Assembly: GCA_025325205.1 (NCBI GenBank) | Contig: GCA_025325205.1_4770.1 | From: a phage | Reading direction: 5' to 3' (one strand) | DNA length: 52,259 nucleotides | Shown: positions 1 to 52,259 of the stretch, piece by piece | How positions within the stretch are numbered: the first letter of the stretch is position 1 | Layout of the letters: each line of letters begins with the position of its first letter | Program-made: the position numbers and the translations under genes | Notes under the pieces: model-generated | The model's input: the letters and a program-made list of their open reading frames with translations, nothing else | Told to the model about the DNA's origin: nothing | The model's database searches: none

Positions 1-53
1 TGAGAATAAAGACTATATTCCAATCCCAGTTCGGCGACACTTATAACCCCTTA

Positions 54-488
54 CTATGCCATGTGGATACCCGCGAGCAAGACTTCATCAGAATAAGGTT
101 GTACACCGTTCTCATGTTTAATAATCGCTTTCACGATCGCAAGCATGAGCTTATCATCGGTCAATGAAATCGGCTGTTCTGCACCAACACCACAAGCCTT
201 AGACACAGATTGAATATAGGCTTCAGTGTTATTTTCATTCGGCGGAGCCCAGCGTGAAATAATTTCCCGTACAGTGTCAATTCCCTTATTACCGACGCGC
301 TTCATCCCTTCGCGGTTGCGGTAGTTTAGTAGAATACGCGCAATGGCGCGAATACCGTATTTTACATCGATAAATTGACAGAAAGAACGGTCAGTTCGTT
401 TATCTTCTGGAACAAGACCTTTCCAGTTATCACCCCAACGAATATTTCCAGGATTGTTATTCCGGATGCCTCGTGGTTGCACAGTCAT
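54..488 (-). CDS. putative endolysin (peptidoglycan hydrolase), family not assignable by eye
   Basis: 144-aa ORF, last gene of a minus-strand block with an overlapped spanin pair directly upstream; call rests on gene context only. Confidence 0.3.
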   Translation of the reverse strand: MTVQPRGIRNNNPGNIRWGDNWKGLVPEDKRTDRSFCQFIDVKYGIRAIARILLNYRNREGMKRVGNKGIDTVREIISRWAPPNENNTEAYIQSVSKACGVGAEQPISLTDDKLMLAIVKAIIKHENGVQPYSDEVLLAGIHMA

Positions 489-579
489 AAAAAAGCTCCA
501 TTCAGTTAAACCGAATAGAGCATAGTTGAATTATCACACGCGCACAATCAATTATGTGCGATTAAGATTGAACGTTTAG

Positions 580-924
580 TTACGCAATCCGGCAAGGACT
601 TTGCAGTTTATCACCTTTCTTTATGCGGATTTCGCATTGCATCATATTGTAGTTCGCACTGCTCGCCGGCAAGACGATACTTTTCAGCCTCTTCTGCCAC
701 TTGTCTGTATTCTGTGACGCTTTCTGAATACAGCTCGGTGAGCACACGGGCGATCTGGGCGGTTGTCTTGCTGTCGGGCTGAGGGCCGGTAGCGTCACCG
801 AGGTACTTACGGATGGTTGCGATTTCGTTGTGCAACCTGTCATTAGTAGCACGATAATCATTAAGATCGGCAACCAAAGACTCAATGCGAGATTGGTACT
901 GGCGTTCGATAACGTCTTTCTCAT
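580..924 (-). CDS. o-spanin (Rz1-like outer-membrane lipoprotein) in alternate frame overlapping the i-spanin gene
   Basis: Internal ATG (reverse complement of cat at 922-924) gives MRKTLSNASTNLALSLWLPILMIIVLLMTG-C: basic n-region, hydrophobic core, lipobox-like MTGC, then Pro/Ser-rich mature part; frame differs from 611-1111 and runs past its stop. Confidence 0.45.
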   Translation of the reverse strand: MRKTLSNASTNLALSLWLPILMIIVLLMTGCTTKSQPSVSTSVTLPALSPTARQPPRSPVCSPSCIQKASQNTDKWQKRLKSIVLPASSANYNMMQCEIRIKKGDKLQSPCRIA

Positions 925-1111
925 ATGCTCTTCGTTTCTCCTCCTCGAAATCAACCGCTTTCTGAGTTTCTTTTTGGTACGACACACCGGCATCGAAACC
1001 CTCCTTTCTAGCTGTTTCTATGGCATTGTCATAAGCCCAGTTGGCTAGAATAACAATTAGGACAAGTGGTATCCAAGGTGCAACCAAACCGATTATTTTT
1101 CTAAGGAACAT
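611..1111 (-). CDS. i-spanin (Rz-like)
   Basis: 166 aa; N-terminal hydrophobic helix (IIGLVAPWIPLVLIVILANWA) followed by charged, coiled-coil-like periplasmic region; contains the o-spanin ORF in another frame. Confidence 0.5.
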   Translation of the reverse strand: MFLRKIIGLVAPWIPLVLIVILANWAYDNAIETARKEGFDAGVSYQKETQKAVDFEEEKRRAYEKDVIERQYQSRIESLVADLNDYRATNDRLHNEIATIRKYLGDATGPQPDSKTTAQIARVLTELYSESVTEYRQVAEEAEKYRLAGEQCELQYDAMRNPHKER

Positions 1112-1320
1112 ACCTTCTCACCAATTCCCATAGACAAGTATTGAATCGCAAGAAGAAATGCTATAGCTTCCTTCGTATCCCCTAAGTCTTTAAAGGCCTT
1201 GAATTTATCTTCAAGTTGCTGTACGTGCTTCTCGAATTGTGGCAAGGCCTCAATCTCAGCGGCAGCTCCGCGCATATACACTCTTGCAGCCGCTAATTGT
1301 GCGTTAGAAGGATCACTCAT
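1093..1320 (-). CDS. hypothetical protein (possible holin/antiholin-type small protein)
   Basis: 75-aa ORF directly upstream of spanins; one hydrophobic stretch (AIAFLLAIQYLSMGIG); ATGA-type overlap with upstream ORF. Confidence 0.3.
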   Translation of the reverse strand: MSDPSNAQLAAARVYMRGAAAEIEALPQFEKHVQQLEDKFKAFKDLGDTKEAIAFLLAIQYLSMGIGEKVCSLEK

Positions 1321-1532
1321 GATGTTCTCCAGATTACACTATTTCGAATTTCATCATTCCAAACGTATTTCCCCTTCTCACCATTTTTATAGGATGGAAC
1401 AGAGAAAACGGAGGAACTTGGATATAGATCTGATGTTGTTAAGCGTATACGCTTACCGTCAAAAGGTCCACCAACACAAAGGAACAGACCAGTCTTAGGT
1501 TTCTTCAAAATGGTTCCTCCTCTGTTGTACAC
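1317..1532 (-). CDS. hypothetical protein
   Basis: 71-aa ORF filling the gap between neighbouring minus-strand genes; no motif recognised. Confidence 0.25.
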   Translation of the reverse strand: MYNRGGTILKKPKTGLFLCVGGPFDGKRIRLTTSDLYPSSSVFSVPSYKNGEKGKYVWNDEIRNSVIWRTS

Positions 1533-1999
1533 TGAGCCATTTTAAGAGTATAAGCTACGTCATAGAAGTCAACACCTTGACCACAGCTATCGCAGTAGTG
1601 GCAGGCCAATCTCACAGCCTCTTCTGCGCCGCGACCTGCCGCCATTGTACCCATCAAGAACTCAAAGGCACTACCCTCGGCAATAAATTCATTAGTGTCT
1701 GGTAGACCTAATTTACCATCCCCATAGATAGGATACACGACAAGTTCCTGCGTCACTGCAATACCATAACGCGAATCCGGAATTAAATCAGAGAAAGGTT
1801 CTTTACGACCACGAACCGTAGTTTTCAGATGTTCTACAATGTCACTTACAGGACGTAGTTTACCAGACATTGCAACAAGGCACAGTCCAATCCCTGGAAT
1901 ATTGACAGTATGAACTTTATCTGTAGTTGTTGCAATATTACCCCATGTAACCTGACGATCTACTGCCAATATACCATTACGATAAGCAATTGCGGTCAT
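1505..1999 (-). CDS. putative HslV/proteasome-like Ntn-hydrolase (threonine peptidase family)
   Basis: Starts MTAIAYRNGILAVDRQVTWGN, resembling the HslV N-terminus (Met-Thr then hydrophobic strand, RNG, GDxQ/TxGN pattern) as I recall it; Gly-rich GSAFEF...AAGRGAEEA segment later. Confidence 0.35.
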   Translation of the reverse strand: MTAIAYRNGILAVDRQVTWGNIATTTDKVHTVNIPGIGLCLVAMSGKLRPVSDIVEHLKTTVRGRKEPFSDLIPDSRYGIAVTQELVVYPIYGDGKLGLPDTNEFIAEGSAFEFLMGTMAAGRGAEEAVRLACHYCDSCGQGVDFYDVAYTLKMAQCTTEEEPF

Positions 2000-2349
2000 A
2001 TTAAACGCCCATATATGTGATAAATTTTATAAGCAGTGGAAAGACCAATATTAAATTCTTTCGCTGCAACCTGAAATCTATTCTCTTTACCAGTGTAATT
2101 TCTAAGAAATTGATAAATTTCCTCTTTATCCAAGTGCCTGTTTCGCACAAGTGTAGTGGACCCAAGCCGGCGCATTTCGAGCGTAGCCGCGAATCTTCGC
2201 TTGATCTGAGCTACTGTACCAACGTACCAATACTTTGCCCCATTTTGCCCAATAGCCGCGTGGACGCATCGCGGCGTACCTGTTTTAGCGAACTTGCGCT
2301 TTGCAAATTCACACGCGAGTTCCGCATTGTCAAAACGTTGCAAGCCCAT
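1996..2349 (-). CDS. hypothetical protein (weak GIY-YIG-like signature plus C-terminal helix-turn-helix-like segment)
   Basis: 117 aa; AKYWYVGTVAQIKRR resembles the YIG..R half of GIY-YIG motifs; assignment uncertain. Confidence 0.3.
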   Translation of the reverse strand: MGLQRFDNAELACEFAKRKFAKTGTPRCVHAAIGQNGAKYWYVGTVAQIKRRFAATLEMRRLGSTTLVRNRHLDKEEIYQFLRNYTGKENRFQVAAKEFNIGLSTAYKIYHIYGRLI

Positions 2350-2352
2350 AAA

Positions 2353-2793
2353 TCACCCCGGCAATATAATTTCGTAATCAATCAGGAAAGACCGCAGAGG
2401 ATACGCCAGATCGTTACCCTCTGCAACGTGGTCATAGGAATAGTATTGTTTCCCTTGCAGACCTTTACACGGGTCGTATACCTTAACATCACCGAAGCGA
2501 GCGTCAATAATGATCTGATGGAAAAGTCCAGGTAACTGCAAAGAGGGTACAGTCGCAAGATACAAGCGCCCAGGTCGAATTTGGTGCATACCGGCAGTGA
2601 TATGCGGCTGTGCAAAGACACCGTGCTTATACAGATAGTTCGACACGTCAGTAAAACCATGAATATAATCATTTGTGAACTCGTCATATACCTGCTCAGG
2701 GTCTTTGTCAAGAAGCATAGCAAGGCAGGTAGGGATGCAAGCCATTATACTTTTCTGAGTTTTATGCTTGATTGGATCGTTGATAGTAATCAT
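2353..2793 (-). CDS. putative papain-fold cysteine peptidase (C39-like)
   Basis: 146 aa; N-terminal ACIPTCLAMLL resembles the C39 nucleophile motif (DCGxACLxMI); downstream His residues (YIHGF, YDHVAEG). Confidence 0.35.
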   Translation of the reverse strand: MITINDPIKHKTQKSIMACIPTCLAMLLDKDPEQVYDEFTNDYIHGFTDVSNYLYKHGVFAQPHITAGMHQIRPGRLYLATVPSLQLPGLFHQIIIDARFGDVKVYDPCKGLQGKQYYSYDHVAEGNDLAYPLRSFLIDYEIILPG

Positions 2794-3131
2794 TAGAACA
2801 CTTCCTTAAACAAATCAAATTTAACATGCTCGTAGATTTTATTCAGCTGAGTTAGCTTGCGAATAAATTCTTTACTGGTATTCTCGTCAATTGCACAGGT
2901 ATCCGTCTGGATCTTCCATGTATCAGAACGCAAACGTAGCAAGAATGAACCGTTCGGATAAACCGTCTTCGCTTCTGGCATATAGTGCAGAATGCAGGAT
3001 ATTGTTCCTTCAGGTGGTATAAGAACAATATAAGTATCATTCACGTCGCTGTGACTAATAATCCAACCGCTCTGTAGTAAAGTATCGCGGAGCTGGCAAT
3101 ACATTTTCGGAATAACGATATCTTTGGCCAT
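2793..3131 (-). CDS. hypothetical protein
   Basis: 112-aa ORF, start/stop overlap with neighbours (operon-like packing). Confidence 0.35.
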   Translation of the reverse strand: MAKDIVIPKMYCQLRDTLLQSGWIISHSDVNDTYIVLIPPEGTISCILHYMPEAKTVYPNGSFLLRLRSDTWKIQTDTCAIDENTSKEFIRKLTQLNKIYEHVKFDLFKEVF

Positions 3132-3496
3132 TATTGCACTTCCACAATTAACAATTCACCATGACGTTCACGAGCGAGATTATATAAATCTTGTTTCTGC
3201 TCAATACTTAATTCGCAGTCAAGAATGGCAATATCACAATGGAAGCCACTCGTACGAATAACAGTGTCTTCATACGAGTCTCTGCGATGAGCAACCAAAC
3301 GAAGGTGGAAACGATCAAACTGTACCACAGATGACTCGCGCGACAGTTGTACACACCGAACGAACTCAGGATCTTCGCGCAACACTTCTTCGAGCTTCCT
3401 GCGATATTCGTTAGCAGGACATAAAACAAAAGCTACGCGATCGTCTTTCAGCTGTGGTCGTAAGATAGACCAGGCTTTAACTATATTCTCGTTCAT
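3131..3496 (-). CDS. hypothetical protein
   Basis: 121-aa ORF, first gene of the minus-strand block, upstream of a long noncoding region. Confidence 0.4.
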   Translation of the reverse strand: MNENIVKAWSILRPQLKDDRVAFVLCPANEYRRKLEEVLREDPEFVRCVQLSRESSVVQFDRFHLRLVAHRRDSYEDTVIRTSGFHCDIAILDCELSIEQKQDLYNLARERHGELLIVEVQ

Positions 3497-3997
3497 ATAA
3501 ACCCCTTTAACGTTAACGGAATAACTATAACAGGATACGCAAGTTGATTAACATAGCCGGCCGCAACAATTAATAACCACAGTTAACTGTCTCGTGTGCT
3601 TTAAATCTTGTGCGGCAGAATCAGTTACACATACCAGAAACCGAATCTTGTAAACTCATCTCGAGTATTTACATACGGAATTAACTTTATACGAACAATA
3701 TAGGGCAGGTGAGGTGAGGATATAAAGTGTCTAGTGACGAGATAATCTACAAACGATGAATCCTTGGCAGAGATCTAAGAGCCGCCCGCGGCGTTACTAT
3801 AACGTCCCGTGATCGTCAGTGAGGTGATTGTTACGCCATGTGACTGTTACTTGTTCTATTGTTATGTTGTTTATTGTTACACGCGTTATTATTTTTTATT
3901 TGATTAGTATACTATCTATTACAGGACTATACTATAATGTCCAGTATAATTACGTCTGTTACTATCCACCTGCCCACTATGTGCTGTCTATGTATGT

Positions 3998-4066
3998 GCT
4001 ACCTGGTATTTCCTGCGCGTGCTGTTACCTGGTATTTTCAGCACACTCGCGCTACCTGGTATTTCC
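3998..4066. repeat. three direct repeats of G(C/T)TACCTGGTATTT(C/T)C with 26-27 bp period
   Basis: Copies at 3998-4013, 4024-4039, 4051-4066 read directly from sequence; lies in the divergent intergenic region between minus-strand and plus-strand gene blocks. Confidence 0.8.
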
Positions 4067-4150
4067 GGCACACCGTCTACCGTATAGTCCCGGATGTTAT
4101 TATTATTATGAAACACAACTAAAAAAGTTCTAAAATAATGCAGATAATAG

Positions 4151-4179
4151 TTGCATCTGATACCCTGTTGTCATACTAT
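4151..4179 (+). promoter_or_regulatory. candidate sigma70 promoter (TTGCAT-N17-TACTAT)
   Basis: -35 TTGCAT 4151-4156, 17-nt spacer, -10 TACTAT 4174-4179, about 75 nt upstream of the first plus-strand early gene with AAGGGAG RBS. Confidence 0.4.
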
Positions 4180-4254
4180 AACTGCGTAGGGTAAAGGGGG
4201 TTTTAAAGCGGGACACGGGTTCCGCGCCCGCCTCACCCGAAGGGAGATTGCATT

Positions 4255-4560
4255 ATGTCCATTATCTACTTACCGCGTTCTATGTCCCAGTCACAGATCA
4301 CCAAACGTATTATCGGCAAGCGCCTGCACCAACTGGGCCTTACTGCGGAAAAGGTTGACGGGGATTGGGGTTTCGACGAGTATCTGGTAATGCTCCCGGG
4401 CAACGAAAAGTATTCCAGCACCGCGTTATATATTCGCATTAACGAGGACGGCACTGTCAGCTCTTATAGCGTAATGTACGGTCGACCAGTATGCCAAGCG
4501 AATAGCCTTTGGTCTGTGTTCTGCTTTATTACAATGATAGCTAAAGCTATCCAACAATAA
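4255..4560 (+). CDS. hypothetical early protein (paralog family with 6177-6434)
   Basis: 101 aa; N-terminal SQSQITKRIIGKR shared with ORF 6177-6434 (SMITRRIIGKR); good RBS. Confidence 0.45.
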   Translation: MSIIYLPRSMSQSQITKRIIGKRLHQLGLTAEKVDGDWGFDEYLVMLPGNEKYSSTALYIRINEDGTVSSYSVMYGRPVCQANSLWSVFCFITMIAKAIQQ

Positions 4561-4636
4561 TAGCGTGCTAATGGTTGCCCATTGTTACAGTGGGCTCCCA
4601 CTAGCAATCCGCTAGAACAACATGGAGATATTCACA

Positions 4637-5116
4637 ATGGTTACTATCACCCGCGTAGCAAAAGACGCTCGCTTCTTTGCCACTATGTCTAACGCTCGCC
4701 GTGCCTTAAAAAAGGTTCTGGATGTGGACACTGCGACAGCTAACAGCTTTATTCACCAGGAACCGCACGAGGACGGTGGTCGCTACTGGTACAGCGAAAG
4801 CGCGGTTAATAAGGCAGCTAGCGATCTGGTTGAAGCTGATAAAGCGACTGTCGTGGAAGTGACCACACAACCAGCTCCAACCGATCCCGCTAAAAGCAAA
4901 ACACGCAGCGAAACGCGCAACGGGGTCCGCCGCCCAATTAAAGGTAAATGCGCAGACGTTTGGAACGCTCTGGATAATATGTTGCCTAATGGTGTGCCAA
5001 CTATTGGTAACGTCCGTGACCTTGCGAAAGCTAATGGTTGGAATATTAATAATGCAACGATTGAATTCTACGCATGGCGTAAATTCCACGGGCTCAATAA
5101 TAAAGGGGGCAACTAA
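4637..5116 (+). CDS. hypothetical protein
   Basis: ORF 4622-5116; start chosen at ATG 4637 preceded by GGAG (4624-4627); no motif recognised. Confidence 0.4.
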   Translation: MVTITRVAKDARFFATMSNARRALKKVLDVDTATANSFIHQEPHEDGGRYWYSESAVNKAASDLVEADKATVVEVTTQPAPTDPAKSKTRSETRNGVRRPIKGKCADVWNALDNMLPNGVPTIGNVRDLAKANGWNINNATIEFYAWRKFHGLNNKGGN

Positions 5117-5118
5117 TT

Positions 5119-5193
5119 ATGTTCTACTTATTAGCTTTCTTGGTGTTCGGTGCTCCAATAGTTGCGGGCCTTTATTATACGGAGGGCAAATAA
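5119..5193 (+). CDS. candidate 24-aa hydrophobic micro-protein (MFYLLAFLVFGAPIVAGLYYTEGK)
   Basis: ATG 5119 with GGGGG upstream; single predicted TM-like segment; below the ORF-track length cutoff; its 3' end carries the RBS of the next gene. Confidence 0.2.
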   Translation: MFYLLAFLVFGAPIVAGLYYTEGK

Positions 5194-5194
5194 T

Positions 5195-5380
5195 ATGGAA
5201 ACTATAGTTCTATACTGCTGGGTTGACCTGGACGAACACGAATATTGCGTGAATATTAACAACGGACCAGTCCCGGACGCAACTTTCGCATCCTATGACG
5301 AAATGGATGCGTATGTAAAAGGTTTCCGCGAGTGCGCTCGCATTGCAAATATTAACGTGACTGTAATTTTACCGGAATGA
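5195..5380 (+). CDS. hypothetical protein
   Basis: ORF 5162-5380, start chosen at ATG 5195 following GGAGGG RBS. Confidence 0.35.
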   Translation: METIVLYCWVDLDEHEYCVNINNGPVPDATFASYDEMDAYVKGFRECARIANINVTVILPE

Positions 5381-5652
5381 TTATCATGCGTAAACCTAAC
5401 CAAAATTCTTTCGTTGAAATGGCTCGTGTTGTTCTCAACCGTCAGTCCTTCTACCTGTACCACCGTCACGAGTTTGATCTGTGGACTGAAGAGGAAACGT
5501 GCTGCCAGTACGAGATCCATACCCGGAATGGTGTAATATTCACTTCCAGTAATTATCCGGAAGTTAAAGAATACTGGGACAAGCTGATCGCTGAAGCGTA
5601 TGTTGAATTCCAGAAGCAAACTATTTACCCAATGGGCCTTCGCGCTGAGTGA
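5377..5652 (+). CDS. hypothetical protein
   Basis: 91-aa ORF; ATGA start/stop overlap with upstream gene. Confidence 0.4.
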   Translation: MIIMRKPNQNSFVEMARVVLNRQSFYLYHRHEFDLWTEEETCCQYEIHTRNGVIFTSSNYPEVKEYWDKLIAEAYVEFQKQTIYPMGLRAE

Positions 5653-5687
5653 TTATTAACGGCAACATAATTTAAGGAGTGACTATC

Positions 5688-5807
5688 ATGGCTCAAGCTA
5701 TTATCACAAAATTCGTCAACCCGACAGCCGCTCGCGCTCCGCGCGTAAAAGCAACAGGCTGGAACGGTTCTGTAACTATCACATGGCGGGACGATCTGGG
5801 CGTTTAA
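5688..5807 (+). CDS. small ORF (39 aa) terminated by TAA that is followed in frame by a further 41 open codons
   Basis: AAGGAG RBS 5674-5679, ATG 5688; TAA at 5805-5807; downstream in-frame segment 5808-5930 has no ATG/GTG/TTG start. Confidence 0.3.
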   Translation: MAQAIITKFVNPTAARAPRVKATGWNGSVTITWRDDLGV

Positions 5808-5943
5808 GGCAACCACCGCTCCGCAGCGGAGGAGCTGATCAATAAGTTTAATGCTAAAGCGGGCGTTGAATTTGAGATCCTTGCTGGTGGTGAGCTCCCG
5901 GATCAAAGTGGTTACGCGTTTATTGTTCAATAAGGGGATAATT

Positions 5944-6108
5944 ATGGAACGCAACTATTTCCAGGTTATTTATCGCGGTCGTTGCTATCACATCCGCAAC
6001 AAGTTTCGCAACCTGTCCCGCGATCAACTTGAATACGCTATTAATCTGGTGAGTGATGGTCACTTCGCTACACTATCAGAAGCGTTAGAATATGTGTCCG
6101 CTGAGTGA
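5944..6108 (+). CDS. hypothetical protein
   Basis: ORF 5851-6108; start chosen at ATG 5944 after AAGGGG RBS. Confidence 0.35.
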   Translation: MERNYFQVIYRGRCYHIRNKFRNLSRDQLEYAINLVSDGHFATLSEALEYVSAE

Positions 6109-6176
6109 CATATATATTGCCCATAGTAACAGTGGGCAATAATATGCACTTCGCATAGTTAACTGAGGAAACTATT

Positions 6177-6434
6177 ATGTCTACAACATTAAACCAGTCA
6201 ATGATCACCCGTCGCATTATCGGCAAACGTATAGCTAATCTTGCGACTATCACCGCAGAGCTGGAAACTTTCGGTAATAACGCGCGCAAATATCGCGTCC
6301 GTTGCAATGGTCTTAACGTTTATTTAACAGTGTTCGACGACGGTAAAGTTCACGCGGAACTGCATACTATGGGCCGCCTGGTTGCAACCGCGTCCACGCT
6401 GGTGGGCTTCATCAACCTGTTAAAAAACTGCTAA
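6177..6434 (+). CDS. hypothetical early protein (paralog of 4255-4560)
   Basis: 85 aa; shares N-terminal ITRRIIGKR motif and EDG/DDGKV segment with ORF 4255-4560. Confidence 0.45.
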   Translation: MSTTLNQSMITRRIIGKRIANLATITAELETFGNNARKYRVRCNGLNVYLTVFDDGKVHAELHTMGRLVATASTLVGFINLLKNC

Positions 6435-6463
6435 CTTTTAAAATTGTAACGGAGATAAATAAT

Positions 6464-6712
6464 ATGAACGCTATCCATGTAAAAGCACTAGCACCGACTC
6501 AATCCAAAGGTATGCGCTTCAAAGCAGTCGGCCTCGGTATGTGTGCAGTAACTGCAAACGACTACAACCTCAACAGTGAAGCGAACGCCGCTGCCGCTGC
6601 CCAGGAGTTACTAGATAACTACAACATGCAGAACCAGTCGCTTCAACTTAAAATACTTGGAGTTGGTACGCTTCCAGATAATACCTGGGCGGTACTATTA
6701 ACTTGTAAATAA
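6464..6712 (+). CDS. hypothetical protein
   Basis: 82-aa ORF with RBS, followed by a terminator. Confidence 0.4.
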   Translation: MNAIHVKALAPTQSKGMRFKAVGLGMCAVTANDYNLNSEANAAAAAQELLDNYNMQNQSLQLKILGVGTLPDNTWAVLLTCK

Positions 6713-6735
6713 CTTCTAACTGCATTATACAATCC

Positions 6736-6772
6736 GCGCCCTGTTGAAGTCCAACGGGGCGCTTTCGTTTTT
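6736..6772 (+). terminator. rho-independent terminator
   Basis: GCGCCC (6736-6741) / GGGCGC (6757-6762) stem with TTTCGTTTTT tail, directly after the early gene block. Confidence 0.6.
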
Positions 6773-6904
6773 GTACCCGCACCACTTCCCGCGTTACCCT
6801 GCTGACCACATGTTACTCACCCATTCCTCCACCATTCGCGCTCTAAGAACCTAACTCCTTCCTCCATACATTACCATTGACTCCAATTTAATCGCCTTAT
6901 ACGC

Positions 6905-7062
6905 CCTTACAGCGATCCACTCCCTGCTTCCCTGTACGCGATTTTGGGGCATTTTCGCCCCTCACTGCCACCCTTACACTGATCCAACCGCTTTATCGCG
7001 CTACGTGCCCCGTTTTCGCGGCTATTTTCGCTTTATGGGCGACCCGCTACACCGATCCCAGC
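6905..7062. repeat. three spaced copies of a GATC-containing motif ACA(G/C)(C/T)GATCC plus TTTTCGC repeats in a noncoding region
   Basis: GATC at 6914-6917, 6981-6984, 7054-7057 each inside the conserved 10-13 nt motif; no ORF with RBS in this region. Confidence 0.6.
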
Positions 7063-7516
7063 CACCCAACCTCACCGAAAGCCACCTTTCACCGAAAAAT
7101 CCGACATTTATACCATAAAATAGAATCGTTTTCGGGCTACAAAAATTCAAACTCAAAAATCCGATTCACTTCGAGAGTCACTTCAACAAAAATCGCTTGC
7201 AATCCAGTTTTCTTTTGTGTTAGACCGCGTGCCCGCATTATGCGCGTGCGCGAGCTTGTGAGCGCCTCGTTGTTGCGCAACAAATATTTCTTATATTGTT
7301 CGTATATTTTCGCTTAATATACGAAATGAAAGGAGGTAAGTGCATGAAAAATAAGGTAAAAATGTGTATGTGTGTGTATTTATATAAATTTTATAAAGAT
7401 TTTTTATTTTTGAGTTGTCTACTGACGACCCCCACGAGACCCCTTTATAAATAATATAAGAAATAAATTTCGCAACATTGCCAAATTTCCCCTTTAAAAA
7501 CAAGCATTTCAGTATC

Positions 7517-7587
7517 GTGTTAATTTATTGTTAAAAACCTATAAATTGTTAATTTATATTTAAAGCATGTTAAATTTGTTAAATATA
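7517..7587. repeat. five TGTTAA(T/A)(T/A)T repeats in an AT-rich stretch
   Basis: tgttaatttat, ttgttaaaaac, ttgttaatttat, tgttaaatttg, ttgttaaatat read from sequence. Confidence 0.6.
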
Positions 7588-7616
7588 CCCTTCAGACTGT
7601 TGTAATTTTTTGCAAA

Positions 7617-7683
7617 AGCAAAAACTTTGCATATACAAAACACCGCAAAACATCACAGTTGCAAATAGCAAAAACTTTGCATA
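7617..7683 (+). promoter_or_regulatory. two copies of 17-bp element AGCAAAAACTTTGCATA (inverted-repeat core GCAAA-N3-TTTGC) overlapping candidate -35/-10 hexamers
   Basis: Copies at 7617-7633 and 7667-7683; TTGCAA/TTGCAT hexamers within; lies about 60-130 nt upstream of the first gene of the replication block (7745). Confidence 0.45.
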
Positions 7684-7744
7684 AATTAAAACTTGGCAAC
7701 TGAATTTCAAAATCATTCGATTTATTATTATCAAGGGTGAGGTT

Positions 7745-8365
7745 ATGCGCAATCGTAAAATTGAAATAACACACGCACACGTACAAGAAATGTTCGGTTA
7801 CGACGAAGTCATGTACGCCAAAGCGGTAGCCATATTGGAGCAACATAACGACAGCCTAAGTAATGTGGTCAAAGCGTGGAAGGAGGCTGGCCTCGTGTTG
7901 CGGCCGAATGCGGTCAAGACGCTGGACGATGGGCGGACGTATATGTGCTGGTCGGCTCCGATGCTGGGTATGATGTTCACTATCGACATCTACTTCGGGT
8001 ACTGGTTGTTAGATGTGGATTGTGTGATTCCGCTCGACAAGTATATGCACAGTAAAGGGTTCAACAGTTGCTTTGACGTTTGCCCTGACACGGAAGGCAA
8101 CGGTGTTATGATCCTGGGCTTTAAGTGGGTAGACGATAAGTGTGAAATACGGCCGCTGCGATATCCACGTGGTAAAGCGCGTCGTGCGTATATCGAAGAT
8201 GGTGTTGTTCGCTGGTGCAATGTAACGAAGCGTCGGATGAGCACTGACCACATTGCGTATATCAAAGATGGCCTCGTTAGACTTCAGACGAATAATAGTG
8301 GTAATGTGCAGTTACAGCAAGAATTGCAAGAACTCATTGAATACATTGATCAGTTCGGAGCGTGA
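7745..8365 (+). CDS. hypothetical protein
   Basis: 206-aa ORF with AAGGGTGAGG RBS; no motif recognised. Confidence 0.45.
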   Translation: MRNRKIEITHAHVQEMFGYDEVMYAKAVAILEQHNDSLSNVVKAWKEAGLVLRPNAVKTLDDGRTYMCWSAPMLGMMFTIDIYFGYWLLDVDCVIPLDKYMHSKGFNSCFDVCPDTEGNGVMILGFKWVDDKCEIRPLRYPRGKARRAYIEDGVVRWCNVTKRRMSTDHIAYIKDGLVRLQTNNSGNVQLQQELQELIEYIDQFGA

Positions 8366-8366
8366 G

Positions 8367-8636
8367 ATGGTTGACAAACAAGATCTGCTTCCTAAGTGGT
8401 ATCCAGATTATCGTAAGTCGAATACTTTAATGCGTATTCAGTTTATCTTGGATCACCAGACTGACTTTTCATTGTATTTAAGGGAGGAGCTCAAACAAAC
8501 GGATATGAAGAACCTGTGGGCTATCAAGAAACGGCTTCGTTTACGGAAACATCTTGATGACCTGCATAAAGTTATGCAGAAACTTATACGGTATAGCATC
8601 CGTATTAAAGAATCGCGTGATATCTGGAGGAAGTGA
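8367..8636 (+). CDS. hypothetical protein
   Basis: ORF 8253-8636 trimmed to ATG 8367 directly after upstream stop (TGA 8363-8365). Confidence 0.4.
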   Translation: MVDKQDLLPKWYPDYRKSNTLMRIQFILDHQTDFSLYLREELKQTDMKNLWAIKKRLRLRKHLDDLHKVMQKLIRYSIRIKESRDIWRK

Positions 8637-8986
8637 TGCAAACAGTAAGCAATTCACCTTTATATAAAGCAAAGGTGCGACTTCTTGAACAAGTTAAAAA
8701 GGTTGACCCGAATACAAATCCGGATTTACTTGACGCTATTGTTAATGCGATGGAAATTATGGACTTTGCGGACTTTCTGTTCCATCGTGTGTCGCACGTC
8801 GCCAAGGCTCTAGGTCATGAAGGTAAAGTCGAAGATTTTCAAAGTGCATTCGAATACCTTATGCGTAACCGTCAGAAGGCGCTTGTGGTGGATCGGCAAT
8901 ATCAGCTTATCAAAAATAAATCGAAGCTCGAGCGTCTGCTTCGTGAGACTTTGGAACTGGTAACGGGAGGTGAAGATGCAAATTAA
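8633..8986 (+). CDS. hypothetical protein
   Basis: 117-aa ORF, start overlaps upstream stop. Confidence 0.4.
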   Translation: MMQTVSNSPLYKAKVRLLEQVKKVDPNTNPDLLDAIVNAMEIMDFADFLFHRVSHVAKALGHEGKVEDFQSAFEYLMRNRQKALVVDRQYQLIKNKSKLERLLRETLELVTGGEDAN

Positions 8987-9362
8987 TCTTACTCAGAAGG
9001 CTGTGCGATACTTCGGTGAAGTGTTCTTTGTTCCAGTGTGGGCGAAATACCTTGCGGTCGACGAGGACGGTACTTTAACTGCGTTCGAGAATGAACCTCA
9101 GTGGTGCGAGTGTATCGATGGCGATGGTTTTTGGGTATTAACTGAGCCAGGTATTGAAATCGATATCTGCTATAACGTGGACCTTGAAGGTATGGACTTC
9201 AAAGAAACGTGTGTTAATATAGACTATAAAGTAAGCGACAATCCTCATGACCACACTGAATGGTTCGAGCGTATGCGCAAAGGTGACTATAAGCGCGAAT
9301 TCCTCGGAGAATGGAATACGCAATGTGGTCAACAGAATAAAGAAGGTGACAAAGATGAGTAA
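8970..9362 (+). CDS. hypothetical protein
   Basis: 130-aa ORF in operon-like packing. Confidence 0.4.
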   Translation: MKMQINLTQKAVRYFGEVFFVPVWAKYLAVDEDGTLTAFENEPQWCECIDGDGFWVLTEPGIEIDICYNVDLEGMDFKETCVNIDYKVSDNPHDHTEWFERMRKGDYKREFLGEWNTQCGQQNKEGDKDE

Positions 9363-9570
9363 AGAACTCCAGACTGCGTTAACCAAAGAAGAAATTGATA
9401 TTCTTCAGACCGACATCCTTACTTTATGCAAGCGTATCAAAGATGCGTATGAAGAAGGTTTATTTGATAAGCAGTGGAACCAGGAAGTTCAGACAGATGA
9501 ACAACTGTGGAACGCATCTACTGCGAAACGTATTCATGACGCATTGATCAAACAAGCTATGGAGCAATGA
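9355..9570 (+). CDS. hypothetical protein
   Basis: ORF 9247-9570 trimmed to ATG 9355 (MSKELQ...) with upstream AAGGTG. Confidence 0.35.
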   Translation: MSKELQTALTKEEIDILQTDILTLCKRIKDAYEEGLFDKQWNQEVQTDEQLWNASTAKRIHDALIKQAMEQ

Positions 9571-9644
9571 TTATGATTACAGCACAGGAAGCTCGTACAA
9601 ATAGTGAAAGTGTAGAAATCTCATGGTAATCGTAAAGGTAATAT

Positions 9645-10043
9645 ATGTTAGTTAAACTTGTTGTTGATGTTAAGTTCGAAGAACCAATTAAAGGTCAAAA
9701 TATCCATACTTTGGAAATTGGTTCTTTTAATGTAGACAAATTAATCAAAGGGAAATTAGTTGGTTTAGATCTACCGTGTGATATTAACCACAGGCTACCC
9801 GTTGAGTCAACAGCTAAAGTTCGTGGAAATGGACGTATTTTATCTTTTTCTGATTCTATGAAGGATTGGGAGGATTTAAAGTTTATTGTCAGCTCCCGCA
9901 TATTGAATGCACAATGTAAAACGGATTCGGATAATTACATGAAGTATTTTTATCCGAGAATAATGTTTAAGGATAGAATTACTATCTCTAAAGAACAAGT
10001 AACGTGTAAACCTATCACCTGTCGTTGGGTCTTAGTACCATAA
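9645..10043 (+). CDS. hypothetical protein (AT-rich gene, candidate moron)
   Basis: 132-aa ORF, visibly lower GC than neighbours; followed by a perfect palindrome at about 10044-10066. Confidence 0.4.
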   Translation: MLVKLVVDVKFEEPIKGQNIHTLEIGSFNVDKLIKGKLVGLDLPCDINHRLPVESTAKVRGNGRILSFSDSMKDWEDLKFIVSSRILNAQCKTDSDNYMKYFYPRIMFKDRITISKEQVTCKPITCRWVLVP

Positions 10044-10116
10044 TCTGCAGGGGGTTAACCCCCTGCGATCCATCAGTATATACTATGTGTGTCCTAATGG
10101 ATCGTAGGAGAATAAC

Positions 10117-10353
10117 ATGTCAGATTTAGTCATCGTTCACTATTATGGTTCAGATGTAGAAGTACCAAAAGACACAAGATATATTGCAACAGATTCTGAT
10201 GGTTGCGTGTACGCATTTAATAATGACAAGCCCGTCTTTAATGAAAAGGTCGGTACATGGTGTGTTTACACGAATTCTTTTAAGCTGGTAGATGTCAACT
10301 TTGATGTTGTACCATCCCGTTCGTTATTTGAAATTAATCCCGCTACGTTTTAA
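10117..10353 (+). CDS. hypothetical protein
   Basis: 78-aa ORF with GGAG RBS. Confidence 0.35.
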   Translation: MSDLVIVHYYGSDVEVPKDTRYIATDSDGCVYAFNNDKPVFNEKVGTWCVYTNSFKLVDVNFDVVPSRSLFEINPATF

Positions 10354-10362
10354 GGTAATGAC

Positions 10363-12912
10363 ATGCTGGAACTTTTTCCTCAAGAAATTAAACAATACGA
10401 ACAGTGGGCTGTCTGCGGTTTCCATCCAGGTACATCATCAGAAAAACAACCTTATGTGTGGGACGATGATTTAGGGGATATGGTCCCACTTCGTAAAGAC
10501 GGCAACGATAAAAAACCGTCTAATTTGCATTTACTAATGTCCTTTGAAGATGCGGAACGTTGTATTCGTTACTATAACGAAATCGGTCATAATCTGCGTT
10601 TAGGTTTCTATCTACTTCCAAGTGATCCGTTCTGTTGTATAGACATGGATATTAAAGACACCATGTCTGAAATGGAAAAGAAAGTTGCTGGTGAGCGATA
10701 TAAGAAGATTGTTGAATCGTTCCACAGTTATACGGAGATTTCCAGAAGTGGTGATGGGTTACACACATGGATTTATTCCATCCCTCAAGCTGGTAAGCGC
10801 CGTGATGGTGTGGAAGTGTATTCCCAGTATCGTTTTATTATCTGTACAGGGGATCACTGGGATATTACTCCGCGCACTGTGTCTGGTGCTCCAGGTAGTG
10901 AAAGCGAAGGGTATATCGCTAATCTCATTCATCAACTTATGTCTGAGATGAGTGAGATTAATGAGTGTGATGGCTTCCAAATGCTGGAACTTACTGAAGA
11001 AGATTTTAGTAACGACCCATATGCAATGGAAGACCAGGATGTCTATATCCAGTTGTGTGAACAAGAAAACGGAACATTGTTTAAGCAGCTATGGGAAGGT
11101 CGTTGGAGAGCTGAAGAAGTTGATACTTCTATCGGTGAACGTTGTTTCCCTTCTCAGTCTGAAGCAGAGTTTGCATTAATTGACTTTCTTTGCTTTAAGA
11201 GTAAGTACAATTTCCAGGTAAGACGTCTGTTCATGTATTCACCAATGAGTAGTCGTTACGATGATTCCCGTCGTCTGCCCGGTGAAAAAATCAAACGTCC
11301 TTATCACCTGGATAGAATGATTCGCAACTATCGCTATGACGCCCATGTTAAATCTATGGGACTTATGCAGATAGTTCAGAATAACGTTAATGCAGCTATA
11401 GAGCGCACGGAAAAACTGCGTCAAGCAACTACACCAGAACGCCCACCTGAAGAAGTGTTGACCACAGATGGTAATTACACTGAGGAGCAAGCGGACGGTT
11501 TAGCCTGGCCTCCGGGCTTTATGGGCGAGGTTGCGCGTAACATGTATAAAGCGAGCTTGTTGCCTATTAAAGACATTAGTATTCTGTCTGCTCTTGCTTT
11601 ATTTAGTGGTATGTGCGGTAAGGCGTGGAACACGGTTACACGAAGTGGTCTGAACAACTACTTTGTATTAATTGCACGTTCTGGTATTGGTAAAGAAGCA
11701 TTTCGCTCTAACATTGAAACAATTCTTTCTCAGGTTTCCAATTATGGCGGTCAGGACGGGCAACAGATATTCGGTATTGAACGTGTTTTAGATACCAGTA
11801 CCTATGCGTCTGATGCTGCATTGCGCAAAGACGTCATAATGGATACGTCTGTTATGTCTTGTGGCTCATCCATTAACTATAAGACTGAAGTCGGTGCGTT
11901 TTTCCGTAACGGTAAGATGGAAGTTGGTAAAGCTAAAGACATTATGGATGAAATGCTTTCCCTTTATGATAAAGGACATTTCTATGCTTTCTCTGGTGGT
12001 TCAAAGCACTCTAGCAAAGATAATACGACCGCTGGTGGTAAAGTCAAGGCGTATAGTTTTGCAGGTGAAACAACACCAGATGAATTTTATGGGAACGTTG
12101 ATGACCGCATGATGTCAAGTGGTTTCATGTCTCGTATTATTGCATGGGAATGTACAGCTAACCGCCCACTCATGAATAAGAGTATGCTCCTGGAATATCC
12201 GGAAGCAATTCTGCGGACTATTGGAGCTATCTATAAACAAGCTGTGCGTATTATGTCAGGGACTGCTCCATGTTATGTTGAAATGGAAGCAGAGGTACAC
12301 GAAGCGTTTGATAACCTTGATAATGTTGTCGCGAAGTTCCTGAATAGCGGTAATGACGGTGAACAGGTACAGGATGAAGTAATCCGTCAGATGTACACAA
12401 GGAAGGCGTTGAAGGTATTGCGTATCGCCTCCCTTCTTGCTGTAGCAGATAACAGTGAGCGTCCTGTTGTTACTATGGAACATTATCGTTGGGCTGAGTC
12501 ATTTATTGATCAGGGTAACGAGCGTTTCTTAGAGAAGCGTAATAGTGGGCTGATTGGGTCTACAGATAGTACCAGTCGTGAGAAAATAATGCTCAACTCT
12601 ATCAAGAAGTTCTTGGATGGGGAAGTTAAAGCTGGTGTGTATAAACGGTTCCCAATGTTTAAGGACGCGTTTATTGTCACACGAAGTGATCTATGCACAG
12701 TATGTCGCCAGTTCAAGGCTTTTAAACAAACAAGAAATGACAACATCTTGCAGGTCATAGACAACACAATTTATGGTTTGATGTCCATGGAAGTTCTTAC
12801 TGAGATGAGGCCAATGGACTTTTCAAGTTTCTTCGGTGCAGAGTTTACACCACCGAGGATGAAATGTTATTTGGTGGACATTGAGAGAATGAACGAAGTT
12901 ATTAAGTTATAA
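10363..12912 (+). CDS. DNA primase-polymerase (archaeo-eukaryotic primase superfamily) with large C-terminal domain
   Basis: AEP motifs in order: CCIDMDIKD (hhhDxD), SRSGDGLHTWIY (sGxGxH), FIICTGDHWD; C-terminal region has only a degenerate P-loop-like SGIGKE, so helicase activity is not supported. Confidence 0.6.
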   Translation: MLELFPQEIKQYEQWAVCGFHPGTSSEKQPYVWDDDLGDMVPLRKDGNDKKPSNLHLLMSFEDAERCIRYYNEIGHNLRLGFYLLPSDPFCCIDMDIKDTMSEMEKKVAGERYKKIVESFHSYTEISRSGDGLHTWIYSIPQAGKRRDGVEVYSQYRFIICTGDHWDITPRTVSGAPGSESEGYIANLIHQLMSEMSEINECDGFQMLELTEEDFSNDPYAMEDQDVYIQLCEQENGTLFKQLWEGRWRAEEVDTSIGERCFPSQSEAEFALIDFLCFKSKYNFQVRRLFMYSPMSSRYDDSRRLPGEKIKRPYHLDRMIRNYRYDAHVKSMGLMQIVQNNVNAAIERTEKLRQATTPERPPEEVLTTDGNYTEEQADGLAWPPGFMGEVARNMYKASLLPIKDISILSALALFSGMCGKAWNTVTRSGLNNYFVLIARSGIGKEAFRSNIETILSQVSNYGGQDGQQIFGIERVLDTSTYASDAALRKDVIMDTSVMSCGSSINYKTEVGAFFRNGKMEVGKAKDIMDEMLSLYDKGHFYAFSGGSKHSSKDNTTAGGKVKAYSFAGETTPDEFYGNVDDRMMSSGFMSRIIAWECTANRPLMNKSMLLEYPEAILRTIGAIYKQAVRIMSGTAPCYVEMEAEVHEAFDNLDNVVAKFLNSGNDGEQVQDEVIRQMYTRKALKVLRIASLLAVADNSERPVVTMEHYRWAESFIDQGNERFLEKRNSGLIGSTDSTSREKIMLNSIKKFLDGEVKAGVYKRFPMFKDAFIVTRSDLCTVCRQFKAFKQTRNDNILQVIDNTIYGLMSMEVLTEMRPMDFSSFFGAEFTPPRMKCYLVDIERMNEVIKL

Positions 12913-12950
12913 AAAAAAAATGGGCGCTATATGCGCCCATTATATTATTC
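12911..12950. terminator. bidirectional rho-independent terminator
   Basis: A-run, hairpin TGGGCGC-tatat-GCGCCCA (12921-12939), T-rich flank; sits between convergent genes 10363-12912 (+) and 12945-13175 (-). Confidence 0.55.
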
Positions 12951-13175
12951 ATGCAATTCTAAGAAACCACATACGACATATTCAAACATTTCATCATAAT
13001 CCGGTGTTGAAAAGTCTCCAACGTGATACTCACCTTTCTCAAACGTAACAACAGTTGAAGAGTTCATGTATGTGTACTTAATCTTGTGAGTTCCGTCTAT
13101 GCAGTTGTGTGAGAATTCCTCTGACTTGTTCATTGCATTTCTGATGTTTCTTTTTACAAGATCTTGGTGAGTCAT
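12945..13175 (-). CDS. hypothetical protein (AT-rich, opposite strand to surrounding block)
   Basis: 76-aa ORF with GCGGAGGA RBS on minus strand and its own candidate promoter. Confidence 0.4.
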   Translation of the reverse strand: MTHQDLVKRNIRNAMNKSEEFSHNCIDGTHKIKYTYMNSSTVVTFEKGEYHVGDFSTPDYDEMFEYVVCGFLELHE

Positions 13176-13210
13176 TTTGTGTTCCTCCGCTTATAAACTG
13201 TATAATACAT

Positions 13211-13238
13211 ACTATAGAGCATTTCCTTAGGAATGCAA
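13211..13238 (-). promoter_or_regulatory. candidate sigma70 promoter on minus strand (TTGCAT-N16-TATAGT)
   Basis: Reverse complement of 13233-13238 is TTGCAT, of 13211-13216 is TATAGT; 16-nt spacer; about 35 nt upstream of ATG of ORF 12945-13175. Confidence 0.45.
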
Positions 13239-13273
13239 TAGGTATCAAGAATTATTTTACGTCCGAGGGTCAA

Positions 13274-13552
13274 ATGTCCAGTTACAATCTAGCAGCTATT
13301 AAAATTGTGTACGGTGCTCTATACCAGGATGAGGAGTTCCCAGGCATTGAGCAGGCAATTAAAAGAATCAAGTCTAATCGTGTTGACTCGGAACAACTGT
13401 TCGCCTATGCTTTAGCCATAAGTAAGAACGAAGTCCGTCCTTACTATGAAACACTGTCACGCCAGTTACGAAGTGTAATAGAAGAACGTGACTTAATGCG
13501 GCACTGTGGATACACATTCTTAACAGGTAGAGCCATACGTGTCAGCAAATAA
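13274..13552 (+). CDS. hypothetical protein
   Basis: 92-aa ORF. Confidence 0.35.
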   Translation: MSSYNLAAIKIVYGALYQDEEFPGIEQAIKRIKSNRVDSEQLFAYALAISKNEVRPYYETLSRQLRSVIEERDLMRHCGYTFLTGRAIRVSK

Positions 13553-13569
13553 ACGAAAGGAGTTAAAAC

Positions 13570-13767
13570 ATGCAAAAGCATCAACCTCTATATAAAGTCC
13601 GTCGTCTTGGTGGTGGTCTCTACGCAGTAGAGCGCAATAAACGTTCTATTACAATCGTGAGTGTTAAAGTGGGATCACGTAAATTCTACAGCGTTCCTAA
13701 CTGCTCGCCTTTGTTACCAACACTGCGCGACGCTGTCCTGTATGTACTTACTGGTGCATTCTTCTAA
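13570..13767 (+). CDS. hypothetical protein
   Basis: 65-aa ORF with AAGGAG RBS. Confidence 0.35.
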   Translation: MQKHQPLYKVRRLGGGLYAVERNKRSITIVSVKVGSRKFYSVPNCSPLLPTLRDAVLYVLTGAFF

Positions 13768-13783
13768 TTTTAAGAGTATTCAA

Positions 13784-14005
13784 ATGACAGCTAAAGAATT
13801 AGTAGTTTGTGAACAAAAGACGAGGGAGTTCTTCGTATCTTATAGTTATCACAAAGGACAGATGGTATTTCCAGGATTTGGACATGTATTTGTAAAGGCT
13901 CCGTGTATTAGCAGGGAGACAATTGAAGGTACTGTTGAACTTCTTAAAGAATCGAATTCCTTCGATGTTGTTATTATTCTTAATATCATTGAGCTGGAGA
14001 AATAA
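13784..14005 (+). CDS. hypothetical protein
   Basis: ORF 13661-14005 trimmed to ATG 13784 to avoid overlap; start uncertain. Confidence 0.3.
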   Translation: MTAKELVVCEQKTREFFVSYSYHKGQMVFPGFGHVFVKAPCISRETIEGTVELLKESNSFDVVIILNIIELEK

Positions 14006-14006
14006 T

Positions 14007-14228
14007 ATGTGTAATAAATGTGAAGAAATGACCATGATAGACGAGAGAATGTTAGTGTCTCTGGCAATCATTGAAGCAGCCCAGAATTCCTTCATTGAAG
14101 CCTATCGTTTATGTAAACCAGAATCCTCGTTAGATGAAATTGAGAAAGCCTGGCAGAAATCAAATACATGTAGCGTATTGGGGCATCTTATGATGGGCGA
14201 AGAACAACCTAAAGAGAATCTACACTAA
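14007..14228 (+). CDS. hypothetical protein
   Basis: ORF 13923-14228 trimmed to ATG 14007 after GGAGA RBS. Confidence 0.3.
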   Translation: MCNKCEEMTMIDERMLVSLAIIEAAQNSFIEAYRLCKPESSLDEIEKAWQKSNTCSVLGHLMMGEEQPKENLH

Positions 14229-14536
14229 TGCCCAGCAGAATGTACAAAGTGCTAGGATGGAAGCCTTATACTTTTCGCTCAAACTACGACAAGGAAATGA
14301 AGTGTAAACGATGCCCAAAGTGTGGTCACACTCAGTTTACAGAGACTGTTGTAGCTCAAGTTGATGGTTACTATTCGCCTGTGTGCGAGTCAAAGATTAA
14401 TTGTAATCATTGTGAGCAAGAGGTAAACTATTGGGCATATGGTTACTACGAACCACATCATATGGTTGCAGATCGTAGTATGTCCATGCTGATCAATCGT
14501 ATTGAAGCTAAATTAAGGAGAATTAGTTTACCATGA
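14228..14536 (+). CDS. putative zinc-ribbon protein
   Basis: CKRCPKC ... CNHC cysteine pairs (CxxC x2 pattern). Confidence 0.35.
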   Translation: MPSRMYKVLGWKPYTFRSNYDKEMKCKRCPKCGHTQFTETVVAQVDGYYSPVCESKINCNHCEQEVNYWAYGYYEPHHMVADRSMSMLINRIEAKLRRISLP

Positions 14537-14712
14537 GTAAGAAAACCGATATCCGCAATCGCAATGCCGCTATTACTGCTTATCGTATGCGGGAGAAAGG
14601 TTTTACTTATAACCACATTGCTGAACATCTCGGCAAGAAGCCACATCAAATTAAATCGCTCATTCTGTTAGGTGAGCGCCTGGAATCTTTAAATGAGGAG
14701 ACGACACAATGA
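14533..14712 (+). CDS. small putative helix-turn-helix DNA-binding protein
   Basis: 59-aa ORF (below track cutoff) from ATG 14533; GFTYNHIAEHLGKKPHQIKSL resembles an HTH. Confidence 0.3.
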   Translation: MSKKTDIRNRNAAITAYRMREKGFTYNHIAEHLGKKPHQIKSLILLGERLESLNEETTQ

Positions 14713-14984
14713 ATGTAACTGTACGCCAGCCTAATAAGAAAGAAAAGGACATGATGATTGGTTTTACAATGCCCGCTCCGCTTGTGCATATTGGAGCCTT
14801 ATTACGCTGCACAAACGCGAACACGCGGCGCTTTACACATAACTCTGTGTATAGAGTTCACCGCACGGTACACAATGTCCGTAGCGGCCTAGCTTTGCCT
14901 GTGGTACGTGATGATAACGGGCTGGAAGTTGTTTGCACTTCGCTGTCATTTTCTATGGGCCATTGGAAAAAATGTACGGTATGA
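14709..14984 (+). CDS. hypothetical protein
   Basis: 91-aa ORF overlapping upstream stop. Confidence 0.3.
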   Translation: MNVTVRQPNKKEKDMMIGFTMPAPLVHIGALLRCTNANTRRFTHNSVYRVHRTVHNVRSGLALPVVRDDNGLEVVCTSLSFSMGHWKKCTV

Positions 14985-15125
14985 CCTGTGAATTCTGACG
15001 AATTCGTGTATTGTAATCAAACACGTAAACAGGTTAACATTATTTGCGAGAGTGGTTGGTAGATTACCCCTTTTCGAAGGCTGTCTCTCGCTGACATGTT
15101 ATTATCTAATATATGCTTCGCTTTC

Positions 15126-15153
15126 GGGGGTACTTGTGTACCCCCTATTTTTT
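15126..15153 (+). terminator. rho-independent terminator
   Basis: GGGGGTAC-ttgt-GTACCCCC hairpin followed by TATTTTTT. Confidence 0.65.
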
Positions 15154-15170
15154 AGATGGAGATTTATAAC

Positions 15171-15632
15171 ATGGGAGCTAATCCTCGTACTAAAGGTCAG
15201 ACAGGCGAGCGTGAGATCTGTAAATTCTTTAATGATATCTACGAAGAAGTTTACGCCGCTCTTGGAATGACTTATCCAGAAAAGCCCATAGCACAGCGTA
15301 ACCAGAATCAGAGTGCCGTAGGTGGTTGCGATATCACAAATACCTGTTTCTATGCGGTGGAAGTTAAACGCCAGGAACAGTTATCAATTAACACATGGTG
15401 GGCACAGTGTGTTAAGAGTGCATTAGAAGCAGACAAGTTTCCAGTTCTTATGTACCGTCAGAATAAAAAGCCCTGGCGCGTAGTCCTGTATATGAATCCT
15501 ATCATGCTTTTCGCTGATGAAGCGAAACATCACAAAGAAGATCCTCCAAGATGTGAAATATCCCTGGAAGATTTTCGAATGATCTTTAAATCACATGCTT
15601 ACGAATACATTAAGAGAAACGGCCACGCTTAG
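15171..15632 (+). CDS. putative PD-(D/E)XK-type nuclease (possible Holliday-junction resolvase)
   Basis: GERE ... GGCDIT ... AVEVKRQ pattern compatible with E/D...D...ExK; assignment by motif only. Confidence 0.3.
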   Translation: MGANPRTKGQTGEREICKFFNDIYEEVYAALGMTYPEKPIAQRNQNQSAVGGCDITNTCFYAVEVKRQEQLSINTWWAQCVKSALEADKFPVLMYRQNKKPWRVVLYMNPIMLFADEAKHHKEDPPRCEISLEDFRMIFKSHAYEYIKRNGHA

Positions 15633-15762
15633 GAGGTGTAAGAAGTGAGTAGTGAGGAAAGTCCCGTTCAATGGTGTGAACGTATGCAACGGGAAGCTGA
15701 AACTGGTGAGGACGCTTATCGTTATTATCAGTTAAAGCAACAGTGGGAACAACGTCTAACTA

Positions 15763-16305
15763 ATGAAGAGAGTGAAAAACATGAATAAGAAAGACGATAT
15801 GTCTAATGTCATTAAAGATGCAACTGTCAAAGGTACTATTGCAGTCGAAGACGGTGCTGTGAAAGGTATCACTGTGGAACAGCTAATTGTGGAGCTTCTT
15901 ACTGACACTGCTCAAATGCCACGATTTGCTACTCCTGGTTCTATGTGCTTTGACATCTACGCGGATGAGCCTGAACCTGTAACAATCTATGCTGGTCGTG
16001 CGTACACGTTCAACACTGGTATTAAGTTGCAGATCCCTCATGGTTACGGCATGGAAGTTTATTCACGTAGCGGTCATGGGTTTAAACACGGGATTCGTTT
16101 AGGTAACTGTATTGGTATCATTGATCACGATTACCGTGATGAGTTGAAAATACGTCTGCACAACGACTCTTATGTACCTTACACGGTTCAGGTCGGTGAA
16201 CGTATTGCACAGGCGCGTCTTGTGGAGCTGGTTCGTACGCGTATTGTTTCTGGTGTGGTAGAAGAAACAGATCGCGGAGGTTTTGGTTCTACTGGTAAGT
16301 TGTAA
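15763..16305 (+). CDS. dut: dUTPase / dCTP deaminase-family nucleotidohydrolase
   Basis: GIIDHDYRDE matches the conserved G-x-ID-x-DY-R-G/D motif of trimeric dUTPase family; start may be ATG 15781. Confidence 0.55.
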   Translation: MKRVKNMNKKDDMSNVIKDATVKGTIAVEDGAVKGITVEQLIVELLTDTAQMPRFATPGSMCFDIYADEPEPVTIYAGRAYTFNTGIKLQIPHGYGMEVYSRSGHGFKHGIRLGNCIGIIDHDYRDELKIRLHNDSYVPYTVQVGERIAQARLVELVRTRIVSGVVEETDRGGFGSTGKL

Positions 16306-16375
16306 TAAGCTCCGAGGGTATTTACATCAACATTTTAGTTGGGTAACATACCCTCATTAAGAAAAGGAGCTAGAA

Positions 16376-16693
16376 ATGAAAAAGCTACTTGTTTTGTTAG
16401 GATTGGTTGTATGTGTCAACGCGAACGCATATACGTTCGATTGTGAAACTGTGTCAAATATTGTAAATAAAGACATTCTTATTAAGAATGCGCGTTACAA
16501 TATCGATAAGAAGTATGCCGATAACGTCATTAAGACTAGTATCGGACTGTGTAAAGCTGCAAGAACAGCTTCAGAATCCGGGATGTCCACGAAGGAAGTA
16601 ATGCAGTTCGTAGAATCCACAATGGATAACAAGAATGTGAGTAGTGACATTCAGACAAGAAACTTTATTACTGTATCTTTATCTTTGCAATAA
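16376..16693 (+). CDS. secreted/periplasmic small protein with signal peptide
   Basis: MKKLLVLLGLVVCVNANA-YT: classic n/h/c regions with A-x-A cleavage site. Confidence 0.45.
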   Translation: MKKLLVLLGLVVCVNANAYTFDCETVSNIVNKDILIKNARYNIDKKYADNVIKTSIGLCKAARTASESGMSTKEVMQFVESTMDNKNVSSDIQTRNFITVSLSLQ

Positions 16694-16702
16694 GGTGATA
16701 AC

Positions 16703-17128
16703 ATGGTCCAGCTACCAGAAATGAACTTAACCGAAGAGCAGAAATACGAACTTCTTTATAACTGGTATTCTAAGAAAGAAGAATTAGCCAAAGTGCAAGC
16801 GCAAGAACGCGCACTGCGTCAAAGTGTGGTTAGCGTCTTCTTTCCTGATGGTCTTAACGAAAATACTAATAAGATCAAACTTGATACAGGCGACGATCTT
16901 GTTGTTACTCAACCTTATACGCGTAAAGTTGATAAGGCGATTTTTAGTCAGATCCTACCAGATCTTATTGAAGCTGGCGTGGATGTCAACGAAGTTACTG
17001 AAACTAAAGTAGAACTCCGTGTGGCTGCATATCGTAAGCTGACAGCTGAACAGTTGGCGATCTTTGACGAATGCGTGACCACAACTCCAGGTTCTCCACA
17101 GGTTAAGATCGCTGTTAAGAAGGGTTGA
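16703..17128 (+). CDS. hypothetical protein
   Basis: 141-aa ORF. Confidence 0.4.
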   Translation: MVQLPEMNLTEEQKYELLYNWYSKKEELAKVQAQERALRQSVVSVFFPDGLNENTNKIKLDTGDDLVVTQPYTRKVDKAIFSQILPDLIEAGVDVNEVTETKVELRVAAYRKLTAEQLAIFDECVTTTPGSPQVKIAVKKG

Positions 17129-17719
17129 ATGCTCATCACGATAATATCGGATGCGTCGTTCTGTCACCGTACTAAATGTGGAGGCTATGGAATTTGGGTA
17201 GCCTCCAAACGGGGTAAAAAGGCTTTTGGTGGCCCTGCACATGGCCACACGGATAATACCGTAGTCGAATGTATTGCAGTAGCTAACGGTTTATATCATG
17301 GTATAGAAGCTGGACTTATCTACACAAACGACGTTATATTGTTCCAGACGGATTGCAAAGCAGCTATCCATATGTTCGAAGGTAAACGTCCACCGAGAGG
17401 AGAAGAGCAGCAAGTATATAAATGGTTCATGGATACTATTGTCGAGAATAGACTTAGTTTCCAATTTCGTCATGTTAAAGGTCATTCGGGTAGGATGGAT
17501 TCCCGTAGTCTTGCACAAGACAAGTGCGATGAAATTGCGGGTATGCACATGCGAACAGGTAGACGACGCATGGACTACGATAAATTAAAAGTAGATACAG
17601 CAAAATCCGTTATTCCTAAACCGAAGAAATTTAACATTGAGAAACAGCAATCTTGGGTTAGGAAGTTAAAACTTCTTGTTCGGGAACACACAAAGGTAAA
17701 TTTCAATGGCTCGATTTAA
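17129..17719 (+). CDS. RNase H-like nuclease
   Basis: IISDASF ... GGYGIW ... ECIAVANGL ... TDCKAAIHM ... KGHSG: pattern of acidic residues and spacing typical of RNase H fold. Confidence 0.5.
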   Translation: MLITIISDASFCHRTKCGGYGIWVASKRGKKAFGGPAHGHTDNTVVECIAVANGLYHGIEAGLIYTNDVILFQTDCKAAIHMFEGKRPPRGEEQQVYKWFMDTIVENRLSFQFRHVKGHSGRMDSRSLAQDKCDEIAGMHMRTGRRRMDYDKLKVDTAKSVIPKPKKFNIEKQQSWVRKLKLLVREHTKVNFNGSI

Positions 17720-18650
17720 ACCTTTTCTTGCAACAGATTGGGATTCAGCTAAACAGAAATACCCTGTAGGTATCATGCCTAAAATTGACGGCGTTCGTGG
17801 GATGAAACCGTTTGGGGAGCTTGTTGGACGAAGTCTTAAATCTTTTGCAAATAAGCAGGTCGCAAAGGTATTTGGATCTCCCATCTATGATGGTATGGAC
17901 GGTGAGCTTGCGGTTGGGGACGAAACGGACTTTGATTTATGTCGCAAGACAAGTAGTGCAACATCTAAAATTGAAGGTGAATATGTTTGGACGTGGCATG
18001 TGTTCGATTTGTGCGAACCGAATGTTGCACATCTACCGTACAAAGAGCGTTATGATATGCTCAAGAAGTACGTGGACGAATGCCACGCTAACGGCGAGTT
18101 GATGGACGTGAAACTTGTGCCGTTGTATGTGGTCAACAACGAACAAGAACTCCTGGAGTGGGAAAATATTTGGCTCGATATGGGATACGAAGGTGTTATT
18201 ATTCGTGATCTTGAAGCGAAATATAAATGGGGTCGTAGTACGCAACGTGAAGGCGGTTATCTCCGCATTAAACGTTTCACTGATGGTGAAGGCGAGATCA
18301 TTCGTATCATTGAAGGTTGCACCAACGCAAATGAGGCTCAGATTAACGAATTAGGACAGACGTTCCGTTCATCCCATCAGGAAAATATGATTCCAAATGG
18401 TATGGTTGGCTCATTTGATGTACGTGTGCTTACAGTACCAGAAGGCCTTGAAGATCTTATTGAAGTCGGGCAAGAGATGCGTGTAGGTGCTGGTCGTCTT
18501 ACGCACGAAGAACGTAAATATTATTTTGAGCATCCTGATGAATTCATTGGGAAGATTTCTAAATGGAAATTCTTTGCTCACGGTATGAAAGATAAATTGC
18601 GTATTCCTACGCATCAAAGTTTCCGTGATCCAACAGATATTAGTGAATAA
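17706..18650 (+). CDS. ATP-dependent DNA ligase
   Basis: Motif I KIDGVRG (KxDGxR adenylation lysine), DGELAVG, size about 310 aa typical of minimal phage ligases. Confidence 0.75.
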   Translation: MARFKPFLATDWDSAKQKYPVGIMPKIDGVRGMKPFGELVGRSLKSFANKQVAKVFGSPIYDGMDGELAVGDETDFDLCRKTSSATSKIEGEYVWTWHVFDLCEPNVAHLPYKERYDMLKKYVDECHANGELMDVKLVPLYVVNNEQELLEWENIWLDMGYEGVIIRDLEAKYKWGRSTQREGGYLRIKRFTDGEGEIIRIIEGCTNANEAQINELGQTFRSSHQENMIPNGMVGSFDVRVLTVPEGLEDLIEVGQEMRVGAGRLTHEERKYYFEHPDEFIGKISKWKFFAHGMKDKLRIPTHQSFRDPTDISE

Positions 18651-18656
18651 TCACGT

Positions 18657-18685
18657 TTGCATTCAGGTTAATTAGGTCCTAGTAT
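18657..18685 (+). promoter_or_regulatory. candidate sigma70 promoter (TTGCAT-N17-TAGTAT)
   Basis: -35 TTGCAT 18657-18662, 17-nt spacer, -10 TAGTAT 18680-18685, upstream of ORF 18715. Confidence 0.45.
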
Positions 18686-18714
18686 TGCAACCGTAACCAC
18701 ACAAGGAATAACTT

Positions 18715-19461
18715 ATGCAATTTACAACTACCGCGCAGGCAGTTTTAGACACTGGTGTCAAGATGCTTGTGTATGGTGAATCCGGTATGGGTAAGACCAT
18801 GCTCACAGCAACCCTTCCAAGACCGTTGCTGATTTCTGCAGAGTCCGGGCTTTTGTCTTTAACACCGAATAACATTGCTCGTGTATTTGGTGAAAACAGA
18901 CCAGATATCTGCTACGATATTCCAACCATCACGGTTGAAAATATCCAGGATGTAGAGCAGGCTTATGTTTGGGCGACTAACCCTGCAAACAATCCTGTAG
19001 GTGAAGATGGTTTACCGCGCTTTCAGTCTCTTGCGCTGGATTCACTTACTGAGATTGCTGAAAAGTGCCTTAACAATGCGAAGCGTACTGTGAAAGATCC
19101 GCGTCAGGCTTATGGGGATCTTATTGAGAAGATGCAAACTTTAGTTCGCGCTTTTCGAGATATCCCTGGACTTAACGTGTACATGGCAGCTAAAATGTCC
19201 CGTAACAAGGACGAGTTGACAGGTATTACGTCTTACGGTCCTTCTATGCCTGGTGCAAAATTAGGTCCAGAATTACCATACTTTTTTGACGAAGTGTTCA
19301 AAATTAGTGTTGGTAAAGACCAAAATACTCAAGCAGATTTTCGTTATCTGCTGACCAGACCAGATCTGTCAAATGTATGTAAAGATCGTTCTGGTTCGTT
19401 AGAACAGATGGAATATCCACATCTTGGTGCAATCATTAACAAAATCAAAGGGGTGCAATAA
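18715..19461 (+). CDS. RecA-core ATPase (Sak4-like recombination protein candidate)
   Basis: Walker A VYGESGMGKT, Walker B-like LALDSL; about 250 aa; adjacent SSB-like gene. Confidence 0.5.
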   Translation: MQFTTTAQAVLDTGVKMLVYGESGMGKTMLTATLPRPLLISAESGLLSLTPNNIARVFGENRPDICYDIPTITVENIQDVEQAYVWATNPANNPVGEDGLPRFQSLALDSLTEIAEKCLNNAKRTVKDPRQAYGDLIEKMQTLVRAFRDIPGLNVYMAAKMSRNKDELTGITSYGPSMPGAKLGPELPYFFDEVFKISVGKDQNTQADFRYLLTRPDLSNVCKDRSGSLEQMEYPHLGAIINKIKGVQ

Positions 19462-20384
19462 TGGCCGGTTTAGGAATGCAATTTAACGCTGGACAACACG
19501 CAGAGCGTCAACACAATAGCTTGATGCCCGCTGGTTGGTATGTTGTTCAGATTGTAAACTCTGAAATCAAACCGACTAAAACTCCAGGCGGTGCGCGTCT
19601 GAATCTTCAGTTTAAGATTATGCAGGGTGATTTTGCTGGTCGTGTAATGTTTGGCGGTTACAACGTCAAGAACGCGAACCCTGTCGCTGTACAGATTGCA
19701 ATGGAAGAACTGGCAGAGCTGTCCCGTGCTGTTAAAGTTCCAGTTTGGAACGATACCGAACAACTGCACGGTATTCCGTTCAACCTGAAAGTGAAAGTTC
19801 GTCAGCAACCTGGCTATGAGCCAAACAACGAACCTCAGATTTATCAAGCAATTGATAATATGGAAGGTGTTGTATACGCAACTAAGGCGGACATGGCTAA
19901 CCTGCCTAAATCAACTCCGGCAGCGGCAGCACAGTCTCCAGCATTTGGTGGCGGTGCGTTCGGTGGTACTCAGCAGCCACAGCAGCAGCAACCGCAGCAG
20001 GGTTTCCCTGGTGCATTTGGGCAGCAGCCGCAGCAACAGCAGCAGCAACCTCAGACTCAGGGGTTCCAGCAGCAGCAGCAACAGCAACAACAGCCGCAGC
20101 AGCCGGTACAGCAGCAGCAACCGCAGCAGTCTGGAACAGTTGATTTTAACAGTGCGGCACAATCTCAACCGTGGGCTAATGGTGCGCAGCAGCAGACTCA
20201 GCAGCAACCTAACTGGGCAACTCAGCAGGTACAGCCTGGAGCAGAGCAACCACAAACTCAAGCTCAGAATACTGGTACTGCTAACCATGCAGAACCTGAA
20301 GTCCAGGATGATATCGCTAAAGCAGCTCAGACCAAGACTCCACCGTGGAAACGTTCCACTGAAGGCGATGACGCTGCACAGTAA
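19461..20384 (+). CDS. putative ssDNA-binding protein with Gln/Pro-rich low-complexity linker
   Basis: Globular N-terminal part then QQPQQQQ... tract and acidic C-terminus; position next to Sak4-like ATPase; no OB-fold motif verified. Confidence 0.35.
   Translation: MAGLGMQFNAGQHAERQHNSLMPAGWYVVQIVNSEIKPTKTPGGARLNLQFKIMQGDFAGRVMFGGYNVKNANPVAVQIAMEELAELSRAVKVPVWNDTEQLHGIPFNLKVKVRQQPGYEPNNEPQIYQAIDNMEGVVYATKADMANLPKSTPAAAAQSPAFGGGAFGGTQQPQQQQPQQGFPGAFGQQPQQQQQQPQTQGFQQQQQQQQQPQQPVQQQQPQQSGTVDFNSAAQSQPWANGAQQQTQQQPNWATQQVQPGAEQPQTQAQNTGTANHAEPEVQDDIAKAAQTKTPPWKRSTEGDDAAQ
19971..20130 (+). repeat. CAG/CAA-rich (poly-Gln/Pro) coding microsatellite
   Basis: Runs of cagcagcagcaaccgcagcag read from sequence inside ORF 19461-20384. 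Confidence 0.8.
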
Positions 20385-20403
20385 TTAAAAATCATGTTAT
20401 AAT

Positions 20404-20430
20404 AAAGCTCCTCCGGGAGCTTTATTTTTC
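20404..20430 (+). terminator. rho-independent terminator
   Basis: AAAGCTCC-tccg-GGAGCTTT hairpin followed by ATTTTTC. Confidence 0.6.
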
Positions 20431-20446
20431 TATATAGGATTATGAT

Positions 20447-21397
20447 ATGCCACATTTTTATCCTGCTACTAAGACAATGGAGTTATTCAATGACTGTATT
20501 GAACGAGATCAAGGATCCGCTTACAGAGTATGGCTCGGAAAAGTATTACCGCATATTGAAGACGCATATCGAGAGGGAGATGGCGGATTCCGTTCGCATC
20601 TTGGGATTAGTCTTATCGGGCAAGAATGTAGTAGAGCAATCTTCTACGGATGGAGATGGGCAACTAAACCACACTTTAACGGTAAAACCTTACGTCTATT
20701 CAATCGCGGGCATCTTGAAGAAGGTCGCTTCGTGGCCTTATTACTTACCGCCGGTATGCAAGTCATCCAACAAGACGAAAATGGCAGCCAGTATAGAGTC
20801 AGCTATCTCAACGGGCACTTTGGTTCCGCGATAGATGGTATTGTCATTGGTTGCCCCGACATGCCACAACCTTCTACACCAATCTTAACGGAGATGAAAA
20901 CGCACAATAACGATTCGTTCAAGAAACTTGTCGTTAATGGTGTGATGGAATCCAAATGGGAGCACTATGTTCAGATGCAGGAATACATGTTGTATTATGG
21001 GCTCCCAGCCGCTCTTTATATTGCAGTTAATAAGAACACGGACGAGATTTGGGCAGAGCTTGTACCGTTTGATAAAGAAACAGCAGAACGCTACAAAGAC
21101 CGTGGATTTGTAATTGCACTGGCGGAATGCCCACCACCTAAGATCAATGAAAGTAAATCTTACTATAAATGCAAATGGTGTGACCACAAAGCGGTGTGCC
21201 ATAACAACAAAATGCCTGAAGTTAACTGCCGCACCTGTAAGCACTCTTATCCGCTTGAAGATGGAACCTGGAGATGCGCAATCAAAGTAGCTTCTGCTAC
21301 TGCATACATCACGGATGGAACCGAAGGTGTATTAACGAAGGAAGATCAGATGGCAGCATGTGGTCAATACGAAGCAGCAGATTATTACGGTGAGTAA
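20447..21397 (+). CDS. Cas4/RecB-like PD-(D/E)XK exonuclease with cysteine cluster
   Basis: AIDGIV ... TEMKT (D...ExK); N-terminal Cys (QECSRA) plus C-terminal CKWCDHKAVC suggest a Cas4-type Fe-S site. Confidence 0.55.
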   Translation: MPHFYPATKTMELFNDCIERDQGSAYRVWLGKVLPHIEDAYREGDGGFRSHLGISLIGQECSRAIFYGWRWATKPHFNGKTLRLFNRGHLEEGRFVALLLTAGMQVIQQDENGSQYRVSYLNGHFGSAIDGIVIGCPDMPQPSTPILTEMKTHNNDSFKKLVVNGVMESKWEHYVQMQEYMLYYGLPAALYIAVNKNTDEIWAELVPFDKETAERYKDRGFVIALAECPPPKINESKSYYKCKWCDHKAVCHNNKMPEVNCRTCKHSYPLEDGTWRCAIKVASATAYITDGTEGVLTKEDQMAACGQYEAADYYGE

Positions 21398-23401
21398 ATG
21401 TTCAAACTACGTGATTATCAGCAAGAAGCTGTAAACAGTACATTGCGCTATTTCATCAAGTATGGTGAAAAGTCAGGAAATCCTGTTATCTTGTTGCCTA
21501 CAGGGACTGGTAAGTCCCTTGTAATTGCTGGTCTATTAAAGACAATTCACGATAATTGGGGTAGTACCCGCATGATGGTAATTACTCACGTAAAAGAATT
21601 GATAGACCAGAACCACGATAAATTTAAGAAGTTGTGGCCTGAAGCACCGACTGGTATTTATAGTGCTGGTATGGGTCGCAAGGATAAGAATGCAATGATA
21701 ACGTTCGCAGGTATTCAGTCTGTTGCAAAACAAGCTAAATACTTCGAGGACGTTGATATTATTATAGTTGACGAATGTGACCTTATTAGCCCAAATCAGC
21801 AAACAAGTTATCAGAAGTTCTTTGCGCACATTCGTGAAAAGAACCCATATCTAAAGATTATCGGTCTTACTGCTACGAGTTGGCGTCTTGGTTTTGGTTC
21901 TATTATCAAAGATGATTATGCGCCTAACGCTTTATTTGATGAAATCGTATTTAACGCATGTACCGTAGAGTGCTTCAACTGGTTCATTGATGAAGGTTAT
22001 CTTGTTCCGTTAGTACCACGTAAAACAAAGAAAGAGTATGATGTAAGTGGTGTTCATACTCGAGGCGGTGAGTTCATTGAAAGTGAGCTTCAAAAGGTTG
22101 TAAACGATCCTGATGTAACTCGCCATTTATTAGATGATGCGATTAGTATTGCGGAAGAAGAGAATAGAATGAGTTGGCTTGTCTTTTGTGCTGGTGTAGA
22201 CCATGCAAAAGATGTCAAAGACTACCTCAACGAGCGCGGTATTAGTTGTGAAGTTGTAACTGGTGATACACCGAAAGCCTTGCGTGACCAGTATCTTATT
22301 GATTTTAAAGCTGGTCGTTTACAGGCAATAGCAAACAACAACGTATTGACGACAGGCTTTGACCATCCGGGTCTTGACTTGATAATTGGTATGCGCCCGT
22401 CCCAATCTTCCCGCCTATGGGTTCAGATGCTTGGACGTGGTACTCGACCTGATTATGCAGATGGTTTTGATTTGACCACAACGGAAGGTCGTTTGCAAGC
22501 TATCTCCGCTTCGCATAAACAGAACTGTCTTGTACTAGACTATGCAGGTAATACAAGACGTCTTGGACCTATTAACGACCCTGTAATTCCTAAGCGTCCA
22601 GGGCAGAAAGGAAAGTCCGCTGCACCTGTTAAAGAATGCCCGGTATGTAAAACCTGGAACCATGCGTCGGTTCGCTATTGTGGTGGGTTAAAACCATTCG
22701 ATACAAGCGGTATGTCCCATGAAGAAATACTCTATCTTCAAGGGTTAGGATATACCATTACAAATAATAAAGCGTGTCGTGCTGGTTATTGCGGTCATGA
22801 GTTTACTTTTGAGAAGAAACTGATGGCGAGTGCTAGTACGAAGGCTATTATCAAGAATGATTTGCCAGTCACTGAAGTGTTGAAAGTTGATATGGTGAGT
22901 TACTATCGTCACGAGAACAGGGGTGACCGTTCTAAGCCACCAACACTTCGTGTAGATTATCTTTGTGGGTCACAAACTATTCAACAATATATTTGTCTGT
23001 TTCATACTGGCTTTGCAGGCAAGAAAGCGCGTAACTGGTGGCGCGAGCATTGCAGCTTGGCAATCCCAGCCAACATTGACGAAGCCCTCAATGTGGTCAG
23101 CCAGCTCCGTGTACCGACGCACATTTATGTCAACTTGAAGGGTAAGTTCCCTGAAGTGTTGAATAGTTGTTATGACGGTAGTGAGTTCGGTAAGAAAGAA
23201 GCAACCAACGAACGTCCGGTTGTACAAATCGCAGCAATGAATGGCTTGTCCCAGTTTGGTGGAAGTTATACGAATAAGTTTGATGAAGACGAGCAGACTG
23301 ATTCTCGTACGACAGTATTGCATTCTACGTCTAATCAACCTATTCTTACTGGTAACGGTAAAGAACTACCACCAGATTTTGATGACGACATTCCATTTTG
23401 A
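21398..23401 (+). CDS. SF2 DNA helicase with zinc-finger and SSB-like acidic C-terminal tip
   Basis: Walker A LLPTGTGKS, Walker B IIVDECD, TATSWR, QMLGRGTR; CPVCKTWNHASVRYC; last residues PPDFDDDIPF. Confidence 0.75.
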   Translation: MFKLRDYQQEAVNSTLRYFIKYGEKSGNPVILLPTGTGKSLVIAGLLKTIHDNWGSTRMMVITHVKELIDQNHDKFKKLWPEAPTGIYSAGMGRKDKNAMITFAGIQSVAKQAKYFEDVDIIIVDECDLISPNQQTSYQKFFAHIREKNPYLKIIGLTATSWRLGFGSIIKDDYAPNALFDEIVFNACTVECFNWFIDEGYLVPLVPRKTKKEYDVSGVHTRGGEFIESELQKVVNDPDVTRHLLDDAISIAEEENRMSWLVFCAGVDHAKDVKDYLNERGISCEVVTGDTPKALRDQYLIDFKAGRLQAIANNNVLTTGFDHPGLDLIIGMRPSQSSRLWVQMLGRGTRPDYADGFDLTTTEGRLQAISASHKQNCLVLDYAGNTRRLGPINDPVIPKRPGQKGKSAAPVKECPVCKTWNHASVRYCGGLKPFDTSGMSHEEILYLQGLGYTITNNKACRAGYCGHEFTFEKKLMASASTKAIIKNDLPVTEVLKVDMVSYYRHENRGDRSKPPTLRVDYLCGSQTIQQYICLFHTGFAGKKARNWWREHCSLAIPANIDEALNVVSQLRVPTHIYVNLKGKFPEVLNSCYDGSEFGKKEATNERPVVQIAAMNGLSQFGGSYTNKFDEDEQTDSRTTVLHSTSNQPILTGNGKELPPDFDDDIPF

Positions 23402-23408
23402 GGCTTAT

Positions 23409-23648
23409 ATGGCAAAGATGACTTTTAGGAGTAATGACCATTTACCAGAAGAAGGTGAATGGAAGACTTTTAAAGAGTGGGAAGAGTTGGGTTATGGTGT
23501 AATTAAAGGTGAAAGAGCTAAACGGTTTATTCACGGTGTTGCAGTTTTTCACGAAAGTCAAGTAATCAATATTGAAGATGAGTTCGAAAAATATAAACGT
23601 GAAGAACTGCAAGGAATGTATTGTGGACCAGAATGGTGGAAGGATTAA
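23409..23648 (+). CDS. hypothetical protein
   Basis: ORF 23241-23648 trimmed to ATG 23409 after helicase stop. Confidence 0.3.
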   Translation: MAKMTFRSNDHLPEEGEWKTFKEWEELGYGVIKGERAKRFIHGVAVFHESQVINIEDEFEKYKREELQGMYCGPEWWKD

Positions 23649-24371
23649 ATGTACATATTAGTCGATTATGATCGGATGCAGGTATTAGCTAAGCATCCAA
23701 ACTTCCAACGTCTTCATGAGTATGGAATTCTGTGTTGTAGCGAAAGCTCTGTAGTTCTTCCGTTGGAAGTTGAAGAACTATATAAAGAGTTTGATGATGT
23801 ACAAATGCAACTTTTGTACATCAACTTAACGGGTAATAAGCAAGGTGCTTTATATCCAAAGAAAATGATCAGTAAGATCATTCATTATTTTTTAAATGAA
23901 ATACCGGAGACAGTAATAGATGCGGATGTGGCTGAACAAGCGGACTGGGCAATTGCTAGTAATAAAGAGGGTGAGTGCATGTACCGCGAAGGCAGCTCTG
24001 TTCCAGATTTGGGGGAGGAGCCTAATATTCAAGTACGGAATGATAGTTCATTGGAATCCGCCATCATTGACGGCCCAACCGTACAGACAAATATGGGCAT
24101 ACAAGGGGCATGGACACCGACAAGAGAGCGGCAAGGTACTAGCACACCGGCAAACGAAAAACGTGCCGCAACGTCGCGTACAGCCGGCACTCGCGATATT
24201 ATTTTCGCTGTTGCTGACGAAATGTGGAAAGAAGCTGGTGAACCTCGTGACAAGAAGGAAATCCTTCAGCTTAGAAAACAAATGATGGATCGTTTAGAGG
24301 CAGAAGGTGTGAAGCGTAATACATCAAGTAATACATTAGGGGTCTGGGTAAAAGAACGTGGCTTAAATTAA
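23649..24371 (+). CDS. hypothetical protein
   Basis: 240-aa ORF; no motif recognised. Confidence 0.4.
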   Translation: MYILVDYDRMQVLAKHPNFQRLHEYGILCCSESSVVLPLEVEELYKEFDDVQMQLLYINLTGNKQGALYPKKMISKIIHYFLNEIPETVIDADVAEQADWAIASNKEGECMYREGSSVPDLGEEPNIQVRNDSSLESAIIDGPTVQTNMGIQGAWTPTRERQGTSTPANEKRAATSRTAGTRDIIFAVADEMWKEAGEPRDKKEILQLRKQMMDRLEAEGVKRNTSSNTLGVWVKERGLN

Positions 24372-24383
24372 TTAACTAAAATA

Positions 24384-24412
24384 TTGCATAGTTCTTTTAG
24401 AGGGGTTATAGT
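24384..24412 (+). promoter_or_regulatory. strong candidate sigma70 promoter (TTGCAT-N17-TATAGT)
   Basis: -35 TTGCAT 24384-24389, 17-nt spacer, -10 TATAGT 24407-24412; GAGG RBS and ATG 24468 downstream. Confidence 0.55.
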
Positions 24413-24467
24413 GCAACCACTTAGAACGTAGTTCACAACCAATAACCACACTGTGAGGATTTAAATC

Positions 24468-25292
24468 ATGGCTAAAGAGAAAACTCCAGAACAACTGGAA
24501 GCAGAAGAAGCAGCAAAGAAAGCAGCAAAAGAAGCTGAAGCAAAGAAAAAACGTGAAGCTGAAGAAAAAGCAGCACGTGAATTGCAGGCTAAAGTTGACG
24601 CCGCAATGAACGAAGCCACTGCCGGTTACAATGTGATCGAAGGTGCTATGTCCGCTGTTAAAGAACAGTTTGACACTCTGCACGAAGGTTCGTTGCTGGA
24701 CGAAGTTAAAGCAGTTGAAGGCGTAGTTACCGCTCAACTGAAGACCGCTAAAGAAGGTCTGAAAGCTGTTAAAGCAGCAGCACGTAAAGTTAAAGACAAC
24801 GATCAACTGAAAACTGCCGTTGCAGCATCTGAAGATCTGGTTTCCGGTGTTGAAGCCACTCTGAAAGATGTTAAAGGCCGTGTATCCGCTGCCCGCGAAG
24901 CCACTAAAGCCGCTGAAAAAGCGAAACGTGACGCTGAACGCGCTGAGAAGAAACGTCTGCAAGACGAAGAGCGCGCTCGTAAAGCAGCAGAACGCGAAGC
25001 TAAGAAAGAGCCGGAACAGAACGGTATTCGTAAGCCTGGTGTTGGTACGCTGTGCCGTGCTGCATGGGACATTTTTGATGCTGTTACCCTGGAGCTGGGT
25101 CAGACTGCACCGATCAGCTACGTTCTGCCGGTTGCACTGGACAAAGGCCTGAACGAAGCGAACGTCAAAGCGGAATACGCTCGCTGGAAGAAATACATGG
25201 GCATTACTGGTCGCGTATCAGTCCCAGTACCTGCTAATATTGCACAGGCGGCCGCTAACGTAGAAATTCCGTCTCAGAAATCTGCAGAGTAA
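24468..25292 (+). CDS. Lys/Glu/Ala-rich coiled-coil-type protein, unknown function
   Basis: 274 aa, charged repetitive EAKK/AAKE composition; codons look like highly expressed E. coli genes (CGT, CTG, GAA, AAA, GGT, GCT) unlike neighbours. Confidence 0.5.
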   Translation: MAKEKTPEQLEAEEAAKKAAKEAEAKKKREAEEKAARELQAKVDAAMNEATAGYNVIEGAMSAVKEQFDTLHEGSLLDEVKAVEGVVTAQLKTAKEGLKAVKAAARKVKDNDQLKTAVAASEDLVSGVEATLKDVKGRVSAAREATKAAEKAKRDAERAEKKRLQDEERARKAAEREAKKEPEQNGIRKPGVGTLCRAAWDIFDAVTLELGQTAPISYVLPVALDKGLNEANVKAEYARWKKYMGITGRVSVPVPANIAQAAANVEIPSQKSAE

Positions 25293-25316
25293 TCTGTAGA
25301 CACTTCGGAAACTCAG

Positions 25317-25345
25317 AAGGGGCATTTACTGCCCCTTTGTTATCT
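25317..25345 (+). terminator. rho-independent terminator
   Basis: GGGGCA-ttta-CTGCCCC hairpin followed by TTTGTTATCTT. Confidence 0.55.
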
Positions 25346-25360
25346 TACCCCGAGGTTCAA

Positions 25361-26125
25361 ATGTTTGCACAAGCCATTATCGCCCACCACTGGGCTCAAG
25401 CCAAATTTGGAAATCATATGAAAATTATTAATACTCAGGAACCTGAGAAGTTAGTTCGTGAACGTGGTATTCTTGATGTACATTCCATTTTTCATACCAT
25501 TCAAGGCGAAGGCCCATTTTGTGGTCAACCTGCCGTATTCGTTCGATTAGCTGGTTGTAACCTGCAATGCCCAGGTTGCGATACAAACTATACGTCCAAT
25601 CGTAATAAAATGAGTCACAGTGATATTTGGCAAGAAATCGTTCGTGTCACTGGTGAAGCCAAGACTAAATTAGTTGTCATTACTGGTGGCGAACCTTTCC
25701 GTCAACCTGAAGTTGTTAGTTTTATCAACTACCTTATTGATATGAAAGGATACCGTGTACAGGTTGAAACTAACGGGACTATGCCTATCCCGCGTGAACT
25801 CAACTATAGTTGTGTGGTAGTATGTAGTCCTAAGGCAGCAAAGATTCACCCTAGCGTTTCCGCTCGAGCAAATGCTTTCAAATATGTAATGAAAAGTGGA
25901 AACGTCAACGAGGAAGATGGATTACCGTTGCAGGCACTGGATCACCGTGCAACACCATTTATCGCACGTCCGCCTGTACACTTTAAAGGTAATATTTATC
26001 TTCAGCCTATGGATGAACAAGACGACGATGCTAATAAAGCAAACGCTCAAGCTGTCGTTAAATACGCAATGAAGCATAATTATATCGTGCAATTGCAGGT
26101 TCATAAGTATTTAGGTGTAGAATAA
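25361..26125 (+). CDS. queE: 7-carboxy-7-deazaguanine synthase (radical SAM, QueE-like)
   Basis: GEGPFCG ... LAGCNLQCPGCDT (CxxxCxxC radical-SAM cluster motif), VITGGEP; start chosen at ATG 25361 after GAGG. Confidence 0.7.
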   Translation: MFAQAIIAHHWAQAKFGNHMKIINTQEPEKLVRERGILDVHSIFHTIQGEGPFCGQPAVFVRLAGCNLQCPGCDTNYTSNRNKMSHSDIWQEIVRVTGEAKTKLVVITGGEPFRQPEVVSFINYLIDMKGYRVQVETNGTMPIPRELNYSCVVVCSPKAAKIHPSVSARANAFKYVMKSGNVNEEDGLPLQALDHRATPFIARPPVHFKGNIYLQPMDEQDDDANKANAQAVVKYAMKHNYIVQLQVHKYLGVE

Positions 26126-26203
26126 AGTTATACATATTTGAAAACGCGCGGATGGTCAGCGTGCTGAAAGATACAATGTGTTCAACTAATAAGGTAAATT
26201 ATT

Positions 26204-26965
26204 ATGATCAAATATGTCCAATTACTTGGTGAGATTGTTCCGGAAGATGTATTGAATAAGTGCCTGTTCGATGAAGACGGGTTTGTAAAACATTATGTAG
26301 ATACACCTTCCCAGTTTGCATCTCACTCGGCTCTTGGATTTGTAATTCGAGCTGGATATGCAGTGGATGTGTTGAACGACATGAGTCCTACAGTCACTGT
26401 TTTTGTTGAAGGTATGGACGTACATGATCTTATGAATTTAAAGACCGTTTATAACACGCATGTGACACCACCACGTAATGCACTTTACAAATGGCGTATC
26501 AATACTTCTGTTAGTAGAATCCAAAAACCAGCAGAAGAAGCGGAAGCGGATGCCAAGAAGTACACGACATCTACTCAGAAACTAGCTGGTATGATGGAGG
26601 ATGTACTTACGAGCGCCTTTAAAGTTGATCGTAACAAAGAAGGTGAGCCAGAAGTATTCATTGATGAAGCATTAATTAAGAAAGATCATATCCAGGAGAT
26701 TAAAGCTCCACGTCCGAATAAATATATGCGCAAAATTAAAACTTTTGAATCGCATGATATTAACGGTAGCCCGATTGAAATTGATGTATGGGTTGACGTG
26801 TACGACGTAATTAAAGCATTCAATGTAACCAGTGGGCCCATGCAACATGCACTGAAGAAAGTGCTGTGTGCTGGTGAGCGCGGTCATAAAGACTTGCTGA
26901 AAGACCTCAACGACATCATTGCATCCGTTGAGCGTGAAATTGAAATGGTTAAGGAAGGTAATTAA
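26204..26965 (+). CDS. hypothetical protein embedded in the 7-deazaguanine module
   Basis: 253-aa ORF between queE and gat-queC; no motif recognised. Confidence 0.45.
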   Translation: MIKYVQLLGEIVPEDVLNKCLFDEDGFVKHYVDTPSQFASHSALGFVIRAGYAVDVLNDMSPTVTVFVEGMDVHDLMNLKTVYNTHVTPPRNALYKWRINTSVSRIQKPAEEAEADAKKYTTSTQKLAGMMEDVLTSAFKVDRNKEGEPEVFIDEALIKKDHIQEIKAPRPNKYMRKIKTFESHDINGSPIEIDVWVDVYDVIKAFNVTSGPMQHALKKVLCAGERGHKDLLKDLNDIIASVEREIEMVKEGN

Positions 26966-26966
26966 T

Positions 26967-28382
26967 ATGTGCTCTATCTTTGGTGTTATTACTAACGGTC
27001 AACCTGAAAGTCTTATCATTCGTAACGATATCAACGATCTCATTAAAGCTAGTGTCAACCGTGGTCGTGATGGTCTTGGTGTACGCTTTACGCATGGTGA
27101 CCACAGTATGCACCCGCAACGTATCGTCAGCGTCGGTAAAGAAACATCGATGGAACGTCTTGTTAAAGTGGGGCGCATTGCATCTCACGCTGGAGCTATT
27201 GGCAGCTTCACGATGATTGGTAACGCTCGTGCTGAACCGACTACAGAATGGGTCGTTGACAAGAGCGAGTGGGACCAGCAACCATATCACCTCGATGGTT
27301 GGACTATTGTTCATAACGGTACTATTGCGAACGATAAAGACCTTCGCACCTATGCACTACAAACTAAGATCGATAGTGCTGCAATTGTTGAACAGTTAGC
27401 AGAATGCACACTTTCAAATGATGAAACATGTTTAACTGACTTTAACTACCTGTATAGTGTGTTTCACGAAGTTGTTCGTAAACTGAAAGGGAGTTACGCA
27501 ATTCTTGCGACACATGATTCATTCCCTGGATGCGTGTTTGCAGCATGTAACTATCGTCCGATTTGGATTGGCCAGACTAATACTGGTATGTATTTCGCCA
27601 GCCAGGAAGATATGTTACCGACCAGCGCAACTAAGCGGATGTTGAAACCTTACTCATGTAGTGTGGTTACAGCTACAGATGTACAAAATGAAGTTGATCT
27701 TATTCCAAATAAGCAGACTCAACGTGCGTTAGTTGTCGCCAGTGGTGGTATGGACAGTACGGTGGCAGCTCAGATGTGCAAGTCCAATGGTTTAGATGTC
27801 ACTCTCATTAACTTCCAGTATGGTTGTCGTGCAGAAACTAATGAGTTAAAGGCTATTCGTAAGATTGCGGAAGTAATGGAAGTTCCGTTAGTTGAGTTCC
27901 CAATCCCAATTTACGATAAGAAAGACAGCCCGTTATTTGATCAAGACGCTGCAATTGCTGGTGGCGAAGAAGGTGCTGAGTTTGCCCATGAATGGGTTCC
28001 AGCTCGTAACCTTGTAATGCTTTCTGTTGCTACTGCATACGCAGAAGCTAACGGTTTCGACTATATTGTTCTTGGTAACAACTTAGAAGAAGCTGGAGCC
28101 TATCCGGACAACGAGCCTGAGTTTATTAACCGCTTTAATCAGGTGCTACCATTCGCTGTAGGCGACGGTAAGCGCGTTGAAGTGCTCATGCCAGTAGGTA
28201 ACTTAATGAAGCACGAAATTGTCGCTACAGGCCTACGTTTAGGGGCCCCGCTTGAGCACACCTGGAGCTGTTACCGTAACGGGGATTTGCATTGTGGTAC
28301 TTGTGGCCCTTGCATGATGCGTCGGACTGCGTTTAATATTAATAACGCACAAGAAGTTATTAAATACGAAAGCGAGGAATAA
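26967..28382 (+). CDS. queC: glutamine amidotransferase-QueC fusion (7-cyano-7-deazaguanine synthase-like with N-terminal class-II GATase)
   Basis: Begins MCSIFGV (Ntn Cys after Met, asparagine-synthetase-like); central ALVVASGGMDSTVAAQMC PP-loop (SGGxDS); C-terminal WSCYRNGDLHCGTCGPCMMR Zn-Cys cluster typical of QueC. Confidence 0.7.
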   Translation: MCSIFGVITNGQPESLIIRNDINDLIKASVNRGRDGLGVRFTHGDHSMHPQRIVSVGKETSMERLVKVGRIASHAGAIGSFTMIGNARAEPTTEWVVDKSEWDQQPYHLDGWTIVHNGTIANDKDLRTYALQTKIDSAAIVEQLAECTLSNDETCLTDFNYLYSVFHEVVRKLKGSYAILATHDSFPGCVFAACNYRPIWIGQTNTGMYFASQEDMLPTSATKRMLKPYSCSVVTATDVQNEVDLIPNKQTQRALVVASGGMDSTVAAQMCKSNGLDVTLINFQYGCRAETNELKAIRKIAEVMEVPLVEFPIPIYDKKDSPLFDQDAAIAGGEEGAEFAHEWVPARNLVMLSVATAYAEANGFDYIVLGNNLEEAGAYPDNEPEFINRFNQVLPFAVGDGKRVEVLMPVGNLMKHEIVATGLRLGAPLEHTWSCYRNGDLHCGTCGPCMMRRTAFNINNAQEVIKYESEE

Positions 28383-28383
28383 A

Positions 28384-28917
28384 ATGGGTTACACTGTTAT
28401 TCGTTCACATGAGATTTGCGCTGGTCATCGTGTTGTAGGTCATGAAAGTAAGTGTCAACACTTTCACGGTCACAACTATAAGTTCCATTTTAAAGTTGCA
28501 CCAAAGAAAACATTGTCGGAAGGTTACGTCAAATCTGTAAGTGGATTTGCTCTGAATGGCTCTCTGGACGATGTGGGCCGCGTTATAGACTTTAGTGTGG
28601 TTAAAACTACGCTGTGTCAGTGGTTGGAAGATAATTGGGATCATAAGTTCCTGCATTGGGAACATGACAGCGTAATTAATTCACTTATTATTGTTGCATC
28701 AACTAAGTTCGCGCGTGAAAATAATCTAGTAAAGGACGAAGATTATGATCCTTTCGTTAATTCACTGGTATCTTTACCGTTCAACCCAACTGCGGAAAAC
28801 TTAGCTGCATATATGGTTGACGTAATTGGTCCTCAATTACTTGACCAGTATGGTGTTGAACTGGTAGAATGCACCATTGAAGAAACGTCCAAATGCCATG
28901 TTAACTATTGCAAATGA
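28384..28917 (+). CDS. queD: 6-carboxy-5,6,7,8-tetrahydropterin synthase (QueD-like)
   Basis: CAGHRVVGHESKCQHFHGHNY contains the CxxxHGH zinc/catalytic motif of the PTPS/QueD family. Confidence 0.7.
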   Translation: MGYTVIRSHEICAGHRVVGHESKCQHFHGHNYKFHFKVAPKKTLSEGYVKSVSGFALNGSLDDVGRVIDFSVVKTTLCQWLEDNWDHKFLHWEHDSVINSLIIVASTKFARENNLVKDEDYDPFVNSLVSLPFNPTAENLAAYMVDVIGPQLLDQYGVELVECTIEETSKCHVNYCK

Positions 28918-28943
28918 TTGACCACACAAGGAAACTGTAAACC

Positions 28944-29558
28944 ATGAACGAATTTACAAAGATGACAAACAGAGCAGAGATTTCGCACAGCATTGAAAAG
29001 ATTTTAAAGTTGATTGAAGGTGGGGATGATCTGCGTGAAGGCTTGGTTGAAACTCCATCACGAGTCGCTAAAGCATTTGAAACATGGTTCAGCGGTTACG
29101 ATGTTGATATTGCATCCTTGTTCAAGACCTTTGAAGATGGTGGGGAAAACTGCAATGAAATGGTTATTGTTCGTGATATTCCTGTTTACAGTCATTGCGA
29201 ACACCATATGGCCCCTATTATCGGTCACGCTGTCGTGGGGTATGTTCCTAACGGTCGCATCGTGGGGCTTAGTAAACTGTCTCGCGTGGTTGATGCTTTT
29301 AGCCGTCGCTTGCAAGTCCAGGAGCGTTTAACTAACCAGATTGCGGATGCTATCGTAGAACACTTAGACCCGAAAGCTGTGTGTGTTTACATCGATGCAA
29401 AACATATGTGTATGGAGTCGCGCGGTGTCAAGCAAGTTTGCGGAAGCTCAACCATTACTAAAGCATTCCGTGGGCGTACTGCATTGGGCGATGGTGTATT
29501 ACCTGATGTGACGGGTGACACATGGCGTCGGGAATTTCTTGAAGCGTGTAAGAAGTAA
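28944..29558 (+). CDS. folE: GTP cyclohydrolase I (FolE)
   Basis: VYSHCEHHMAPIIGHAVVGYVPNGRIVGLSKLSRVVDAFSRRLQVQERLT: conserved CEHH zinc motif and GLSKL...QVQER segment. Confidence 0.8.
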   Translation: MNEFTKMTNRAEISHSIEKILKLIEGGDDLREGLVETPSRVAKAFETWFSGYDVDIASLFKTFEDGGENCNEMVIVRDIPVYSHCEHHMAPIIGHAVVGYVPNGRIVGLSKLSRVVDAFSRRLQVQERLTNQIADAIVEHLDPKAVCVYIDAKHMCMESRGVKQVCGSSTITKAFRGRTALGDGVLPDVTGDTWRREFLEACKK

Positions 29559-29592
29559 CTGATTTGCGAATCATACATTATCTTTAATATAA

Positions 29593-29618
29593 TAAGCGCC
29601 TACGGGCGCTTATTTGTT
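29593..29618 (+). terminator. rho-independent terminator (possibly partial) between folE and dpdA
   Basis: AGCGCC-tacg-GGCGCT hairpin followed by TATTTGTT. Confidence 0.5.
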
Positions 29619-29627
29619 AGGTGAACA

Positions 29628-30581
29628 ATGCACAGAGAAGATATCAATTATACCTTTCAGATTTATATGGCTGCCGTATATACGAACAGCTATAAACCAG
29701 GAATGAACCGCTATGTTAAACTCAACGAACAAGAAAAACGTGTTGTCGAAAATATTCCAAACATTCTTGAATCCTGGCACTACGTTGGAAAGCAATCATA
29801 TGTTGATGCCATGCGTGCCGATGGGGCCAAGATATTCCTCGACTCCGGGGCGTTCTCAGCTTACACTTTGGGAGTTACGTTATCAGTTAAAGAATACTGC
29901 GATTACATCCAACGAAACATAGATATCATTCGTGTAGAAGATGGTTCACTTATGGCGTCCGTACTCGATGGTATCGGTGATCCACTTCAAACATGGCGTA
30001 ACCAGGAAGAGATGGAAGCCAGAGGTGTAAGACCTTTACCATGCTTCCACGCGGGTGAACCTTTTGAATACCTGGACCATTATGTACGAAATTATGAGTA
30101 TATCACGCTCGGTGGTCTTGTTGGAGCAAGTACGCAACAACTTCAGATATGGCTGGACAGGGTATGGGATAAACACCTTGTGGATGGTAGTGGACGCGCT
30201 AAAATTAAAGTTCACGGATTTGGTATTACATCCCGTCCACTTATGGAGCGTTACCCGTGGTACTCCTGTGACTCATCTTCCTGGATCCAATCCGCGGCGT
30301 TCGGTGCTATTGAAACGCCTAAATGGGGACCAATGCAGGTATCAGAAAAGTCCCCGTCACGTCACTATCAAGGGCAACATATCTGTAATCTTTCAGAAAT
30401 AGAACAGAACAACGTTCTACGCTACTTAGAGGAGTCAGGTTTCACATACGAGCGACTTTCAACGATATATGAATCACGAGCTGCATACAATTTATGGGCG
30501 TATGGTGTGGTCAACGCTATGATTCTTGCTAACCACAATGGGAAGTTCAACGAACGTCTTCAGGATTTATTTGACGAGTAA
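29628..30581 (+). CDS. dpdA: DNA-guanine transglycosylase (TGT-like, DpdA family) candidate
   Basis: 317 aa; KIFLDSGAFS resembles the TGT catalytic-Asp motif (DSGGFQ); last gene of the preQ0 pathway cluster; start uncertain (weak RBS). Confidence 0.55.
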   Translation: MHREDINYTFQIYMAAVYTNSYKPGMNRYVKLNEQEKRVVENIPNILESWHYVGKQSYVDAMRADGAKIFLDSGAFSAYTLGVTLSVKEYCDYIQRNIDIIRVEDGSLMASVLDGIGDPLQTWRNQEEMEARGVRPLPCFHAGEPFEYLDHYVRNYEYITLGGLVGASTQQLQIWLDRVWDKHLVDGSGRAKIKVHGFGITSRPLMERYPWYSCDSSSWIQSAAFGAIETPKWGPMQVSEKSPSRHYQGQHICNLSEIEQNNVLRYLEESGFTYERLSTIYESRAAYNLWAYGVVNAMILANHNGKFNERLQDLFDE

Positions 30582-30589
30582 GGTTACTT

Positions 30590-31582
30590 ATGGATTTACT
30601 TGATGCTTTAAAGTTTGTTCAGGGTTCTGTAGCTAAGAAAGAACTCCAGGAAGGTTTAACTCACTTCCGTATTGTTGATGGTACTGTTCGCGGGTTCAAC
30701 GGAACTATTTCATTGTGTAGTCCAGTACCACTGAACATTGACTGTACACCGAAAGCCGAACCGATGCTCAAGGCTATTGCAGCATGTGACGAAGCTGTAC
30801 AGATGACAATGTTAGCGAACGGTAAGTTGAGCATTAAGTCTGGTGGCTTTAAGGTCAGTGTAGACACTCTTCAGAAACCAACTGCGCACGTAGAGCCAGA
30901 AGGAACAATTCACGAAATAGACGGTCAGCTTTTTCTCAACGGTTTAAGCCGCGTAACGCCGTTTATAAGCGACGATGCTTCCCGCCCGTGGTCTTGCGGC
31001 GTGCTGGTAAAACAGGGCAGCATGTACGCAACCAACAACGCTAGTATTATACAATATTGGTTCGGTGCTGTATTCCCTGTCGATTGTGTTGTGCCACGTA
31101 TGGCCATCAAAGAATTATTGCGTATTAAAAAGCCACCAGTAAGAATTCAATGTACAGATACCAGTATGACATTTCACTACGAAGACGGTTGCTGGTTGCG
31201 TACCCAATTGCTGGAATTAAAGTGGCCCAACATTGACAAGATAATCGAGCGTACAGAAAAGGGGTCTGACGTCTATACGCTTGATACTGAGCTTTTTAAC
31301 TGCTTAGAGAAAATAAAACCGTTCTGTGAACGTGATGGGCGTATCTACATGGAAAATGGTGTTGTGCGCACCCATTACAACGAGCTGGATGGTGCTAGTG
31401 CAATGTTCCGTGAATCTAAGTCAATTGGCGTGTATAATATAGATCTCATTATGCAGTTGAAAGGACTTGCAACGGACTGGGATGCCTCTCGTTTCAATGA
31501 AAAGGACGAAAGGGGTCTTTCAACTCCTATTATTTTTTATGGTGAAAATCTACGTGGGGTAATTGTAGGATTTCGTCTATGA
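30590..31582 (+). CDS. DNA polymerase sliding clamp (beta-clamp/DnaN-like)
   Basis: FISDDASRPWSCGVLVKQG...YATNNASII resembles the beta-clamp domain-II signature (F-x-S-x-DE-x-RP-x-L-x-GVL ... ATDG-RLA); N-terminal GTVRGFNGTISL like the clamp GTD strand; about 330 aa. Confidence 0.5.
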   Translation: MDLLDALKFVQGSVAKKELQEGLTHFRIVDGTVRGFNGTISLCSPVPLNIDCTPKAEPMLKAIAACDEAVQMTMLANGKLSIKSGGFKVSVDTLQKPTAHVEPEGTIHEIDGQLFLNGLSRVTPFISDDASRPWSCGVLVKQGSMYATNNASIIQYWFGAVFPVDCVVPRMAIKELLRIKKPPVRIQCTDTSMTFHYEDGCWLRTQLLELKWPNIDKIIERTEKGSDVYTLDTELFNCLEKIKPFCERDGRIYMENGVVRTHYNELDGASAMFRESKSIGVYNIDLIMQLKGLATDWDASRFNEKDERGLSTPIIFYGENLRGVIVGFRL

Positions 31583-32139
31583 GAAAAGCATTGCCGTTAC
31601 CGCCGTACACTTATCTTCATGAGTGCTTCGACTATAACGAAATTACTGGTGTCCTCACATGGAAAGTGAGGCCCTCACATCATTTTAAATCCGAAAGAGC
31701 TCGAAAGATCGCAAACACACTATTTTCTGGAAAACAAGCTGGAAATGTTGTCACATGTAGTGGTAAGAAATACTTACAAGTTACAATAGATAGAAAATTA
31801 TATCTTGTTCATAGAATTTGTTATAAAATGTATTATAACAAAGAACCGACTGTAATCGATCATGACGATGGAAATGGACTTCACAACTGGATATTAAACT
31901 TAAATGATGGTACAATGTCCGACAATATGAAAAACAGGAAGATGTTAGAATGCAATTCCACTGGTGTTACTGGTGTGAGTCTGACTAAATTAGGGATGTG
32001 GAATGCACATATAATGGTTGGATATAAGGGTTATAATCTATATACAGGCCCTGATTTGTTTGAAGCCTGTTGTGCTAGAAAATCCGCTGAACTATTATAT
32101 GGTTTTAATAAAAATCACGGTAAAGAGAGAAATCTATGA
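31579..32139 (+). CDS. HNH homing endonuclease with AP2-type DNA-binding domain
   Basis: IDHDDGNGLHNWILNLN (HNH core) and GVTGVSLTKLGMWNAHIMVGYKGYNLYTGPDLFEACCARKSAEL (AP2-like); AT-rich relative to flanks; ATGA overlaps on both sides. Confidence 0.7.
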   Translation: MRKALPLPPYTYLHECFDYNEITGVLTWKVRPSHHFKSERARKIANTLFSGKQAGNVVTCSGKKYLQVTIDRKLYLVHRICYKMYYNKEPTVIDHDDGNGLHNWILNLNDGTMSDNMKNRKMLECNSTGVTGVSLTKLGMWNAHIMVGYKGYNLYTGPDLFEACCARKSAELLYGFNKNHGKERNL

Positions 32140-34109
32140 GAAAAGACGCGATTGGGTTTTTCTGGACGGATTTACCTCCCGCTAAGAAAGAGAAGAAACA
32201 GAAAGTAAAACGTCAACCAGTTGAAAGGGTATGGGAGCGCCCAGACTACCTTCCAGGTCTTGATGCAGCAATGCGTTTTGCAGCTAATGATCCGCGTATG
32301 ACAGACGGTGAATTAGTGGAGATGTATTTTGCACAAGAAACGTTCGTATACGATATCGAATGCTATAAGAACTATTTTCTTGTAGCGTTTAAAGGGGTTA
32401 AGTTCGGTAAGGTTTATTATCTAGAAATGACTGCTGGTCAAACACTTGACACGGAAAAGTATGAATGGATAATGAAGAACTTTCGTACCGTTGGTTTCAA
32501 CTCAAGAAACTACGATAATACGATGACATTCCTTGCCATTGCTGGTCTGACTGTTGACAAGCTGAAAGAAGCAAGTGACAGGATGATCCAGGAAGAGTGG
32601 GCCCCGTGGGACATTCTTAACAGTTTTGGTGTGAAGCAGTTTTGGATTGACCACATTGACGTTCAAGAAGTAGCTCCTGGCTTCGGTTCCCTAAAATTGT
32701 ACGGTGGCCGTATGCACATGCAGAAGCTCCAGGACTTACCGTTCCCACCGCATTGGGCGCTGTCCATAGAACAGATTGCTATTGTGCGCTTCTACTGTAT
32801 CAACGACCTTGATACAACAATGGCTCTGTTTAACTCACTGGAAGAGCAGATCCATCTACGTGAGATTATGAGTGAAGAGTATAAAGTAGACCTTCGCTCT
32901 AAATCTGACGCACAAATTGCAGAAGCAGTAATCCGCCATGAAATGAAGGAAATGTTGGGCTTCGTACCACAGAAGGGTATGGTGGAAGTTGGTAGAACCT
33001 TCAGATATAATCCTCCAGTGTGGTTAGGTTTCCAAACGCCACTAATGAAGTCCGTATTTCAGGTGGTGCTTGACAGTTACTTCCGAGTTGCAGAAGATGG
33101 TAAGATTAAGCAACCATCTACAATGAACTCTTTGAAGTTTACGATCAACCAGACAACTTACAACATGGGTATCGGTGGTCTACACTCTTGCGAAGAGTTA
33201 ATGGAGATTGTACCATCTGAAGATGAAGAGATGTGGGATGCTGACGTAACGTCGTACTACCCAATCTGTATCATCAACCAGCAACTGTATCCTGAACACC
33301 TGGGCCCACGCTTTATCGATATCTTCGTCAAGATCGTAGAACGACGTATTGCAGCTAAGATGGCTCACGACGATAAGACAGCACAAACTCTTAAGATCGT
33401 TATCAACGGTTCTTATGGTAAGTTTGGTTCACCGTTCTCTATCCTGTATGCACCGCACCTTATTATCCAGACTACGCTAACAGGTCAGTTAGCTTTGCTT
33501 ATGCTCATTGAGACATTGGAGCTTAACGGTATCCAGGTCGTTAGTGCTAACACAGATGGTATCGTTATTAAACCTTGCAAAGCTAAGAAGCAATTAATGA
33601 CTGATATCATTAAGTGGTGGGAAGAGACAACTGGCTTTGAAATGGAACTGAATCAGTACCTGCGTCTTAACTCTGCAAACGTTAACAACTACGTCGCAAT
33701 CAAGGCGGATGGTAAAGCCAAGCGTAAAGGTTGGTTCGCAGAGACAGGTCTTGCTAAGAACGCGGAAGGTGAGATTATTATGGATGCTGTGGTTAATCTC
33801 CTCCGTGACGGTACGCCAATTGCTAAAACTATCACAGAGTGTCAAGATATTCGTAAGTTTGTTTGTATCAAGACAGCTAACGGTGGCGCCGCGTGGAATA
33901 GTGAGCCATTAGGTAAAGTTGTTCGTTGGTATTATACAAAAGAGGAAGTACCTGAAATACTGATAGTCAAGAGTGGTGGTCGTGTTGGTAAGACAGCAGG
34001 GGGTAAACCTATGATGGAACTCACTGACCAGTTACCGCCGGATCTCAACCACGAAGTGTACATAGCTAAAGCGGAAAAATTGCTGGAAAAACTCGCATAC
34101 GCCGCTTAA
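32136..34109 (+). CDS. DNA polymerase, family B (with 3'-5' exonuclease domain)
   Basis: Exo I VYDIE, Exo II NSRNYD, Exo III YCINDLD; pol motif A DVTSYYP, motif B KIVINGSYGKFG (Kx3NSxYG), motif C ANTDGIV. Confidence 0.75.
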   Translation: MRKDAIGFFWTDLPPAKKEKKQKVKRQPVERVWERPDYLPGLDAAMRFAANDPRMTDGELVEMYFAQETFVYDIECYKNYFLVAFKGVKFGKVYYLEMTAGQTLDTEKYEWIMKNFRTVGFNSRNYDNTMTFLAIAGLTVDKLKEASDRMIQEEWAPWDILNSFGVKQFWIDHIDVQEVAPGFGSLKLYGGRMHMQKLQDLPFPPHWALSIEQIAIVRFYCINDLDTTMALFNSLEEQIHLREIMSEEYKVDLRSKSDAQIAEAVIRHEMKEMLGFVPQKGMVEVGRTFRYNPPVWLGFQTPLMKSVFQVVLDSYFRVAEDGKIKQPSTMNSLKFTINQTTYNMGIGGLHSCEELMEIVPSEDEEMWDADVTSYYPICIINQQLYPEHLGPRFIDIFVKIVERRIAAKMAHDDKTAQTLKIVINGSYGKFGSPFSILYAPHLIIQTTLTGQLALLMLIETLELNGIQVVSANTDGIVIKPCKAKKQLMTDIIKWWEETTGFEMELNQYLRLNSANVNNYVAIKADGKAKRKGWFAETGLAKNAEGEIIMDAVVNLLRDGTPIAKTITECQDIRKFVCIKTANGGAAWNSEPLGKVVRWYYTKEEVPEILIVKSGGRVGKTAGGKPMMELTDQLPPDLNHEVYIAKAEKLLEKLAYAA

Positions 34110-34110
34110 T

Positions 34111-34143
34111 AAAAAGTGGGCCAATACGTTTGTACTGGCCCAC
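34111..34143 (-). terminator. rho-independent terminator for the minus-strand late transcript (convergent junction)
   Basis: GTGGGCCA ... TGGCCCAC stem (34116-34143) with A-run on plus strand (T-run on minus) at 34111-34115. Confidence 0.5.
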
Positions 34144-34180
34144 AATAAAATGCCCCCAAAATGCCGCACGTTGCCTCTGC

Positions 34181-52259: not shown

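Follow-up and report, generated by a model that had tools for sequence, protein, structure and literature searches.

The C-terminal peptide of bacterial SSB (SSB-Ct) is a hub of genome maintenance; in Escherichia coli, at least 17 proteins are its partners. Docking by the C-terminal tails of the phage T7 proteins gp4 and gp2.5 is described in further detail in the literature from the Richardson laboratory. The tail of gp4 (DTDF) is an SSB-type, acidic, Phe-terminated replisome docking peptide on a phage helicase and, like the gp2.5 tail, binds a basic patch of the T7 polymerase (PMC12339929). In phage HK620, the DUF669 protein was experimentally shown to be an SSB, and its NDYPPF tail is needed for stimulation of Sak4 (PMC5928155). 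DRT10 is triggered by Bas52_0087, an SSB-like phage protein whose tip reads FDDDIPF and whose proposed partners are host factors that process ssDNA, for example ExoI/SbcB (bioRxiv 10.64898/2026.04.29.721553). The E. coli SF2 DNA-repair ATPase RadD (YejH) reads this peptide: its RD1 pocket binds SSB-Ct with a KD of ~5 µM, and its ATPase activity is stimulated (PMC10238739). Finally, expression of Heli22, a helicase of the Seuratvirus Bas22 that was grouped with T4 UvsW and T5 D10, triggers Retron-Eco11; Nonagvirus was reported to have the same helicase, whose C-terminal tail is unmentioned there (PMC12746101). Full-text literature searches found no prior description of an SSB-type tail on such a helicase.

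Here, we describe a RadD-like helicase that ends in the same eight residues as host SSB. It is encoded in a 52,259-nt stretch of Nonagvirus DNA (the window, ~52 of roughly 60 kb), and its features and those of neighboring genes are collected in Table 1.

Table 1. Coordinates of the helicase gene, its parts, and other module genes in the window
Feature	Coordinates	Strand	Basis and remarks
RadD-like SF2 helicase gene	21398..23401	+	667 aa; ORF and translation; Nonagvirus (phage 9g relative)
Two RecA-like motor domains (~aa 1-400)	21398..22597	+	Aligns to RadD 3-387; AF2 pLDDT >90
Zinc-ribbon element (~aa 411-470)	22628..22807	+	C414, C417, C428, and C465 invariant in alignment A1
Folded C-terminal domain (~aa 490-616)	22865..23245	+	AF2 pLDDT ~90
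Hypervariable, predicted disordered linker (aa 617-659, ~43 residues)	23246..23374	+	AF2, homologue comparison
SSB-Ct-type tip DFDDDIPF (aa 660-667)	23375..23398	+	Translation; last residues before stop
DUF669 phage SSB	19461..20384	+	Pfam DUF669; PHROG 6015 "single strand DNA binding protein"
Sak4-like RecA-family ATPase	18715..19461	+	Pfam AAA_24, E=6.8e-23
Cas4-domain (RecB-type) exonuclease	20447..21397	+	PHROG 1990, E=7.9e-115
Beta-clamp-like DNA polymerase processivity factor	30590..31582	+	PHROG 947, E=8.5e-82; weak PDB match to beta sliding clamp
Phage DNA polymerase, candidate receptor	32136..34109	+	PHROG 1252, E=1.4e-228
AEP and DUF3987 protein, likely replicative primase-helicase	10363-12912		

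Pfam matches to ResIII, DEAD, and Helicase_C place the protein among the SF2 helicases. A phmmer search of the PDB matched E. coli RadD (6jde/7r7j; E=3.9e-64) over residues 2 to 417, where the sequence alignment ends, and the best eight Foldseek matches were all RadD (structures 8h5y/6jde/7r7j; E ~1e-34 to 1e-36). Across ~640 Foldseek columns that take in the C-terminal region, similarity to RadD is loose (TM 0.44-0.53, rmsd ~16 Å). The Q-motif, Walker A GKS, DE, TAT, and QxxGRxxR columns of the motor domains are invariant in the homologue alignment (A1), and a zinc ribbon follows RD2, its CPVC aligned to CPAC of RadD. A conserved VWxNKKYPEI motif lies close to the end of the folded C-terminal domain. 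In the AF2 model, run as a single chain from a 112-sequence alignment, residues 1 to 616 are confidently folded, and residues 617 to 667 have pLDDT values below 50. Other Nonagvirus helicases share 95-97% nucleotide identity with this gene, and in GenBank, phages 9g and FritzHoffmann have the coding sequence annotated to the same end, which here is the TGA codon at 23399-23401. The helicase is an orthologue of Seuratvirus Heli22 (658 aa), which by length and genus corresponds to 658-aa Seuratvirus-type homologues with 56% identity to the window protein; the Seuratvirus tail reads DDPDYVPF, against DFDDDIPF here. By analogy with RadD, with which it shares homologous motor domains and zinc ribbon, the helicase likely has an accessory role beside a RecA-family protein. 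Whereas RadD is a reader of SSB-Ct, the phage helicase is a carrier of the tip.

Within the module, the last base of the exonuclease gene adjoins the helicase start, an order kept in related phages, whose Sak4 gene is annotated as Sak4-like or RecA-like. The DUF669 SSB consists of an N-terminal OB-like domain, a long Q/P-rich linker, and a C-terminal TPPW at 20337-20348. No clamp-loader-like family was found among the scanned ORFs of the window; because part of the genome lies beyond it, the phage may still encode a clamp loader.

The initial annotation had pointed out that the helicase ends in the SSB tip motif and that the phage SSB does not. Translation confirms both: the helicase ends ...GKELPPDFDDDIPF (tail peptide, KELPPDFDDDIPF), and the DUF669 SSB ends ...TPPWKRSTEGDDAAQ, a TPPW-x11 tail in which the SSB-Ct tip is absent. 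The ssb product of E. coli K-12 (NC_000913.3) ends ...NEPPMDFDDDIPF, so that the last eight residues are identical at 8/8 positions. Since the tip lies at the extreme C terminus, its Phe carboxylate is free. Among window ORFs of at least 60 aa, the helicase alone has this kind of end; the ORF at 1505-1999 on the minus strand ends EEEPF.

The resemblance to bacterial SSB thus covers the last eight residues, their position at the extreme C terminus, and the preceding predicted disordered linker. The differences are in the carrier. SSB is an OB-fold tetramer that coats ssDNA and presents four tips, whereas a monomeric-type SF2 helicase presents one, on a linker that is not Gly/Gln/Pro-rich. Unlike gp4 of T7, a hexameric SF4 replicative helicase-primase whose tail copies the phage's own SSB, the window carrier is SF2 and RadD-like and copies the host's. 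HK620 has the same Sak4-DUF669 module and a short aromatic C-terminal docking peptide, but there the tail belongs to the SSB and acts on the annealase, whereas here a host-type tip sits on the helicase. Bas52_0087, likewise from a coliphage, has an SSB tip identical to the host's, but its carrier is the expected one, an OB-fold SSB-like protein.

We compared the ends of helicase homologues across the family. An [IV]PF end is present in 117 of the best 120 database homologues (44-99% identity). Among 150 distinct tipped homologues, defined by an [ILVM]P[FW] end, all end in PF, 100 in [DE]3[IVL]PF, and 70 in exactly DDDIPF. Position by position, P(-1) and F(0) are present in 150/150, position -2 is I, V, or L, D/E dominates from -3 to -5, and, as in SSB, a hydrophobic residue (F/L/M) is frequent at -6 and an acidic one at -7, for a family consensus of D-[FLM/D]-D-D-D-I-P-F. 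This bacterial consensus is kept among helicases that are only ~40-50% identical. The linker, in contrast, has no conservation among homologues, and the length of linker plus tip varies from 2 to 123 aa (median, 50). In related loci, [ILVM]P[FW] ends occur on 36 of ~80 helicase orthologues versus 5 of 3,968 minus-strand (mostly spurious) ORFs, which excludes a chance origin of the helicase tip. As judged from these alignments, purifying selection on the tip across the family, while linkers are hypervariable, is strongly supported. Homologues without a tip terminate directly after the folded C-terminal domain, and cellular RadD ends in ...RFRLAHELRG, with no such tail, indicating that the tail was gained in phages.

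Comparison with host tips gave a mixed picture. The helicases of four Rhizobiaceae phages end in (L)DDEVPF, close to the LDDEIPF end that is common in alpha-proteobacterial SSBs (PMC13490951). Seuratvirus and Vid5-like enterobacterial phages, by contrast, have DDPDYVPF or LPDPDVPF tips, which differ from the host sequence; the Seuratvirus tips argue against strict host tracking. A scan of genome contigs returned mostly MAG contigs and a clade of tipless Acetobacteraceae prophage helicases; MAG bins are unreliable for phage, and the scan gave no usable host statistics. Because most sequences lack host labels, host tracking rests on the four Rhizobiaceae phages and the 9g group.

When all proteins of related loci were considered, tips were found on the helicase in 36 cases, on a small Zn-finger protein in 25, on the clamp in 4, and on the DUF669 SSB in 1. 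Related phages thus carry one tip per replication/recombination module on a varying carrier, which is a new result. The Zn-finger carrier (phrog_23504) is 62-90 aa long and translated directly after the helicase; a gene for it was detected in none of the 36 loci with a tipped helicase, though the downstream flanks of some are short. In most cases, the tip-bearing gene overlaps the helicase gene by 1-11 nt and is translationally coupled to it, and a tip-bearing gene directly 3' of the helicase gene is the putative ancestral arrangement. The clamp of the window is tipless and ends ...VIVGFRL, and orthologues with a DDDIPF-type tip occur in four related loci (L069, L070, L079, and L087), in three of which the gene lies directly 3' of the helicase gene. 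The phage SSB is normally tailed otherwise: the SSB-Ct tip is missing from 64 of 65 DUF669 homologues, and 60 of the 65 have a PPW-type motif inside the last 12 aa. Helicase-borne tips fall into essentially one large clade and one small one, so the anticorrelation between carriers rests on few independent events (12 state changes on a neighbor-joining tree). A Zn-protein HMM matched none of 120 helicase homologues, and no fusion of the helicase to the Zn domain was therefore detected among them. The tips of the Zn-finger protein are weakly acidic (EWLGEIPF, KWIMVIPF), unlike SSB-Ct, which suggests a receptor that would mainly read IPF-COOH; an AF2 model of this protein reached a pLDDT of 50 from 13 close homologues, a level at which a free versus a packed IPF end is not readable. 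Conservation of the peptide on different replication proteins indicates that it is probably a portable plug into the replication/repair machinery. Distant relatives of the helicase in phages of Actinobacteria, Firmicutes, and Flavobacterium have other C termini, without a tip. Two of these loci have separate ORFs (155 and 220 aa) that end in KKDDLPF, putatively canonical SSB tips; these ORFs fit complementarity between carriers, though they are too distant to weigh.

The initial annotation had further proposed that the helicase mimics the SSB tail and so docks onto, or competes for, host SSB-interacting proteins. The part of this proposal that stands is mimicry as a functional, selected feature, which is strongly supported by the family-wide conservation of the tip, the predicted disordered linker, a consensus that equals bacterial SSB-Ct from -7 to 0, and the Rhizobiaceae variant close to alpha-proteobacterial SSB tips. 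A host SSB-interacting protein is a candidate receptor only: carrier switching, weakly acidic Zn-protein tips, and the Seuratvirus deviation from the host fit a phage-encoded receptor equally well. As in T7, the tail might contact a different phage protein, or it might occupy a RadD-type pocket of the helicase itself.

We consider it plausible, though we hold the view tentatively, that the tail works as an SSB-Ct-type docking peptide and links the phage recombination helicase to pockets reading the host SSB tip. An acidic, IPF-COOH-terminated plug would be held on the ~43-residue disordered leash of a RadD-like recombination/branch-processing helicase, whose partners in the module would be the Cas4-type exonuclease, the DUF669 SSB, and the Sak4 annealase. 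Inserted into pockets that evolved for reading the host SSB C terminus, the plug would recruit host SSB-interacting proteins to phage recombination/replication intermediates, compete with host SSB for them, or both. Because the SSB of the module has a different tail (PPW), it cannot present a host-type tip, and the helicase presents one instead. As a specific receptor, the host clamp-loader subunit chi would be our first, speculative guess: the scanned ORFs contain no clamp-loader match, the phage encodes a clamp and a polymerase, and the clamp is tipped in four lineages.

A receptor inside the phage would change this picture. The tip might dock the helicase onto the phage polymerase, the AEP-primase/DUF3987 helicase, or Sak4, in a T7-like tether whose likeness to SSB-Ct would be a shared physical solution or reflect a phage receptor that also reads host SSB. 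We regard this as unlikely but a serious contender, with precedents in the polymerase-binding tails of T7 and, in the same kind of module, in the HK620 DUF669 SSB tail that Sak4 requires. All carriers are replisome/fork proteins, including the processivity factor, an obligate polymerase binder, and the usual translational coupling with the helicase gene, the weakly acidic Zn-protein tips, and the unhostlike Seuratvirus tips point the same way. A single coevolving phage interface would, however, be expected to drift, yet the exact bacterial DDDIPF recurs in 70/150 helicases; the phage-internal tails DTDF (T7) and NDYPPF (HK620) differ from the bacterial consensus. The Rhizobiaceae variant, moreover, shifts in parallel with the SSB tips of the hosts, and no candidate pocket for a tether was identified. 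Homology of the helicase to RadD, itself an SSB-Ct binder and a point that the initial annotation had missed, raises another option: the tail might plug a RadD-type pocket kept by the helicase, either in cis or in trans, and in relatives the Zn protein, clamp, or SSB would supply the tip that fills it. Filling the pocket would activate, autoinhibit, or oligomerize the helicase independently of host SSB. The homology is clear, SSB-Ct stimulates RadD, and among pocket residues F19 is invariant in tipped helicases, L46, I121, and I155 vary conservatively, and the basic R58 and K153 are kept; the putative ancestral position of the tip-bearing gene 3' of the helicase gene, and that of the tipped clamps in 3/4 loci, would also suit it. 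We nonetheless find it doubtful. Of the three RadD arginines at which charge reversal abolishes SSB-Ct binding, two (R21 and R49) are not conserved: Arg145 corresponds to K/R, Arg21 is variable (I20 in the window), and Arg49 to N/G/S beside a 5-7 residue insertion, where the alignment is uncertain. The kept residues adjoin helicase motifs, and their conservation is just as high in relatives without a tip, so they may be structural. The AF2 model gave no support for cis docking, with the tail undocked at pLDDT <50 (a weak negative), and a tip fused to the helicase without the Zn domain fits presentation to a third party better.

It is very improbable that the tip is a proteolysis tag (a C-terminal [IL]PF degron) or functionless, as a neutral relic left by capture of an ssb 3' end. 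An LPF C terminus is a ClpXP-dependent degron on SsbA of some Streptococcus mutans strains, but GFP-DDDLPF is not degraded by E. coli ClpXP (PMC5143411). The 24 tip-coding nucleotides do resemble the host ssb 3' end, with four synonymous differences; a neutral relic is incompatible with relocation between carriers and with a tip that stays conserved over hundreds of diverged phages while the linkers are hypervariable. A recent transfer from host ssb was considered separately and rejected, given the four differences and the age of the tip within the family.

Within the host-docking reading, a more specific version posits that a widespread phage module with a tipless DUF669 SSB has exactly one transferable SSB-Ct cassette, which would hop among RadD-like helicase, beta-like clamp, SSB, and small Zn-finger protein and hijack one specific host reader. 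In this form we think it rather improbable. The most attractive reader would be chi, with the phage clamp then loaded at helicase-processed recombination intermediates, and phage ssDNA would not be exposed to the remaining host SSB interactome.

A host tip on the helicase (or, among relatives, on an adaptor protein or clamp), combined with a differently tailed phage SSB, suggests selective rewiring of the SSB hub. The tip may offer a handle on recombination-replication coupling in 9g-, Seurat-, NP1-, and Rosemount-type phages, on the host factors that these phages need, and on the use of SSB-Ct by RadD-family enzymes. The pattern of one tip per module provides a new annotation rule for such proteins, which hundreds of phage genomes label "hypothetical." It also bears on anti-phage defense: the helicase family supplies a trigger of Retron-Eco11, and phage proteins that bear an SSB tip set off other reverse-transcriptase systems, so the helicase tail is worth considering when the triggers of reverse-transcriptase defenses are dissected.

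The helicase gene encodes a 667-amino-acid protein with the C-terminus ...NGKELPPDFDDDIPF, followed by TGA, and translation confirmed the eight codons that the initial annotation had assigned to its tip, a terminal DFDDDIPF like the docking peptide of bacterial SSB (SSB-Ct). The proposed match to E. coli SSB also held: against the K-12 ssb product (from NC_000913.3; C-terminus ...NEPPMDFDDDIPF), 8/8 residues are identical, while the 24 nt encoding the tip carry four synonymous differences from E. coli ssb. A Pro-Pro slightly upstream of the tip is common to both proteins. The phage is a Nonagvirus (95 to 97% nucleotide identity to phages 9g, JenK1, SE1, and FritzHoffmann), and records of its relatives annotate the end of the helicase coding sequence identically. 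The peptide has the sequence, position, and linker of an SSB-Ct, on a carrier that is not an SSB. The sole other window ORF of at least 60 amino acids with an acidic, PF-terminated end (...CTTEEEPF) encodes a 164-amino-acid protein of PHROG 1040 ("peptidase HslV family").

Conservation was assessed in 196 distinct sequences, comprising the best 120 database homologues and the helicases of related loci. An [IV]PF end is found in 117/120 of the database homologues (44 to 99% identity), and the tip is present in 150/196 distinct helicases. Among the 150 tipped helicases, Pro(-1) and Phe(0) are invariant (150/150 each), position -2 holds I (123), V (25), or L (2), and D/E predominate at positions -3 to -5; F/L/M are frequent at -6, and -7 is mostly D/E, mirroring M-D-F-D-D-D-I-P-F. 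The exact end DDDIPF occurs in 70/150 and [DE]3[IVL]PF in 100/150. The linker before the tip is unalignable (median length, 50 residues; range, 2 to 123). As background, [ILVM]P[FW] ends were found in 5/3968 minus-strand ORFs of the same loci. Judged from these alignments, the tip is under selection and is no accident. Four homologues (P0058, P0077, P0099, and P0107) have a second, internal DDDIPF about 20 to 25 residues upstream of the terminal copy, which suggests tail duplication; the internal copy lacks the free carboxylate used by SSB-Ct pockets. The very distant helicases encoded by phages of Actinobacteria, Firmicutes, and Flavobacterium lack the tip. At two loci with distant helicases, separate ORFs of 155 and 220 amino acids (candidate SSBs) end in KKDDLPF, resembling canonical SSB tips. 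A helicase clade from Acetobacteraceae (L117-L130, L153, and L161; Roseomonas, Neoroseomonas, Falsiroseomonas, Roseicella, and Crenalkalicoccus) ends in ...GQYTEIVAARFV and is tipless, with no tip-bearing ORF within 3 kb; these chromosomal homologues are probably prophages.

The helicase matches Pfam families ResIII, DEAD, and Helicase_C, and its nearest relative of solved structure, E. coli RadD, matches it with E = 3.9e-64 over residues 2-417, zinc-ribbon CPxC included. Foldseek comparison of its AlphaFold model (mean pLDDT, 87) to the PDB returned RadD structures for all top matches. The confidently folded part, residues 1-616, consists of a pair of RecA-like domains, a zinc ribbon (its four Cys are invariant), and a C-terminal domain; residues 617-667, tip included, have a pLDDT of <50. 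From these values, the predicted architecture is that of SSB, a folded body with a floppy leash and an acidic tip. RadD belongs to the known SSB-Ct readers (proteins with a pocket for this peptide): binding of the peptide in the RD1 pocket (KD, about 5 uM) stimulates the RadD ATPase and is abolished by each of the substitutions R21E, R49E, and R145E (PMC10238739). Unlike the phage helicase, E. coli RadD ends in ...AHELRG and has no SSB-Ct-type tail. The phage helicase is a RadD homologue that acquired what RadD normally reads. One 995-amino-acid homologue (P0033) contains Hom_end/LAGLIDADG-type domains (PF05204, PF05203, and PF14528), indicating an intein within the helicase, and retains the end ...EEDFDDIPF.

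The helicase gene stands at the end of a conserved block (ligase-Sak4-DUF669-Cas4-helicase) that is also present in phages infecting Pseudomonas, Vibrio, Rhizobium, Salmonella, Stenotrophomonas, and others. Additional window products include an AEP-primase/DUF3987 protein, RusA, RNase H, a beta-clamp-like processivity factor, and a DNA polymerase; the window ORFs scanned yielded no clamp-loader-like family. The AEP/DUF3987 protein is probably the replicative primase-helicase, so the RadD-like enzyme would be an accessory or recombination helicase. The 79-amino-acid ORF downstream of the helicase is present in FritzHoffmann (bas20_0039) and absent from 9g, where the next gene starts 20 nt past the helicase. 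The 186-amino-acid ORF between the clamp and polymerase genes appears to be an inserted free-standing homing endonuclease, since in 9g and FritzHoffmann these two genes overlap each other directly. The Seuratvirus orthologue of the helicase, Heli22, triggers Retron-Eco11, as do T4 UvsW and T5 D10; the paper does not discuss its tail (PMC12746101).

Coordinates of features in the window and in related loci (L-numbers)
Feature	Sequence	Location	Strand	Detail
PHROG 1040 protein	window	1505-1999	-	acidic, PF-terminated end
"DNA primase"	window	10363-12912	+	849 aa; AEP primase domain and DUF3987
ATP-dependent ligase	window	17706-18650		first gene of block
Sak4-like AAA_24 ATPase	window	18715-19461		block
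DUF669 SSB	window	19461-20384		block
TPPW motif	window	20337-20348		in DUF669 SSB gene
Cas4-type exonuclease	window	20447-21397		block; adjoins helicase
Helicase	window	21398-23401	+	RadD-like
Helicase tip codons	window	23375-23398	+	DFDDDIPF
79-aa ORF	window	23409-23648	+	PHROG 24889; weak ArdC-N-like Pfam match (E=4.5e-4); between helicase and next gene
Clamp-like factor	window	30590-31582		PHROG 947
186-aa ORF	window	31579-32139	+	weak HNH_3 match; between clamp-like and DNA polymerase genes, 4-nt overlap each side
Zn-protein gene	L004	8664-8888		directly after tipless helicase
Zn-protein gene	L005	6429-6701		directly after tipless helicase
Zn-protein gene	L006	8640-8861		directly after tipless helicase
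Zn-protein gene	L042	5201-5401		directly after tipless helicase
Tipped clamp gene	L069	4733-5887		C-terminal extension
Tipped clamp gene	L079	11623-12774		C-terminal extension
Tipped clamp gene	L087	3084-4247		C-terminal extension
Tipped clamp gene	L070	6945-8012		C-terminal extension
Tipped DUF669 SSB	L073	8379-9011		...NPIDDDIPF

As initially annotated, the phage's own SSB-like protein does not end in DFDDDIPF. In this DUF669 SSB, the N-terminal domain is OB-like and is joined to a long low-complexity linker rich in Q and P; the protein ends in ...TPPWKRSTEGDDAAQ. A PPW-type motif lies within the last 12 residues of 60/65 DUF669 homologues (L003-L091 set included), after a long Q/P/A-rich low-complexity linker. 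For HK620, the DUF669 protein has been proven to be an SSB, and its stimulation of Sak4 requires the last six residues, NDYPPF (PMC5928155). By analogy, the PPW motif probably corresponds to this tail and probably serves Sak4. Docking peptides of two different kinds are thus present in the module: PPW on the SSB and a host-type tip elsewhere.

Of about 80 loci surveyed in IMG/VR and GenBank phages, 36 had the tip on the helicase. Where the helicase ends directly past its C-terminal domain (...VWxNKKYPEIL...), the next gene, whose start often overlaps the helicase stop by 1-11 nt, usually encodes a four-Cys Zn-finger protein of 62-90 amino acids (PHROG 23504; pattern sCxNC...C...RPP...GC..W...IPF; AF2 model pLDDT, 50). 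In 25 loci the end of this Zn protein is ...W-x3-IPF or VPF, and 4 more loci have variant ends; the Zn-protein gene was undetected in 36/36 helicase-tipped loci, some with short downstream flanks. In four loci the tip (DDDIPF, DDEIPF, EDDIPF, or SDDIPF) is on a PHROG 947 clamp-like factor, the family of the window's clamp; in three of these, the clamp gene has relocated so that it directly follows the helicase gene. In one locus (L073), the tip replaces the PPW motif of the DUF669 SSB, with none on the helicase or any small ORF. About seven loci with adequate flanks had no tip on any carrier. A neighbor-joining tree has 12 tip-carrier state changes overall; its topology suggests that the Zn-protein-borne tip is ancestral and that helicase-borne tips arose in one large and one small clade. 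The anticorrelation among carriers is therefore real, though supported by few independent events.

We found no paper in which this tail is described on a helicase; an FDDDIPF tip has been noted on an SSB-like phage protein, a carrier of the kind to be expected (bioRxiv 10.64898/2026.04.29.721553, 2026 preprint). We likewise found no description of the "one tip per module, mobile carrier" pattern or of the separate PPW motif of DUF669 SSBs.

The tip might plug a RadD-type pocket of the helicase itself, a pocket that retains the hydrophobic positions and two basic positions nearby. However, Arg21 and Arg49 have no conserved equivalents, the retained positions are conserved to the same degree in tipless relatives, and the tail is undocked in the AF2 model. 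The Zn domain is entirely lost upon tip fusion to the helicase, an argument for presentation to a third party; this domain appears to have served mainly for attaching the tip to the helicase. A degron role for the tail is unlikely in E. coli. A phage-internal receptor is plausible on the precedent of T7, where the acidic, Phe-terminated tail of gp4 mirrors that of gp2.5 and docks on the polymerase (PMC12339929); this gp4 tail is the nearest functional precedent.

A host-type code is favored by the 9g tip, which is identical to that of E. coli, and by retention of the bacterial consensus among helicases that share only about 40% identity. In four Rhizobiaceae phages the end is (L)DDEVPF or ELEDDVPF, and LDDEIPF is a common end of alpha-proteobacterial SSBs (PMC13490951). 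Against strict host mimicry, Seuratvirus coliphages carry DDPDYVPF and Zn-protein tips are barely acidic. A host-tracking genome scan yielded mainly MAG contigs and tipless Acetobacteraceae prophages. We tentatively propose, at somewhat less than even confidence, that the helicase tail recruits or competes for host SSB-Ct readers at phage recombination and replication intermediates. Among host candidates, the most attractive single one would be the chi subunit of the clamp loader, since the phage has a clamp but no clamp-loader match among the window ORFs scanned and a tipped clamp occurs in four lineages.

Follow-up and report, generated by a model that had tools for sequence, protein, structure and literature searches.

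We found that four sites in the window, which is the whole stretch of 52,259 nucleotides analyzed here, carry the hexamer TTGCAT followed after 16-17 nt by a hexamer of the form TAnnnT, and this four-site pattern is not random. The four sites are probably genuine promoters used by the host's sigma70 RNA polymerase holoenzyme. TTGCAT would serve as the -35 element, keeping the three best-conserved positions, TTG, and TAnnnT, which stands at the optimal spacing of 16-17 nt, would be the -10 element, with the AT-rich DNA upstream probably helping as an UP-like element. That polymerase starts at the four sites, and with what timing and strength, we infer from these features. The sites have so far been unannotated and look like ordinary sigma70-type promoters of a known kind.

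The window, its four sites and their predicted transcription units

The window is the DNA of an E. coli phage of the genus Nonagvirus (phage 9g-like, subfamily Queuovirinae), and the 10-kb stretch around the site at 24384 is 92-95% identical to the Escherichia/Salmonella phages PD328, SE1, JenP1/P2, JenK1, 9g and ChristophMerian, all of them Nonagvirus. Nonagviruses are siphoviruses in which part of the guanines is swapped for archaeosine (dG+), a 7-deazaguanine derivative. On our gene map, which is ORF-based, guided by the annotation of ChristophMerian and approximate, and which underlies the statistics, non-coding DNA accounts for 8.5% of the window. The window is laid out as follows.

54-3496: leftward block
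Between the leftward and the rightward block: non-coding region of 758 bp
4255-34109: long rightward early/DNA-metabolism block with primase, ligase, Sak4-like ATPase, helicase, queuosine-type genes, DpdA and DNA polymerase
Beyond 34109: leftward tail genes

The 21-nt repeats at 4000-4073 were also considered as a pac site and rejected, because the published pac core of 9g, SRYCRCGGGRCG, is found close to the terminase gene and differs from them in sequence.

The four sites lie exactly where the first-pass annotation of this DNA had placed them.

4151-4179, + strand: promoter candidate 1 (site 1), -35 TTGCAT at 4151-4156, N17, -10 TACTAT at 4174-4179
13238-13211, - strand: promoter candidate 2 (site 2), -35 TTGCAT at 13238-13233, N16, -10 TATAGT at 13216-13211
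18657-18685, + strand: promoter candidate 3 (site 3), -35 TTGCAT, N17, -10 TAGTAT
24384-24412, + strand: promoter candidate 4 (site 4), -35 TTGCAT, N17, -10 TATAGT

All four TTGCAT sites are intergenic, face the adjacent gene and have an SD-preceded ATG downstream. The distance from the end of the -10 box to this ATG is 75, 35, 29 and 55 nt for sites 1, 2, 3 and 4, respectively, so that an ORF with a ribosome-binding site does follow each of them, at 29-75 nt and not at the 35-80 nt first given. The -10 formula proposed at that stage, TA(T/G)(A/T)(G/A)T, describes sites 2, 3 and 4 but leaves out TACTAT of site 1. Likewise, the sites had been called near-identical, which holds for the hexamers and the spacing but not for the spacers: the two hexamers and their spacing are all that the four sites have in common, the spacers show no relationship to one another, and conservation does not extend to any position in the flanks. 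The -10 boxes match TATAAT at 4-5 of 6 positions. TTGCAT matches TTGACA at 3 of 6, with TTG kept, and the 25 nt on the 5' side of each -35 box consist of 72-84% A+T (76% at site 1). Inside the spacer of site 2 there is a near-palindrome, GCATTCCTAAGGAAATGC. TGCA half-sites with a fixed partner were considered as an operator at the four sites and rejected, as TGCA copies lie at irregular distances from each other (12, 17, 27 and 28 nt).

A terminator scan found a terminator-like hairpin downstream for each of the four units, and an intrinsic terminator of this kind would close each of them. The genes and hairpins of the units are the following.

4255-4560, + strand: first gene of unit 1 (101 aa, phrog_13865), preceded by a GC-rich conserved leader of ~68 nt
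6736-6762, + strand: terminator-like hairpin with a T-run, predicted to close unit 1
13175-12945, - strand: antisense gene served by site 2 if that site is a promoter (76 aa, phrog_17131, 36% GC against 43% for the window)
12919-12941: bidirectional terminator-like hairpin, predicted to close unit 2 on the - strand and following the primase gene on the + strand
18715-19461, + strand: Sak4-like/RecA-like ATPase, first gene behind site 3
19461-20384, + strand: DUF669 protein, second gene behind site 3
20401-20426, + strand: terminator-like hairpin, predicted to close unit 3, with its 5' arm overlapping the -10 box of the further candidate at 20374-20403
24468-25292, + strand: 274-aa protein behind site 4 (phrog_11298), whose N-terminal part is rich in Lys, Glu and Ala and whose C-terminal domain is conserved
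25316-25338, + strand: terminator-like hairpin, predicted to close unit 4

The four units can be described as follows. First, site 1 would drive the early rightward operon from 4255 to ~6712, with seven or eight small early genes. Second, site 2 would drive a short antisense unit from 13238 to 12919. Third, site 3 would give an internal boost to a pair of recombination genes, in a unit from 18657 to 20426. Fourth, site 4 would give an internal boost to a single conserved gene, in a monocistronic unit from 24384 to 25338. At sites 3 and 4 the stop codon of the preceding gene lies 7 nt and 13 nt, respectively, before the promoter and there is no terminator upstream, so these two would be internal promoters and not clean operon starts; the earlier description of the sites as operon starts therefore fits sites 1 and 2 only. 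The proposal that the promoters drive early/middle units, including the AT-rich antisense gene, agrees with this map, on which they would serve the early/DNA-metabolism arm. Sequence searches against Pfam, NCBIfam, PHROG and PDB assigned no function to the genes behind sites 1, 2 and 4. No match came from an Rfam scan of the whole window, which places the conserved leaders outside the known RNA families.

Conservation and kind of promoter

We analyzed the conservation of the four sites first within the genus. At site 1, TTGCAT and TAyTAT at a spacing of 17 are kept in 9 Nonagvirus genomes, and in one JenP1-type sequence (L024) the upstream DNA is replaced and the spacer is largely different, yet TTGCAT-N17-TATTAT stays. 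The intergenic region of site 2 is invariant in 9 genomes except for three variable alignment columns. At site 3 the boxes are invariant and 3 spacer positions vary (10 genomes), and at site 4, 10 Nonagvirus genomes show no variation anywhere in the intergenic region. Since genomes that are 92-95% identical overall are compared, such invariance within the genus is weak evidence; the variable spacer positions of site 3 and the replaced DNA at site 1 are more telling.

More distant relatives were taken from IMG/VR, first around the Sak4-like gene and then by aligning orthologues of the gene at 24468. At the position of site 4, TTGnnn-N16-18-TAnnnT was present in 51 of 77 IMG/VR loci, 28-93 nt before the start codon of the orthologue; these promoters were called by regular expression with heuristic start codons, and the orthologous sites are not independent samples. 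The 51 loci, on contigs whose GC content ranges from 40 to 66%, reduce to 40 unique sequences, in which the spacing is 17 in most cases and the spacers have fully diverged. Among the -35 boxes are TTGCAA (9), TTGCGT (6), TTGCAT (5), TTGCAC (4), TTGCGC (4) and others, and the -10 boxes include TACATT, TAAACT, TAAAGT and TATAGT. A relaxed -10 filter added further TTGC-type sites in loci that initially had none. The conservation at site 4 is a textbook phylogenetic footprint for a promoter with two boxes, and this footprint across genera is the strongest evidence here that the candidate at 24384 is functional. The position of site 3 is also promoter-like in other genera, with TTGCGA-17-TATAAT in L014, TTTACA-18-TAATAT in L010 and TTGAGG-18-TACAAT in WildeMaa.

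The features of sigma70 promoters, namely a -10 box TAnnnT, a spacer of 17 ± 1 nt and a correctly oriented place in non-coding DNA, were found at all four sites, and a likeness confined to the hexamers and their spacing fits recognition by a sigma factor and not a duplicated element. The known promoters most like the four sites are those of E. coli sigma70, including the promoters of early and middle genes of T5, T1 and similar phages: shared features are TTGnnn and TAnnnT at 16-17 nt, AT-rich DNA upstream, a position 29-75 nt before an SD-preceded start and no conserved positions outside the hexamers. In phage T1, TTGC-type -35 boxes are likewise frequent in intergenic DNA. Unlike in usual sigma70 promoters, the -35 box of the window agrees with TTGACA at only half of its positions, and occurs in four identical copies; moreover, no correctly oriented intergenic candidate of the window has A as its fourth -35 base, and at site 4 this base stays C across a large phage clade. 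Early promoters of phage T4 have a -35 region resembling GTTTAC. They are similar to the present sites in their use of the host sigma70 polymerase with a -35 spelling of the lineage's own and AT-rich upstream DNA, but differ in the spelling itself, which is here TTGCAT/TTGCAN. The sigma70 type given in the first-pass annotation is thus supported by the architecture, the orientation, the AT-rich upstream DNA, the matched terminators and the conservation of boxes and spacing over diverged spacers, all of which are sequence features.

Two other kinds of promoter were rejected. In a sigma54 promoter, the GG of the -24 element (TGGCAC) stands 5 nt upstream of a -12 element TTGC(A/T). TTGCAT resembles this -12 element, yet GG/TGGCAC is absent from the required position at the four sites. 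Promoters of T7-like single-subunit polymerases have a block of ~20 nt that is conserved in all copies. No conserved block beyond the hexamers is present here, and no phage RNA polymerase is found among the 82 annotated ChristophMerian features that overlap this region.

Two divergent promoters, Pl and Pr, have been predicted for phage 9g (Kulikov et al. 2014, PMC4276943), both within its large non-coding region. Site 1 falls in this same non-coding region between the arms; however, the account of Pl and Pr in that paper gives no promoter sequence, motif or internal promoter and mentions neither sites 2-4 nor the architecture common to the sites. Neither the 9g RefSeq record (around site 4) nor the ChristophMerian annotation (whole region) contains regulatory features, and the literature searched contained no work on start sites, expression or promoter motifs in Nonagvirus or other Queuovirinae.

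Besides the four sites, the window contains at least seven further candidates of similar build with related -35 boxes, including the following.

6117-6145, + strand: TTGCCC-17-TAATAT, 31 nt before the gene at 6177
7659-7687, + strand: TTGCAA-17-TAAATT, 57 nt before the gene at 7745
13177-13206, + strand: TTGTGT-18-TATAAT, divergent partner of site 2 for the gene at 13274, the two -10 boxes being 4 nt apart
20374-20403, + strand: CTGCAC-18-TGtTATAAT
29564-29593, + strand: TTGCGA-18-TATAAT before dpdA (29628), with a hairpin at 29594-29611 directly after it
36382-36354, - strand: TTGCAC-17-TACAAT, late arm
36231-36204, - strand: TTGCGA-16-TATGCT, late arm
52043-52015, - strand: TTGCTA-17-(TG)TACACT, late arm, 32 nt before the gene at 51982

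We found no canonical TTGACA-type promoter in the correctly oriented intergenic DNA of the window, so the TTGC/TTGT set is its only candidate promoter population. Because related boxes also precede other genes, including genes in the late arm, TTGCAT would not mark a separate or temporal class. It appears instead to be the commonest spelling in the genus of a lineage-wide -35 preference, (T/c)TGCAN/TTGYNN. The idea of one distinct TTGCAT class was therefore not upheld, with the broader -35 set reaching into the late arm and orthologous promoters in other genera having TTGCGT, TTGCAA, TTGCAC and others. The simplest reading would be that the unmodified host sigma70 holoenzyme uses all the candidates. 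The four strong candidates, their terminators and at least seven more candidates would provide a sequence-level transcription map of the early/DNA-metabolism arm of 9g-like phages. Such a map should help engineering and the placement of transgenes in these phages, a use that has already been suggested for 9g (PMC5567051).

A possible link between the fourth -35 base and archaeosine

The reading by sigma70 might be refined by considering the fourth base of the -35 box. According to genetic work of the late 1980s, region 4.2 of sigma70 reads the G at -33 in the major groove. If dG+ is placed at the G of GA, this G of TTGACA would be modified, and selection would keep C or T as the fourth base. 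We regard this refinement as unlikely. It is similarly doubtful that the fourth-base bias reflects a constraint beyond ordinary sigma70 recognition and that TTGCAT is a modification-proof -35 element in a phage whose DpdA places archaeosine at GA. If true, DNA hypermodification would shape the promoter grammar of a virus, and there would be a direct test of sigma70 on 7-deazaguanine-substituted DNA; this link is the only part of the analysis likely to surprise specialists.

The base counts are in the direction expected. Where TTGN has a -10 partner in the window's oriented upstream DNA, N is C 11 times, T 9 times and never A or G, against A 42, T 39, C 35 and G 13 for the same pattern genome-wide. 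Distant relatives gave C 18, T 10, A 1 and G 1, and the 40 unique orthologues of site 4, which span a broad clade of deazaguanine-modifying phages, gave C 33, T 4, G 3 and A 0. However, the candidate lists behind these counts rest on pattern matching, and since the local intergenic background of TTGN has 15% A, zero of ~18 is only marginal. The unmodified control phages are rich in TTGA (5 of 12 in T1 and 2 of 10 in HK578), as the refinement would predict, but TTGC boxes are common in unmodified T1 too (6 of 12).

For the modification itself we re-analyzed the published restriction table of 9g, which covers 212 enzymes (PMC5567051, Suppl. Table 1). Sites with a fixed GA were blocked in 76 of 77 cases and GGC sites in 16 of 16, whereas 53 of 110 other sites with G were cut (Fisher p = 2e-14). 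Among sites with two Gs, 9g DNA was cut at 1 of 21 with GA and at 18 of 21 without GA (p = 1e-7), and HpyCH4V (TGCA) cuts it completely. Two enzymes behave contrary to a GA rule: NsiI (ATGCAT) fails to cut 9g DNA and TaqI (TCGA) cuts it. The modification motif of 9g is still termed unknown in later literature, but phage CAjan is modified at GA and GGC (PMC7544227), and our re-analysis fits this GA (+ GGC) rule. Moreover, 26.7% of the window's G stand in GA, which matches the published dG+ content of 9g, 25-27% of G.

Against the refinement stands WildeMaa, a Seuratvirus, from the only genus with measured GA modification, which nevertheless has plausible TTGA-type promoters: the TTGAGG site mentioned above as the orthologue of site 3, TTGACT-17-TACTAT and a TTGACA before the capsid gene. 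As a general rule of the Queuovirinae, the avoidance of GA is weakened by the Seuratvirus and T1 controls.

A possible phage factor or chance resemblance

It is quite improbable that TTGCAT, with its core TGCA, is the site of a phage activator or of a factor that appropriates sigma, so that the four sites would form a middle class of the MotA/AsiA kind for which the host polymerase alone is insufficient. In T4 middle promoters, the MotA box (a/t)(a/t)TGCTT(t/c)A near -30 replaces the -35 element, lies 11-13 nt from the -10 box and is used by AsiA-remodelled polymerase. The present sites are similar to these in having a recurrent TGC-containing upstream box together with a TAnnnT -10, but TTGCAT stands at canonical -35 spacing, and genes resembling MotA or AsiA were not noted. 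A MotA-box promoter in the strict sense was rejected, since both the sequence (TTGCAT) and the distance (16-17 nt from the -10 box) are wrong.

Some observations do favor such a factor. Four identical hexamers among ~13 candidates are more uniform than is usual for sigma70 promoters, and over a very wide clade the site 4 promoter keeps C as its fourth -35 base. A further TTGCAN-like copy is frequently found across the 3' end of the -10 box (for example TAGTATTGCAACC at site 3 and TATAGTGCAACC at site 4; relatives have TACATTGCAATCCC), and two more copies of TTGCAT occur in 27-nt repeats without a -10 partner. On the other hand, the spacing is the normal one for a -35 box and not that of MotA, TTG is retained, and the four sites share no position outside the hexamers. 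Unmodified T1, too, has TTGCAA, TTGCAC and TTGCGT boxes paired with good -10 elements, and no candidate for such a factor was identified. Site 1 stands at the head of the early operon, which enters the cell first and is expected to be the first one transcribed, and has the same build as the others, so the unmodified host holoenzyme would have to manage it, and there is no other canonical class for the early genes. The suggestion in the first-pass annotation that a phage factor might assist the host polymerase is thus one to which nothing points, and we keep to reading by the host sigma70 holoenzyme.

That the sites are a chance resemblance picked by eye, in which non-functional sequence fits a loose pattern, is very improbable: the pattern is indeed loose, a generic promoter scan gives no more than shuffled sequence and some hexamer or other attains four matches in ~10% of simulations, but TTGCAT itself did so in none, four of four sites are intergenic and correctly oriented, and the boxes and their spacing are kept while the spacers are replaced, both in the genus and across 40 orthologous versions.

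The figures behind this judgment are as follows. The generic sigma70 scan found 0 of the 4 sites, because the 3 of 6 positions at which TTGCAT agrees with the consensus are below its threshold of 4 of 6; its promoter-like matches in the window were not above those in shuffles, so that consensus matching alone is powerless here. TTGCAT alone is not enriched in the window (55 observed against 47 expected). In 5.1 kb of correctly oriented upstream non-coding DNA, in contrast, TTGCAT ranks 1st of all 4096 hexamers for occurrence 16-18 nt before TAnnnT, with 4 sites against 0.15 expected, and 4 was reached in 0 of 3000 Markov simulations; the hexamers that reached 4 sites in ~10% of simulations were mostly AT-rich. 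Over the whole window the full pattern has 5 matches against 1.6 expected, and 5 or more were seen in 1 of 100 shuffles. The small non-coding part of the window holds 4 of these 5 matches, all four facing the adjacent gene, and the fifth, at 23318, is internal to the helicase gene, where its -10 box (TATTCT) is a poor one.

Predicted terminator-promoter junctions and overlapping promoter candidates

At two places in the window, a good -10 box overlaps or immediately precedes the 5' arm of a terminator-like hairpin, and from the sequence we read both places as compact terminator-promoter junctions:

20374-20426, predicted junction, -10 box TGtTATAAT at 20395-20403
29564-29611, predicted junction, -10 box TATAAT at 29588-29593

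Transcripts derived from upstream would be terminated at these hairpins, and those begun at the junction promoter would lack the 5' arm of the hairpin and so would read on.

The minus-strand promoter candidate at 13211-13238 (site 2) overlaps a divergent promoter candidate, TTGTGT-18-TATAAT, belonging to the gene at 13274 (window 13177-13238). The -10 boxes of the two candidates lie 4 nt apart on opposite strands; the start sites predicted for them therefore overlap, and competition for polymerase between the two promoters is expected. The spacer of site 2 forms a near-palindrome, GCATTCCTAAGGAAATGC, and may serve as an operator.

Leaders of the promoter candidates

The leader between site 1, the plus-strand promoter candidate at 4151-4179, and the start codon at 4255 is GC-rich and about 68 nt long (window 4186-4254). 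It is near-invariant across nine genomes, including those where the promoter spacer has been replaced. A hairpin is predicted in it at -28.5 kcal/mol (z = -1.8 versus shuffled sequences, not significant), and an Rfam scan of the whole window returned no match.

The leaders of the plus-strand candidates at 18657-18685 (site 3) and 24384-24412 (site 4) carry the following elements:

24424-24434, hairpin in the site 4 leader, GAAC-gta-GTTC, weak
18695-18702 and 24444-24451, octamer AACCACAC, immediately upstream of the Shine-Dalgarno sequence of the site 3 and site 4 leaders, respectively

The small hairpin of site 4 starts 8-12 nt after the -10 box. Among relatives (IMG/VR loci L046-L107) the leader stems differ in sequence (CGTTC/GAACG, ACGTC/GACGT, GCCTA/TAGGC and CACGTT/AACGTG) and keep their position. 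The mean folding z-score of 24 leaders of the site 4 type is -1.1, with 13 of them below -1. As for the octamer, it also sits at this position in distant relatives (L012/L013; …ctAACCACACaaggcg… and …gctAACCACACtaggaga…); when up to one mismatch is allowed, it has 63 matches in the window versus 47 expected.

Repeats, non-coding stretches and a further promoter candidate

Several other features were located outside these leaders:

4000-4073, three direct repeats of 21 nt with the core TACCTGGTATTTCC, inside a 758-bp non-coding region
7614-7640 and 7664-7690, two 27-nt repeats, both with a TTGCAT copy that lacks a usable -10 partner
28310-28339, TTGCAT-18-TAATAT, within the 3' end of the Gat-QueC gene and 45 nt before the gene at 28384

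The repeats at 4000-4073 are spaced by 26-27 nt, 80-150 nt upstream of the -35 box of site 1, and could be iterons or binding sites of a regulator. Their identity with the published pac repeats of phage 9g was rejected, as the pac repeat sequence differs.

The two 27-nt repeats belong to a stretch of about 1 kb that has no convincing ORF (6763-7744), which runs from the terminator at 6736-6762 to the gene at 7745 and also holds several short TGTTAATTTAT-type repeats. GC content drops to 26-29% at 7350-7800, and negative GC skew is strong at 6600-7200. We consider this stretch a candidate replication origin or regulatory hub.

The site at 28310-28339 could be a further internal promoter. It is also kept in a relative at 73% identity (L010), a conservation that is uninformative because the site is coding.

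About 227-247 nt (23402-23648) separate the helicase gene from the next gene. This stretch is present in relatives of the JenP/SE1 type and missing in ChristophMerian and 9g; in both of these, 20 nt separate the helicase stop from the start of the next gene.

Modification motif in 9g DNA

The modification motif of 9g is still termed unknown in the literature. The published restriction data for 9g (PMC5567051) fit archaeosine (dG+) at GA and GGC: cleavage is blocked at 76 of the 77 sites containing GA and at all 16 containing GGC, and TGCA is cut. Of all G in the window, 26.7% lie in GA, which matches the measured 25-27% dG+.

What the first reader, a model, noticed from the sequence alone, without database searches (positions are those of the whole stretch)
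24468..25292. Charged coiled-coil-type protein with host-optimal codon usage and its own strong promoter and terminator
Seen: the 274-aa Lys/Glu/Ala-rich ORF uses codons typical of highly expressed E. coli genes, unlike adjacent phage genes, and is bracketed by a near-consensus promoter (24384-24412) and a terminator (25317-25345), immediately upstream of the DNA-modification operon. Inference: a very abundant protein, possibly nucleic-acid binding or structural, possibly acquired from or adapted to the host translation system.
Basis: partly seen in the sequence, partly recalled or inferred. Interest (0 to 1): 0.5.

Follow-up and report, generated by a model that had tools for sequence, protein, structure and literature searches.

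The report
Abundant rod-plus-DNA-binding-domain early phage protein
This 9g-like coliphage gene, built for very high expression, encodes an uncharacterised protein with a helical rod and a small basic helix-turn-helix-like domain; it most likely coats or organises phage DNA, and its function has never been tested.

Summary
The window is a Nonagvirus (phage 9g-like) genome. ORF 24468-25292 has the highest E. coli codon adaptation of 68 ORFs (CAI 0.62 against a mean of 0.29). That is 9.5 sd above the same protein recoded with the phage's own codon usage. Enterobacterial-phage and Alteromonas-phage orthologues also rank first in their 20-kb modules.

The promoter matches only 8 of 12 consensus positions, so "near-consensus" overstates it. 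However, a TTGC-17-TAnnnT motif lies 66-94 nt upstream of the start codon in 54 of 69 distinct orthologous loci, against 4% of control windows. A hairpin terminator follows the gene.

The protein is a three-helix rod (residues 7-178) plus a roughly 75-residue basic three-helix domain. That domain is absent from Pfam and PDB, has at least 2,096 cluster representatives, and is essentially confined to phages. It always sits in a helicase - neighbour - this gene - QueE...DpdA - clamp - polymerase block. In some phages the low-expression neighbour gene is fused to it.

My best reading (about 0.45) is an abundant, non-virion, early DNA-binding architectural or replication-organiser protein, comparable to phi29 p6 and p16.7. 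Host origin and a virion role are not supported. It is not needed for the modification chemistry. Its function is untested.

The parts
24362..24383 (+). A+T-rich stretch (TTAATTAACTAAAATA...) directly upstream of the -35 hexamer; possible UP element
   Evidence: Read from the sequence. This is inference only.
24384..24412 (+). Sigma-70-type promoter TTGCAT-17-TATAGT
   Evidence: Sequence. It matches 8 of 12 consensus positions and the scanner did not report it. The motif class is conserved 66-94 nt upstream of the ATG in 54 of 69 orthologous loci against 4.4% of controls (alignment). Promoters of the same style lie in other intergenic regions of the window.
24419..24467 (+). Predicted 5' leader: A/C-rich and weakly structured, with a GAGGA Shine-Dalgarno at 24455-24459, 8 nt before the ATG
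   Evidence: The fold is -5.2 kcal/mol, z +0.85. GGAG-type Shine-Dalgarno sequences are conserved in orthologues. The transcription start is inferred.
24468..25292 (+). Coding sequence of the 274-aa protein (29.5 kDa, pI 8.7), PHROG 11298
24486..25001 (+). Helical rod, residues 7-178. Helices 7-68, 77-107 and 112-178 pack as a spectrin-like three-helix bundle. Residues 1-50 and 146-182 are the Lys/Glu/Ala-rich parts.
25002..25226 (+). Conserved C-terminal domain, residues 179-253. It has a PEQNGIRKP arm/hairpin followed by three helices (195-210, 216-225, 230-243) and a GITGRV motif. It is basic and HTH-like.
25316..25348 (+). Intrinsic terminator: GAAGGGGCA-TTTAC-TGCCCCTTT hairpin plus an interrupted T tract. 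Probably leaky, because QueE starts 13 nt later with no promoter in between.
   Evidence: It is annotated as a terminator in three GenBank records.
23649..24371 (+). Neighbouring partner gene (240 aa, CAI 0.237). It has a conserved N-domain, a linker, and a C-terminal roughly 55-residue domain that is probably a divergent copy of the same domain. In some phages it is fused in frame to the rod-domain gene.
   Evidence: Synteny. Fusions P0148, P0188, P0205 and P0210. hhalign P = 8e-4. tblastn E = 0.01 to a repeat of P0121.
4637..5116 (+). In-window paralogue: a different N-terminal domain followed by the same C-terminal domain (encoded at 4916-5104)
   Evidence: tblastn E = 1e-4. ORF. PHROG cross-hits to phrog_21588, 18634 and 11298.

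Best explanation
The gene encodes an abundant, non-virion, early or middle phage protein. Its small basic helix-turn-helix-like C-terminal domain binds nucleic acid, most likely double-stranded phage DNA. Its long helical rod acts as a spacer or self-association element.

The gene is the promoter-proximal unit of the transcript that continues through a leaky terminator into the 7-deazaguanine (QueE...DpdA), clamp and polymerase genes. The strong promoter, strong ribosome-binding site and optimal codons should therefore give far more of this protein than of the downstream enzymes.

It acts together with the low-expression neighbour (23649-24371). That neighbour ends in a related domain and is fused to this protein in some phages. 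The working model is many copies of the short rod-domain protein plus a few copies of the longer N-domain protein on the same ligand, organising replicating phage DNA. This resembles the abundant histone-like p6 and the replication organiser p16.7 of phi29.

Shown by the analysis: the expression signals, codon bias, domain architecture, conservation, synteny and gene fusions.
Inferred: abundance, DNA binding and the organising role.
For: - Codon adaptation is the highest in the window. The orthologue ranks first in the six enterobacterial-phage and Alteromonas-phage modules tested, and first in 10 of the 14 modules tested overall, including phages of unknown hosts scored with E. coli weights. 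The SSB gene is the next-highest early gene (CAI 0.478).
- A conserved promoter, Shine-Dalgarno sequence and terminator surround the gene.
- Net charge is positive in 98.6% of 276 domain copies. Conserved Lys/Arg fall at residues 176, 180, 188, 189, 234, 239, 241, 242 and 249.
- Proteins with two or three tandem copies of the domain exist (P0121, P0122, P0225). Multivalency suits a polymer ligand.
- The gene always lies inside the helicase-to-polymerase block. This holds for 80 of 80 IMG/VR loci and for distant phages.
- Fusion with the neighbour gene occurs on 9 and 3 independent contigs. The internal promoter, Shine-Dalgarno sequence and Met are retained.
- The protein was not found in Vid5 virions.
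- phi29 p6 is a precedent for a highly abundant early phage DNA-coating protein (PMC4974454).
Against: - No experiment bears on this protein or any homologue.
- The putative recognition-helix residues (N229, N232, E236, Y237, R239, W240, K242) are almost invariant across phages of very different hosts. That fits a conserved protein or chemical ligand at least as well as a DNA sequence.
- A few orthologues carry an N-terminal signal-peptide or transmembrane-like segment. If that segment exports the protein, it is hard to reconcile with cytoplasmic DNA binding.
- Abundance is inferred from sequence signals only.
Confidence: 0.45

Rival explanations
1. It is a host-takeover or anti-defence protein. 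Made in bulk early, it titrates a conserved host factor such as a nucleoid protein, RNA polymerase or a nuclease, or it shields phage DNA from defence nucleases.
For: - It has an early-type sigma-70 promoter of its own and very high predicted expression, as for T7 Ocr-type proteins.
- Surface-type residues are invariant across phages of many hosts, which suggests a conserved ligand.
- Its architecture is modular and shuffled.
Against: - It is a strictly syntenic core gene of the replication block and not a variable accessory gene.
- The domain is basic rather than DNA-mimic-like.
- Two or three paralogues occur per genome.
- Hosts range from alpha-, beta- and gamma-proteobacteria to cyanobacteria, so a single host target would have to be very conserved.
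Confidence: 0.15
2. It is a sequence-specific transcription regulator of phage middle or late genes, or an autoregulator. Several GenBank records label homologues 'putative transcriptional activator'.
For: - The fold and turn signature are HTH-like.
- Paralogues with different N-domains resemble a family of regulators.
- Phage-specific promoters share a TTGC -35 element.
- Iteron-like repeats lie at 4000-4073.
Against: - Regulators are rarely the most codon-adapted gene of a genome.
- The near-invariant helix-3 residues across very divergent phages would demand a conserved operator, and I found none.
- The GenBank labels trace to weak similarity only (FtrA) and have no supporting text in the papers I read.
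Confidence: 0.15
3. It is an accessory factor of the 7-deazaguanine DNA modification system. It might load or target DpdA, or read modified DNA to distinguish phage from host DNA.
For: - The gene is always immediately upstream of QueE or DpdA. This holds even in a contig that lost QueE, QueC, QueD and FolE but kept DpdA (L092).
- In cultured phages its genus-by-genus distribution mirrors the proteobacterial/cyanobacterial DpdA clade.
- The terminator layout implies co-transcription with the Que genes.
Against: - 9g DpdA plus Gat-QueC alone put dG+ into 9-18% of plasmid G in E. coli (PMC6884629), so the protein is not needed for the chemistry.
- The genera of deazaguanine phages with other backbones (Mycobacterium, Arthrobacter, Streptococcus Dp-1) are not among the ten commonest genera in the domain search, although 14 rarer genera were not listed.
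- The paralogue at 4637-5116 is far from the cluster.
- The association cannot be separated from shared ancestry of the whole block.
Confidence: 0.12
4. It is an envelope-associated TolA-like or spanin-like rod protein: a membrane anchor, a charged helical rod and a globular head acting at the membrane or in the periplasm.
For: - The Lys/Glu/Ala-rich rod resembles TolA domain II, and JGI names one homologue 'membrane protein involved in colicin uptake'.
- Seven or more orthologues have an N-terminal hydrophobic signal or transmembrane-like segment: P0140, P0193, P0267, P0269, P0270, RHEph04 gp62 and VpKK5 orf28.
Against: - The window protein and about 97% of homologues have no hydrophobic segment at all.
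- There is no Pfam TolA or spanin match.
- The gene is in the replication block and not the lysis cassette.
Confidence: 0.05
5. It is a virion structural or scaffold protein, or a gene recently captured from the host. Both were the first reader's alternatives.
For: High codon adaptation is typical of major structural genes. There is a weak PHROG hit to a tape-measure family (E = 5.6e-4).
Against: - The tape-measure hit is compositional, falling in a helical Ala/Lys/Glu-rich region.
- The gene lies in the early block on the strand opposite to the morphogenesis genes.
- It was not among the Vid5 virion proteins.
- There is no E. coli, plasmid or genuine bacterial-genome homologue.
Confidence: 0.03

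Closest known systems
phi29 protein p6 (viral histone-like, architectural DNA-binding protein)
   Same: It is an early, very abundant, non-virion phage protein that coats phage DNA and is needed for replication initiation and the transcription switch (PMC4974454). The window protein shares the predicted abundance, the early expression and a position among replication genes.
   Different: There is no sequence or fold relationship. p6 is a small protein without a rod or an HTH. DNA binding by the window protein is untested.
phi29 protein p16.7 (membrane-anchored replication organiser)
   Same: Its architecture is an N-terminal membrane anchor, a coiled coil and a C-terminal three-helix DNA-binding domain. 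It is an early protein that organises replication (partly from memory; the membrane and TP/ssDNA roles are cited in PMC4974454). A minority of homologues of the window protein have the same three-part layout, including an N-terminal hydrophobic segment.
H-NS / KfrA-type proteins (helical oligomerisation region plus a small DNA-binding domain)
   Same: They combine a helical self-association or spacer region with a small basic DNA-binding domain, and they are abundant.
   Different: No Pfam, NCBIfam or PDB sequence match to H-NS, MvaT, Lsr2 or KfrA_N was found. Here the rod is predicted to be an intramolecular three-helix bundle or a single charged helix. Oligomerisation is untested.
PHROG 11298 / 18634 / 21588 / 17772 (uncharacterised phage protein families)
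   Same: The window protein is a full-length member of phrog_11298 (E = 5e-130). Its C-terminal domain links these PHROGs to each other.
   Different: These families carry no functional annotation, so membership says nothing about function.
ER/K single alpha-helix spacers and TolA domain II
   Same: The Lys/Glu/Ala/Arg-rich helical segments have almost no hydrophobic seam. About 74% of the non-domain residues in the family are K, E, A, R, Q or D.
   Different: This is a compositional resemblance only. In the Nonagvirus protein a roughly 100-residue insert turns the rod into a three-helix bundle.

Membership tests
Unnamed phage domain family (PEQNG[IV]R[RK]P ... W..D ... EYARW[RK]K[FY].G..GR); PHROG 11298 | Full-length profile match and conservation of the invariant residues | tested here: met
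   phrog_11298 E = 5e-130 over residues 1-274. Invariant residues are P182, N185, P190, W200, D204, Y237, A238, W240, G248 and R249. The profile search found 2,096 representatives at E <= 1e-3.
Unnamed phage domain family | Position in the helicase - neighbour - X - QueE/DpdA - clamp - PolA block | tested here: met
   80 of 80 IMG/VR loci.
Helix-turn-helix / winged-helix DNA-binding domains | Three-helix core with HTH geometry | tested here: inconclusive
Helix-turn-helix / winged-helix DNA-binding domains | Binds DNA | not testable with these tools
   Support is indirect only: net charge +4.7 and nine conserved Lys/Arg columns.
Helix-turn-helix / winged-helix DNA-binding domains | Match to a curated HTH family model | tested here: not met
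   No Pfam or NCBIfam hit at E <= 1 to any HTH family. None of 56 family members had any Pfam hit.
H-NS / MvaT / Lsr2 / KfrA nucleoid-associated proteins | Sequence or profile similarity to the family's DNA-binding or oligomerisation domain | tested here: not met
   Searches found nothing.
phi29 p16.7-like replication organiser | N-terminal transmembrane anchor | tested here: not met
   The window protein has no hydrophobic segment. Only 3 of 270 homologues pass a Kyte-Doolittle threshold, and a few more fall just below it.
TolA (COG3064) | Transmembrane anchor and TolA C-terminal domain III | tested here: not met
   No Pfam TolA match and no transmembrane segment. The resemblance is only compositional.
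Tape measure protein (phrog_167) | Long protein in the tail module that matches the profile beyond low-complexity helix | tested here: not met
   E = 5.6e-4 over a helical Ala/Lys/Glu-rich stretch, covering 158 of 1,555 profile positions. The gene is in the early replication block.
DpdB-type (ParB-like ATPase) partner of DpdA | ParB/ATPase domain, and a requirement for base insertion | tested here: not met
   No ParB or ATPase Pfam hit. 9g DpdA plus Gat-QueC suffice in E. coli (PMC6884629).
Sigma-70 promoter | -35 and -10 hexamers with 16-18 nt spacing, conserved in position | tested here: met
   TTGCAT-17-TATAGT matches 8 of 12 positions. The motif is conserved in 54 of 69 loci against 4.4% of controls. 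Promoter activity was not tested.
Intrinsic terminator | GC-rich hairpin followed by a T tract | tested here: met
   The T tract is interrupted (TTTGTTATCTT), so termination efficiency is unknown.

The most novel reading that the evidence does not exclude
Queuovirinae-type phages may carry a dedicated two-component 'phage chromatin' system. It would consist of a very abundant short rod-domain protein and a rare long form or neighbour that shares the same DNA-binding domain. In some genomes both would be made from one ORF through a nested internal promoter and start codon. The near-invariant recognition surface of the domain would read a feature common to all these genomes, namely 7-deazaguanine-modified DNA, and so mark phage DNA as self for replication and protection.
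Probability: 0.1. Interest if true: 0.8.

Novelty: new variant of a known kind. Interest (0 to 1): 0.45.

Why it matters
- Queuovirinae (9g, Seurat/CAjan, NP1, Iggy and the BASEL Nonagvirus and Seuratvirus isolates) are the main model phages for 7-deazaguanine DNA hypermodification.
- The gene that appears to be the most highly expressed early gene of this whole clade sits at the head of the modification and replication operon. It is annotated 'hypothetical' everywhere.
- It carries a widespread domain (at least 2,096 cluster representatives at 50% identity) that is missing from Pfam and PDB.
- If the protein coats or organises phage DNA, it would be a new family of phage nucleoid-type proteins. 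It would also be a necessary piece in understanding how these phages replicate, modify and shield their genomes.
- If it does something else at such abundance, that would be informative as well.
- The protein is small, soluble-looking and confidently modelled, so the question can be tested directly.

Tried and rejected
- Pfam, NCBIfam and PDB sequence and profile searches on the protein, its C-terminal domain, the neighbour gene and the paralogue gave nothing above noise.
- A Pfam scan of 56 diverse family members, looking for informative fused domains, found none.
- The host-origin checks against E. coli genomes, plasmids and GTDB genomes were negative.
- Rfam found no known RNA in the window.
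- Literature searches on Nonagvirus or Queuovirinae combined with proteomics, RNA-seq or escapers, and reading of the 9g, Vid5, Iggy, R7M and Hutinet 2019 and 2023 papers, turned up no statement about this gene.
- A homology search starting from the divergent tandem-domain protein P0225 gave only four more proteins, all in the same genomic context.
- The homology search for the neighbour gene gave no names and no Pfam domains.
- I rejected the tape-measure and TolA labels as compositional artefacts.

Full report
**What the window is**

The 1.1-kb region around the finding is 96-99% identical to Nonagvirus genomes (vB_EcoM_PD328, SE1, BRET, JenP1/2, JenK1, 9g and the BASEL phages ChristophMerian and FritzHoffmann). 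In every one of them the ORF is annotated 'hypothetical protein'.

The gene order in the window is: DNA ligase, Sak4-like ATPase, DUF669 SSB, Cas4-like exonuclease, SF2 helicase (21398-23401), an 80-aa ORF, a 240-aa ORF (23649-24371), the target (24468-25292), QueE (25361-26125), a 253-aa ORF, Gat-QueC, QueD, FolE, DpdA, the polymerase processivity factor and DNA polymerase. The original 9g paper calls this the early or early/middle region (PMC4276943).

**Checking the observation**

The ORF is real. It is 274 aa with 20% Ala, 12.8% Lys and 12.8% Glu, a mass of 29.5 kDa and a pI of 8.7.

Codon usage:
- I used Sharp & Li E. coli relative adaptiveness values.
- CAI is 0.624, the highest of 68 ORFs (mean 0.291, sd 0.087).
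- The next-highest genes are an odd Gly/Trp/Cys-rich late-strand protein (0.564), the SSB (0.478) and a tail protein (0.43).
- Recoding the same amino-acid sequence 5,000 times with the phage's own codon usage gives 0.375 +/- 0.026 with a maximum of 0.488, so z = 9.5.
- The bias is uniform along the gene (0.57-0.69). It comes from choices such as Leu CTG in 15 of 17 codons (background 17%), no AGA/AGG/CGA/CGG, no ACA, GTT 65% and AAA 80%.
- GC3 is ordinary (0.38), so this is translational selection and not a foreign-composition island.
- The property is conserved. Orthologues rank first of 20-27 ORFs in the 20-kb modules of a Klebsiella-type phage (0.654), Pantoea phage Vid5 (0.541), three Seuratviruses (0.52-0.59) and Alteromonas phage R7M (0.591).

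Promoter:
- TTGCAT-17-TATAGT (24384-24412) matches only 8 of 12 consensus positions, and the consensus scan missed it. 'Near-consensus' is therefore too strong.
- Across 69 distinct orthologous loci, a TTGnnn-16..18-TAnnnT motif begins 66-94 nt upstream of the start codon in 54 of them. The -35 element is mostly TTGC[AG]N, often with a TGn extended -10. The rate in 1,352 control windows from the same loci is 4.4% (p about 1e-59).
- Promoters of the same style sit in other intergenic regions of the window, at 4151, 6117, 7659 and 18657 on the + strand and 36382 and 52043 on the - strand.

Leader and terminator:
- The predicted leader is unstructured and carries GAGGA 8 nt from the ATG. GGAG-type Shine-Dalgarno sequences are conserved in orthologues.
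- The terminator hairpin (25316-25338, -14.3 kcal/mol, z -3.6) is followed by an interrupted T tract. Comparable hairpins follow the gene in 43 of 72 loci.
- QueE starts 13 nt after the T tract, and no + strand promoter was found between the two genes. The Que genes must therefore be transcribed by read-through.
- I infer that this gene is the promoter-proximal and most strongly expressed unit of the modification and replication transcript.

**The protein**

- AlphaFold2, using a 29-sequence alignment, gives mean pLDDT 91. Helices 7-68, 77-107 and 112-178 are followed by a short hairpin (183-188) and three helices (195-210, 216-225, 230-243).
- Alignment of homologues shows that only the last roughly 75 residues are conserved across the family.
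- The helical region varies from about 60 to 180 residues. In the short homologues (150-200 aa) it is a Lys/Glu/Ala-rich helix with almost no hydrophobic positions, beginning with a T-P-E-Q helix cap. About 74% of non-domain residues in the family are K, E, A, R, Q or D.

The C-terminal domain:
- The domain modelled alone has pLDDT 85.6.
- Foldseek against viral models finds only uncharacterised family members.
- The segment ALDKGLNEANV fits the classical HTH turn pattern.
- Over 276 domain copies the net charge averages +4.7 and is positive in 98.6%. Nine columns are at least 70% Lys/Arg, corresponding to residues 176, 180, 188, 189, 234, 239, 241, 242 and 249.
- There is no Pfam, NCBIfam or PDB sequence match for the protein or domain. 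None of 56 diverse members has any Pfam domain.

**The family and its context**

- A profile of the domain finds 2,096 representatives (50% identity clusters) at E <= 1e-3 and 1,104 at E <= 1e-10.
- Domain architectures vary. Most have a rod followed by the domain. Some have the domain followed by a rod, and some have two or three tandem domains (P0122, P0121, P0225). Others place different N-terminal domains in front.
- The window has a second member at 4637-5116. Many related phages have a second copy between the helicase and the 240-aa gene.
- The 240-aa neighbour probably ends in a divergent copy of the domain. The evidence is hhalign P = 8e-4 in the expected register, tblastn E = 0.01 to one repeat of P0121, and a weak Foldseek hit to the SE1Kor orthologue.

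Every genomic context I examined is the same block:
- 80 of 80 IMG/VR loci have helicase, (second copy), the 240-aa gene, the target, then QueE 50-450 nt downstream, QueC, FolE, DpdA and the clamp.
- The same holds for Pseudomonas NP1 and PSASB_03, Vibrio VpKK5, Rhizobium RHEph04 (with five small genes intervening), Achromobacter ART and several metagenomic contigs.
- One contig (L092) has lost QueE, QueC, QueD and FolE but keeps helicase, a triple-domain protein, DpdA, the clamp and PolA.
- In cultured phages the domain's distribution by genus matches that of the proteobacterial/cyanobacterial DpdA clade almost exactly: Escherichia 41/41, Pseudomonas 31/31, Vibrio 24/23, Rhizobium 13/14, Enterobacteria 8/8. 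The genera of deazaguanine phages of actinobacteria and of Streptococcus are not among the ten commonest genera in the domain search; 14 rarer genera were not itemised.
- The domain is therefore a hallmark of this phage backbone. It is not a universal companion of DpdA.

The family is restricted to phages:
- No DNA match in 5,426 complete E. coli genomes.
- No protein match in 72,556 plasmids.
- Only 7 hits in 185,579 species genomes; at least 3 of these lie on phage-sized MAG contigs and 2 on very short contigs.

**Link to the neighbour gene**

- Four cluster representatives (P0148, P0188, P0205, P0210) join the N-domain of the 240-aa protein to the rod and domain in one 340-380-aa ORF.
- P0148 is seen on 9 contigs and P0210 on 3. 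In each case the fused gene replaces the two genes directly upstream of QueE.
- Inside the two fused ORFs that I examined, a promoter-like motif lies 79 and 70 nt upstream of an internal Met, preceded by a GGAG Shine-Dalgarno sequence. That Met aligns with the start of the stand-alone protein.
- These phages may therefore make a long and a short product that share the C-terminal part.
- In the window, the neighbour has one of the lowest CAI values (0.237) and the target the highest.
- This pattern suggests a rare long component and an abundant short component that carry the same domain and act on the same ligand.

**Mechanism**

The most economical reading is an abundant early DNA-binding architectural or replication-organiser protein.

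Arguments in favour:
- The expression signals.
- A basic HTH-like domain.
- Multivalent tandem variants.
- Fixed membership of the replication block.
- Absence from Vid5 virions (PMC6266253).
- The precedent of phi29 p6, a highly abundant histone-like early protein needed for replication and transcription switching, and of the replication organiser p16.7 (PMC4974454).

Arguments against:
- The weak structural matches.
- The near-invariance of the putative recognition surface across phages of unrelated hosts, which suits a conserved protein or chemical ligand.
- A minority of orthologues with an N-terminal signal or transmembrane-like segment.

A role as an obligatory cofactor of DpdA is unlikely. 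9g DpdA plus Gat-QueC alone modify 9-18% of plasmid G in E. coli (PMC6884629). A reader or targeting role for modified DNA is not excluded, and it is the most interesting open possibility.

**Verdict**

- The protein belongs to a large uncharacterised phage domain family. It most resembles, in function only, known abundant phage DNA-organising proteins.
- I rate it a new variant of a known kind, of moderate interest. The function is open and directly testable.

Noticed in passing
window 4000-4073 (within the non-coding region 3497-4254): Three direct repeats of TACCTGGTATTTYCNGCRCRY are spaced 26-27 nt apart, about 80 nt upstream of a TTGCAT-17-TACTAT promoter at 4151-4179. They look like iterons or operators in the large regulatory region that the 9g paper says holds divergent promoters.
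   Followed up: partly
window 35443-36150 (- strand): A 235-aa protein has a Gly/Trp-rich N-terminus, a Gln/Asn-rich middle and Cys clusters (CCC, C-terminal GCCG). It has the second-highest CAI in the window (0.564) and its own TTGCAC-17-TACAAT promoter at 36382-36354. It belongs to phrog_9288, of unknown function.
   Followed up: partly
window 4637-5116 (+): This is a paralogue of the target's C-terminal domain behind a different N-terminal domain (motif SNARRALKK). The same N-domain is found fused to a Lys/Glu/Ala rod plus the domain in the metagenomic protein P0252.
   Followed up: partly
L103 6001-7143 and L104 6001-7080: These are in-frame fusions of the neighbour gene's N-domain with the rod-domain protein. 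They retain a promoter-like motif, a GGAG Shine-Dalgarno sequence and a Met at the position of the stand-alone gene's start. This suggests nested long and short products from one ORF.
   Followed up: partly
L009 4905-5507 (RHEph04 gp62), L011 4872-5267 (VpKK5 orf28), and proteins P0140, P0193, P0267, P0269, P0270: Orthologues at the same genomic position begin with a signal-peptide or transmembrane-like hydrophobic segment (for example MKSQFAFPVLLFAAAAV, and an LAAC lipobox-like motif in P0140). In some of them the charged rod lies C-terminal to the domain.
   Followed up: partly
window 23406-23648 (+): An 80-aa ORF between the helicase and the 240-aa gene has a sub-threshold match to the N-terminal ssDNA-binding domain of ArdC (PF08401, E = 2.7e-4, 21.6 bits against a cut-off of 22.6).
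   Followed up: no
window 26204-26965 (+): A 253-aa ORF of unknown function is inserted between QueE and Gat-QueC. Its C-terminal roughly 70 residues match several PHROGs, one of them labelled ATPase. There is a very weak DndE-like hit (E about 0.09). It is present in Nonagvirus and Seuratvirus loci but absent from most distant relatives.
   Followed up: no
window 4255-4560 and 6177-6434 (+): These are two small paralogous early genes sharing SQITKRIIGKR. Each is preceded by a TTGC-type promoter (4151, 6117), and their CAI is relatively high (0.38, 0.44).
   Followed up: no
window 19964-20210 (+): The DUF669 SSB gene contains a Gln/Pro-rich CAG/CAA repeat tract. At CAI 0.478 it is the second most codon-adapted early gene.
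   Followed up: no

Follow-up and report, generated by a model that had tools for sequence, protein, structure and literature searches.

Which modified base does this phage place in its DNA, and which genes of the locus at 25361-30581 are needed to make it? The window, by which we mean the whole 52,259-nucleotide stretch that was analysed, spans about 52 kb of an expected 56-64 kb, and our statements on the module and on gene content refer to it. By sequence, its source is a Nonagvirus, a 9g-like coliphage; nucleotide identity across the window is 91-95% to 9g, BRET, PD328, JenK1, SE1 and ChristophMerian. Our analysis indicates that the locus is very probably the 2'-deoxyarchaeosine (dG+) DNA-hypermodification module of this phage, a reading in which the modification chemistry is transferred from 9g. 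The module and the element that precedes it comprise the following features.

25316..25338, plus strand: terminator-like hairpin with a 9-bp stem and 5 GC pairs, from a consensus scan only
25361..26125, plus strand: queE, radical-SAM 7-carboxy-7-deazaguanine (CDG) synthase, 254 aa, assigned by Pfam, PHROG, motifs and 9g identity
26204..26965, plus strand: orf253, conserved protein without a known family, 253 aa, homologue of 9g gp7
26967..28382, plus strand: gat-queC, fusion of a class-II glutamine amidotransferase and QueC (synthase of preQ0 and archaeosine), 471 aa
28384..28917, plus strand: queD, 6-carboxy-tetrahydropterin synthase, 177 aa, assigned by Pfam, PHROG, motif and 9g identity
28944..29558, plus strand: folE, GTP cyclohydrolase I, 204 aa, assigned by Pfam, NCBIfam equivalog, motif and 9g identity
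29628..30581, plus strand: dpdA (DpdA1 subfamily), DNA guanine transglycosylase exchanging G for preQ0 in double-stranded DNA, 317 aa

A preliminary description of this DNA had read the locus as five consecutive open reading frames (ORFs) with hallmark motifs, listed in pathway order. All of the motifs it quoted lie at the coordinates it gave, and the five enzymes are present. They are not strictly consecutive: the module holds six ORFs in the physical order queE, orf253, gat-queC, queD, folE, dpdA, with the 253-aa protein between queE and gat-queC. The description had also linked the gene set to 9g-like phages, which agrees with what we find. The 9g cluster (gp8-gp3: QueE, gp7, Gat-QueC, QueD, FolE, DpdA1) has the same gene order and lengths, its DNA is 90.5% identical over 100% of the module length, and the named enzymes align without gaps to the 9g proteins at 94-99% identity. 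Within the module, the two phages differ by sequence drift only. The flanks are alike as well, with a helicase and two ORFs without assigned function upstream and a sliding clamp and DNA polymerase downstream. Outside the module, the window differs in its lateral tail-fibre region and in an HNH-type ORF (31579-32139) between clamp and polymerase. The hairpin separates an upstream 274-aa ORF from queE and may mark the edge of a transcription unit; it is weak evidence for such an edge because the scan found 13 terminator-like sites where 8.4 ± 2.5 were expected.

The three genes that open the preQ0 pathway, folE, queD and queE, form a full set as judged by profiles, motifs and similarity to 9g. 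FolE is assigned at equivalog level (NCBIfam TIGR00063, 197 bits, above the cut-off of 181.6); it matches Pfam GTP_cyclohydroI at 3.3e-63, carries the Zn-binding CEHH at 29196-29207 (residue 85) and is 96.1% identical to 9g gp4. QueD has the motif CQHFHGH at 28453-28473 and matches Pfam PTPS (1.3e-19), PHROG 2389 (QueD-like, 2e-53) and, under its cut-off, NCBIfam TIGR03367 (1e-16); it is 94.9% identical to 9g gp5. In QueE, CNLQCPGC lies at nt 25556-25579 and GGEP at 25685-25696. Its Pfam matches are Radical_SAM (3.2e-12) and Fer4_12, it matches PHROG 2076 ('QueE-like') at 5e-69, and in NCBIfam five QueE models rank first with about 75-95 bits, short of their equivalog cut-offs of 200-300. The folE, queD and queE genes of 9g each rescue the corresponding E. 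coli deletion strain (PMC6884629), and the function of the window QueE is supported through its 95.7% identity to the complementing 9g protein, gp8. Comparison with PHROGs backs all five enzyme assignments. We found no QueF in the window, in line with the preliminary description; the sole signal is a weak T-fold cross-hit beneath the far stronger GTP_cyclohydroI match of FolE. The parts of the window that neither 9g nor ChristophMerian shares contain no modification genes.

The presence of orf253 raises the question of whether the five enzymes are the whole system. This protein, 82% identical to its 9g counterpart, could be assigned to no family or fold by Pfam, NCBIfam and further comparisons. 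It could be a required or modulating sixth component, for example by channelling intermediates from QueE to Gat-QueC or by setting the extent or timing of modification. Its position is consistent with such a role: the gene keeps its place just ahead of gat-queC even where identity has dropped to 35-42%, while small ORFs come and go at other cluster junctions, and its stop abuts the gat-queC start with a 1-nt gap in the window and likewise in divergent contigs. In Seurat, a protein with an orf253-type C-terminal domain is also found inside the cluster. However, all of the compared contigs are syntenic relatives, and conserved position is thus weak evidence. Moreover, the dpdA and gat-queC genes of 9g alone bring dG+ to 9-18% of G in E. 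coli (PMC6884629), and the chemistry can therefore proceed without orf253. The conserved domain of orf253 is present in 773 phage records, among them Jerseyvirus and T1-like phages; the Jerseyvirus SE2 has no deazaguanine cluster among the neighbouring genes, and Iggy carries the domain at a site far from its cluster. We consider a role for orf253 in modification unlikely.

The identity of the end product turns on Gat-QueC. The protein starts MCSIFGV, with Cys2 intact, and has an SGGMDS PP-loop (27741-27758) and a CGTCGPC cluster (28293-28313). Residues 253-458 match Pfam QueC (4.6e-56) and residues 97-217 match GATase_7 (9.5e-7; 29.3 bits, cut-off 25). NCBIfam TIGR00364 (QueC) scores 150.1 bits, 0.2 below its cut-off of 150.3, and N-terminal models of GlmS, PurF and AsnB in NCBIfam match too. 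The protein aligns with the QueC structure 2pg3 in the PDB at 1.7e-13 and is 94.1% identical to 9g gp6. The fusion, kept in every Nonagvirus examined, distinguishes dG+ phages from those with dPreQ0. Because of it, we can refine the earlier expectation of a preQ0- or G+-level product, which holds, to dG+ specifically. Alternatively, the module could halt at dPreQ0, with the amidotransferase half idle or doing something else, so that the phage carries 7-cyano-7-deazaguanine as Seuratvirus CAjan does. DpdA can insert preQ0 by itself (9g dpdA alone yields 790 dPreQ0 per 10^6 nt of plasmid DNA; PMC6884629), the GATase_7 match is modest, and about 6% of Gat-QueC positions differ from the 9g protein. 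Yet the nucleophile Cys2 is intact and the alignment to 9g Gat-QueC is gap-free. Co-expression of 9g gat-queC with dpdA turns essentially all of the inserted base into dG+ and confers EcoRI resistance, also in a ΔqueC host and independently of host tgt (PMC6884629), and the genus has been assigned dG+ (PMC8594841). A stop at dPreQ0 is thus very unlikely, and dG+ is the product we expect.

As in 9g, the gene for DpdA closes the cluster on its 3' side, and the clamp and DNA polymerase come next. The protein carries FLDSGAFS at 29835-29858 and is 99.4% identical to the tested 9g enzyme, a member of the DpdA1 subfamily (PMC10516641, PMC10484667). Profile searches, the check that the preliminary description had suggested, bear out QueE, Gat-QueC, QueD and FolE but give no Pfam or NCBIfam match for DpdA, TGT and tgt models included; these models also match none of 71 diverse relatives gathered with a window-based profile at E ≤ 1e-43. 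Because these searches return nothing, the identity of DpdA was set by other means. Its membership in the family is supported by near-identity to the tested enzyme, by a transitive link to bacterial DpdA models and by conserved catalytic residues. PADLOC HMMs of bacterial DpdA match 33 of the 71 relatives (best E 5.2e-8), and the window protein itself is marginal (E 0.026). The direct links by sequence to bacterial DpdA and TGT, this one included, are all marginal (E 0.026, 0.12 and 0.0048), the last being an hhalign match to E. coli TGT over the DSGxF region only, with a probability of 7%.

Bacterial DpdA uses D256 as nucleophile, D95 as general acid/base and F99 (PMC10164549). A profile alignment to the S. 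Montevideo enzyme (PDB 7ui4) places SCD215SS over SID256ST, FLD72SGAF76 over GD95CGAF99 and G162-G163 over the Gly-Gly loop G206-G207. D215 is invariant in the 71 relatives and D72 is present in 68. Judged from this alignment, the catalytic Asp nucleophile and general acid/base of the family are present in the window protein. Base recognition in bacterial DpdA involves D130 and H181 (PMC10164549); D114 (69/71) and H141 (68/71) are conserved, correctly ordered and plausibly spaced, but lie outside any significant alignment to bacterial DpdA. The structural Zn2+ site that is conserved in TGTs and bacterial DpdA is lacking: CxCxxC follows the nucleophile in none of the 71 relatives, Cys is missing altogether from this C-terminal region in 29 of them, and the window protein has a single one there (C253). 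That these genes instead raise the content of queuosine or archaeosine in tRNA of the host or the phage and leave DNA unmodified is scarcely credible: several GenBank and PHROG annotations do call the last gene a queuine/queuosine tRNA-ribosyltransferase, and 9g FolE, QueD and QueE can feed the host Q pathway (PMC6884629), but 9g dpdA fails to complement E. coli Δtgt, 9g gat-queC fails to complement ΔqueC for tRNA-Q and with dpdA modifies DNA (PMC6884629), the Pfam tRNA-TGT model matches none of the 71 relatives and bacterial DNA-DpdA models match 33 of them, and measurements on 9g virion DNA have detected dG+.

A dG+ module of this composition would work as follows. FolE would convert GTP to dihydroneopterin triphosphate, QueD would produce 6-carboxy-tetrahydropterin, and the radical-SAM enzyme QueE would form 7-carboxy-7-deazaguanine, which the QueC half of Gat-QueC would take through an amide to preQ0 (7-cyano-7-deazaguanine). 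After replication, DpdA would cut guanine out of double-stranded phage DNA and put in preQ0 by a TGT-like double displacement in which D215 would be the nucleophile and D72 the general acid/base. Before or after insertion, ammonia from the glutamine-amidotransferase half of Gat-QueC would convert the nitrile to the archaeosine formamidine. About one quarter of G in virion DNA would become dG+, which would block many type II restriction enzymes and contribute to type I restriction resistance. We infer the same behaviour in the window phage from gene content, gene order, motifs and near-identity to 9g. In 9g, virion DNA carries dG+ at ~25-27% of G (PMC10516641, PMC10484667) and resists EcoRI, BamHI and EcoRV, as shown for 9g only (PMC6884629, PMC5567051). 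The 9g genes have been shown to place dG+ in DNA and block restriction (PMC6884629), which fits the earlier proposal that part of the genomic G is replaced as anti-restriction armour.

The system is real, was rightly interpreted in the preliminary description and is already known. Genetic and chemical studies of 9g have described it since 2016-2019, the subfamily Queuovirinae is defined by it, and countermeasures of hosts against it (Dag1 glycosylase, END nucleases) have been described. For annotation, the DNA of the window phage can be expected to contain dG+, to resist many restriction enzymes, to give poor nanopore sequence and to be sensitive to modification-dependent defences.

Related systems differ in product, partners and substrate. 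The dPreQ0 cluster of Seuratvirus (Seurat, CAjan) shares the backbone queE ... queC ... queD, folE, dpdA, then clamp and polymerase, with an orf253-like gene between queC and queD and extra small ORFs. Its DpdA, FolE, QueD and QueE are 69%, 78%, 72% and 65% identical to the window proteins, while its QueC stands alone without a Gat domain and is about 14% identical to the window QueC half; the product is dPreQ0, against an expected dG+ here. The bacterial Dpd restriction-modification system (DpdA/DpdB/DpdC) serves host defence and the phage system counter-defence. Its ATPase partner DpdB is not encoded in the window, and 9g DpdA works in E. coli without DpdB. The bacterial product is dADG, and the window lacks DpdC. 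Bacterial DpdA is about 100 residues longer than the window protein, has a structural Zn site (CxCxxC...H) that is absent from all 71 relatives, and modifies <0.1% of G compared with ~25% in the phage system (PMC10516641). The arcTGT pathway to archaeosine in tRNA shares the preQ0 precursor route and the Gat-QueC fusion architecture, and in similarity networks the Gat-QueC proteins of phages and archaea fall into a single cluster (PMC6884629). However, it acts on tRNA position 15 rather than on DNA, and arcTGT contains Zn and PUA domains. The Pfam TGT model matches arcTGT but not window DpdA.

A 2017 report found no target motif for Nonagvirus DpdA, and in 2023 the motif was still given as 'unknown'; that of CAjan DpdA is GA/GGC (PMC10484667). 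Restriction-site statistics suggest that the Nonagvirus motif is probably 5'-GA-3'. G in GA context makes up 26.7% of G in the window and 26.3% in 9g, and measured dG+ is 25-27%. The strongly depleted hexamer palindromes (11-13 in the window, 9g or ChristophMerian) include none that contains GA, and GA-containing palindromes occur at expectation; this split is absent from T1 and lambda, which are unmodified. With this motif, and with the same fair likelihood, anti-restriction would have two tiers, dG+ shielding GA-containing sites and the genome being purged of G-containing sites without GA, EcoKI included. The window and 9g have no EcoKI sites, and ChristophMerian, the one EcoKI-sensitive Nonagvirus, has two.

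The cluster at 25361-30581 on the plus strand is real: it is a 9g-type deoxyarchaeosine module, a system that has been characterised before. The preliminary description interpreted it as the 7-deazaguanine DNA modification set of 9g-like phages, and rightly so: the module of Enterobacteria phage 9g has been described experimentally, and all of the motifs quoted from the window lie at the expected positions in the module proteins. It counted five consecutive ORFs; the five enzymes and their coordinates hold, but the number does not, as a 253-aa ORF (orf253, a homologue of 9g gp7) brings the cluster to six.

Genes of the module, with window coordinates, strand and motifs
25361-26125, plus strand: queE, CNLQCPGC and GGEP
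26204-26965, plus strand: orf253, 253 aa
26967-28382, plus strand: gat-queC (glutamine amidotransferase fused to QueC), start MCSIFGV (Cys2), SGGMDS and CGTCGPC
28384-28917, plus strand: queD, CQHFHGH
28944-29558, plus strand: folE, CEHH
29628-30581, plus strand: dpdA (DNA guanine transglycosylase), FLDSGAFS

The earliest in-frame start of queE is a TTG at 25337; the ATG at 25361 agrees with the 9g annotation. The genes are closely spaced, with 1-nt gaps on both sides of gat-queC. Upstream of the module lie a helicase and two ORFs without assigned function, and downstream a sliding-clamp-like processivity factor and a DNA polymerase. A promoter-like site on the plus strand (29564-29593; TTGCGA, 18-nt spacer, TATAAT) falls in the 69-nt gap directly 5' of dpdA, and a terminator-like hairpin (25316-25338, plus strand) directly 5' of queE. 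Our scan shows no enrichment of sites of the promoter type (16 versus 21 in shuffles); both elements may thus be chance occurrences, and we claim no operon structure.

Profile searches place four of the enzymes in the expected families. In Pfam, QueE matches Radical_SAM/Fer4_12, Gat-QueC matches QueC (4.6e-56) and GATase_7, QueD matches PTPS and FolE matches GTP_cyclohydroI (3.3e-63). NCBIfam agrees with Pfam, with only FolE passing its equivalog cut-off; QueC scores 0.2 bits under the cut-off, and QueE and QueD far under theirs. Such scores are common among phage versions of these enzymes. All five enzymes, DpdA included, fall in the expected phage families of PHROGs, and orf253 in a family without assigned function.

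Module DNA is 88-94% identical to that of 18 deposited Nonagvirus genomes, and 90.5% identical to 9g over its full length; outside the module, the window is 91-95% identical to these phages. Judged by these identities, the window belongs to a known genus, as a new isolate or variant distinct from the deposited genomes. The six genes annotated in 9g are alike in order and length to those of the window, with ungapped protein identities of 95.7% for QueE, 82.2% for orf253, 94.1% for Gat-QueC, 94.9% for QueD, 96.1% for FolE and 99.4% for DpdA. Two other Nonagvirus phages, ChristophMerian and PD328, differ in having additional small ORFs at some cluster junctions.

In E. coli, mutants of folE, queD and queE are each complemented by the 9g gene (Hutinet et al. 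2019, PMC6884629). By itself, 9g dpdA yields 7-cyano-7-deazaguanine (dPreQ0) in plasmid DNA; together with gat-queC it yields 2'-deoxyarchaeosine (dG+) at 9-18% of plasmid G and confers EcoRI resistance. This dG+ is made in ∆queC and ∆tgt hosts and not in ∆queD, and neither dpdA nor gat-queC complements the tRNA pathway (PMC6884629). In 9g virion DNA, 25-27% of G is dG+, and the 9g enzyme defines subfamily DpdA1 (PMC10516641; PMC10484667). Of more than 200 restriction enzymes tried on 9g DNA, about 71% were blocked (PMC5567051). In the BASEL collection, dG+ was assigned to Nonagvirus and dPreQ0 to Seuratvirus from the presence of Gat-QueC versus QueC, and both genera show broad resistance to type I and II systems and sensitivity to type III (PMC8594841). 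Host counter-measures against 9g and Nonagvirus include the Dag1 glycosylase and END nucleases. By analogy with 9g, the expected end product of the window module is dG+, which sharpens the preliminary reading. Because the 9g system is so thoroughly described, the module is not novel. What our analysis adds is limited to a sixth ORF in the cluster, the observation that curated HMMs miss DpdA and that its zinc site is lacking, and a predicted GA target motif that can be tested.

Pfam/TIGRFAM searches for TGT/DpdA, proposed in the preliminary description as a check, cannot confirm the last gene: the window DpdA has no match in Pfam or NCBIfam. A search of a 50%-identity representative library returned 6,255 relatives, and among 71 diverse ones (30-71% identical to the window protein), which make up our alignment, none matches TGT in Pfam. 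The protein (phmmer) or a shallow profile gave chance matches only against PDB sequences, and hhalign of DpdA profiles with E. coli TGT aligned the catalytic DSGxF region alone, at 2-7% probability. The 71-sequence profile reaches the bacterial DpdA crystal-structure sequence 7ui4 marginally (E 0.12), in an alignment that spans the GG loop, the VHxxG strand and the SxDST nucleophile motif and sets FLDSGAF opposite GDCGAF. The PADLOC bacterial DpdA HMM is matched by 33 of the 71 relatives (best E 5e-8). Moreover, D72/F76 and D215 correspond to D95/F99 and D256 of S. Montevideo DpdA, for which residue roles have been set (PMC10164549), and D114, H141 and G162-G163 probably to its D130, H181 and G206-G207. 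Across the 71 sequences D72, D114, H141, G162-G163 and D215 are each kept in at least 90%, and position 76 is F or Y in 96%. The PADLOC matches, this residue correspondence and near-identity to the tested 9g enzyme support membership of the window protein in the DpdA family. None of the 71 sequences has the structural zinc site known from TGTs and bacterial DpdA, and the window enzyme belongs to a divergent, Zn-less phage clade beyond the reach of curated models. Five DpdA1-like proteins (P0185, P0190, P0198, P0209 and P0247) have lengths of 596-637 aa and align with the profile in two separate parts. The first stops around position 205 of the profile, close to the catalytic SxDS motif, as if an intein or some other large insertion interrupted these proteins near the active site.

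For orf253, neither Pfam, NCBIfam nor profile searches assign a family or fold. A suspected resemblance of its C-terminal domain to DUF3310/SaV-like phage proteins is rejected, as Pfam shows no such match among 28 family members, and a sterol-carrier likeness in a PDB profile search is marginal (E 0.05) and judged to be chance. The domain itself covers about 80 aa (residues ~172-253; …VDVYDVIxAF…QHALKKVLxAGxRGHKD…DLxDII…). Three divergent phage contigs each have an orf253 homologue (35-42% identity) at the corresponding position, directly next to gat-queC, and in phage Seurat a protein with this C-terminal domain sits between queC and queD. The domain also occurs, often as a match of only ~60 aa, in 773 phage records, including Jerseyvirus and T1-like phages, with hosts spanning Salmonella, Escherichia, Acinetobacter, Klebsiella, Vibrio and Pseudomonas. 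The Jerseyvirus SE2 carries it without a deazaguanine cluster nearby, and Iggy carries it far from its cluster. Sufficiency of dpdA and gat-queC for dG+ in E. coli also counts against a role for orf253 (PMC6884629). Participation of orf253 in DNA modification is possible but unlikely.

Several segments of the window are missing from 9g and ChristophMerian; a search of these for further modification genes (QueF, ArcS, YhhQ) found only tail-fibre domains and unassigned ORFs. One, 31589-32132, lies in a 186-aa ORF (31579-32139, plus strand) that overlaps the sliding-clamp and DNA polymerase genes on either side by 4 nt each; a weak HNH_3 match (E 0.0018, under the cut-off) accompanies this ORF, which is probably a homing endonuclease. 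Another, 23400-23636, falls in an ORF (23241-23648, plus strand) between the helicase and a 240-aa ORF. At the matching position, PD328 and metagenomic relatives have a ~79-aa gene, whose product has weak similarity to the N-terminal domain of ArdC, an anti-restriction factor (E 3.6e-4, narrowly missing the Pfam cut-off), and which could be an additional anti-restriction gene. A third, 34369-37749 on the minus strand, holds three small unassigned ORFs and a 727-aa lateral tail-fibre protein with phage_tail_N and a Peptidase_S74 intramolecular chaperone domain. This is the customary host-range swap region in such phages.

The literature consulted on 9g gives no DpdA motif (PMC10484667, PMC5567051). 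The motif of CAjan is GA/GGC (PMC10484667) and that of Iggy is GA; the window DpdA shares 69% identity with that of Seuratvirus. Of all G, 26.7% in the window and 26.3% in 9g stands in a GA context, in agreement with the dG+ fraction measured. We compared 56 G-containing hexamer palindromes with a third-order model, calling nearly absent those expected at least 5 times but present in 0-1 copies. The window, 9g and ChristophMerian have 11-13 nearly absent palindromes, none with GA. In the window there are 12 (GCATGC, GTGCAC, AGTACT, ACCGGT, GGTACC, ATGCAT, CCTAGG, AAGCTT, CTTAAG, TACGTA, AGCGCT and GGCGCC; 0-1 copies versus 5.6-21 expected), each with G. GA palindromes stand at or above expectation in the window (e.g. 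GAATTC, 18 copies; GATATC, 23 copies), and their mean log2 observed/expected is about -0.05, whereas palindromes without GA average about -1.3 to -1.6. A caveat to this comparison is that 4 of the 16 GA palindromes contain GATC. This contrast is significant in the window, 9g and ChristophMerian (Mann-Whitney p = 0.005, 0.002 and 0.002), close relatives that count as one lineage for these statistics. Neither GC nor GG gives a comparable contrast, and GT reaches p = 0.045 in just one of six tests. The GA contrast is likewise absent from unmodified T1 (p 0.45; GA in 4 of 13 depleted sites) and lambda (p 0.07; GA in 2 of 8). Tetramer palindromes show no difference between sites with GA and sites without it, at uninformative numbers (2 versus 10).

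The EcoKI site (AACN6GTGC), which lacks 5'-GA-3' on either strand, occurs on both strands 0 times in the window versus 7.6 +/- 2.4 expected, 0 times in 9g and twice in ChristophMerian, the sole EcoKI-sensitive Nonagvirus in BASEL (PMC8594841). These compositional patterns fit a scheme in which sites with GA are guarded by dG+ and the rest are avoided. Since AAGCTT is among the nearly absent GA-free palindromes, the earlier-reported 'resistance' of 9g DNA to HindIII may reflect a near-absence of sites.

Follow-up and report, generated by a model that had tools for sequence, protein, structure and literature searches.

The locus comprises an ORF of 1416 nt on the plus strand (26967..28382) of the window, the whole 52,259-nt stretch of phage DNA that was analysed, together with the neighbouring genes queE, queD, folE and dpdA and an additional ORF of 253 aa (Table 1). 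The encoded protein of 471 aa (plus stop codon) affiliates with the Gat-QueC family, the archaeosine-forming fusions of a glutamine amidotransferase (GATase) with QueC known from phages and archaea. The sequence characters of both domains, the homology and the gene context all place it in this family.

Table 1 Features of the gat-queC locus; positions are those of the window
Feature	Position	Strand	Basis
queE (7-carboxy-7-deazaguanine synthase, radical SAM)	25361..26125	+	Pfam Radical_SAM; 95.7% identity to 9g QueE
253-aa ORF between queE and gat-queC	26204..26965	+	phrog_18443, function not assigned; 82.5% identity to 9g
Shine-Dalgarno sequence AAGGAAGG	26951..26958	+	8 nt 5' of ATG 26967; read off the sequence
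gat-queC CDS	26967..28382	+	ORF; 94% identity to 9g Gat-QueC AHN84522; phrog_10428 full length, E 3.2e-283
Class-II (Ntn) glutamine amidotransferase domain, residues 1-~245	26967..27701	+	Pfam, NCBIfam, GlmS alignment, Foldseek
Predicted nucleophile Cys2	codon 26970-26972	+	Invariant in 103 sequences
QueC domain (PP-loop ATP pyrophosphatase), residues 253-458	27723..28340	+	Pfam QueC, PDB alignments, Foldseek
PP-loop S259-G-G-M-D-S264	27741-27758	+	Invariant as SGGxDS in 103 sequences
Zn-binding cysteines C435, C443, C446, C449	28269-28313	+	Invariant; align to 2pg3, 3bl5
queD (6-carboxytetrahydropterin synthase)	28384..28917	+	Pfam PTPS, E 1.3e-19; 94.9% identity to 9g QueD
folE (GTP cyclohydrolase I)	28944..29558	+	Pfam GTP_cyclohydroI, E 3.3e-63; 96.1% identity to 9g FolE
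dpdA (DNA guanine transglycosylase, inserts 7-deazaguanine base)	29628..30581	+	phrog_887, E 8.6e-99; 99.4% identity to 9g DpdA

Translation from the ATG at 26967 opens with MCSIFGVITNG, which agrees with the Met-Cys-Ser-Ile-Phe-Gly-Val N-terminus given in a preliminary description made from the sequence alone. The ATG is followed by a TGC (Cys) codon and preceded by the stop of the upstream ORF at 26965, and a Shine-Dalgarno sequence lies 8 nt upstream. Conservation was assessed with 103 homologues, whose identity to the protein of the window ranges from 52 to 96%; a Met-Cys start stands at the aligned position in 102 of them, the lone exception being a mis-called upstream start. On these grounds ATG 26967 is the real start. 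Ntn glutaminases require the Cys as their first residue once the Met has been removed. An in-frame TTG upstream (26919) was rejected as the start because of the Shine-Dalgarno sequence before the ATG, the MC start of the homologues and the requirement for the Cys.

The gene order queE-orf-gat-queC-queD-folE-dpdA-sliding clamp is collinear with that of phage 9g, and the DNA of the 5.3-kb cluster is 88-94% identical to that of the Nonagvirus members vB_EcoM_PD328, ESCO3, 9g, JenK1, JenP1/2, SE1 and ChristophMerian. Gat-QueC aligns without gaps over 471/471 aa with the 9g protein AHN84522 (94% identity), and none of the 28 substitutions falls on an invariant position. The two proteins share length, two-domain composition, gene neighbourhood and genus; among Gat-QueC proteins from phages, that of 9g is the founding member (Thiaville et al. 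2016; Hutinet et al. 2019). A six-frame tblastn search of the window with both halves of the protein returned gat-queC alone (next best E > 0.4), and hence no second QueC or glutaminase, which confirms the earlier remark that the window holds no standalone queC. The window represents about 52 kb of a genome type of 56-64 kb, so that a separate gene could lie beyond it, although the annotation of the 9g stretch examined contains no such gene. Pfam and PHROG scans and the comparison with 9g revealed no ArcS or QueF-like gene in the cluster.

Several lines of evidence identify the N-terminal domain as a class-II GATase. Pfam GATase_7 (PF13537) matched residues 97-217 with 29.3 bits (cut-off 25), and positions 1-218 of the NCBIfam model of the GlmS glutaminase aligned with residues 1-236 (E 4.3e-12), the PurF and AsnB models scoring weaker. 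A search against PDB sequences matched the N-terminal half to the GlmS glutaminase domain 1xff. The same structure was retrieved when the modelled domain was compared with the PDB by Foldseek (TM 0.79, rmsd 3.2 Å), as were structures of GlmS/GFAT, PurF, AsnB and EgtC. The preliminary description had recognized a class-II N-terminus such as that of asparagine synthetase and had let its proposal depend on a match to class-II profiles. Such matches were found and the class-II assignment stands; asparagine synthetase is not the closest relative, GlmS being nearer.

The catalytic set of class-II glutaminases consists of Cys1, the Arg of an RGxDG motif, Arg and Thr residues that bind the substrate, an Asn-Gly oxyanion hole and an Asp that holds the glutamine amino group. 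Invariant among the 103 homologues are M1, C2, G6, R32-G-R-D-G36, N86, R88, T92, T93, H116-N117-G118 and D136-S137. In a HMMER alignment to E. coli GlmS, N117-G118 correspond to the oxyanion hole Asn98-Gly99 and D136 to Asp123; the correspondence of RGRDG to Arg26 and of R88...T92 to Arg73/Thr76 is a match at the level of motifs and less certain.

Neither GlmS nor AsnB accounts for the protein as a whole. The score against GlmS was 44 bits with a cut-off of 381 bits and covered the glutaminase part only; the C-terminal half is QueC. In GlmS, the glutaminase domain is followed by two SIS isomerase domains. Judged by its sequence, the protein is mis-annotated under its RefSeq and PHROG name 'L-glutamine-D-fructose-6-phosphate aminotransferase'. 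AsnB resembles the protein in that a PP-loop ATP pyrophosphatase domain comes after an N-terminal Ntn glutaminase, and the two likely share the same logic. Although analogous in architecture, the protein is no AsnB, as the score against AsnB (TIGR01536) reached 29.2 bits with a cut-off of 267.1 bits, again over the glutaminase part only, and the synthetase domain is that of QueC and not of the AsnB type.

The C-terminal domain was recognized by Pfam QueC (PF06508) at residues 253-458 (E 4.6e-56). The QueC core is therefore preceded in the same ORF by about 250 aa, as had been estimated in the preliminary description; the domain analysis by HMM and structure prediction that was suggested there places the glutaminase at residues 1-~245 and QueC at 253-458. 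The C-terminal half matched the QueC structures 2pg3 and 3bl5 in a search against PDB sequences, and Foldseek superposed the modelled domain on QueC from B. subtilis (3bl5) with a TM of 0.79. The underlying AlphaFold2 model, calculated from the alignment of 103 sequences, was confident, with a mean pLDDT of 89.1 and a pTM of 0.86; the loop 371-386, which is invariant, was modelled poorly. As neither domain varies at its catalytic residues among the 103 homologues, both active sites look intact and under selection. No nucleic-acid-binding domain was detectable in the 471 aa by Pfam scan or in the AlphaFold model. The equivalog model for QueC (TIGR00364) scored 150.1 bits, just below its cut-off of 150.3, and PRK11106 scored 49.6 with a cut-off of 378.

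The function of the orthologous genes of phage 9g has been studied by genetic means. About 25% of the dG in 9g DNA is 2'-deoxyarchaeosine, dG+ (PMC5699537; PMC10516641). Hutinet et al. (2019) expressed the 9g genes in E. coli, where dpdA alone led to dPreQ0 at 84-790 per 10^6 nt, whereas dpdA together with gat-queC led to dG+ at 22,750-45,000 per 10^6 nt, equal to 9-18% of G; gat-queC without dpdA formed nothing (PMC6884629). The formation of dG+ was kept in a delta-queC strain and lost in a delta-queD strain (PMC6884629). For the 9g orthologue it is thus shown that gat-queC and dpdA suffice for dG+ in E. coli and that Gat-QueC replaces QueC there. Queuosine was not regained when delta-queC E. 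coli received the 9g gat-queC; FolE, QueD and QueE of 9g each complemented E. coli mutants, including QueE in delta-queE, and the function of 9g DpdA was demonstrated in vivo (PMC6884629). The missing complementation by the 9g orthologue and the scores below cut-off for TIGR00364 and PRK11106 together show that the QueC domain is diverged and that the protein is not an equivalent of the canonical preQ0-synthase QueC.

With high confidence, we assign 26967..28382 as the gat-queC of a 9g-like coliphage (Nonagvirus), through which the DNA modification becomes dG+ and not dPreQ0. None of the evidence in this analysis contradicts the identification. The measurements of dG+ are those on 9g DNA and on 9g genes expressed in E. 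coli; going by sequence, the DNA of the source phage almost certainly carries dG+ as well. That the fusion determines the chemistry of the DNA modification, the central proposal of the preliminary description, is upheld by the 94%-identical 9g orthologue, given dPreQ0 with dpdA alone and dG+ with gat-queC. The expected shift away from the nitrile had been left between an amide and a formamidine. The formamidine is what 9g gat-queC and dpdA yield, and the amide falls away, ADG being the product attributed to a separate QueC variant named QueC* (PMC10516641).

Observation and interpretation were hence correct, yet publications and database annotations had already recorded both. The two-domain architecture was described by Tsai et al. 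2017 (PMC5567051), and the BASEL paper states genus-wide that Nonagvirus forms dG+ via Gat-QueC (PMC8594841). GenBank entries of sister phages carry the names 'archaeosine synthase, glutamine amidotransferases type' and 'dPreQ0 and archaeosine synthase Gat-QueC'. The full-length fusion is present in at least 66 phage records, the hosts of such phages including Escherichia, Salmonella, Klebsiella, Pseudomonas, Vibrio, Alteromonas, Providencia, Variovorax and Xanthomonas, and a large protein collection contained more than 120 full-length relatives, mostly on contigs of 55-63 kb. On Gat-QueC, the searchable literature consisted of genetic and comparative papers from 2016-2023 and yielded no biochemistry or structure of purified Gat-QueC.

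In the pathway proposed here, FolE, QueD and QueE would lead from GTP to 7-carboxy-7-deazaguanine (CDG), whose carboxylate would be activated with ATP and then amidated, as in QueC, by the C-terminal QueC domain with its PP-loop and Zn site, and DpdA would put the deazaguanine base into DNA in place of guanine. The base exchange by DpdA, the route from GTP to CDG via FolE, QueD and QueE and the QueC-type ATP-dependent amidation are established steps (PMC6884629). In the N-terminal domain, the thiol of Cys2, exposed by removal of the initiator Met, would hydrolyse glutamine, and the ammonia released would serve in amidation, also in the additional step that gives a formamidine at C7. By analogy, we infer that glutamine is the nitrogen source and that ammonia is passed internally to the QueC site. 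In AsnB, a carboxylate is adenylated by the PP-loop domain that follows the Ntn glutaminase, and ammonia arriving through a tunnel then attacks it. The inter-domain geometry of Gat-QueC need not equal that of AsnB, since the superposition of both domains of the AlphaFold model on AsnB (1ct9) by Foldseek was poor (TM 0.33).

Whether the conversion takes place before or after insertion into DNA was left undecided by the 2016 review (PMC5699537) and the 2019 paper (PMC6884629). We lean, with modest confidence, towards an order in which CDG is converted to the free G+ base without release of preQ0 and G+ is then inserted by DpdA. This free-base route is favoured because two small-molecule catalytic domains fill the 471 aa and leave no nucleic-acid-binding module, and the failure of the 9g gat-queC to restore queuosine in delta-queC suggests that apparently no free preQ0 is released. 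Canonical QueC chemistry proceeds through an O-adenylated ADG, from which preQ0 normally arises by loss of AMP. It seems rather unlikely, but would explain dG+ in delta-queC alongside the missing restoration of queuosine by the 9g enzyme, that the nitrile is never formed at all, glutamine-derived ammonia intercepting the O-adenylated ADG to yield the free G+ base that DpdA then inserts. If true, the phage route would be mechanistically unlike the archaeal ArcS and QueF-L routes, in which preQ0 is part of the polymer. The opposite order, in which the QueC domain makes preQ0 that is handed to DpdA and inserted, and Gat-QueC then amidates the dPreQ0 in DNA to dG+, is possible by analogy but in our view less likely. 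The analogy is drawn from archaea, where the substrate of ArcS and QueF-L is preQ0 that has been built into tRNA (PMC5699537). Also consistent with amidation after insertion, 9g DpdA alone inserts preQ0 into DNA, and the authors proposed a channelling of preQ0 to DpdA (PMC6884629); the yield of dG+ with gat-queC was, however, 30-500 times that of dPreQ0 with dpdA alone, a difference for which substrate supply could account (PMC6884629). In 2023 the same group described DpdA1 as preQ0-inserting (PMC10516641). The DpdA of the window is 68% identical to the dPreQ0-type DpdA of Seuratvirus, and its base pocket need not differ. What such an order demands is that a QueC active site for free bases takes a base in duplex DNA, and this in a protein of 471 aa without a detectable nucleic-acid-binding domain.

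The role of the glutaminase could also be a smaller one. In AsnB, GlmS and PurF, the fused class-II glutaminase replaces free ammonia as the nitrogen source, and such fusions usually do just this; the QueC reaction itself requires ammonia. The domain might then merely make QueC glutamine-dependent (CDG -> ADG -> preQ0, with two ammonia), and the formamidine would be made elsewhere. To our knowledge, E. coli has no archaeosine pathway. The published reconstitution with 9g genes contradicts this reading, as E. coli needed no more than gat-queC and dpdA to form dG+, and the 9g gat-queC does not restore queuosine in delta-queC, which would be expected of a plain preQ0 synthase (PMC6884629). With a cluster that is moreover devoid of an ArcS or QueF-like gene, we regard it as very improbable. 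Hardly credible at all is a degenerate N-terminal domain that has lost glutaminase catalysis and is retained for structure or interaction. It is true that Pfam scored the GATase weakly (29.3 and 21.3 bits) and that solved glutaminase domains share no more than about 20% identity with it, but the entire class-II catalytic set is invariant across the 103 homologues, the conserved start position keeps the Cys as residue 2 and the model of the domain is confident, most of it having a pLDDT >90.

From publications, the phage protein can be likened to the archaeal (crenarchaeal) Gat-QueC, which also consists of a class-II GATase fused to QueC and has the G+ base as end product. The archaeal enzyme is one of three interchangeable archaeosine-forming amidotransferases, together with ArcS and QueF-L. 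In a published similarity network, phage and archaeal Gat-QueC form one cluster apart from QueC (PMC6884629). They differ in their target: the archaeal enzyme serves position 15 of tRNA via arcTGT, whereas the phage enzyme serves DNA via DpdA (PMC6884629; PMC5699537).

In Seuratvirus (CAjan, GottfriedDienst), a QueC with the same PP-loop/Zn fold occupies the syntenic position in the order queE...queC...queD-folE...dpdA. In contrast to Gat-QueC, it is without a glutaminase domain and the product is dPreQ0 (PMC10516641; PMC8594841). A gene for a YhhQ preQ0 transporter adjoins queC in the Seuratvirus cluster and is absent from the cluster of the window. Compared with GottfriedDienst, QueE of the window is 64%, QueD 69%, FolE 79% and DpdA 68% identical, whereas the QueC domain shares 29% identity with the Seuratvirus QueC. 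This disparity between the QueC domain and its pathway neighbours points, at the level of sequence, to a gat-queC that replaced the resident queC by a different, already-fused QueC lineage, and not to a glutaminase added to the ancestral gene. Such a replacement fits the separation of phage and archaeal Gat-QueC from QueC in the published network (PMC6884629).

As dG+ shields phage DNA from many restriction enzymes, gat-queC is a host-range determinant and a candidate part for engineered restriction-resistant phages or DNA. For the window itself, the outcome is the annotation of a Nonagvirus phage. The remaining research value lies in the enzymology of Gat-QueC, namely the nitrogen source, a possible ammonia tunnel and the free base versus DNA as substrate, questions that are raised equally well by the 9g protein.

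The 253-aa ORF between queE and gat-queC was considered as a pathway partner and rejected. It affiliates with no Pfam or NCBIfam family, and its conserved C-terminal ~80 aa occur in 727 phage records, most of them without deazaguanine genes; the ORF is probably outside the pathway. Because it is 82.5% identical to its 9g counterpart and DpdA is 99.4% identical, the cluster is slightly mosaic with respect to 9g.

The deazaguanine cluster of the window (25361-30581, queE to dpdA) was compared with its counterpart in phage GottfriedDienst (L003), a member of the sister genus Seuratvirus which encodes a standalone QueC. The proteins QueE, QueD, FolE and DpdA shared sequence identities between 64 and 79%, whereas the QueC domain of Gat-QueC, the glutamine amidotransferase/QueC fusion predicted as archaeosine synthase, was only 29% identical to the Seuratvirus QueC. 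Moreover, the preQ0 transporter YhhQ is encoded in the Seuratvirus cluster and is absent from the window. The disparity in identity, along with the lack of YhhQ in the window, suggests that queC was replaced as a gene, rather than enlarged by accretion of a domain in place.

Within Gat-QueC, conservation peaked at residues 371-386 (Table), where column identity in an alignment of homologues reached approximately 99%. This stretch also includes the sole segment of the structure model with a pLDDT below 50 (residues 374-380), and probably constitutes a mobile substrate-binding loop. At the aligned position the standalone QueC reads ...SGYPDCRDEF, its cysteine being an asparagine in Gat-QueC. Because of this difference, the Cys-to-Asn change and its neighbouring residues may be linked to the different product of the two enzymes, i.e. 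dG+ for Gat-QueC and the nitrile preQ0 for standalone QueC. Orthologues of Gat-QueC in RefSeq phage records (e.g. NC_024146 and NC_029021) and in PHROGs (phrog_10428) carry the name 'L-glutamine-D-fructose-6-phosphate aminotransferase'. This name is a mis-annotation, as the likeness to GlmS is limited to the glutaminase domain and the remainder of the protein is QueC.

The gene located between queE and gat-queC encodes a protein of 253 amino acid residues without a match to any curated family in Pfam or NCBIfam. At 82.5% identity, it has diverged further from its counterpart in the Nonagvirus Enterobacteria phage 9g than any other cluster gene. Its C-terminal part of about 80 residues is a module present in 727 phage records, many of them without deazaguanine genes, and has a relative in the Seuratvirus cluster (bas21_0043); the full-length form occurs in only about 20 records.

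Features of the window with their positions and distinguishing traits
Feature	Position	Strand	Remarks
307-aa ORF	19461-20384	+	upstream of replication genes
253-aa ORF	26204-26965	+	between queE and gat-queC
Gat-QueC residues 371-386, NNLEEAGAYPDNEPEF	28077-28124	+	highest conservation in protein
HNH endonuclease ORF, 186 aa	31579-32139	+	phrog_99, E 2e-49

Downstream of the cluster, an HNH endonuclease ORF is inserted between the genes of the sliding clamp and the DNA polymerase, overlapping each by a few bases. Salmonella phage SE1 shares the insertion at this junction, whereas in 9g and most other Nonagvirus genomes it is lacking and both genes abut. The inserted ORF is probably a mobile homing endonuclease.

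No tRNA genes were found across the whole window. The 307-aa ORF encodes a long low-complexity tail rich in glutamine and proline, with runs such as QQQQQQQQQPQQPVQQQQPQQ. The ORFs between about 8 kb and 34.1 kb lie on the plus strand and those beyond on the minus strand, and the sign of the GC skew flips where the direction of transcription switches (approximately 34100-34200).

Follow-up and report, generated by a model that had tools for sequence, protein, structure and literature searches.

Genes and junctions at the locus

The window (the whole stretch of DNA that was analysed, 52,259 nt) is from a Nonagvirus (phage 9g-like) and is 94–95% identical to SE1, JenP2, 9g and HdSG1. Its preQ0/G+ biosynthesis block has the order queE-orf253-gat-queC-queD-folE, with folE (GTP cyclohydrolase I, 28944–29558; Pfam PF01227 at 3e-63) in the last place. 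It is followed on the same plus strand by dpdA (29628–30581; PHROG 887 at 9e-99), which encodes the DNA guanine transglycosylase responsible for inserting the 7-deazaguanine base. Next come a three-domain phage beta sliding clamp of the DnaN type (30590–31582; PHROG 947, AF2 and Foldseek), an HNH homing endonuclease cassette (31579–32139; PHROG 99 at 2e-49) and a family-B DNA polymerase (32136–34109; PDB 1s5j at 1.4e-8, Pol II, and PHROG 1252), all on the plus strand. The early (replication) gene block ends distally with the dpdA-clamp-polymerase string. A strong bidirectional terminator (34116–34143; 12-bp stem, dG −21) closes the dpdA-clamp-HNH-polymerase unit where the minus-strand late genes converge.

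DpdA shares 99.4% identity with its HdSG1 counterpart, labelled in that record as identical to 9g DpdA. His196 is invariant, and the AF2 model was poor (pLDDT 65). For the near-identical enzyme of phage 9g, exchange of guanine for preQ0/G+ in double-stranded DNA has been demonstrated (PMC6884629). The clamp was modelled well (pLDDT 92) and matched PDB DnaN chains in Foldseek (E 4e-21, TM 0.79), with a sequence identity to the fold-matched bacterial chains of 14–18% and an hhalign probability of 89% against E. coli DnaN. It retains parts of the E. coli pocket: the ATxx loop, a WP..K-I stretch resembling F241-P242..R246-V247 and the C-terminal strand IVGFRL (VMPMRL in E. coli). The motifs Exo I–III and A/B/C were visible in the polymerase translation.

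The junctions are tight. Between the dpdA stop (30581) and the clamp ATG (30590), there is a gap of 8 nt, and ATGA overlaps join the clamp to the HNH gene (31579–31582) and the HNH gene to the polymerase (32136–32139). The gene order and both overlaps were thus as given in a preliminary description of the locus, with the gene identities supported by the DnaN fold and by PHROG and PDB matches. That description had also read the junctions as translational coupling, but nothing special about them was supported: 16 of the 36 junctions in the plus strand block (~40%) are ≤12 nt. The HNH cassette is bounded by a 12-nt direct repeat, CTATGAGAAAAG (31577–31588 and 32134–32145), and its Pfam HNH_3 score was under the cut-off. 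It is missing from most of the 94–95% identical genomes; SE1 has it between clamp and polymerase like the window, in contrast to 9g. Judging from the junction alignment, the HNH gene is mobile, and its insertion duplicated one ancestral clamp/polymerase ATGA overlap. Tight spacing and ATGA overlaps are generic phage compaction plus a by-product of the HNH insertion, and no special coupling device.

Most of this is unremarkable and known from public records or annotation, namely the hairpin described below, the gene order and the position of dpdA beside clamp and polymerase. The dG+ (archaeosine) cluster of 9g and other Nonagvirus phages (PMC4276943, PMC6884629; HdSG1, MK373795) has the same genes in the same order with ~95% identical sequence and an essentially identical DpdA. 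The HdSG1 record, like the window, has terminators at folE/dpdA and after the polymerase. What goes beyond public annotation is a promoter candidate overlapping the hairpin and a clamp-binding-like DpdA tail combined with conserved clamp adjacency. Neither an overlapping promoter nor a DpdA-clamp link was described in PMC4276943, PMC6884629, PMC10484667 or the GenBank annotations, and a literature search found no transcript, 5'-end or 3'-end mapping for any Queuovirinae phage.

The hairpin between folE and dpdA

The 82 nt between folE and dpdA contain a hairpin of the intrinsic-terminator type (29591–29618, plus strand), which corrects the earlier coordinates of 29593–29618. It consists of a 5' arm (29591–29600), a UACG tetraloop (29601–29604), a 3' arm (29605–29614) and a TGTT (UGUU) tail up to 29618. 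The sequence, AATAAGCGCC-TACG-GGCGCTTATT, is a 24-bp perfect palindrome forming a 10-bp stem (dG −15.5 kcal/mol), and the lower A-U part of the stem also serves as the U-tract (UUAUUUGUU). The fold of the intergenic region had a z-score of −3.4, with 1 of 200 shuffles as stable. The hairpin lies 33 nt past the folE stop (29558) and 13 nt ahead of the dpdA ATG (29628); the Shine-Dalgarno sequence of dpdA read from the sequence, AGGTGA (29619–29624), abuts its tail.

A simple terminator scan of the window left this hairpin unlisted on its U-tail criterion, because only three of the eight bases after the full 10-bp stem are T. The same hairpin with one extra T was listed in a Klebsiella relative, and the HdSG1 record carries an ARNOLD terminator at the homologous site (−15.9). 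The hairpin is identical across distinct 9g-like loci and is retained in Klebsiella relatives with unrelated flanks; in this comparison, the loop changed from UACG to UAAG with the stem intact. Other lineages have at least nine different hairpin sequences at the same site, one of them with G-U pairs. The occurrence of different sequences at one site in related phages argues for selection on the structure.

The distribution of the hairpin is limited. A hairpin was found upstream of dpdA in 19 of 79 close relatives and in none of 74 distant ones, and in most relatives folE runs directly into dpdA or overlaps it and no hairpin intervenes. Separate regulation of base synthesis and base insertion, as proposed previously, is therefore lineage-specific and not a principle of the pathway. 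Support for the proposal comes from a terminator-type hairpin at this boundary and from a promoter-like site that overlaps it. The terminator is not special to dpdA either, as about seven comparable hairpins occur in the same early block, one every 2–6 kb. These sit directly ahead of the ribosome-binding site of the next gene and leave no space for a downstream promoter.

Clamp adjacency and the C-terminal tail of DpdA

The adjacency of dpdA and the clamp gene was found in almost all of ~170 loci, down to 29% DpdA identity; the related sequences in these comparisons, and in those of the tails below, are not independent samples. Among close loci with enough downstream sequence (DpdA identity 44–100%), the clamp was downstream in every one, in one of them (L016/L088) at ~6 kb. 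The synteny was present in 72 of 80 distant loci, and seven of the remaining eight were contigs ending within ~1 kb of dpdA. In Bacillus phage Flasso (29% DpdA identity), the clamp gene lies 590 nt downstream of dpdA. The adjacency persists where the polymerase belongs to another family (UDG-PolA or DnaE in place of PolB) and despite many intervening insertions. Hence, the previous grouping of dpdA with the replisome genes can be kept as a deeply conserved dpdA-clamp-polymerase string, but not on account of the tight junctions, which are the norm in the block.

DpdAs linked to a clamp gene have a conserved C-terminal tail, Q-x-(x)-[LF]-F, that resembles a beta-clamp-binding motif. The consensus of such motifs is QL[S/D]LF, more broadly QxxLF, often in terminal position (PMC12309361). 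In the window, the candidate motif is Q312-D-L-F315 (codons at 30561–30572, plus strand) in the tail ...NERLQDLFDE. Compared with QxxLF, it is one residue short, the Q of this lineage being one position nearer to LF, and it is followed by D-E and not terminal. Among 57 distinct tails of the close set, 50 ended in [LF]-[FY] with nothing beyond; Q was at position −3 in 43 and E or D at position −2 in 50. A Q-x-x-[LMFI]-F ending was found in 24 of 138 family representatives (0.12 expected) and an [LMFI]F ending in 41 (2.9 expected). Of the distant DpdA tails, 59 of 74 matched the motif, as against 38 of 625 other long ORFs of the same loci. Flasso DpdA ends in QGKLF.

Presence of the tail tracks a nearby clamp gene. 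Five DpdAs without the tail (L105, Rosebush, Sour, Finch and Mufasa8) are in ParB/terminase contexts without a clamp gene. The actinophage clusters of the Rosebush type comprise DpdA, queC/D/E and folE and have dPreQ0 in their DNA (PMC6884629), but their dpdA adjoins ParB-like/terminase genes, with no clamp gene nearby and no C-terminal motif in DpdA.

The polymerases encoded just after the clamp have a similar feature at the other end. An N-terminal G-[FL]-F was found on unrelated polymerases (PolB and UDG-exo-PolA). In the window, the polymerase starts with the tail MRKDAIGFFWTD (GFFW at 32154–32165), followed by a Lys/Pro-rich linker, and G[FLIM]FW was conserved in all of ~60 variants. DpdA and polymerase tails co-vary within genomes: L123 has a DpdA ending in ..EGFDI and a polymerase starting with MPGFEI, and L131 has ..PNLF and MPALF.

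Taken as a sequence pattern, the conserved tail suggests that DpdA may ride on the replication clamp, and it lends indirect support to the DpdA-clamp interaction that the preliminary description proposed to look for. DpdA would then be a client of the phage sliding clamp. Its presumably flexible tail (QDLF here, either Q-x-(x)-[LF]-F or G-F-x-L among relatives) would occupy the clamp cleft that the polymerase would use with its N-terminal G-[FL]-F. Clamps left on newly made DNA could recruit DpdA, so that base exchange would be coupled to replication, as for DNMT1 and UNG2 with PCNA. These two eukaryotic enzymes, one modifying DNA and the other excising bases, are tethered to PCNA and recruited to newly replicated DNA via a short clamp-binding peptide. 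The logic is shared, but the parallel is no more than an analogy; clamp family (PCNA versus DnaN type), motif (PIP box) and chemistry are all different. A further parallel is offered by the bacterial beta-clamp clients (Pol II, Pol IV, PolC, Hda and MutS/L; PMC12309361), in which a variable linker leads to a short terminal motif. The DpdA tails likewise combine a Q with a terminal hydrophobic-aromatic pair, the partner would be a DnaN-fold clamp, and the tail classes ..Q-x-L-F and ..G-F-x-L have their counterparts in the penta- and hexapeptide classes (QxxLF and QLxLxL). Unlike in bacteria, the putative client exchanges bases as a transglycosylase, and the phage encodes the clamp.

The promoter-like site and competing explanations

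A sigma-70-like promoter candidate (29564–29593, plus strand) overlaps the hairpin. It comprises TTGCGA (29564–29569), an 18-nt spacer and TATAAT (29588–29593) and agrees with the consensus at 10 of 12 positions (four of six in the −35). Its −10 reaches 3 nt into the 5' arm of the hairpin, and the predicted start is at ~29599–29602, so transcripts from this site would be without the hairpin 5' arm. Only seven sites with ≥10 of 12 positions were found in 28.2 kb of plus strand, and two of these are placed on hairpins (20401 and 29591) in the same register. The second composite (20375–20426, plus strand) is located between the SSB and Cas4-like exonuclease genes, with TGCACA, a 17-nt spacer, TATAAT and a hairpin at 20401–20426. 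Its −10 likewise ends 3 nt inside the hairpin.

Overlapping pairs of an intrinsic terminator and a promoter insulate neighbouring transcription units in phage and bacterial genomes. The overlap seen here suggests such a terminator-promoter insulator. As in the known cases, the hairpin would close the upstream unit, and with the −10 at or inside the 5' arm, the new RNAs would be hairpin-free; in contrast to the known cases, the insulator is predicted, and it occurs at two of the ~7 block hairpins and in some related lineages only. The hairpin would at least partially terminate transcripts arriving from the preQ0-synthesis genes. A sigma-70-type promoter would fire within its 5' arm, and the resulting RNAs, unable to form the hairpin, would read into dpdA, clamp and polymerase. 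The insertion and replisome genes would in this way have their own transcription unit, and the design would be repeated at 20.4 kb. We regard the combination of this insulator with DpdA as a clamp client, the tight spacing and overlaps being generic, as on balance the probable explanation.

It is possible, if rather unlikely, that the locus reflects only inherited synteny and compaction. The hairpins, as leaky terminators or stabilisers of mRNA 3' ends, would then punctuate a long early operon transcribed by read-through from an upstream promoter, and the DpdA tail would be unrelated to the clamp. Tight junctions are common in the block, and the hairpins sit right before ribosome-binding sites without downstream promoter space. 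[quoted passage not shown] Moreover, in E. coli lacking the phage clamp and polymerase, 9g DpdA with Gat-QueC modified as much as 18% of the G residues of plasmid DNA (PMC6884629), so the phage replisome is not required, and most relatives have no hairpin. Synteny of this kind does not readily account for an adjacency kept to 29% DpdA identity despite polymerase exchange and many insertions, for a strongly enriched terminal motif that tracks the clamp gene, or for two of only seven promoter-like sites being in register with hairpins.

A doubtful alternative takes the hairpin as a terminator or attenuator only and the promoter-like site as something that the A/T-rich stem base of a terminator of the bidirectional type yields by chance. 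Transcription of dpdA, clamp and polymerase would depend on read-through, possibly with phage antitermination, and would be lower or later than that of the biosynthesis genes. TATAAT indeed arises where a TAT meets the stem base AATAA. The weak −35 is not retained in the Klebsiella group; in several lineages, its TTGC is part of conserved folE codons for Leu-Ala, a possible reason for its being kept. As a class, promoter-like sites were not enriched in the region (25 found, 32.6 expected), and the hairpins at 15126 and 25316 have genes directly after them yet no promoter-like site. Chance fits less well with the 20401 composite, where the register is identical and the −35 is independent. It also fits less well with three relatives (L013, L022 and L067) whose hairpins are quite different and contain −10-like hexamers, each preceded at 17–18 nt by a −35-like hexamer. 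The TAT upstream of the stem, outside the pairing, was retained in three different flank contexts.

Concerning the tail, a partner other than the phage clamp is improbable, be it the host beta clamp, Gat-QueC or QueC (substrate channelling) or a second DpdA subunit. Such a partner would agree with the efficient modification in E. coli, and Hutinet et al. inferred preQ0 channelling from Gat-QueC to DpdA (PMC6884629). TGT-family enzymes act as dimers (PMC6884629), and a canonical QxxLF would fit host DnaN, too (PMC12309361). However, the type of tail is similar to the N-terminal motif of the clamp-adjacent polymerase in the same genome and varies together with it, and the tail is missing in the DpdAs of Sour, Finch, Mufasa8 and Rosebush, which are beside QueC genes but clamp-less.

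Finally, the perfect palindrome overlapping the promoter-like site could be bound as DNA by a dimeric phage regulator, as an operator over the −10/start of a dpdA promoter (transcription regulators encoded by the phage were predicted for 9g; PMC4276943), but this is very improbable given the terminator features (GC-rich stem, 4-nt UNCG-type loop and T-rich tail just past a stop codon), the different stem sequences of the two composites in this genome and the G-U pairing in one relative's hairpin, which is relevant only in RNA.

Genes of the dpdA region

The region 29400–34200 was 94–95% identical to Salmonella phage SE1 and Escherichia phages JenP2, BRET, HdSG1, JenK1 and 9g, which belong to the genus Nonagvirus, subfamily Queuovirinae. 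The plus strand from ~6.2 to 34.1 kb is an early, replication-gene block. It contains a primase, RusA, dUTPase, RNase H, ligase, Sak4, SSB, a Cas4-like exonuclease and a helicase, followed by queE, a gene for a 253-aa protein, gat-queC, queD, folE (28944–29558) and then dpdA (29628–30581), clamp (30590–31582), HNH (31579–32139) and polymerase (32136–34109). A deazaguanine cluster adjoining polymerase genes has already been noted for Queuovirinae (PMC10484667), and the preliminary description of this region, as written, restates the existing annotation of phage 9g-like genomes.

DpdA, a phage DNA guanine transglycosylase (TGT superfamily), matched PHROG 887 (9e-99), carried the conserved His196 and was 99.4% identical to an HdSG1 protein annotated there as identical to 9g DpdA. 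In E. coli, the 9g enzyme together with Gat-QueC has been shown to place dG+ at up to 18% of the G positions of a plasmid (Hutinet et al., PMC6884629). There was no Pfam match, and PDB sequence and profile searches gave no DpdA or TGT. The AF2 model, built from a shallow alignment, had a pLDDT of 65; Foldseek returned generic TIM barrels only, with TGT at rank 12 (TM 0.43).

The model of the 330-aa clamp protein had a three-domain clamp fold (AF2 pLDDT 92, pTM 0.85). The top 50 Foldseek matches in the PDB were all bacterial DnaN-type sliding clamps, alone or complexed (best E 4e-21, TM 0.79–0.80), and hhalign against E. coli DnaN gave 89%. The Pfam DNA_pol3_beta signature was absent, as was any other Pfam match, and the identity to bacterial DnaN was only 14–18%. 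The protein was not called a DnaN orthologue; the model predicts a DnaN-fold phage clamp (PHROG 947).

The 657-aa protein matched PDB 1s5j (1.4e-8) and also E. coli Pol II, with a Pfam DNA_pol_B_2 score below the cut-off. Its translation shows YDIECY, NSRNYD and YCINDLD (Exo I–III), DADVTSYYP (motif A), KIVINGSYGKFG (motif B, Kx3NSxYG) and NTDG (motif C, DTD), and it is a family-B DNA polymerase.

The conserved 253-aa gene between queE and gat-queC (26204–26965) belongs to PHROG 18443; the C-terminal 70–110 residues of its product matched one PHROG labelled ATPase and several others that carry no functional label. Among Nonagvirus relatives its identity was 79–99%, and it went undetected in the Klebsiella and other lineages. 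The mechanical ORF list gave TTG starts for queE at 25337, inside a terminator (25316–25338), and for gat-queC at 26919, overlapping the 253-aa gene. The true starts are likely ATG 25361 for queE and ATG 26967 for gat-queC, matching the HdSG1 annotation. From ATG 26967, gat-queC begins MCSIFG..., with the Cys that class II amidotransferases have at the N terminus.

The hairpin between folE and dpdA

The preliminary description placed a terminator-type hairpin between folE and dpdA, and this hairpin is real. It lies on the plus strand at 29591–29614, with a UGUU tail to 29618, and reads AATAAGCGCC-UACG-GGCGCUUAUU (dG −15.5 kcal/mol), that is, a 10-bp stem with a 5-bp GC core and a UACG loop. 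The hairpin starts 33 nt past the folE stop and ends 13 nt ahead of the dpdA ATG; the Shine-Dalgarno sequence of dpdA (AGGTGA) is directly 3' of its tail. The 82-nt intergenic stretch had a folding z of −3.4, and the GenBank record of HdSG1 has a terminator (ARNOLD-based) annotated at exactly the homologous site. A simple terminator scan of the window did not list the hairpin because of its U-tail rule, as the U-tract is partly paired with an upstream A-tract: in UUAUUUGUU, seven of nine bases are U, yet the first five pair. The same scan listed the one-T-richer version of a Klebsiella relative.

Other roles for the structure were considered and rejected. Rfam at permissive thresholds gave no riboswitch or other known RNA family in 24000–35000. 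A 10-bp stem is by reasoning too short for an RNase III site, and a preQ1-I riboswitch was rejected on the hairpin tail, which is U-rich and not A-rich.

The hairpin was identical in 9g-like loci. Klebsiella-type relatives had the same hairpin between unrelated flanks, and in one copy the loop was changed from UACG to UAAG with the stem intact. Where an extra gene was inserted (SE1, JenP1 and locus L010), the hairpin remained upstream of the insert, so it delimits the dpdA unit on its 5' side. Quite different hairpins occupied the same site in slur01-type Seuratvirus (L022–L024) and in the uncultured loci L013–L017, L021, L052, L055, L067, L072 and L080; in one of them pairing was kept through G-U pairs. 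Different hairpins at one site, one of them with G-U pairs, argue for selection on RNA structure. An assignment of L013–L017 to Seuratvirus was ruled out: their DpdA was ≤70% identical to that of any cultured phage.

Terminator-like hairpins were found upstream of dpdA in 19 of 79 distinct close loci and in none of 74 distant loci (environmental viruses), where folE often overlaps dpdA. The separation of synthesis and insertion genes is thus a trait of some, mostly enterobacterial, lineages and not of the pathway.

A sigma-70-like promoter candidate overlaps the hairpin on the plus strand (29564–29593; TTGCGA, 18 nt, TATAAT; 10 of 12 positions), with a spacer inside the 16–18 nt range of such promoters. 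Its −10 reaches 3 nt into the 5' arm. Only seven sites in 28.2 kb of the plus strand score this well. One of them, TGCACA-17-TATAAT (10 of 12), overlaps the hairpin at 20401 in a register identical to that at 29591; this second terminator hairpin, AATAAAGCTCC-TCCG-GGAGCTTTATT (20401–20426; from 20375 with the promoter-like site), lies between the SSB and Cas4-like exonuclease genes. Promoter-like sites were also present on the different hairpins of L013, L022 and L067. Promoter-like sites in general showed no enrichment. The candidate was identical across 9g-like phages; the Klebsiella group keeps the −10 and loses the −35, and in certain lineages conserved folE codons contain the TTGC of the −35.

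A transcript started at ~29600 would lack the 5' arm and would escape termination, and the full hairpin would be present in any transcript arriving from upstream. The genes dpdA, clamp and polymerase may plausibly form a separate transcription unit in the 9g-like lineage. An element of this kind, with terminator and promoter packed together, would account for the division of a long phage early region into independently controlled units. The literature search found no transcriptome data for Queuovirinae; the sole RNA-seq paper found was on a T5-like phage.

The hairpin between folE and dpdA belongs to a series. Hairpins of similar strength lie in intergenic gaps of the plus strand block at 6736, 12919, 15126, 20401 and 25316, and a strong bidirectional hairpin follows the polymerase gene at 34116. 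Strong intergenic hairpins recur every 2–6 kb, several of them immediately ahead of the ribosome-binding site of the next gene. Efficient termination at these hairpins would call for internal promoters or antitermination in the early block. In the model published for 9g, a single early promoter is located distally.

Junctions, insertions and the dpdA–clamp neighbourhood

The gene dpdA ends at 30581 and the clamp gene starts at 30590, leaving an 8-nt gap, with an AAGG overlapping the dpdA stop. Two ATGA overlaps follow, so the arrangement given in the preliminary description is present in the sequence. The interpretation offered there is partly supported; the tight gap and the overlaps fit translational coupling, but such spacing is generic in this genome. 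In the plus strand block, 16 of 36 junctions are ≤12 nt, so the spacing from dpdA to the polymerase gene is typical compaction.

Most of the 94–95% identical genomes have no counterpart of the HNH gene and show a single ATGA overlap between clamp and polymerase; SE1 also has an HNH gene at this place. A 12-nt direct repeat, CTATGAGAAAAG, flanks the cassette (31577–31588 and 32134–32145), so both ATGA overlaps derive by copying from a single ancestral junction, and the HNH gene is a mobile insert. Its 186-aa product matched PHROG 99 (2e-49) and scored 18.3 against Pfam HNH_3, under the cut-off of 24.8. The domain, combined with presence/absence polymorphism at a precise site, makes it a free-standing, mobile homing endonuclease.

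Insertions were also found at other junctions. SE1 and JenP1 carry a second HNH gene between the hairpin and dpdA (L008, 5520–6008; 162 aa, EVDH...N...H motif). Klebsiella relatives have an unannotated ORF of ~140–160 aa between dpdA and the clamp gene (L002, 6912–7394). The 441-nt dpdA–clamp spacer of these relatives was considered as a loss of coupling and rejected, as it holds this ORF, which ends at the clamp start. The dpdA–clamp–polymerase string is a hot spot for precise insertions at junctions.

The neighbourhood was compared in stretches of 6–8 kb on each side of dpdA. The DpdA profile search gave close relatives only, and the diversity came from a representative search and locus scans. 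In all close loci whose sequence extends far enough downstream (DpdA identity 44–100%), dpdA precedes the clamp gene on the same strand; in one of them (L016/L088), the clamp gene is ~6 kb downstream. Among the distant loci, 72 of 80 had the same order, and seven of the other eight contigs end within ~1 kb of dpdA. In Bacillus phage Flasso (29% DpdA identity), the clamp gene is 590 nt downstream of dpdA.

The adjacency outlasts a change of polymerase. At the distant loci (L107–L186), the clamp gene is directly followed by a gene for a UDG-like/3'-5' exonuclease/family-A polymerase, and at some loci by a DnaE-type protein, judged solely from a PHP-like N-terminal FCHLHVH. The UDG-exonuclease-PolA protein (e.g. 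L172, 11056–12285, and L176, 5741–8317) is fused or split into two ORFs.

A different neighbourhood was seen for actinophage-type DpdA, in the phages Rosebush, Sour, Finch and Mufasa8 and in the uncultured locus L105 (L187–L189, L191 and L105), where dpdA lies beside ParB-like nuclease/partition genes, usually near terminase. The ParB-linked dpdA is a conserved partnership distinct from the clamp-linked one.

The C-terminal tail of DpdA and the sliding clamp

DpdA of the window ends ...RLQDLFDE (peptide GKFNERLQDLFDE), that is, Q-x-L-F followed by two more residues. The bacterial clamp-binding motif is QL[S/D]LF, generally QxxLF; it is often terminal, and positions 1, 4 and 5 matter most (PMC12309361). 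The DpdA tail has the same shape, in the window one residue shorter than QxxLF and followed by DE. In the AF2 model, which is poor as a whole, the pLDDT of the tail was <50.

The conserved terminal motif sits after a variable linker. In the close set, [LF]-[FY] forms the very end of 50 of 57 distinct tails; Q stands at position −3 in 43 tails, and E or D at position −2 in 50. The endings of distant DpdAs are K-G-F-[GDES]-[LI], x-G-F-F or x-x-L-F, which applied to 59 of 74 distinct tails compared with 38 of 625 other long ORFs from the same loci. We also checked 138 full-length representatives (whole-family clusters at 50% identity), with the expectation obtained by shuffling the last 30 residues. 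Here, 24 end in Q-x-x-[LMFI]-F (0.12 expected) and a further 41 in [LMFI]F (2.9 expected). The tail sequences compared are related, and all these counts overstate independence. Flasso DpdA ends QGKLF.

In the polymerases encoded across the clamp gene, a G-[FLIM]-F motif at the N terminus leads into a low-complexity linker. All ~60 PolB variants start MRKDAIGFFW.D (N-terminal peptide in the window: MRKDAIGFFWTDLPP), and the unrelated UDG-PolA begins MKGFF or similar. The DpdA and polymerase motifs co-vary within a genome: the distant locus L123 has a DpdA ending ..EGFDI with a polymerase motif MPGFEI, and L131 has ..PNLF with MPALF. DpdAs without the tail were those of L105, Rosebush, Gordonia phage Sour, Rhodococcus phage Finch and Arthrobacter phage Mufasa8, which lie next to ParB-like/terminase genes and have no clamp gene nearby. 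Parts of the E. coli cleft are kept in the phage clamp, namely an AT.. loop, WP..K-I matching F241-P242..R246-V247, and the C-terminal strand IVGFRL matching VMPMRL.

We see about an even chance that DpdA is a clamp client by its terminal peptide, with 7-deazaguanine installed behind the fork and the gene string marking a three-way partnership. The peptide (Q-x-(x)-[LF]-F or G-F-x-L) would tether DpdA to the phage DnaN-like clamp, possibly also to host DnaN. Then, 7-deazaguanine would enter the DNA soon after the fork has passed, and the ancient dpdA–clamp–polymerase string would reflect a partnership of all three proteins. As 9g DpdA works without the phage clamp in E. coli (PMC6884629), the tether would enhance or time the modification and not be essential to it, or the host clamp may substitute. 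The preliminary description had suggested modification at the fork and a possible DpdA–clamp interaction; such an interaction now has new and specific comparative support. For binding of the tail in the hydrophobic cleft of the clamp, this support is indirect, from the joint occurrence of tails and clamp genes and from the co-variation with the polymerase motif. A search of the literature library found no paper linking DpdA to a sliding clamp.

A clamp-tethered DpdA would parallel DNMT1 and UNG2 on PCNA, as the counterpart in prokaryotic viruses. If true, it would be the first documented case of DNA modification by base exchange through an enzyme on a bacterial-type clamp, and a new enzyme class among the clients of such clamps. 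The tail would explain how DpdA quickly finds fresh phage DNA, protecting it from host restriction, and why dpdA stays beside the clamp gene across very distant phages. A real tail would also be an engineering handle: its removal or transplant should change the extent or timing of modification.

Similar peptides occur in two other proteins of the window. In the Cas4-like exonuclease, MELF (residues 11–14, 20477–20488) was rejected as a clamp motif, as it is not conserved in orthologues (KTMHKIDS and similar). The primase starts MLELF (10363–10377); its retrieved relatives were only those 98–99% identical, too close to be informative on conservation.

Six longer members of the DpdA family (P0242, P0248, P0256, P0266, P0273 and P0300) are ~535–640 aa, and their DpdA match is split in two past profile position ~205. 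P0242 had no Pfam match. These proteins seem to contain a large insert, which may be an intein or other mobile element.

Follow-up and report, generated by a model that had tools for sequence, protein, structure and literature searches.

A free-standing HNH-AP2 endonuclease gene at the clamp-polymerase junction of a Nonagvirus phage, a probable homing gene directed at empty polymerase alleles

The endonuclease ORF lies between the sliding clamp and DNA polymerase genes

The stretch of DNA analyzed here (the window; 52,259 nucleotides) belongs to a Nonagvirus (9g-like) phage, and an ORF of 186 amino acids with an ATG start sits at its clamp/polymerase junction (31579..32139, plus strand), as defined by the ORF list, a match to PHROG 99 and an AF2 model. 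The upstream gene encodes a sliding clamp, or DNA polymerase processivity factor, of 330 amino acids (30590..31582, plus strand; PHROG 947, E=8.5e-82). Its homologue is labelled processivity factor in the 9g, SE1 and JenP1 annotations, and its match to the beta sliding clamp 8dt6 is weak (E=0.2). The downstream gene encodes a family-B DNA polymerase of 657 amino acids (32136..34109, plus strand), which matches PHROG 1252 (E=1.4e-228) and the family-B enzyme 1s5j (E=1.4e-8).

As the sequence-only reading had described, the ORF overlaps both neighbors by an ATGA, with the clamp stop codon TGA at 31580-31582 and the polymerase ATG at 32136. The 3' end of the clamp gene provides an AGGA ribosome-binding site as well as the ATGA stop/start for the endonuclease gene. 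Because of these overlaps, and with promoter and terminator scans near the endonuclease gene giving chance-level hits only, translational coupling within an operon is the favored mode of expression. An intron- or intein-encoded endonuclease was ruled out, since the ORF stands separately between two complete genes and an Rfam search of 30500-33000 (E<=1) returned no RNA family, group I/II introns included. A tblastn search of the window with the endonuclease protein found only the gene itself, without paralogues, and an exact look-up of the protein found no record.

The composition of the ORF differs from that of its surroundings. Its GC content is 35.5% (GC3 29.9%), within the lowest 1.8% of all 561-bp windows, compared with GC/GC3 values of 43.8/41.1 for the clamp gene and 43.9/45.0 for the polymerase gene, in agreement with the earlier remark that the ORF is AT-richer than its neighbors. 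Comparison with the endonuclease copy of Salmonella phage SE1 gave a dN/dS of 0.08, which places the protein under purifying selection, and the ORF is full length in all but one of the 28 members of its 90% cluster.

The protein combines an HNH nuclease domain with a predicted AP2 domain

The predicted HNH (His-Me finger) nuclease domain covers residues 50 to 123 approximately (31726..31947, plus strand). The motif IDHDDGNGLHNWILNL, quoted earlier as an HNH core, corresponds to residues 93 to 108, and IDHDDGNGLHNWILNL...DN spans residues 93 to 116. The assignment to PHROG 99 (HNH endonuclease) is strong (E=2e-49). Queried alone, the protein found nothing useful in the PDB, and a family profile built from 24 sequences was needed to reach I-HmuI (1u3e; E=5.4e-9). 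In this alignment, D94, H95, N103, N107 and N116 correspond to D74, H75, N83, N87 and N96 of I-HmuI, which predicts D94/H95 (31858-31863, plus strand) as catalytic residues and N116 (31924-31926, plus strand) as a metal ligand. H95, N103 and N116 are invariant among the 24 homologues, and the canonical NNR and NLR positions read HNW and NLN in the clade of the window. The score against Pfam HNH_3 (PF13392) is 18.3 bits, below the cut-off of 24.8, and homologues at 35-45% identity carry this family. The beta-beta-alpha metal finger was found, and the AF2 model of the 186-residue protein has a pLDDT of 92.6. Judged from profile, alignment and model, the N-terminal part is an I-HmuI-like HNH nuclease domain with intact predicted catalytic residues, and the earlier identification of an HNH core is upheld.

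The C-terminal part, approximately residues 127 to 175 (31957..32103, plus strand), is predicted to be an AP2-type DNA-binding domain. Strands at residues 133-135, 141-147 and 150-157 precede a helix at 160-174, and the resulting three-stranded antiparallel sheet packs on the C-terminal helix as in the AP2 fold. Pfam AP2 (PF00847) did not match the window ORF at E<0.1; it is present in the relatives P0011, P0023 and P0026, and the family profile reaches the AP2 domains of TEM1 and WRI1 only at E=0.03. The AP2-like segment claimed earlier thus holds for the fold, but not for a Pfam match.

The gene is an insertion bounded by a 13-bp direct repeat

Comparison of related genomes at the clamp-polymerase junction had been proposed by the sequence-only reading. 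Among 16 related isolate phages, only SE1 and SE1Kor carry the gene; the other 14 are empty Nonagvirus phages with an exact 557-bp gap and a single copy of the 13-bp repeat TCTATGAGAAAAG. Accordingly, megablast with the window reached 100% coverage only for SE1/SE1Kor, and elsewhere 84-85% in two pieces. ESCO3 and PD328 are also empty at the junction, further empty metagenomic loci were found, and several metagenomic Nonagvirus contigs are occupied. Universal conservation with matching composition, named beforehand as what would speak against a mobile insertion, was not seen, given this patchy distribution and a GC content of 35.5% versus about 44% in the flanks.

A repeat search (spacing 557) and the alignment placed the two copies of the repeat at the ends of the ORF. 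The left copy (31576..31588, plus strand) contains the clamp stop codon and the endonuclease start codons (M-R-K), and the right copy (32133..32145, plus strand) contains the endonuclease stop codon and the polymerase start (M-R-K), while the single copy of empty genomes is the clamp-stop/polymerase-start junction itself. Since the right repeat spans the polymerase start, the element ends in a fresh copy of the polymerase initiation region. All three endonuclease alleles known at this site open with the first 10 nucleotides of the polymerase gene (ATGAGRAAAG, M-R-K) and restore a polymerase start where they end.

The metagenomic loci were collected in several ways. IMG/VR scans with 17-mers of two alleles gave mostly chance matches, the only new relevant loci being L052 and L061, a degenerate 24-mer scan of metagenomes yielded 11 relevant loci, and an IMG/VR search with another polymerase N-terminal segment added no new loci. 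In a Klebsiella-phage-like clade, unrelated small ORFs occupy the same junction. The possibility that two such ORFs, in Klebsiella phage vB_Kpn2-P2, are the remains of a degraded endonuclease was rejected, as they have no similarity to the endonuclease and no Pfam family.

Endonuclease alleles have moved between diverged backgrounds

Three endonuclease alleles, 66-73% identical in nucleotides, occupy the same site, which shows that the junction has long been colonized. The sister allele P0002 is 99.1-99.8% identical across six contigs from six samples, and the clamp and polymerase genes of the two backgrounds that hold it are only 72-77% identical; the block of identity runs precisely from the endonuclease ATG to polymerase nt 34. 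Conversely, contigs L013 and L014 have flanks that are 94-95% identical, but their endonuclease alleles are only 66% identical. The third case, contig L112, involves the allele lineage of the window itself. Its endonuclease gene is of the window type, with 31/561 differences; upstream of the gene, the contig resembles L014 (2/131 differences, versus 46/131 to the window), and its polymerase gene is of the window type over nt 1-62 and of the L014 type thereafter. Co-conversion is therefore one-sided, with 34-62 nt of the donor polymerase 5' end and 0 nt of the clamp gene transferred; the tract is 34 nt long with the P0002 allele and 55-62 nt with the window type in L112, and its largest extent corresponds to 32136..32197 (plus strand). 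These comparisons show that the same junction, in genomes with flanking genes about 25% diverged, has received copies of relatives of the endonuclease, including the allele lineage of the window.

The copy in the window gives no sign of a recent arrival. The window and SE1 endonuclease genes have a dS of 0.17 and their flanks 0.13-0.22, so the window copy, having diverged about as much as its flanks, may have been vertically inherited for some time. Within Nonagvirus the flanks are about 95% similar, too alike for direct demonstration of transfer. Hence, of the earlier proposal of a relatively recent mobile insertion, mobility is supported by the P0002 and L112 transfers, but recency is not.

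Carriers share a variant of the polymerase 5' end

All 18 gene-bearing loci encode T or N at polymerase codon 11 (GFFW-T/N-D, codons 7-12), whereas 23 of the 26 empty loci encode E (GFFW-E-D). The corresponding sequences are GGGTTTTTCTGGAC(G/T)GA in gene-bearing loci, with GGTTTTTTCTGGAATGA in L013, versus GGTTTCTTTTGGGA(G/A)GA in those 23 empty loci, and polymerase nt 21-33 differ between the junction alleles (GGTTTCTTTTGGGAG versus GGGTTTTTCTGGACG). The association of gene presence with the codon-11 variant gave a Fisher P of 1.3e-9 over loci that are phylogenetically non-independent and include duplicates of one phage (L113=L114 and L117=L119 over 2 kb); within each clade, P was 0.005 and 0.024 in an earlier count of fewer loci. 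Three empty loci have the "immune" variant; phages SP8 and FritzHoffmann and contig L052 are examples of empty-but-immune loci.

Relative to the empty alleles, the putative immunity variant of the window occupies polymerase nt 12-32 (codons 4-11; 32147..32167, plus strand) and consists of seven substitutions, at 32147, 32150, 32156, 32159, 32162, 32166 and 32167. Five of them are synonymous, and two produce E11T. Whichever gene-bearing genome is compared with whichever empty genome of the E allele, nt 12-32 are the 21-nt stretch with the most differences anywhere in the 2,963-nt clamp and polymerase alignment (binomial P 3e-6 to 2e-4), and the N-terminal peptide of the polymerase is invariant across clades but for codon 11. 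The contrast between carriers (18/18 variant) and empty loci (23/26 E type) suggests that the recognition or cleavage region probably lies in polymerase nt ~12-60. From these alignments, we infer that the target is the conserved N-terminal coding segment K-D-A-I-G-F-F-W-x-D of the polymerase gene; the association of carriers with the variant could in part arise because each allele goes back to one ancestral insertion to which the variant is linked. The sequence-only reading had placed the target in polymerase or clamp alleles lacking the gene, and the tight link between gene presence and 5' variant backs the polymerase side. A GGGAGG-N5-CCTCCC palindrome in the sensitive Nonagvirus allele was tried as the recognition element and discarded, because it is absent from the sensitive allele of the other clade.

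Homing and its alternatives

The locus displays the features by which homing genes are known, namely, sporadic presence at one site, a history discordant with the flanks, and co-conversion together with a target variant in carriers. On this sequence evidence, we consider it likely that a free-standing HNH-AP2 homing endonuclease gene resides at the Nonagvirus clamp/polymerase junction and that its product cuts empty polymerase alleles. Endonucleases of the free-standing type cleave at a distance from the point where their gene is inserted, and the flanks are co-converted as they spread (PMC2988022), and phage genes for HNH and AP2 endonucleases often adjoin DNA polymerase genes (29% of neighborhoods; PMC10448857).

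It is improbable, though conceivable, that the gene is an old, vertically inherited resident, lost repeatedly by precise deletion between the 13-bp repeats, and that the window copy is immobile. The perfect repeat would permit such excision, SP8 lacks the gene but matches the window exactly over polymerase nt 1-100, and the dS between the window and SE1 copies resembles that of the flanks. Against this stand the occurrence of the same allele lineage in L112, where the background is foreign and flank identity switches sharply, and the sister allele P0002, ~99.5% identical across flanks of 72-77% identity; moreover, the window and SE1 are not mutual nearest relatives in the flanks beyond a 100-nt tract, and the strong purifying selection on a gene dispensable to the phage is what continued homing predicts.

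Nor does it seem at all probable that the protein has been domesticated to serve the phage, as an AP2 regulator, a competitor-excluding nuclease or a replication accessory at a junction that would simply be a hotspot for accessory genes. Such a role would accord with the unrelated small ORFs of the Klebsiella-phage-like clade and with the co-option of homing-endonuclease-derived AP2 domains as repressors in other phages (bioRxiv 10.64898/2026.02.23.707548), and homing and domesticated nucleases are inseparable by bioinformatics alone (PMC10448857). However, the gene is missing from most close relatives and is thus not needed for replication, the catalytic residues of the nuclease are invariant, and site-specific spread with co-converted polymerase sequence and linked target variants is a signature of homing, not of regulation; exclusion of competitors' markers is a by-product of homing anyway. 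Still more improbable is a decaying, catalytically dead remnant that is fixed in its lineage and has lost its targets: the sub-threshold Pfam HNH_3 score and the change of NNR/NLR to HNW/NLN would fit decay, but the ORF is full length in nearly the entire cluster, the low dN/dS, the retained D94/H95/N103/N116 and the confident AF2 model speak against it, and most targets in the population sampled are still of the susceptible E type.

A proposed mode of homing

Under the homing explanation, the endonuclease would be translated during co-infection by coupling to the clamp gene and would bind, partly through the AP2 domain, the polymerase segment coding for K-D-A-I-G-F-F-W-E-D in gene-free genomes. 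A nick or cut within polymerase nt ~12-60, 2-50 nt downstream of the insertion point, would then be repaired by recombination from a gene-bearing genome, so that the gene and the variant polymerase sequence beside it are both copied. The variant, with its five synonymous changes and E11T, would render carriers immune to their own enzyme, and empty-but-immune alleles such as those of SP8, FritzHoffmann and L052 would arise where repair tracts are short or where the gene is deleted between the 13-bp repeats.

A further, rather speculative reading is that the element has captured the polymerase initiation region and, in addition, that the enzyme may read 7-deazaguanine-modified DNA; taken jointly, we regard these as possible but unlikely. 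The captured start region, a 10-13-nt duplication, might serve as an upstream recombination anchor. Combined with microhomology-primed, synthesis-dependent repair, such an anchor would explain entry beside a clamp gene that is ~25% diverged and the lack of upstream co-conversion, and annealing to the second repeat copy would explain empty-but-immune alleles such as SP8 and L052. The enzyme may also face DNA in which guanines are partly replaced by 7-deazaguanine (archaeosine-type), as FolE/DpdA are encoded next door.

Relation to known endonucleases

Among HNH homing endonucleases linked to phage polymerase genes (I-HmuI of Bacillus phage SPO1, I-HmuII, I-BasI and I-TwoI), I-HmuI is a nicking enzyme. 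It is encoded within a group I intron, unlike the free-standing gene described here, and the C-terminal DNA-binding modules differ, as the window protein has a predicted AP2 domain and the I-HmuI structure is not known to contain one. The nearest counterpart is SE1 gp86 (YP_009613615.1), an orthologue at the same junction (97.3% amino acid and 95.9% nucleotide identity) that shares the 13-bp repeats and the polymerase 5' variant. SE1 is a different phage genome with flanks mosaic relative to the window, and gp86, named "hypothetical protein" or, in UniRef, "HNH endonuclease", is neither functionally annotated nor studied. A tblastn search recovered the family from 2,155 phage records, including many from Vibrio, Salmonella, Escherichia and Klebsiella phages, and identities are <=44% outside SE1/SE1Kor.

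The window protein shares its N-terminal HNH and C-terminal AP2 arrangement with HNH-AP2 endonucleases of phages, cyanobacteria and protists, including "IPA-HNH" of Vibrio phage ICP1 (PMC10448857). In these endonucleases, too, the HNH domain has diverged so far that it scores below the Pfam HNH_3 threshold, and their genes frequently lie beside DNA polymerase genes (PMC10448857). The "intronless homing" enzymes of T4, MobE (HNH) and SegG/SegB (GIY-YIG), are also encoded free-standing between conserved essential genes and cleave the neighboring gene, not the insertion point, as is probable here (PMC2988022, PMC2790892). Their spread relies on the repair of double-strand breaks, during which flanking markers are co-converted, and the markers of related phages are excluded (PMC2988022, PMC2790892). 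MobE, however, joins its HNH domain to another kind of C-terminal region, and SegG/SegB belong to another nuclease family. Also unlike in the T4 systems, co-conversion at the junction studied here is strikingly one-sided (0 nt upstream, 34-62 nt downstream), and the element duplicates the start region of its target gene. In the literature, we found no report of cleavage sites or homing for this endonuclease lineage.

The gene itself is a routine selfish gene of the known HNH-AP2 kind. Specific to Queuovirinae is the natural series of three alleles with both putatively sensitive and putatively immune empty sites, and this one junction amounts to a clean natural homing experiment, with empty-sensitive, occupied-immune (three diverged alleles), empty-immune and unrelated-gene-occupied sites. 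The limits of transfer tracts can be placed at single-nucleotide resolution, giving a precise prediction of the recognition region (polymerase nt ~12-60), and the junction alleles are a ready substrate set for an enzyme of the HNH-AP2 class, for which biochemical work is very scarce. Finally, the clamp-polymerase junction is a recombination hotspot, which matters for phylogenies and engineering of 9g-like phages.

Architecture of the endonuclease gene

The endonuclease ORF (31579..32139, plus strand, ATG start, 186 aa) lies between the sliding clamp gene (30590..31582, plus strand; PHROG 947, E=8.5e-82) and the family-B DNA polymerase gene (32136..34109, plus strand; PHROG 1252, E=1.4e-228; match to 1s5j, E=1.4e-8). 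These coordinates confirm the ATGA overlaps described in the sequence-only reading: the clamp TGA overlaps the endonuclease ATG, and the endonuclease TGA overlaps the polymerase ATG. The ORF is also AT-richer than both neighbors, as had been claimed, with 35.5% GC (GC3 29.9%) versus 43.8% (41.1%) for the clamp and 43.9% (45.0%) for the polymerase, and it ranks in the bottom 1.8% for GC among all 561-bp segments across the 52 kb. Two other stretches are the AT-richest of the window, both at about 30-31% GC and therefore below the endonuclease gene. The first (~7231-7850) has no long ORF ahead of the gene beginning at 7745 and could be regulatory or contain an origin; the second (~36150-36800) takes in an intergenic space plus the 3'-terminal part of a 727-aa tail-fiber-like gene (36385-38568, minus strand).

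PHROG 99 ("HNH endonuclease") matches residues 6-184 of the ORF (E=2e-49); Pfam HNH_3 scores 18.3 bits against a 24.8-bit threshold, and Pfam AP2 gave no match to the ORF. In a large protein collection we found 26 relatives, with PF13392 in most and PF00847 in three. Their alignment shows H95, N103, L108 and N116 as invariant and D94, N107 and N119 as nearly invariant; motif IDHDDGNGLHNWILNL covers residues 93-108. The alignment profile matches the SPO1 endonuclease I-HmuI (1u3e, E=5.4e-9), the closest solved relative, with D94/H95/N103/N107/N116 aligned to D74/H75/N83/N87/N96, and the same family profile matches plant AP2 domains at E=0.03. I-HmuI is a nickase encoded in an intron; at the endonuclease gene, no intron-like RNA was detected, and the window has no paralogue of it. 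The AlphaFold2 model built from the alignment was confident (pLDDT 92.6, pTM 0.79). PHROG 99, the family profile, the invariant residues and the model together confirm the predicted HNH core and AP2-like segment, with a complete catalytic set.

Presence and absence of the gene at the clamp-polymerase junction

The window belongs to Nonagvirus (Queuovirinae); its identity to known members is about 94-95%. The sequence-only reading had proposed a comparison among related phages, and the outcome was clear: a megablast query of clamp, ORF and polymerase was 100% covered in Salmonella phage SE1/SE1Kor only, while 12 further phages (9g, JenP1, JenP2, JenK1, BRET, ChristophMerian, SP8, FritzHoffmann, ESCO3, HdSG1, HdK1 and PD328) gave 84-85% coverage in two pieces around a 557-bp gap, their clamp and polymerase genes also overlapping by ATGA. 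In the alignment, the insertion is exactly 557 bp, with one copy of a perfect direct repeat of 13 bp, TCTATGAGAAAAG, on either side (at 31576-31588 and 32133-32145); empty genomes have it once. The endonuclease therefore shares its first codons (M-R-K) with the polymerase and starts downstream of the AGGA ribosome-binding site in the clamp gene; at its 3' end, the element provides a duplicate polymerase start. At 32100-32135, the polymerase of carriers has lost the clamp-borne AGGA and relies on a weaker purine-rich stretch, AAAGAGAGAAATCT, in the endonuclease 3' end and on stop/start coupling, so carrying the element may alter polymerase expression.

Other small accessory genes also occupy this junction, which is a hotspot for them in general. 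A Klebsiella-phage-like sister clade has there a conserved 64-aa Cys-rich, zinc-ribbon-like ORF (MSKCCFYCGRE...CDDC) without a Pfam match (L012:2289-2911; L013:3810-4000; L052:12809-12999; L061:5273-5463; L109, upstream of the polymerase), which is absent where the P0002 endonuclease allele directly follows the clamp. Extra unrelated ORFs occur in vB_Kpn2-P2 (143 aa) and L109 (about 80 aa).

Upstream of the clamp, genes for a DpdA-like transglycosylase and GTP cyclohydrolase I (FolE) make up the 7-deazaguanine DNA-modification module characteristic of 9g-like phages. FolE lies 5' of the DpdA-like gene in the window (28944-29627), 9g, BRET, JenP2 and JenK1, and its place in SE1, JenP1, SP8 and FritzHoffmann is taken by a 162-aa hypothetical ORF that overlaps the dpdA start and has no Pfam family (compared loci L001:58-546, L003:58-546, L007:58-546 and L008:52-546); this looks like a module swap within the modification cluster. 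Some Nonagvirus genomes carry a second, distinct HNH_3 ORF (179 aa) directly 5' of the clamp (L117:1-516; L110:1-186, phage ESCO3, record 2994-3533), where the window instead has the DpdA-like gene (end 30581); the replication module would then have a further site at which endonuclease genes insert. Just past the polymerase stop, a strong terminator-like hairpin (34116-34143, minus strand; 12-bp stem, 7 GC pairs, T-run) separates the convergent replication genes and minus-strand genes, and it matches terminators annotated at the equivalent place in HdSG1, HdK1 and SP8.

Mobility of the gene

Three allele groups in the protein collection, P0001, P0002 and P0003 (95%, 83% and 75% amino acid identity to the window), all occupy the clamp-polymerase junction of Queuovirinae-like contigs. 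Six contigs, each from a different sample, carry P0002 copies with 99.1-99.8% nucleotide identity, while the flanking clamp and polymerase are 72-77% identical between its two backgrounds, and the near-identity runs from the endonuclease ATG exactly to polymerase nt 34 (numbered from the polymerase ATG). Conversely, contigs L013 and L014 share flanks at 94-95% and endonuclease alleles at only 66%, an allele replacement at one site. Contig L112 is the most directly relevant to the window. It carries a window-type allele (31 differences/561 nt), but over the 131 nt upstream it resembles L014 (2 differences, versus 46 to the window), and its polymerase is identical to the window over nt 1-62 and L014-like beyond. 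The window's allele lineage has thus moved by copying into a genome whose flanking genes are ~25-30% diverged, bringing 55-62 nt of donor polymerase and no clamp sequence. Nonagvirus flanks are too alike to resolve tracts within the genus; window and SE1 clamp and polymerase are no more similar to each other than to those of empty phages, except for the first 100 nt of polymerase, identical in the window, SE1 and SP8. These comparisons show horizontal, site-specific copying with one-sided co-conversion and linked target variants, in agreement with the claimed mobile insertion.

Three rival readings are unlikely. L112 and the P0002 series contradict a history of vertical descent and recurrent loss. 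The intact active site argues against a dead remnant, as does a dN/dS of 0.08 (dS 0.167; clamp dS 0.126, polymerase dS 0.221), which shows purifying selection on the endonuclease. If the protein were a domesticated regulator or accessory factor, the gene's absence from most relatives and its invariant nuclease residues would be difficult to explain. The claim of a "relatively recent" insertion stands only in part: composition and patchy distribution fit a foreign origin, but the window and SE1 copies differ by 4% of nucleotides, in step with their flanks. Because of this divergence, the 66-73% nucleotide identity of the three alleles at this one site and a 90% cluster of 28 members, many from 55-61-kb contigs, the junction has long been colonized, with the gene circulating in the population.

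Likely target and putative immunity variants

Gene-bearing and empty Nonagvirus genomes differ by seven substitutions in polymerase nt 12-32 (GAC GCG ATT GGG TTT TTC TGG ACG versus GAT GCT ATT GGT TTC TTT TGG GAG), five synonymous and two producing E11T, in otherwise near-invariant sequence. Whichever gene-bearing genome is compared with whichever empty E-type genome, no other 21-nt stretch of the 2,963-nt clamp plus polymerase alignment has differences as dense (binomial P 3e-6 to 2e-4). The second clade has GGTTTCTTTTGGGAAGA in empty or otherwise occupied loci (L012, L061, L109) and GGGTTTTTCTGGACGGA in P0002-carrying loci. Codon 11 is T or N in all 18 gene-bearing loci (E in none) and in 3 of the 26 empty loci, the other 23 having E. 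The P values for this association (Fisher P=1.3e-9; within clades 0.005 and 0.024, from an earlier, smaller tally) are indicative only, because the loci are phylogenetically non-independent and a few are duplicates (L113=L114, L117=L119). Across clades, the peptide K-D-A-I-G-F-F-W-x-D varies only at codon 11, where more distant relatives have E, T, N, A or R; immunity would therefore need synonymous changes plus one tolerant codon. A target in conserved coding sequence fits the usual homing-endonuclease habit.

The three empty-but-T alleles are compatible with homing. SP8 matches the window over polymerase nt 1-100, the expected remainder of a deletion between the 13-bp repeats or of second-repeat-primed repair. 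FritzHoffmann, recipient-type at nt 12 and 15 and donor-type at nt 21-33, with an ACT codon also present in carriers L113-L119, resembles the product of a short conversion tract, begun downstream and ended before the gene. L052 lacks the gene but has the polymerase start linked to P0002 (ATGCGTAAAG...). From the downstream tract ends (polymerase nt 34, about 55 and 55-62) and the variant positions, we infer a recognition or cleavage region within polymerase nt ~12-60, and the predicted target in polymerase alleles of gene-free relatives is thereby supported. The sensitive Nonagvirus allele also holds a perfect inverted repeat, GGGAGG-ATTTA-CCTCCC (window 32164-32180 equivalent; polymerase nt 29-45), whose left arm is GGACGG in the window; it is probably not the recognition element, as the sister clade's sensitive allele has no such palindrome, and it could affect local structure or translation.

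Proposed mechanism

The endonuclease would be translated by coupling to the clamp gene. On co-infection, its AP2 domain and N-terminal region would bind empty genomes at the polymerase 5' segment, the HNH domain would nick or cut there, and recombination-dependent repair would then copy the gene from the carrier genome. This scheme is the same "intronless homing" described for the T4 Seg and Mob enzymes (PMC2988022; PMC2790892), and HNH-AP2 endonuclease genes adjoining polymerase genes are a recognized phage pattern (PMC10448857). The comparisons support the earlier interpretation; the ORF is probably an uncharacterized addition to the known free-standing HNH-AP2 homing endonucleases. They also add a nucleotide-level target prediction and a natural allele series (sensitive, immune, occupied).
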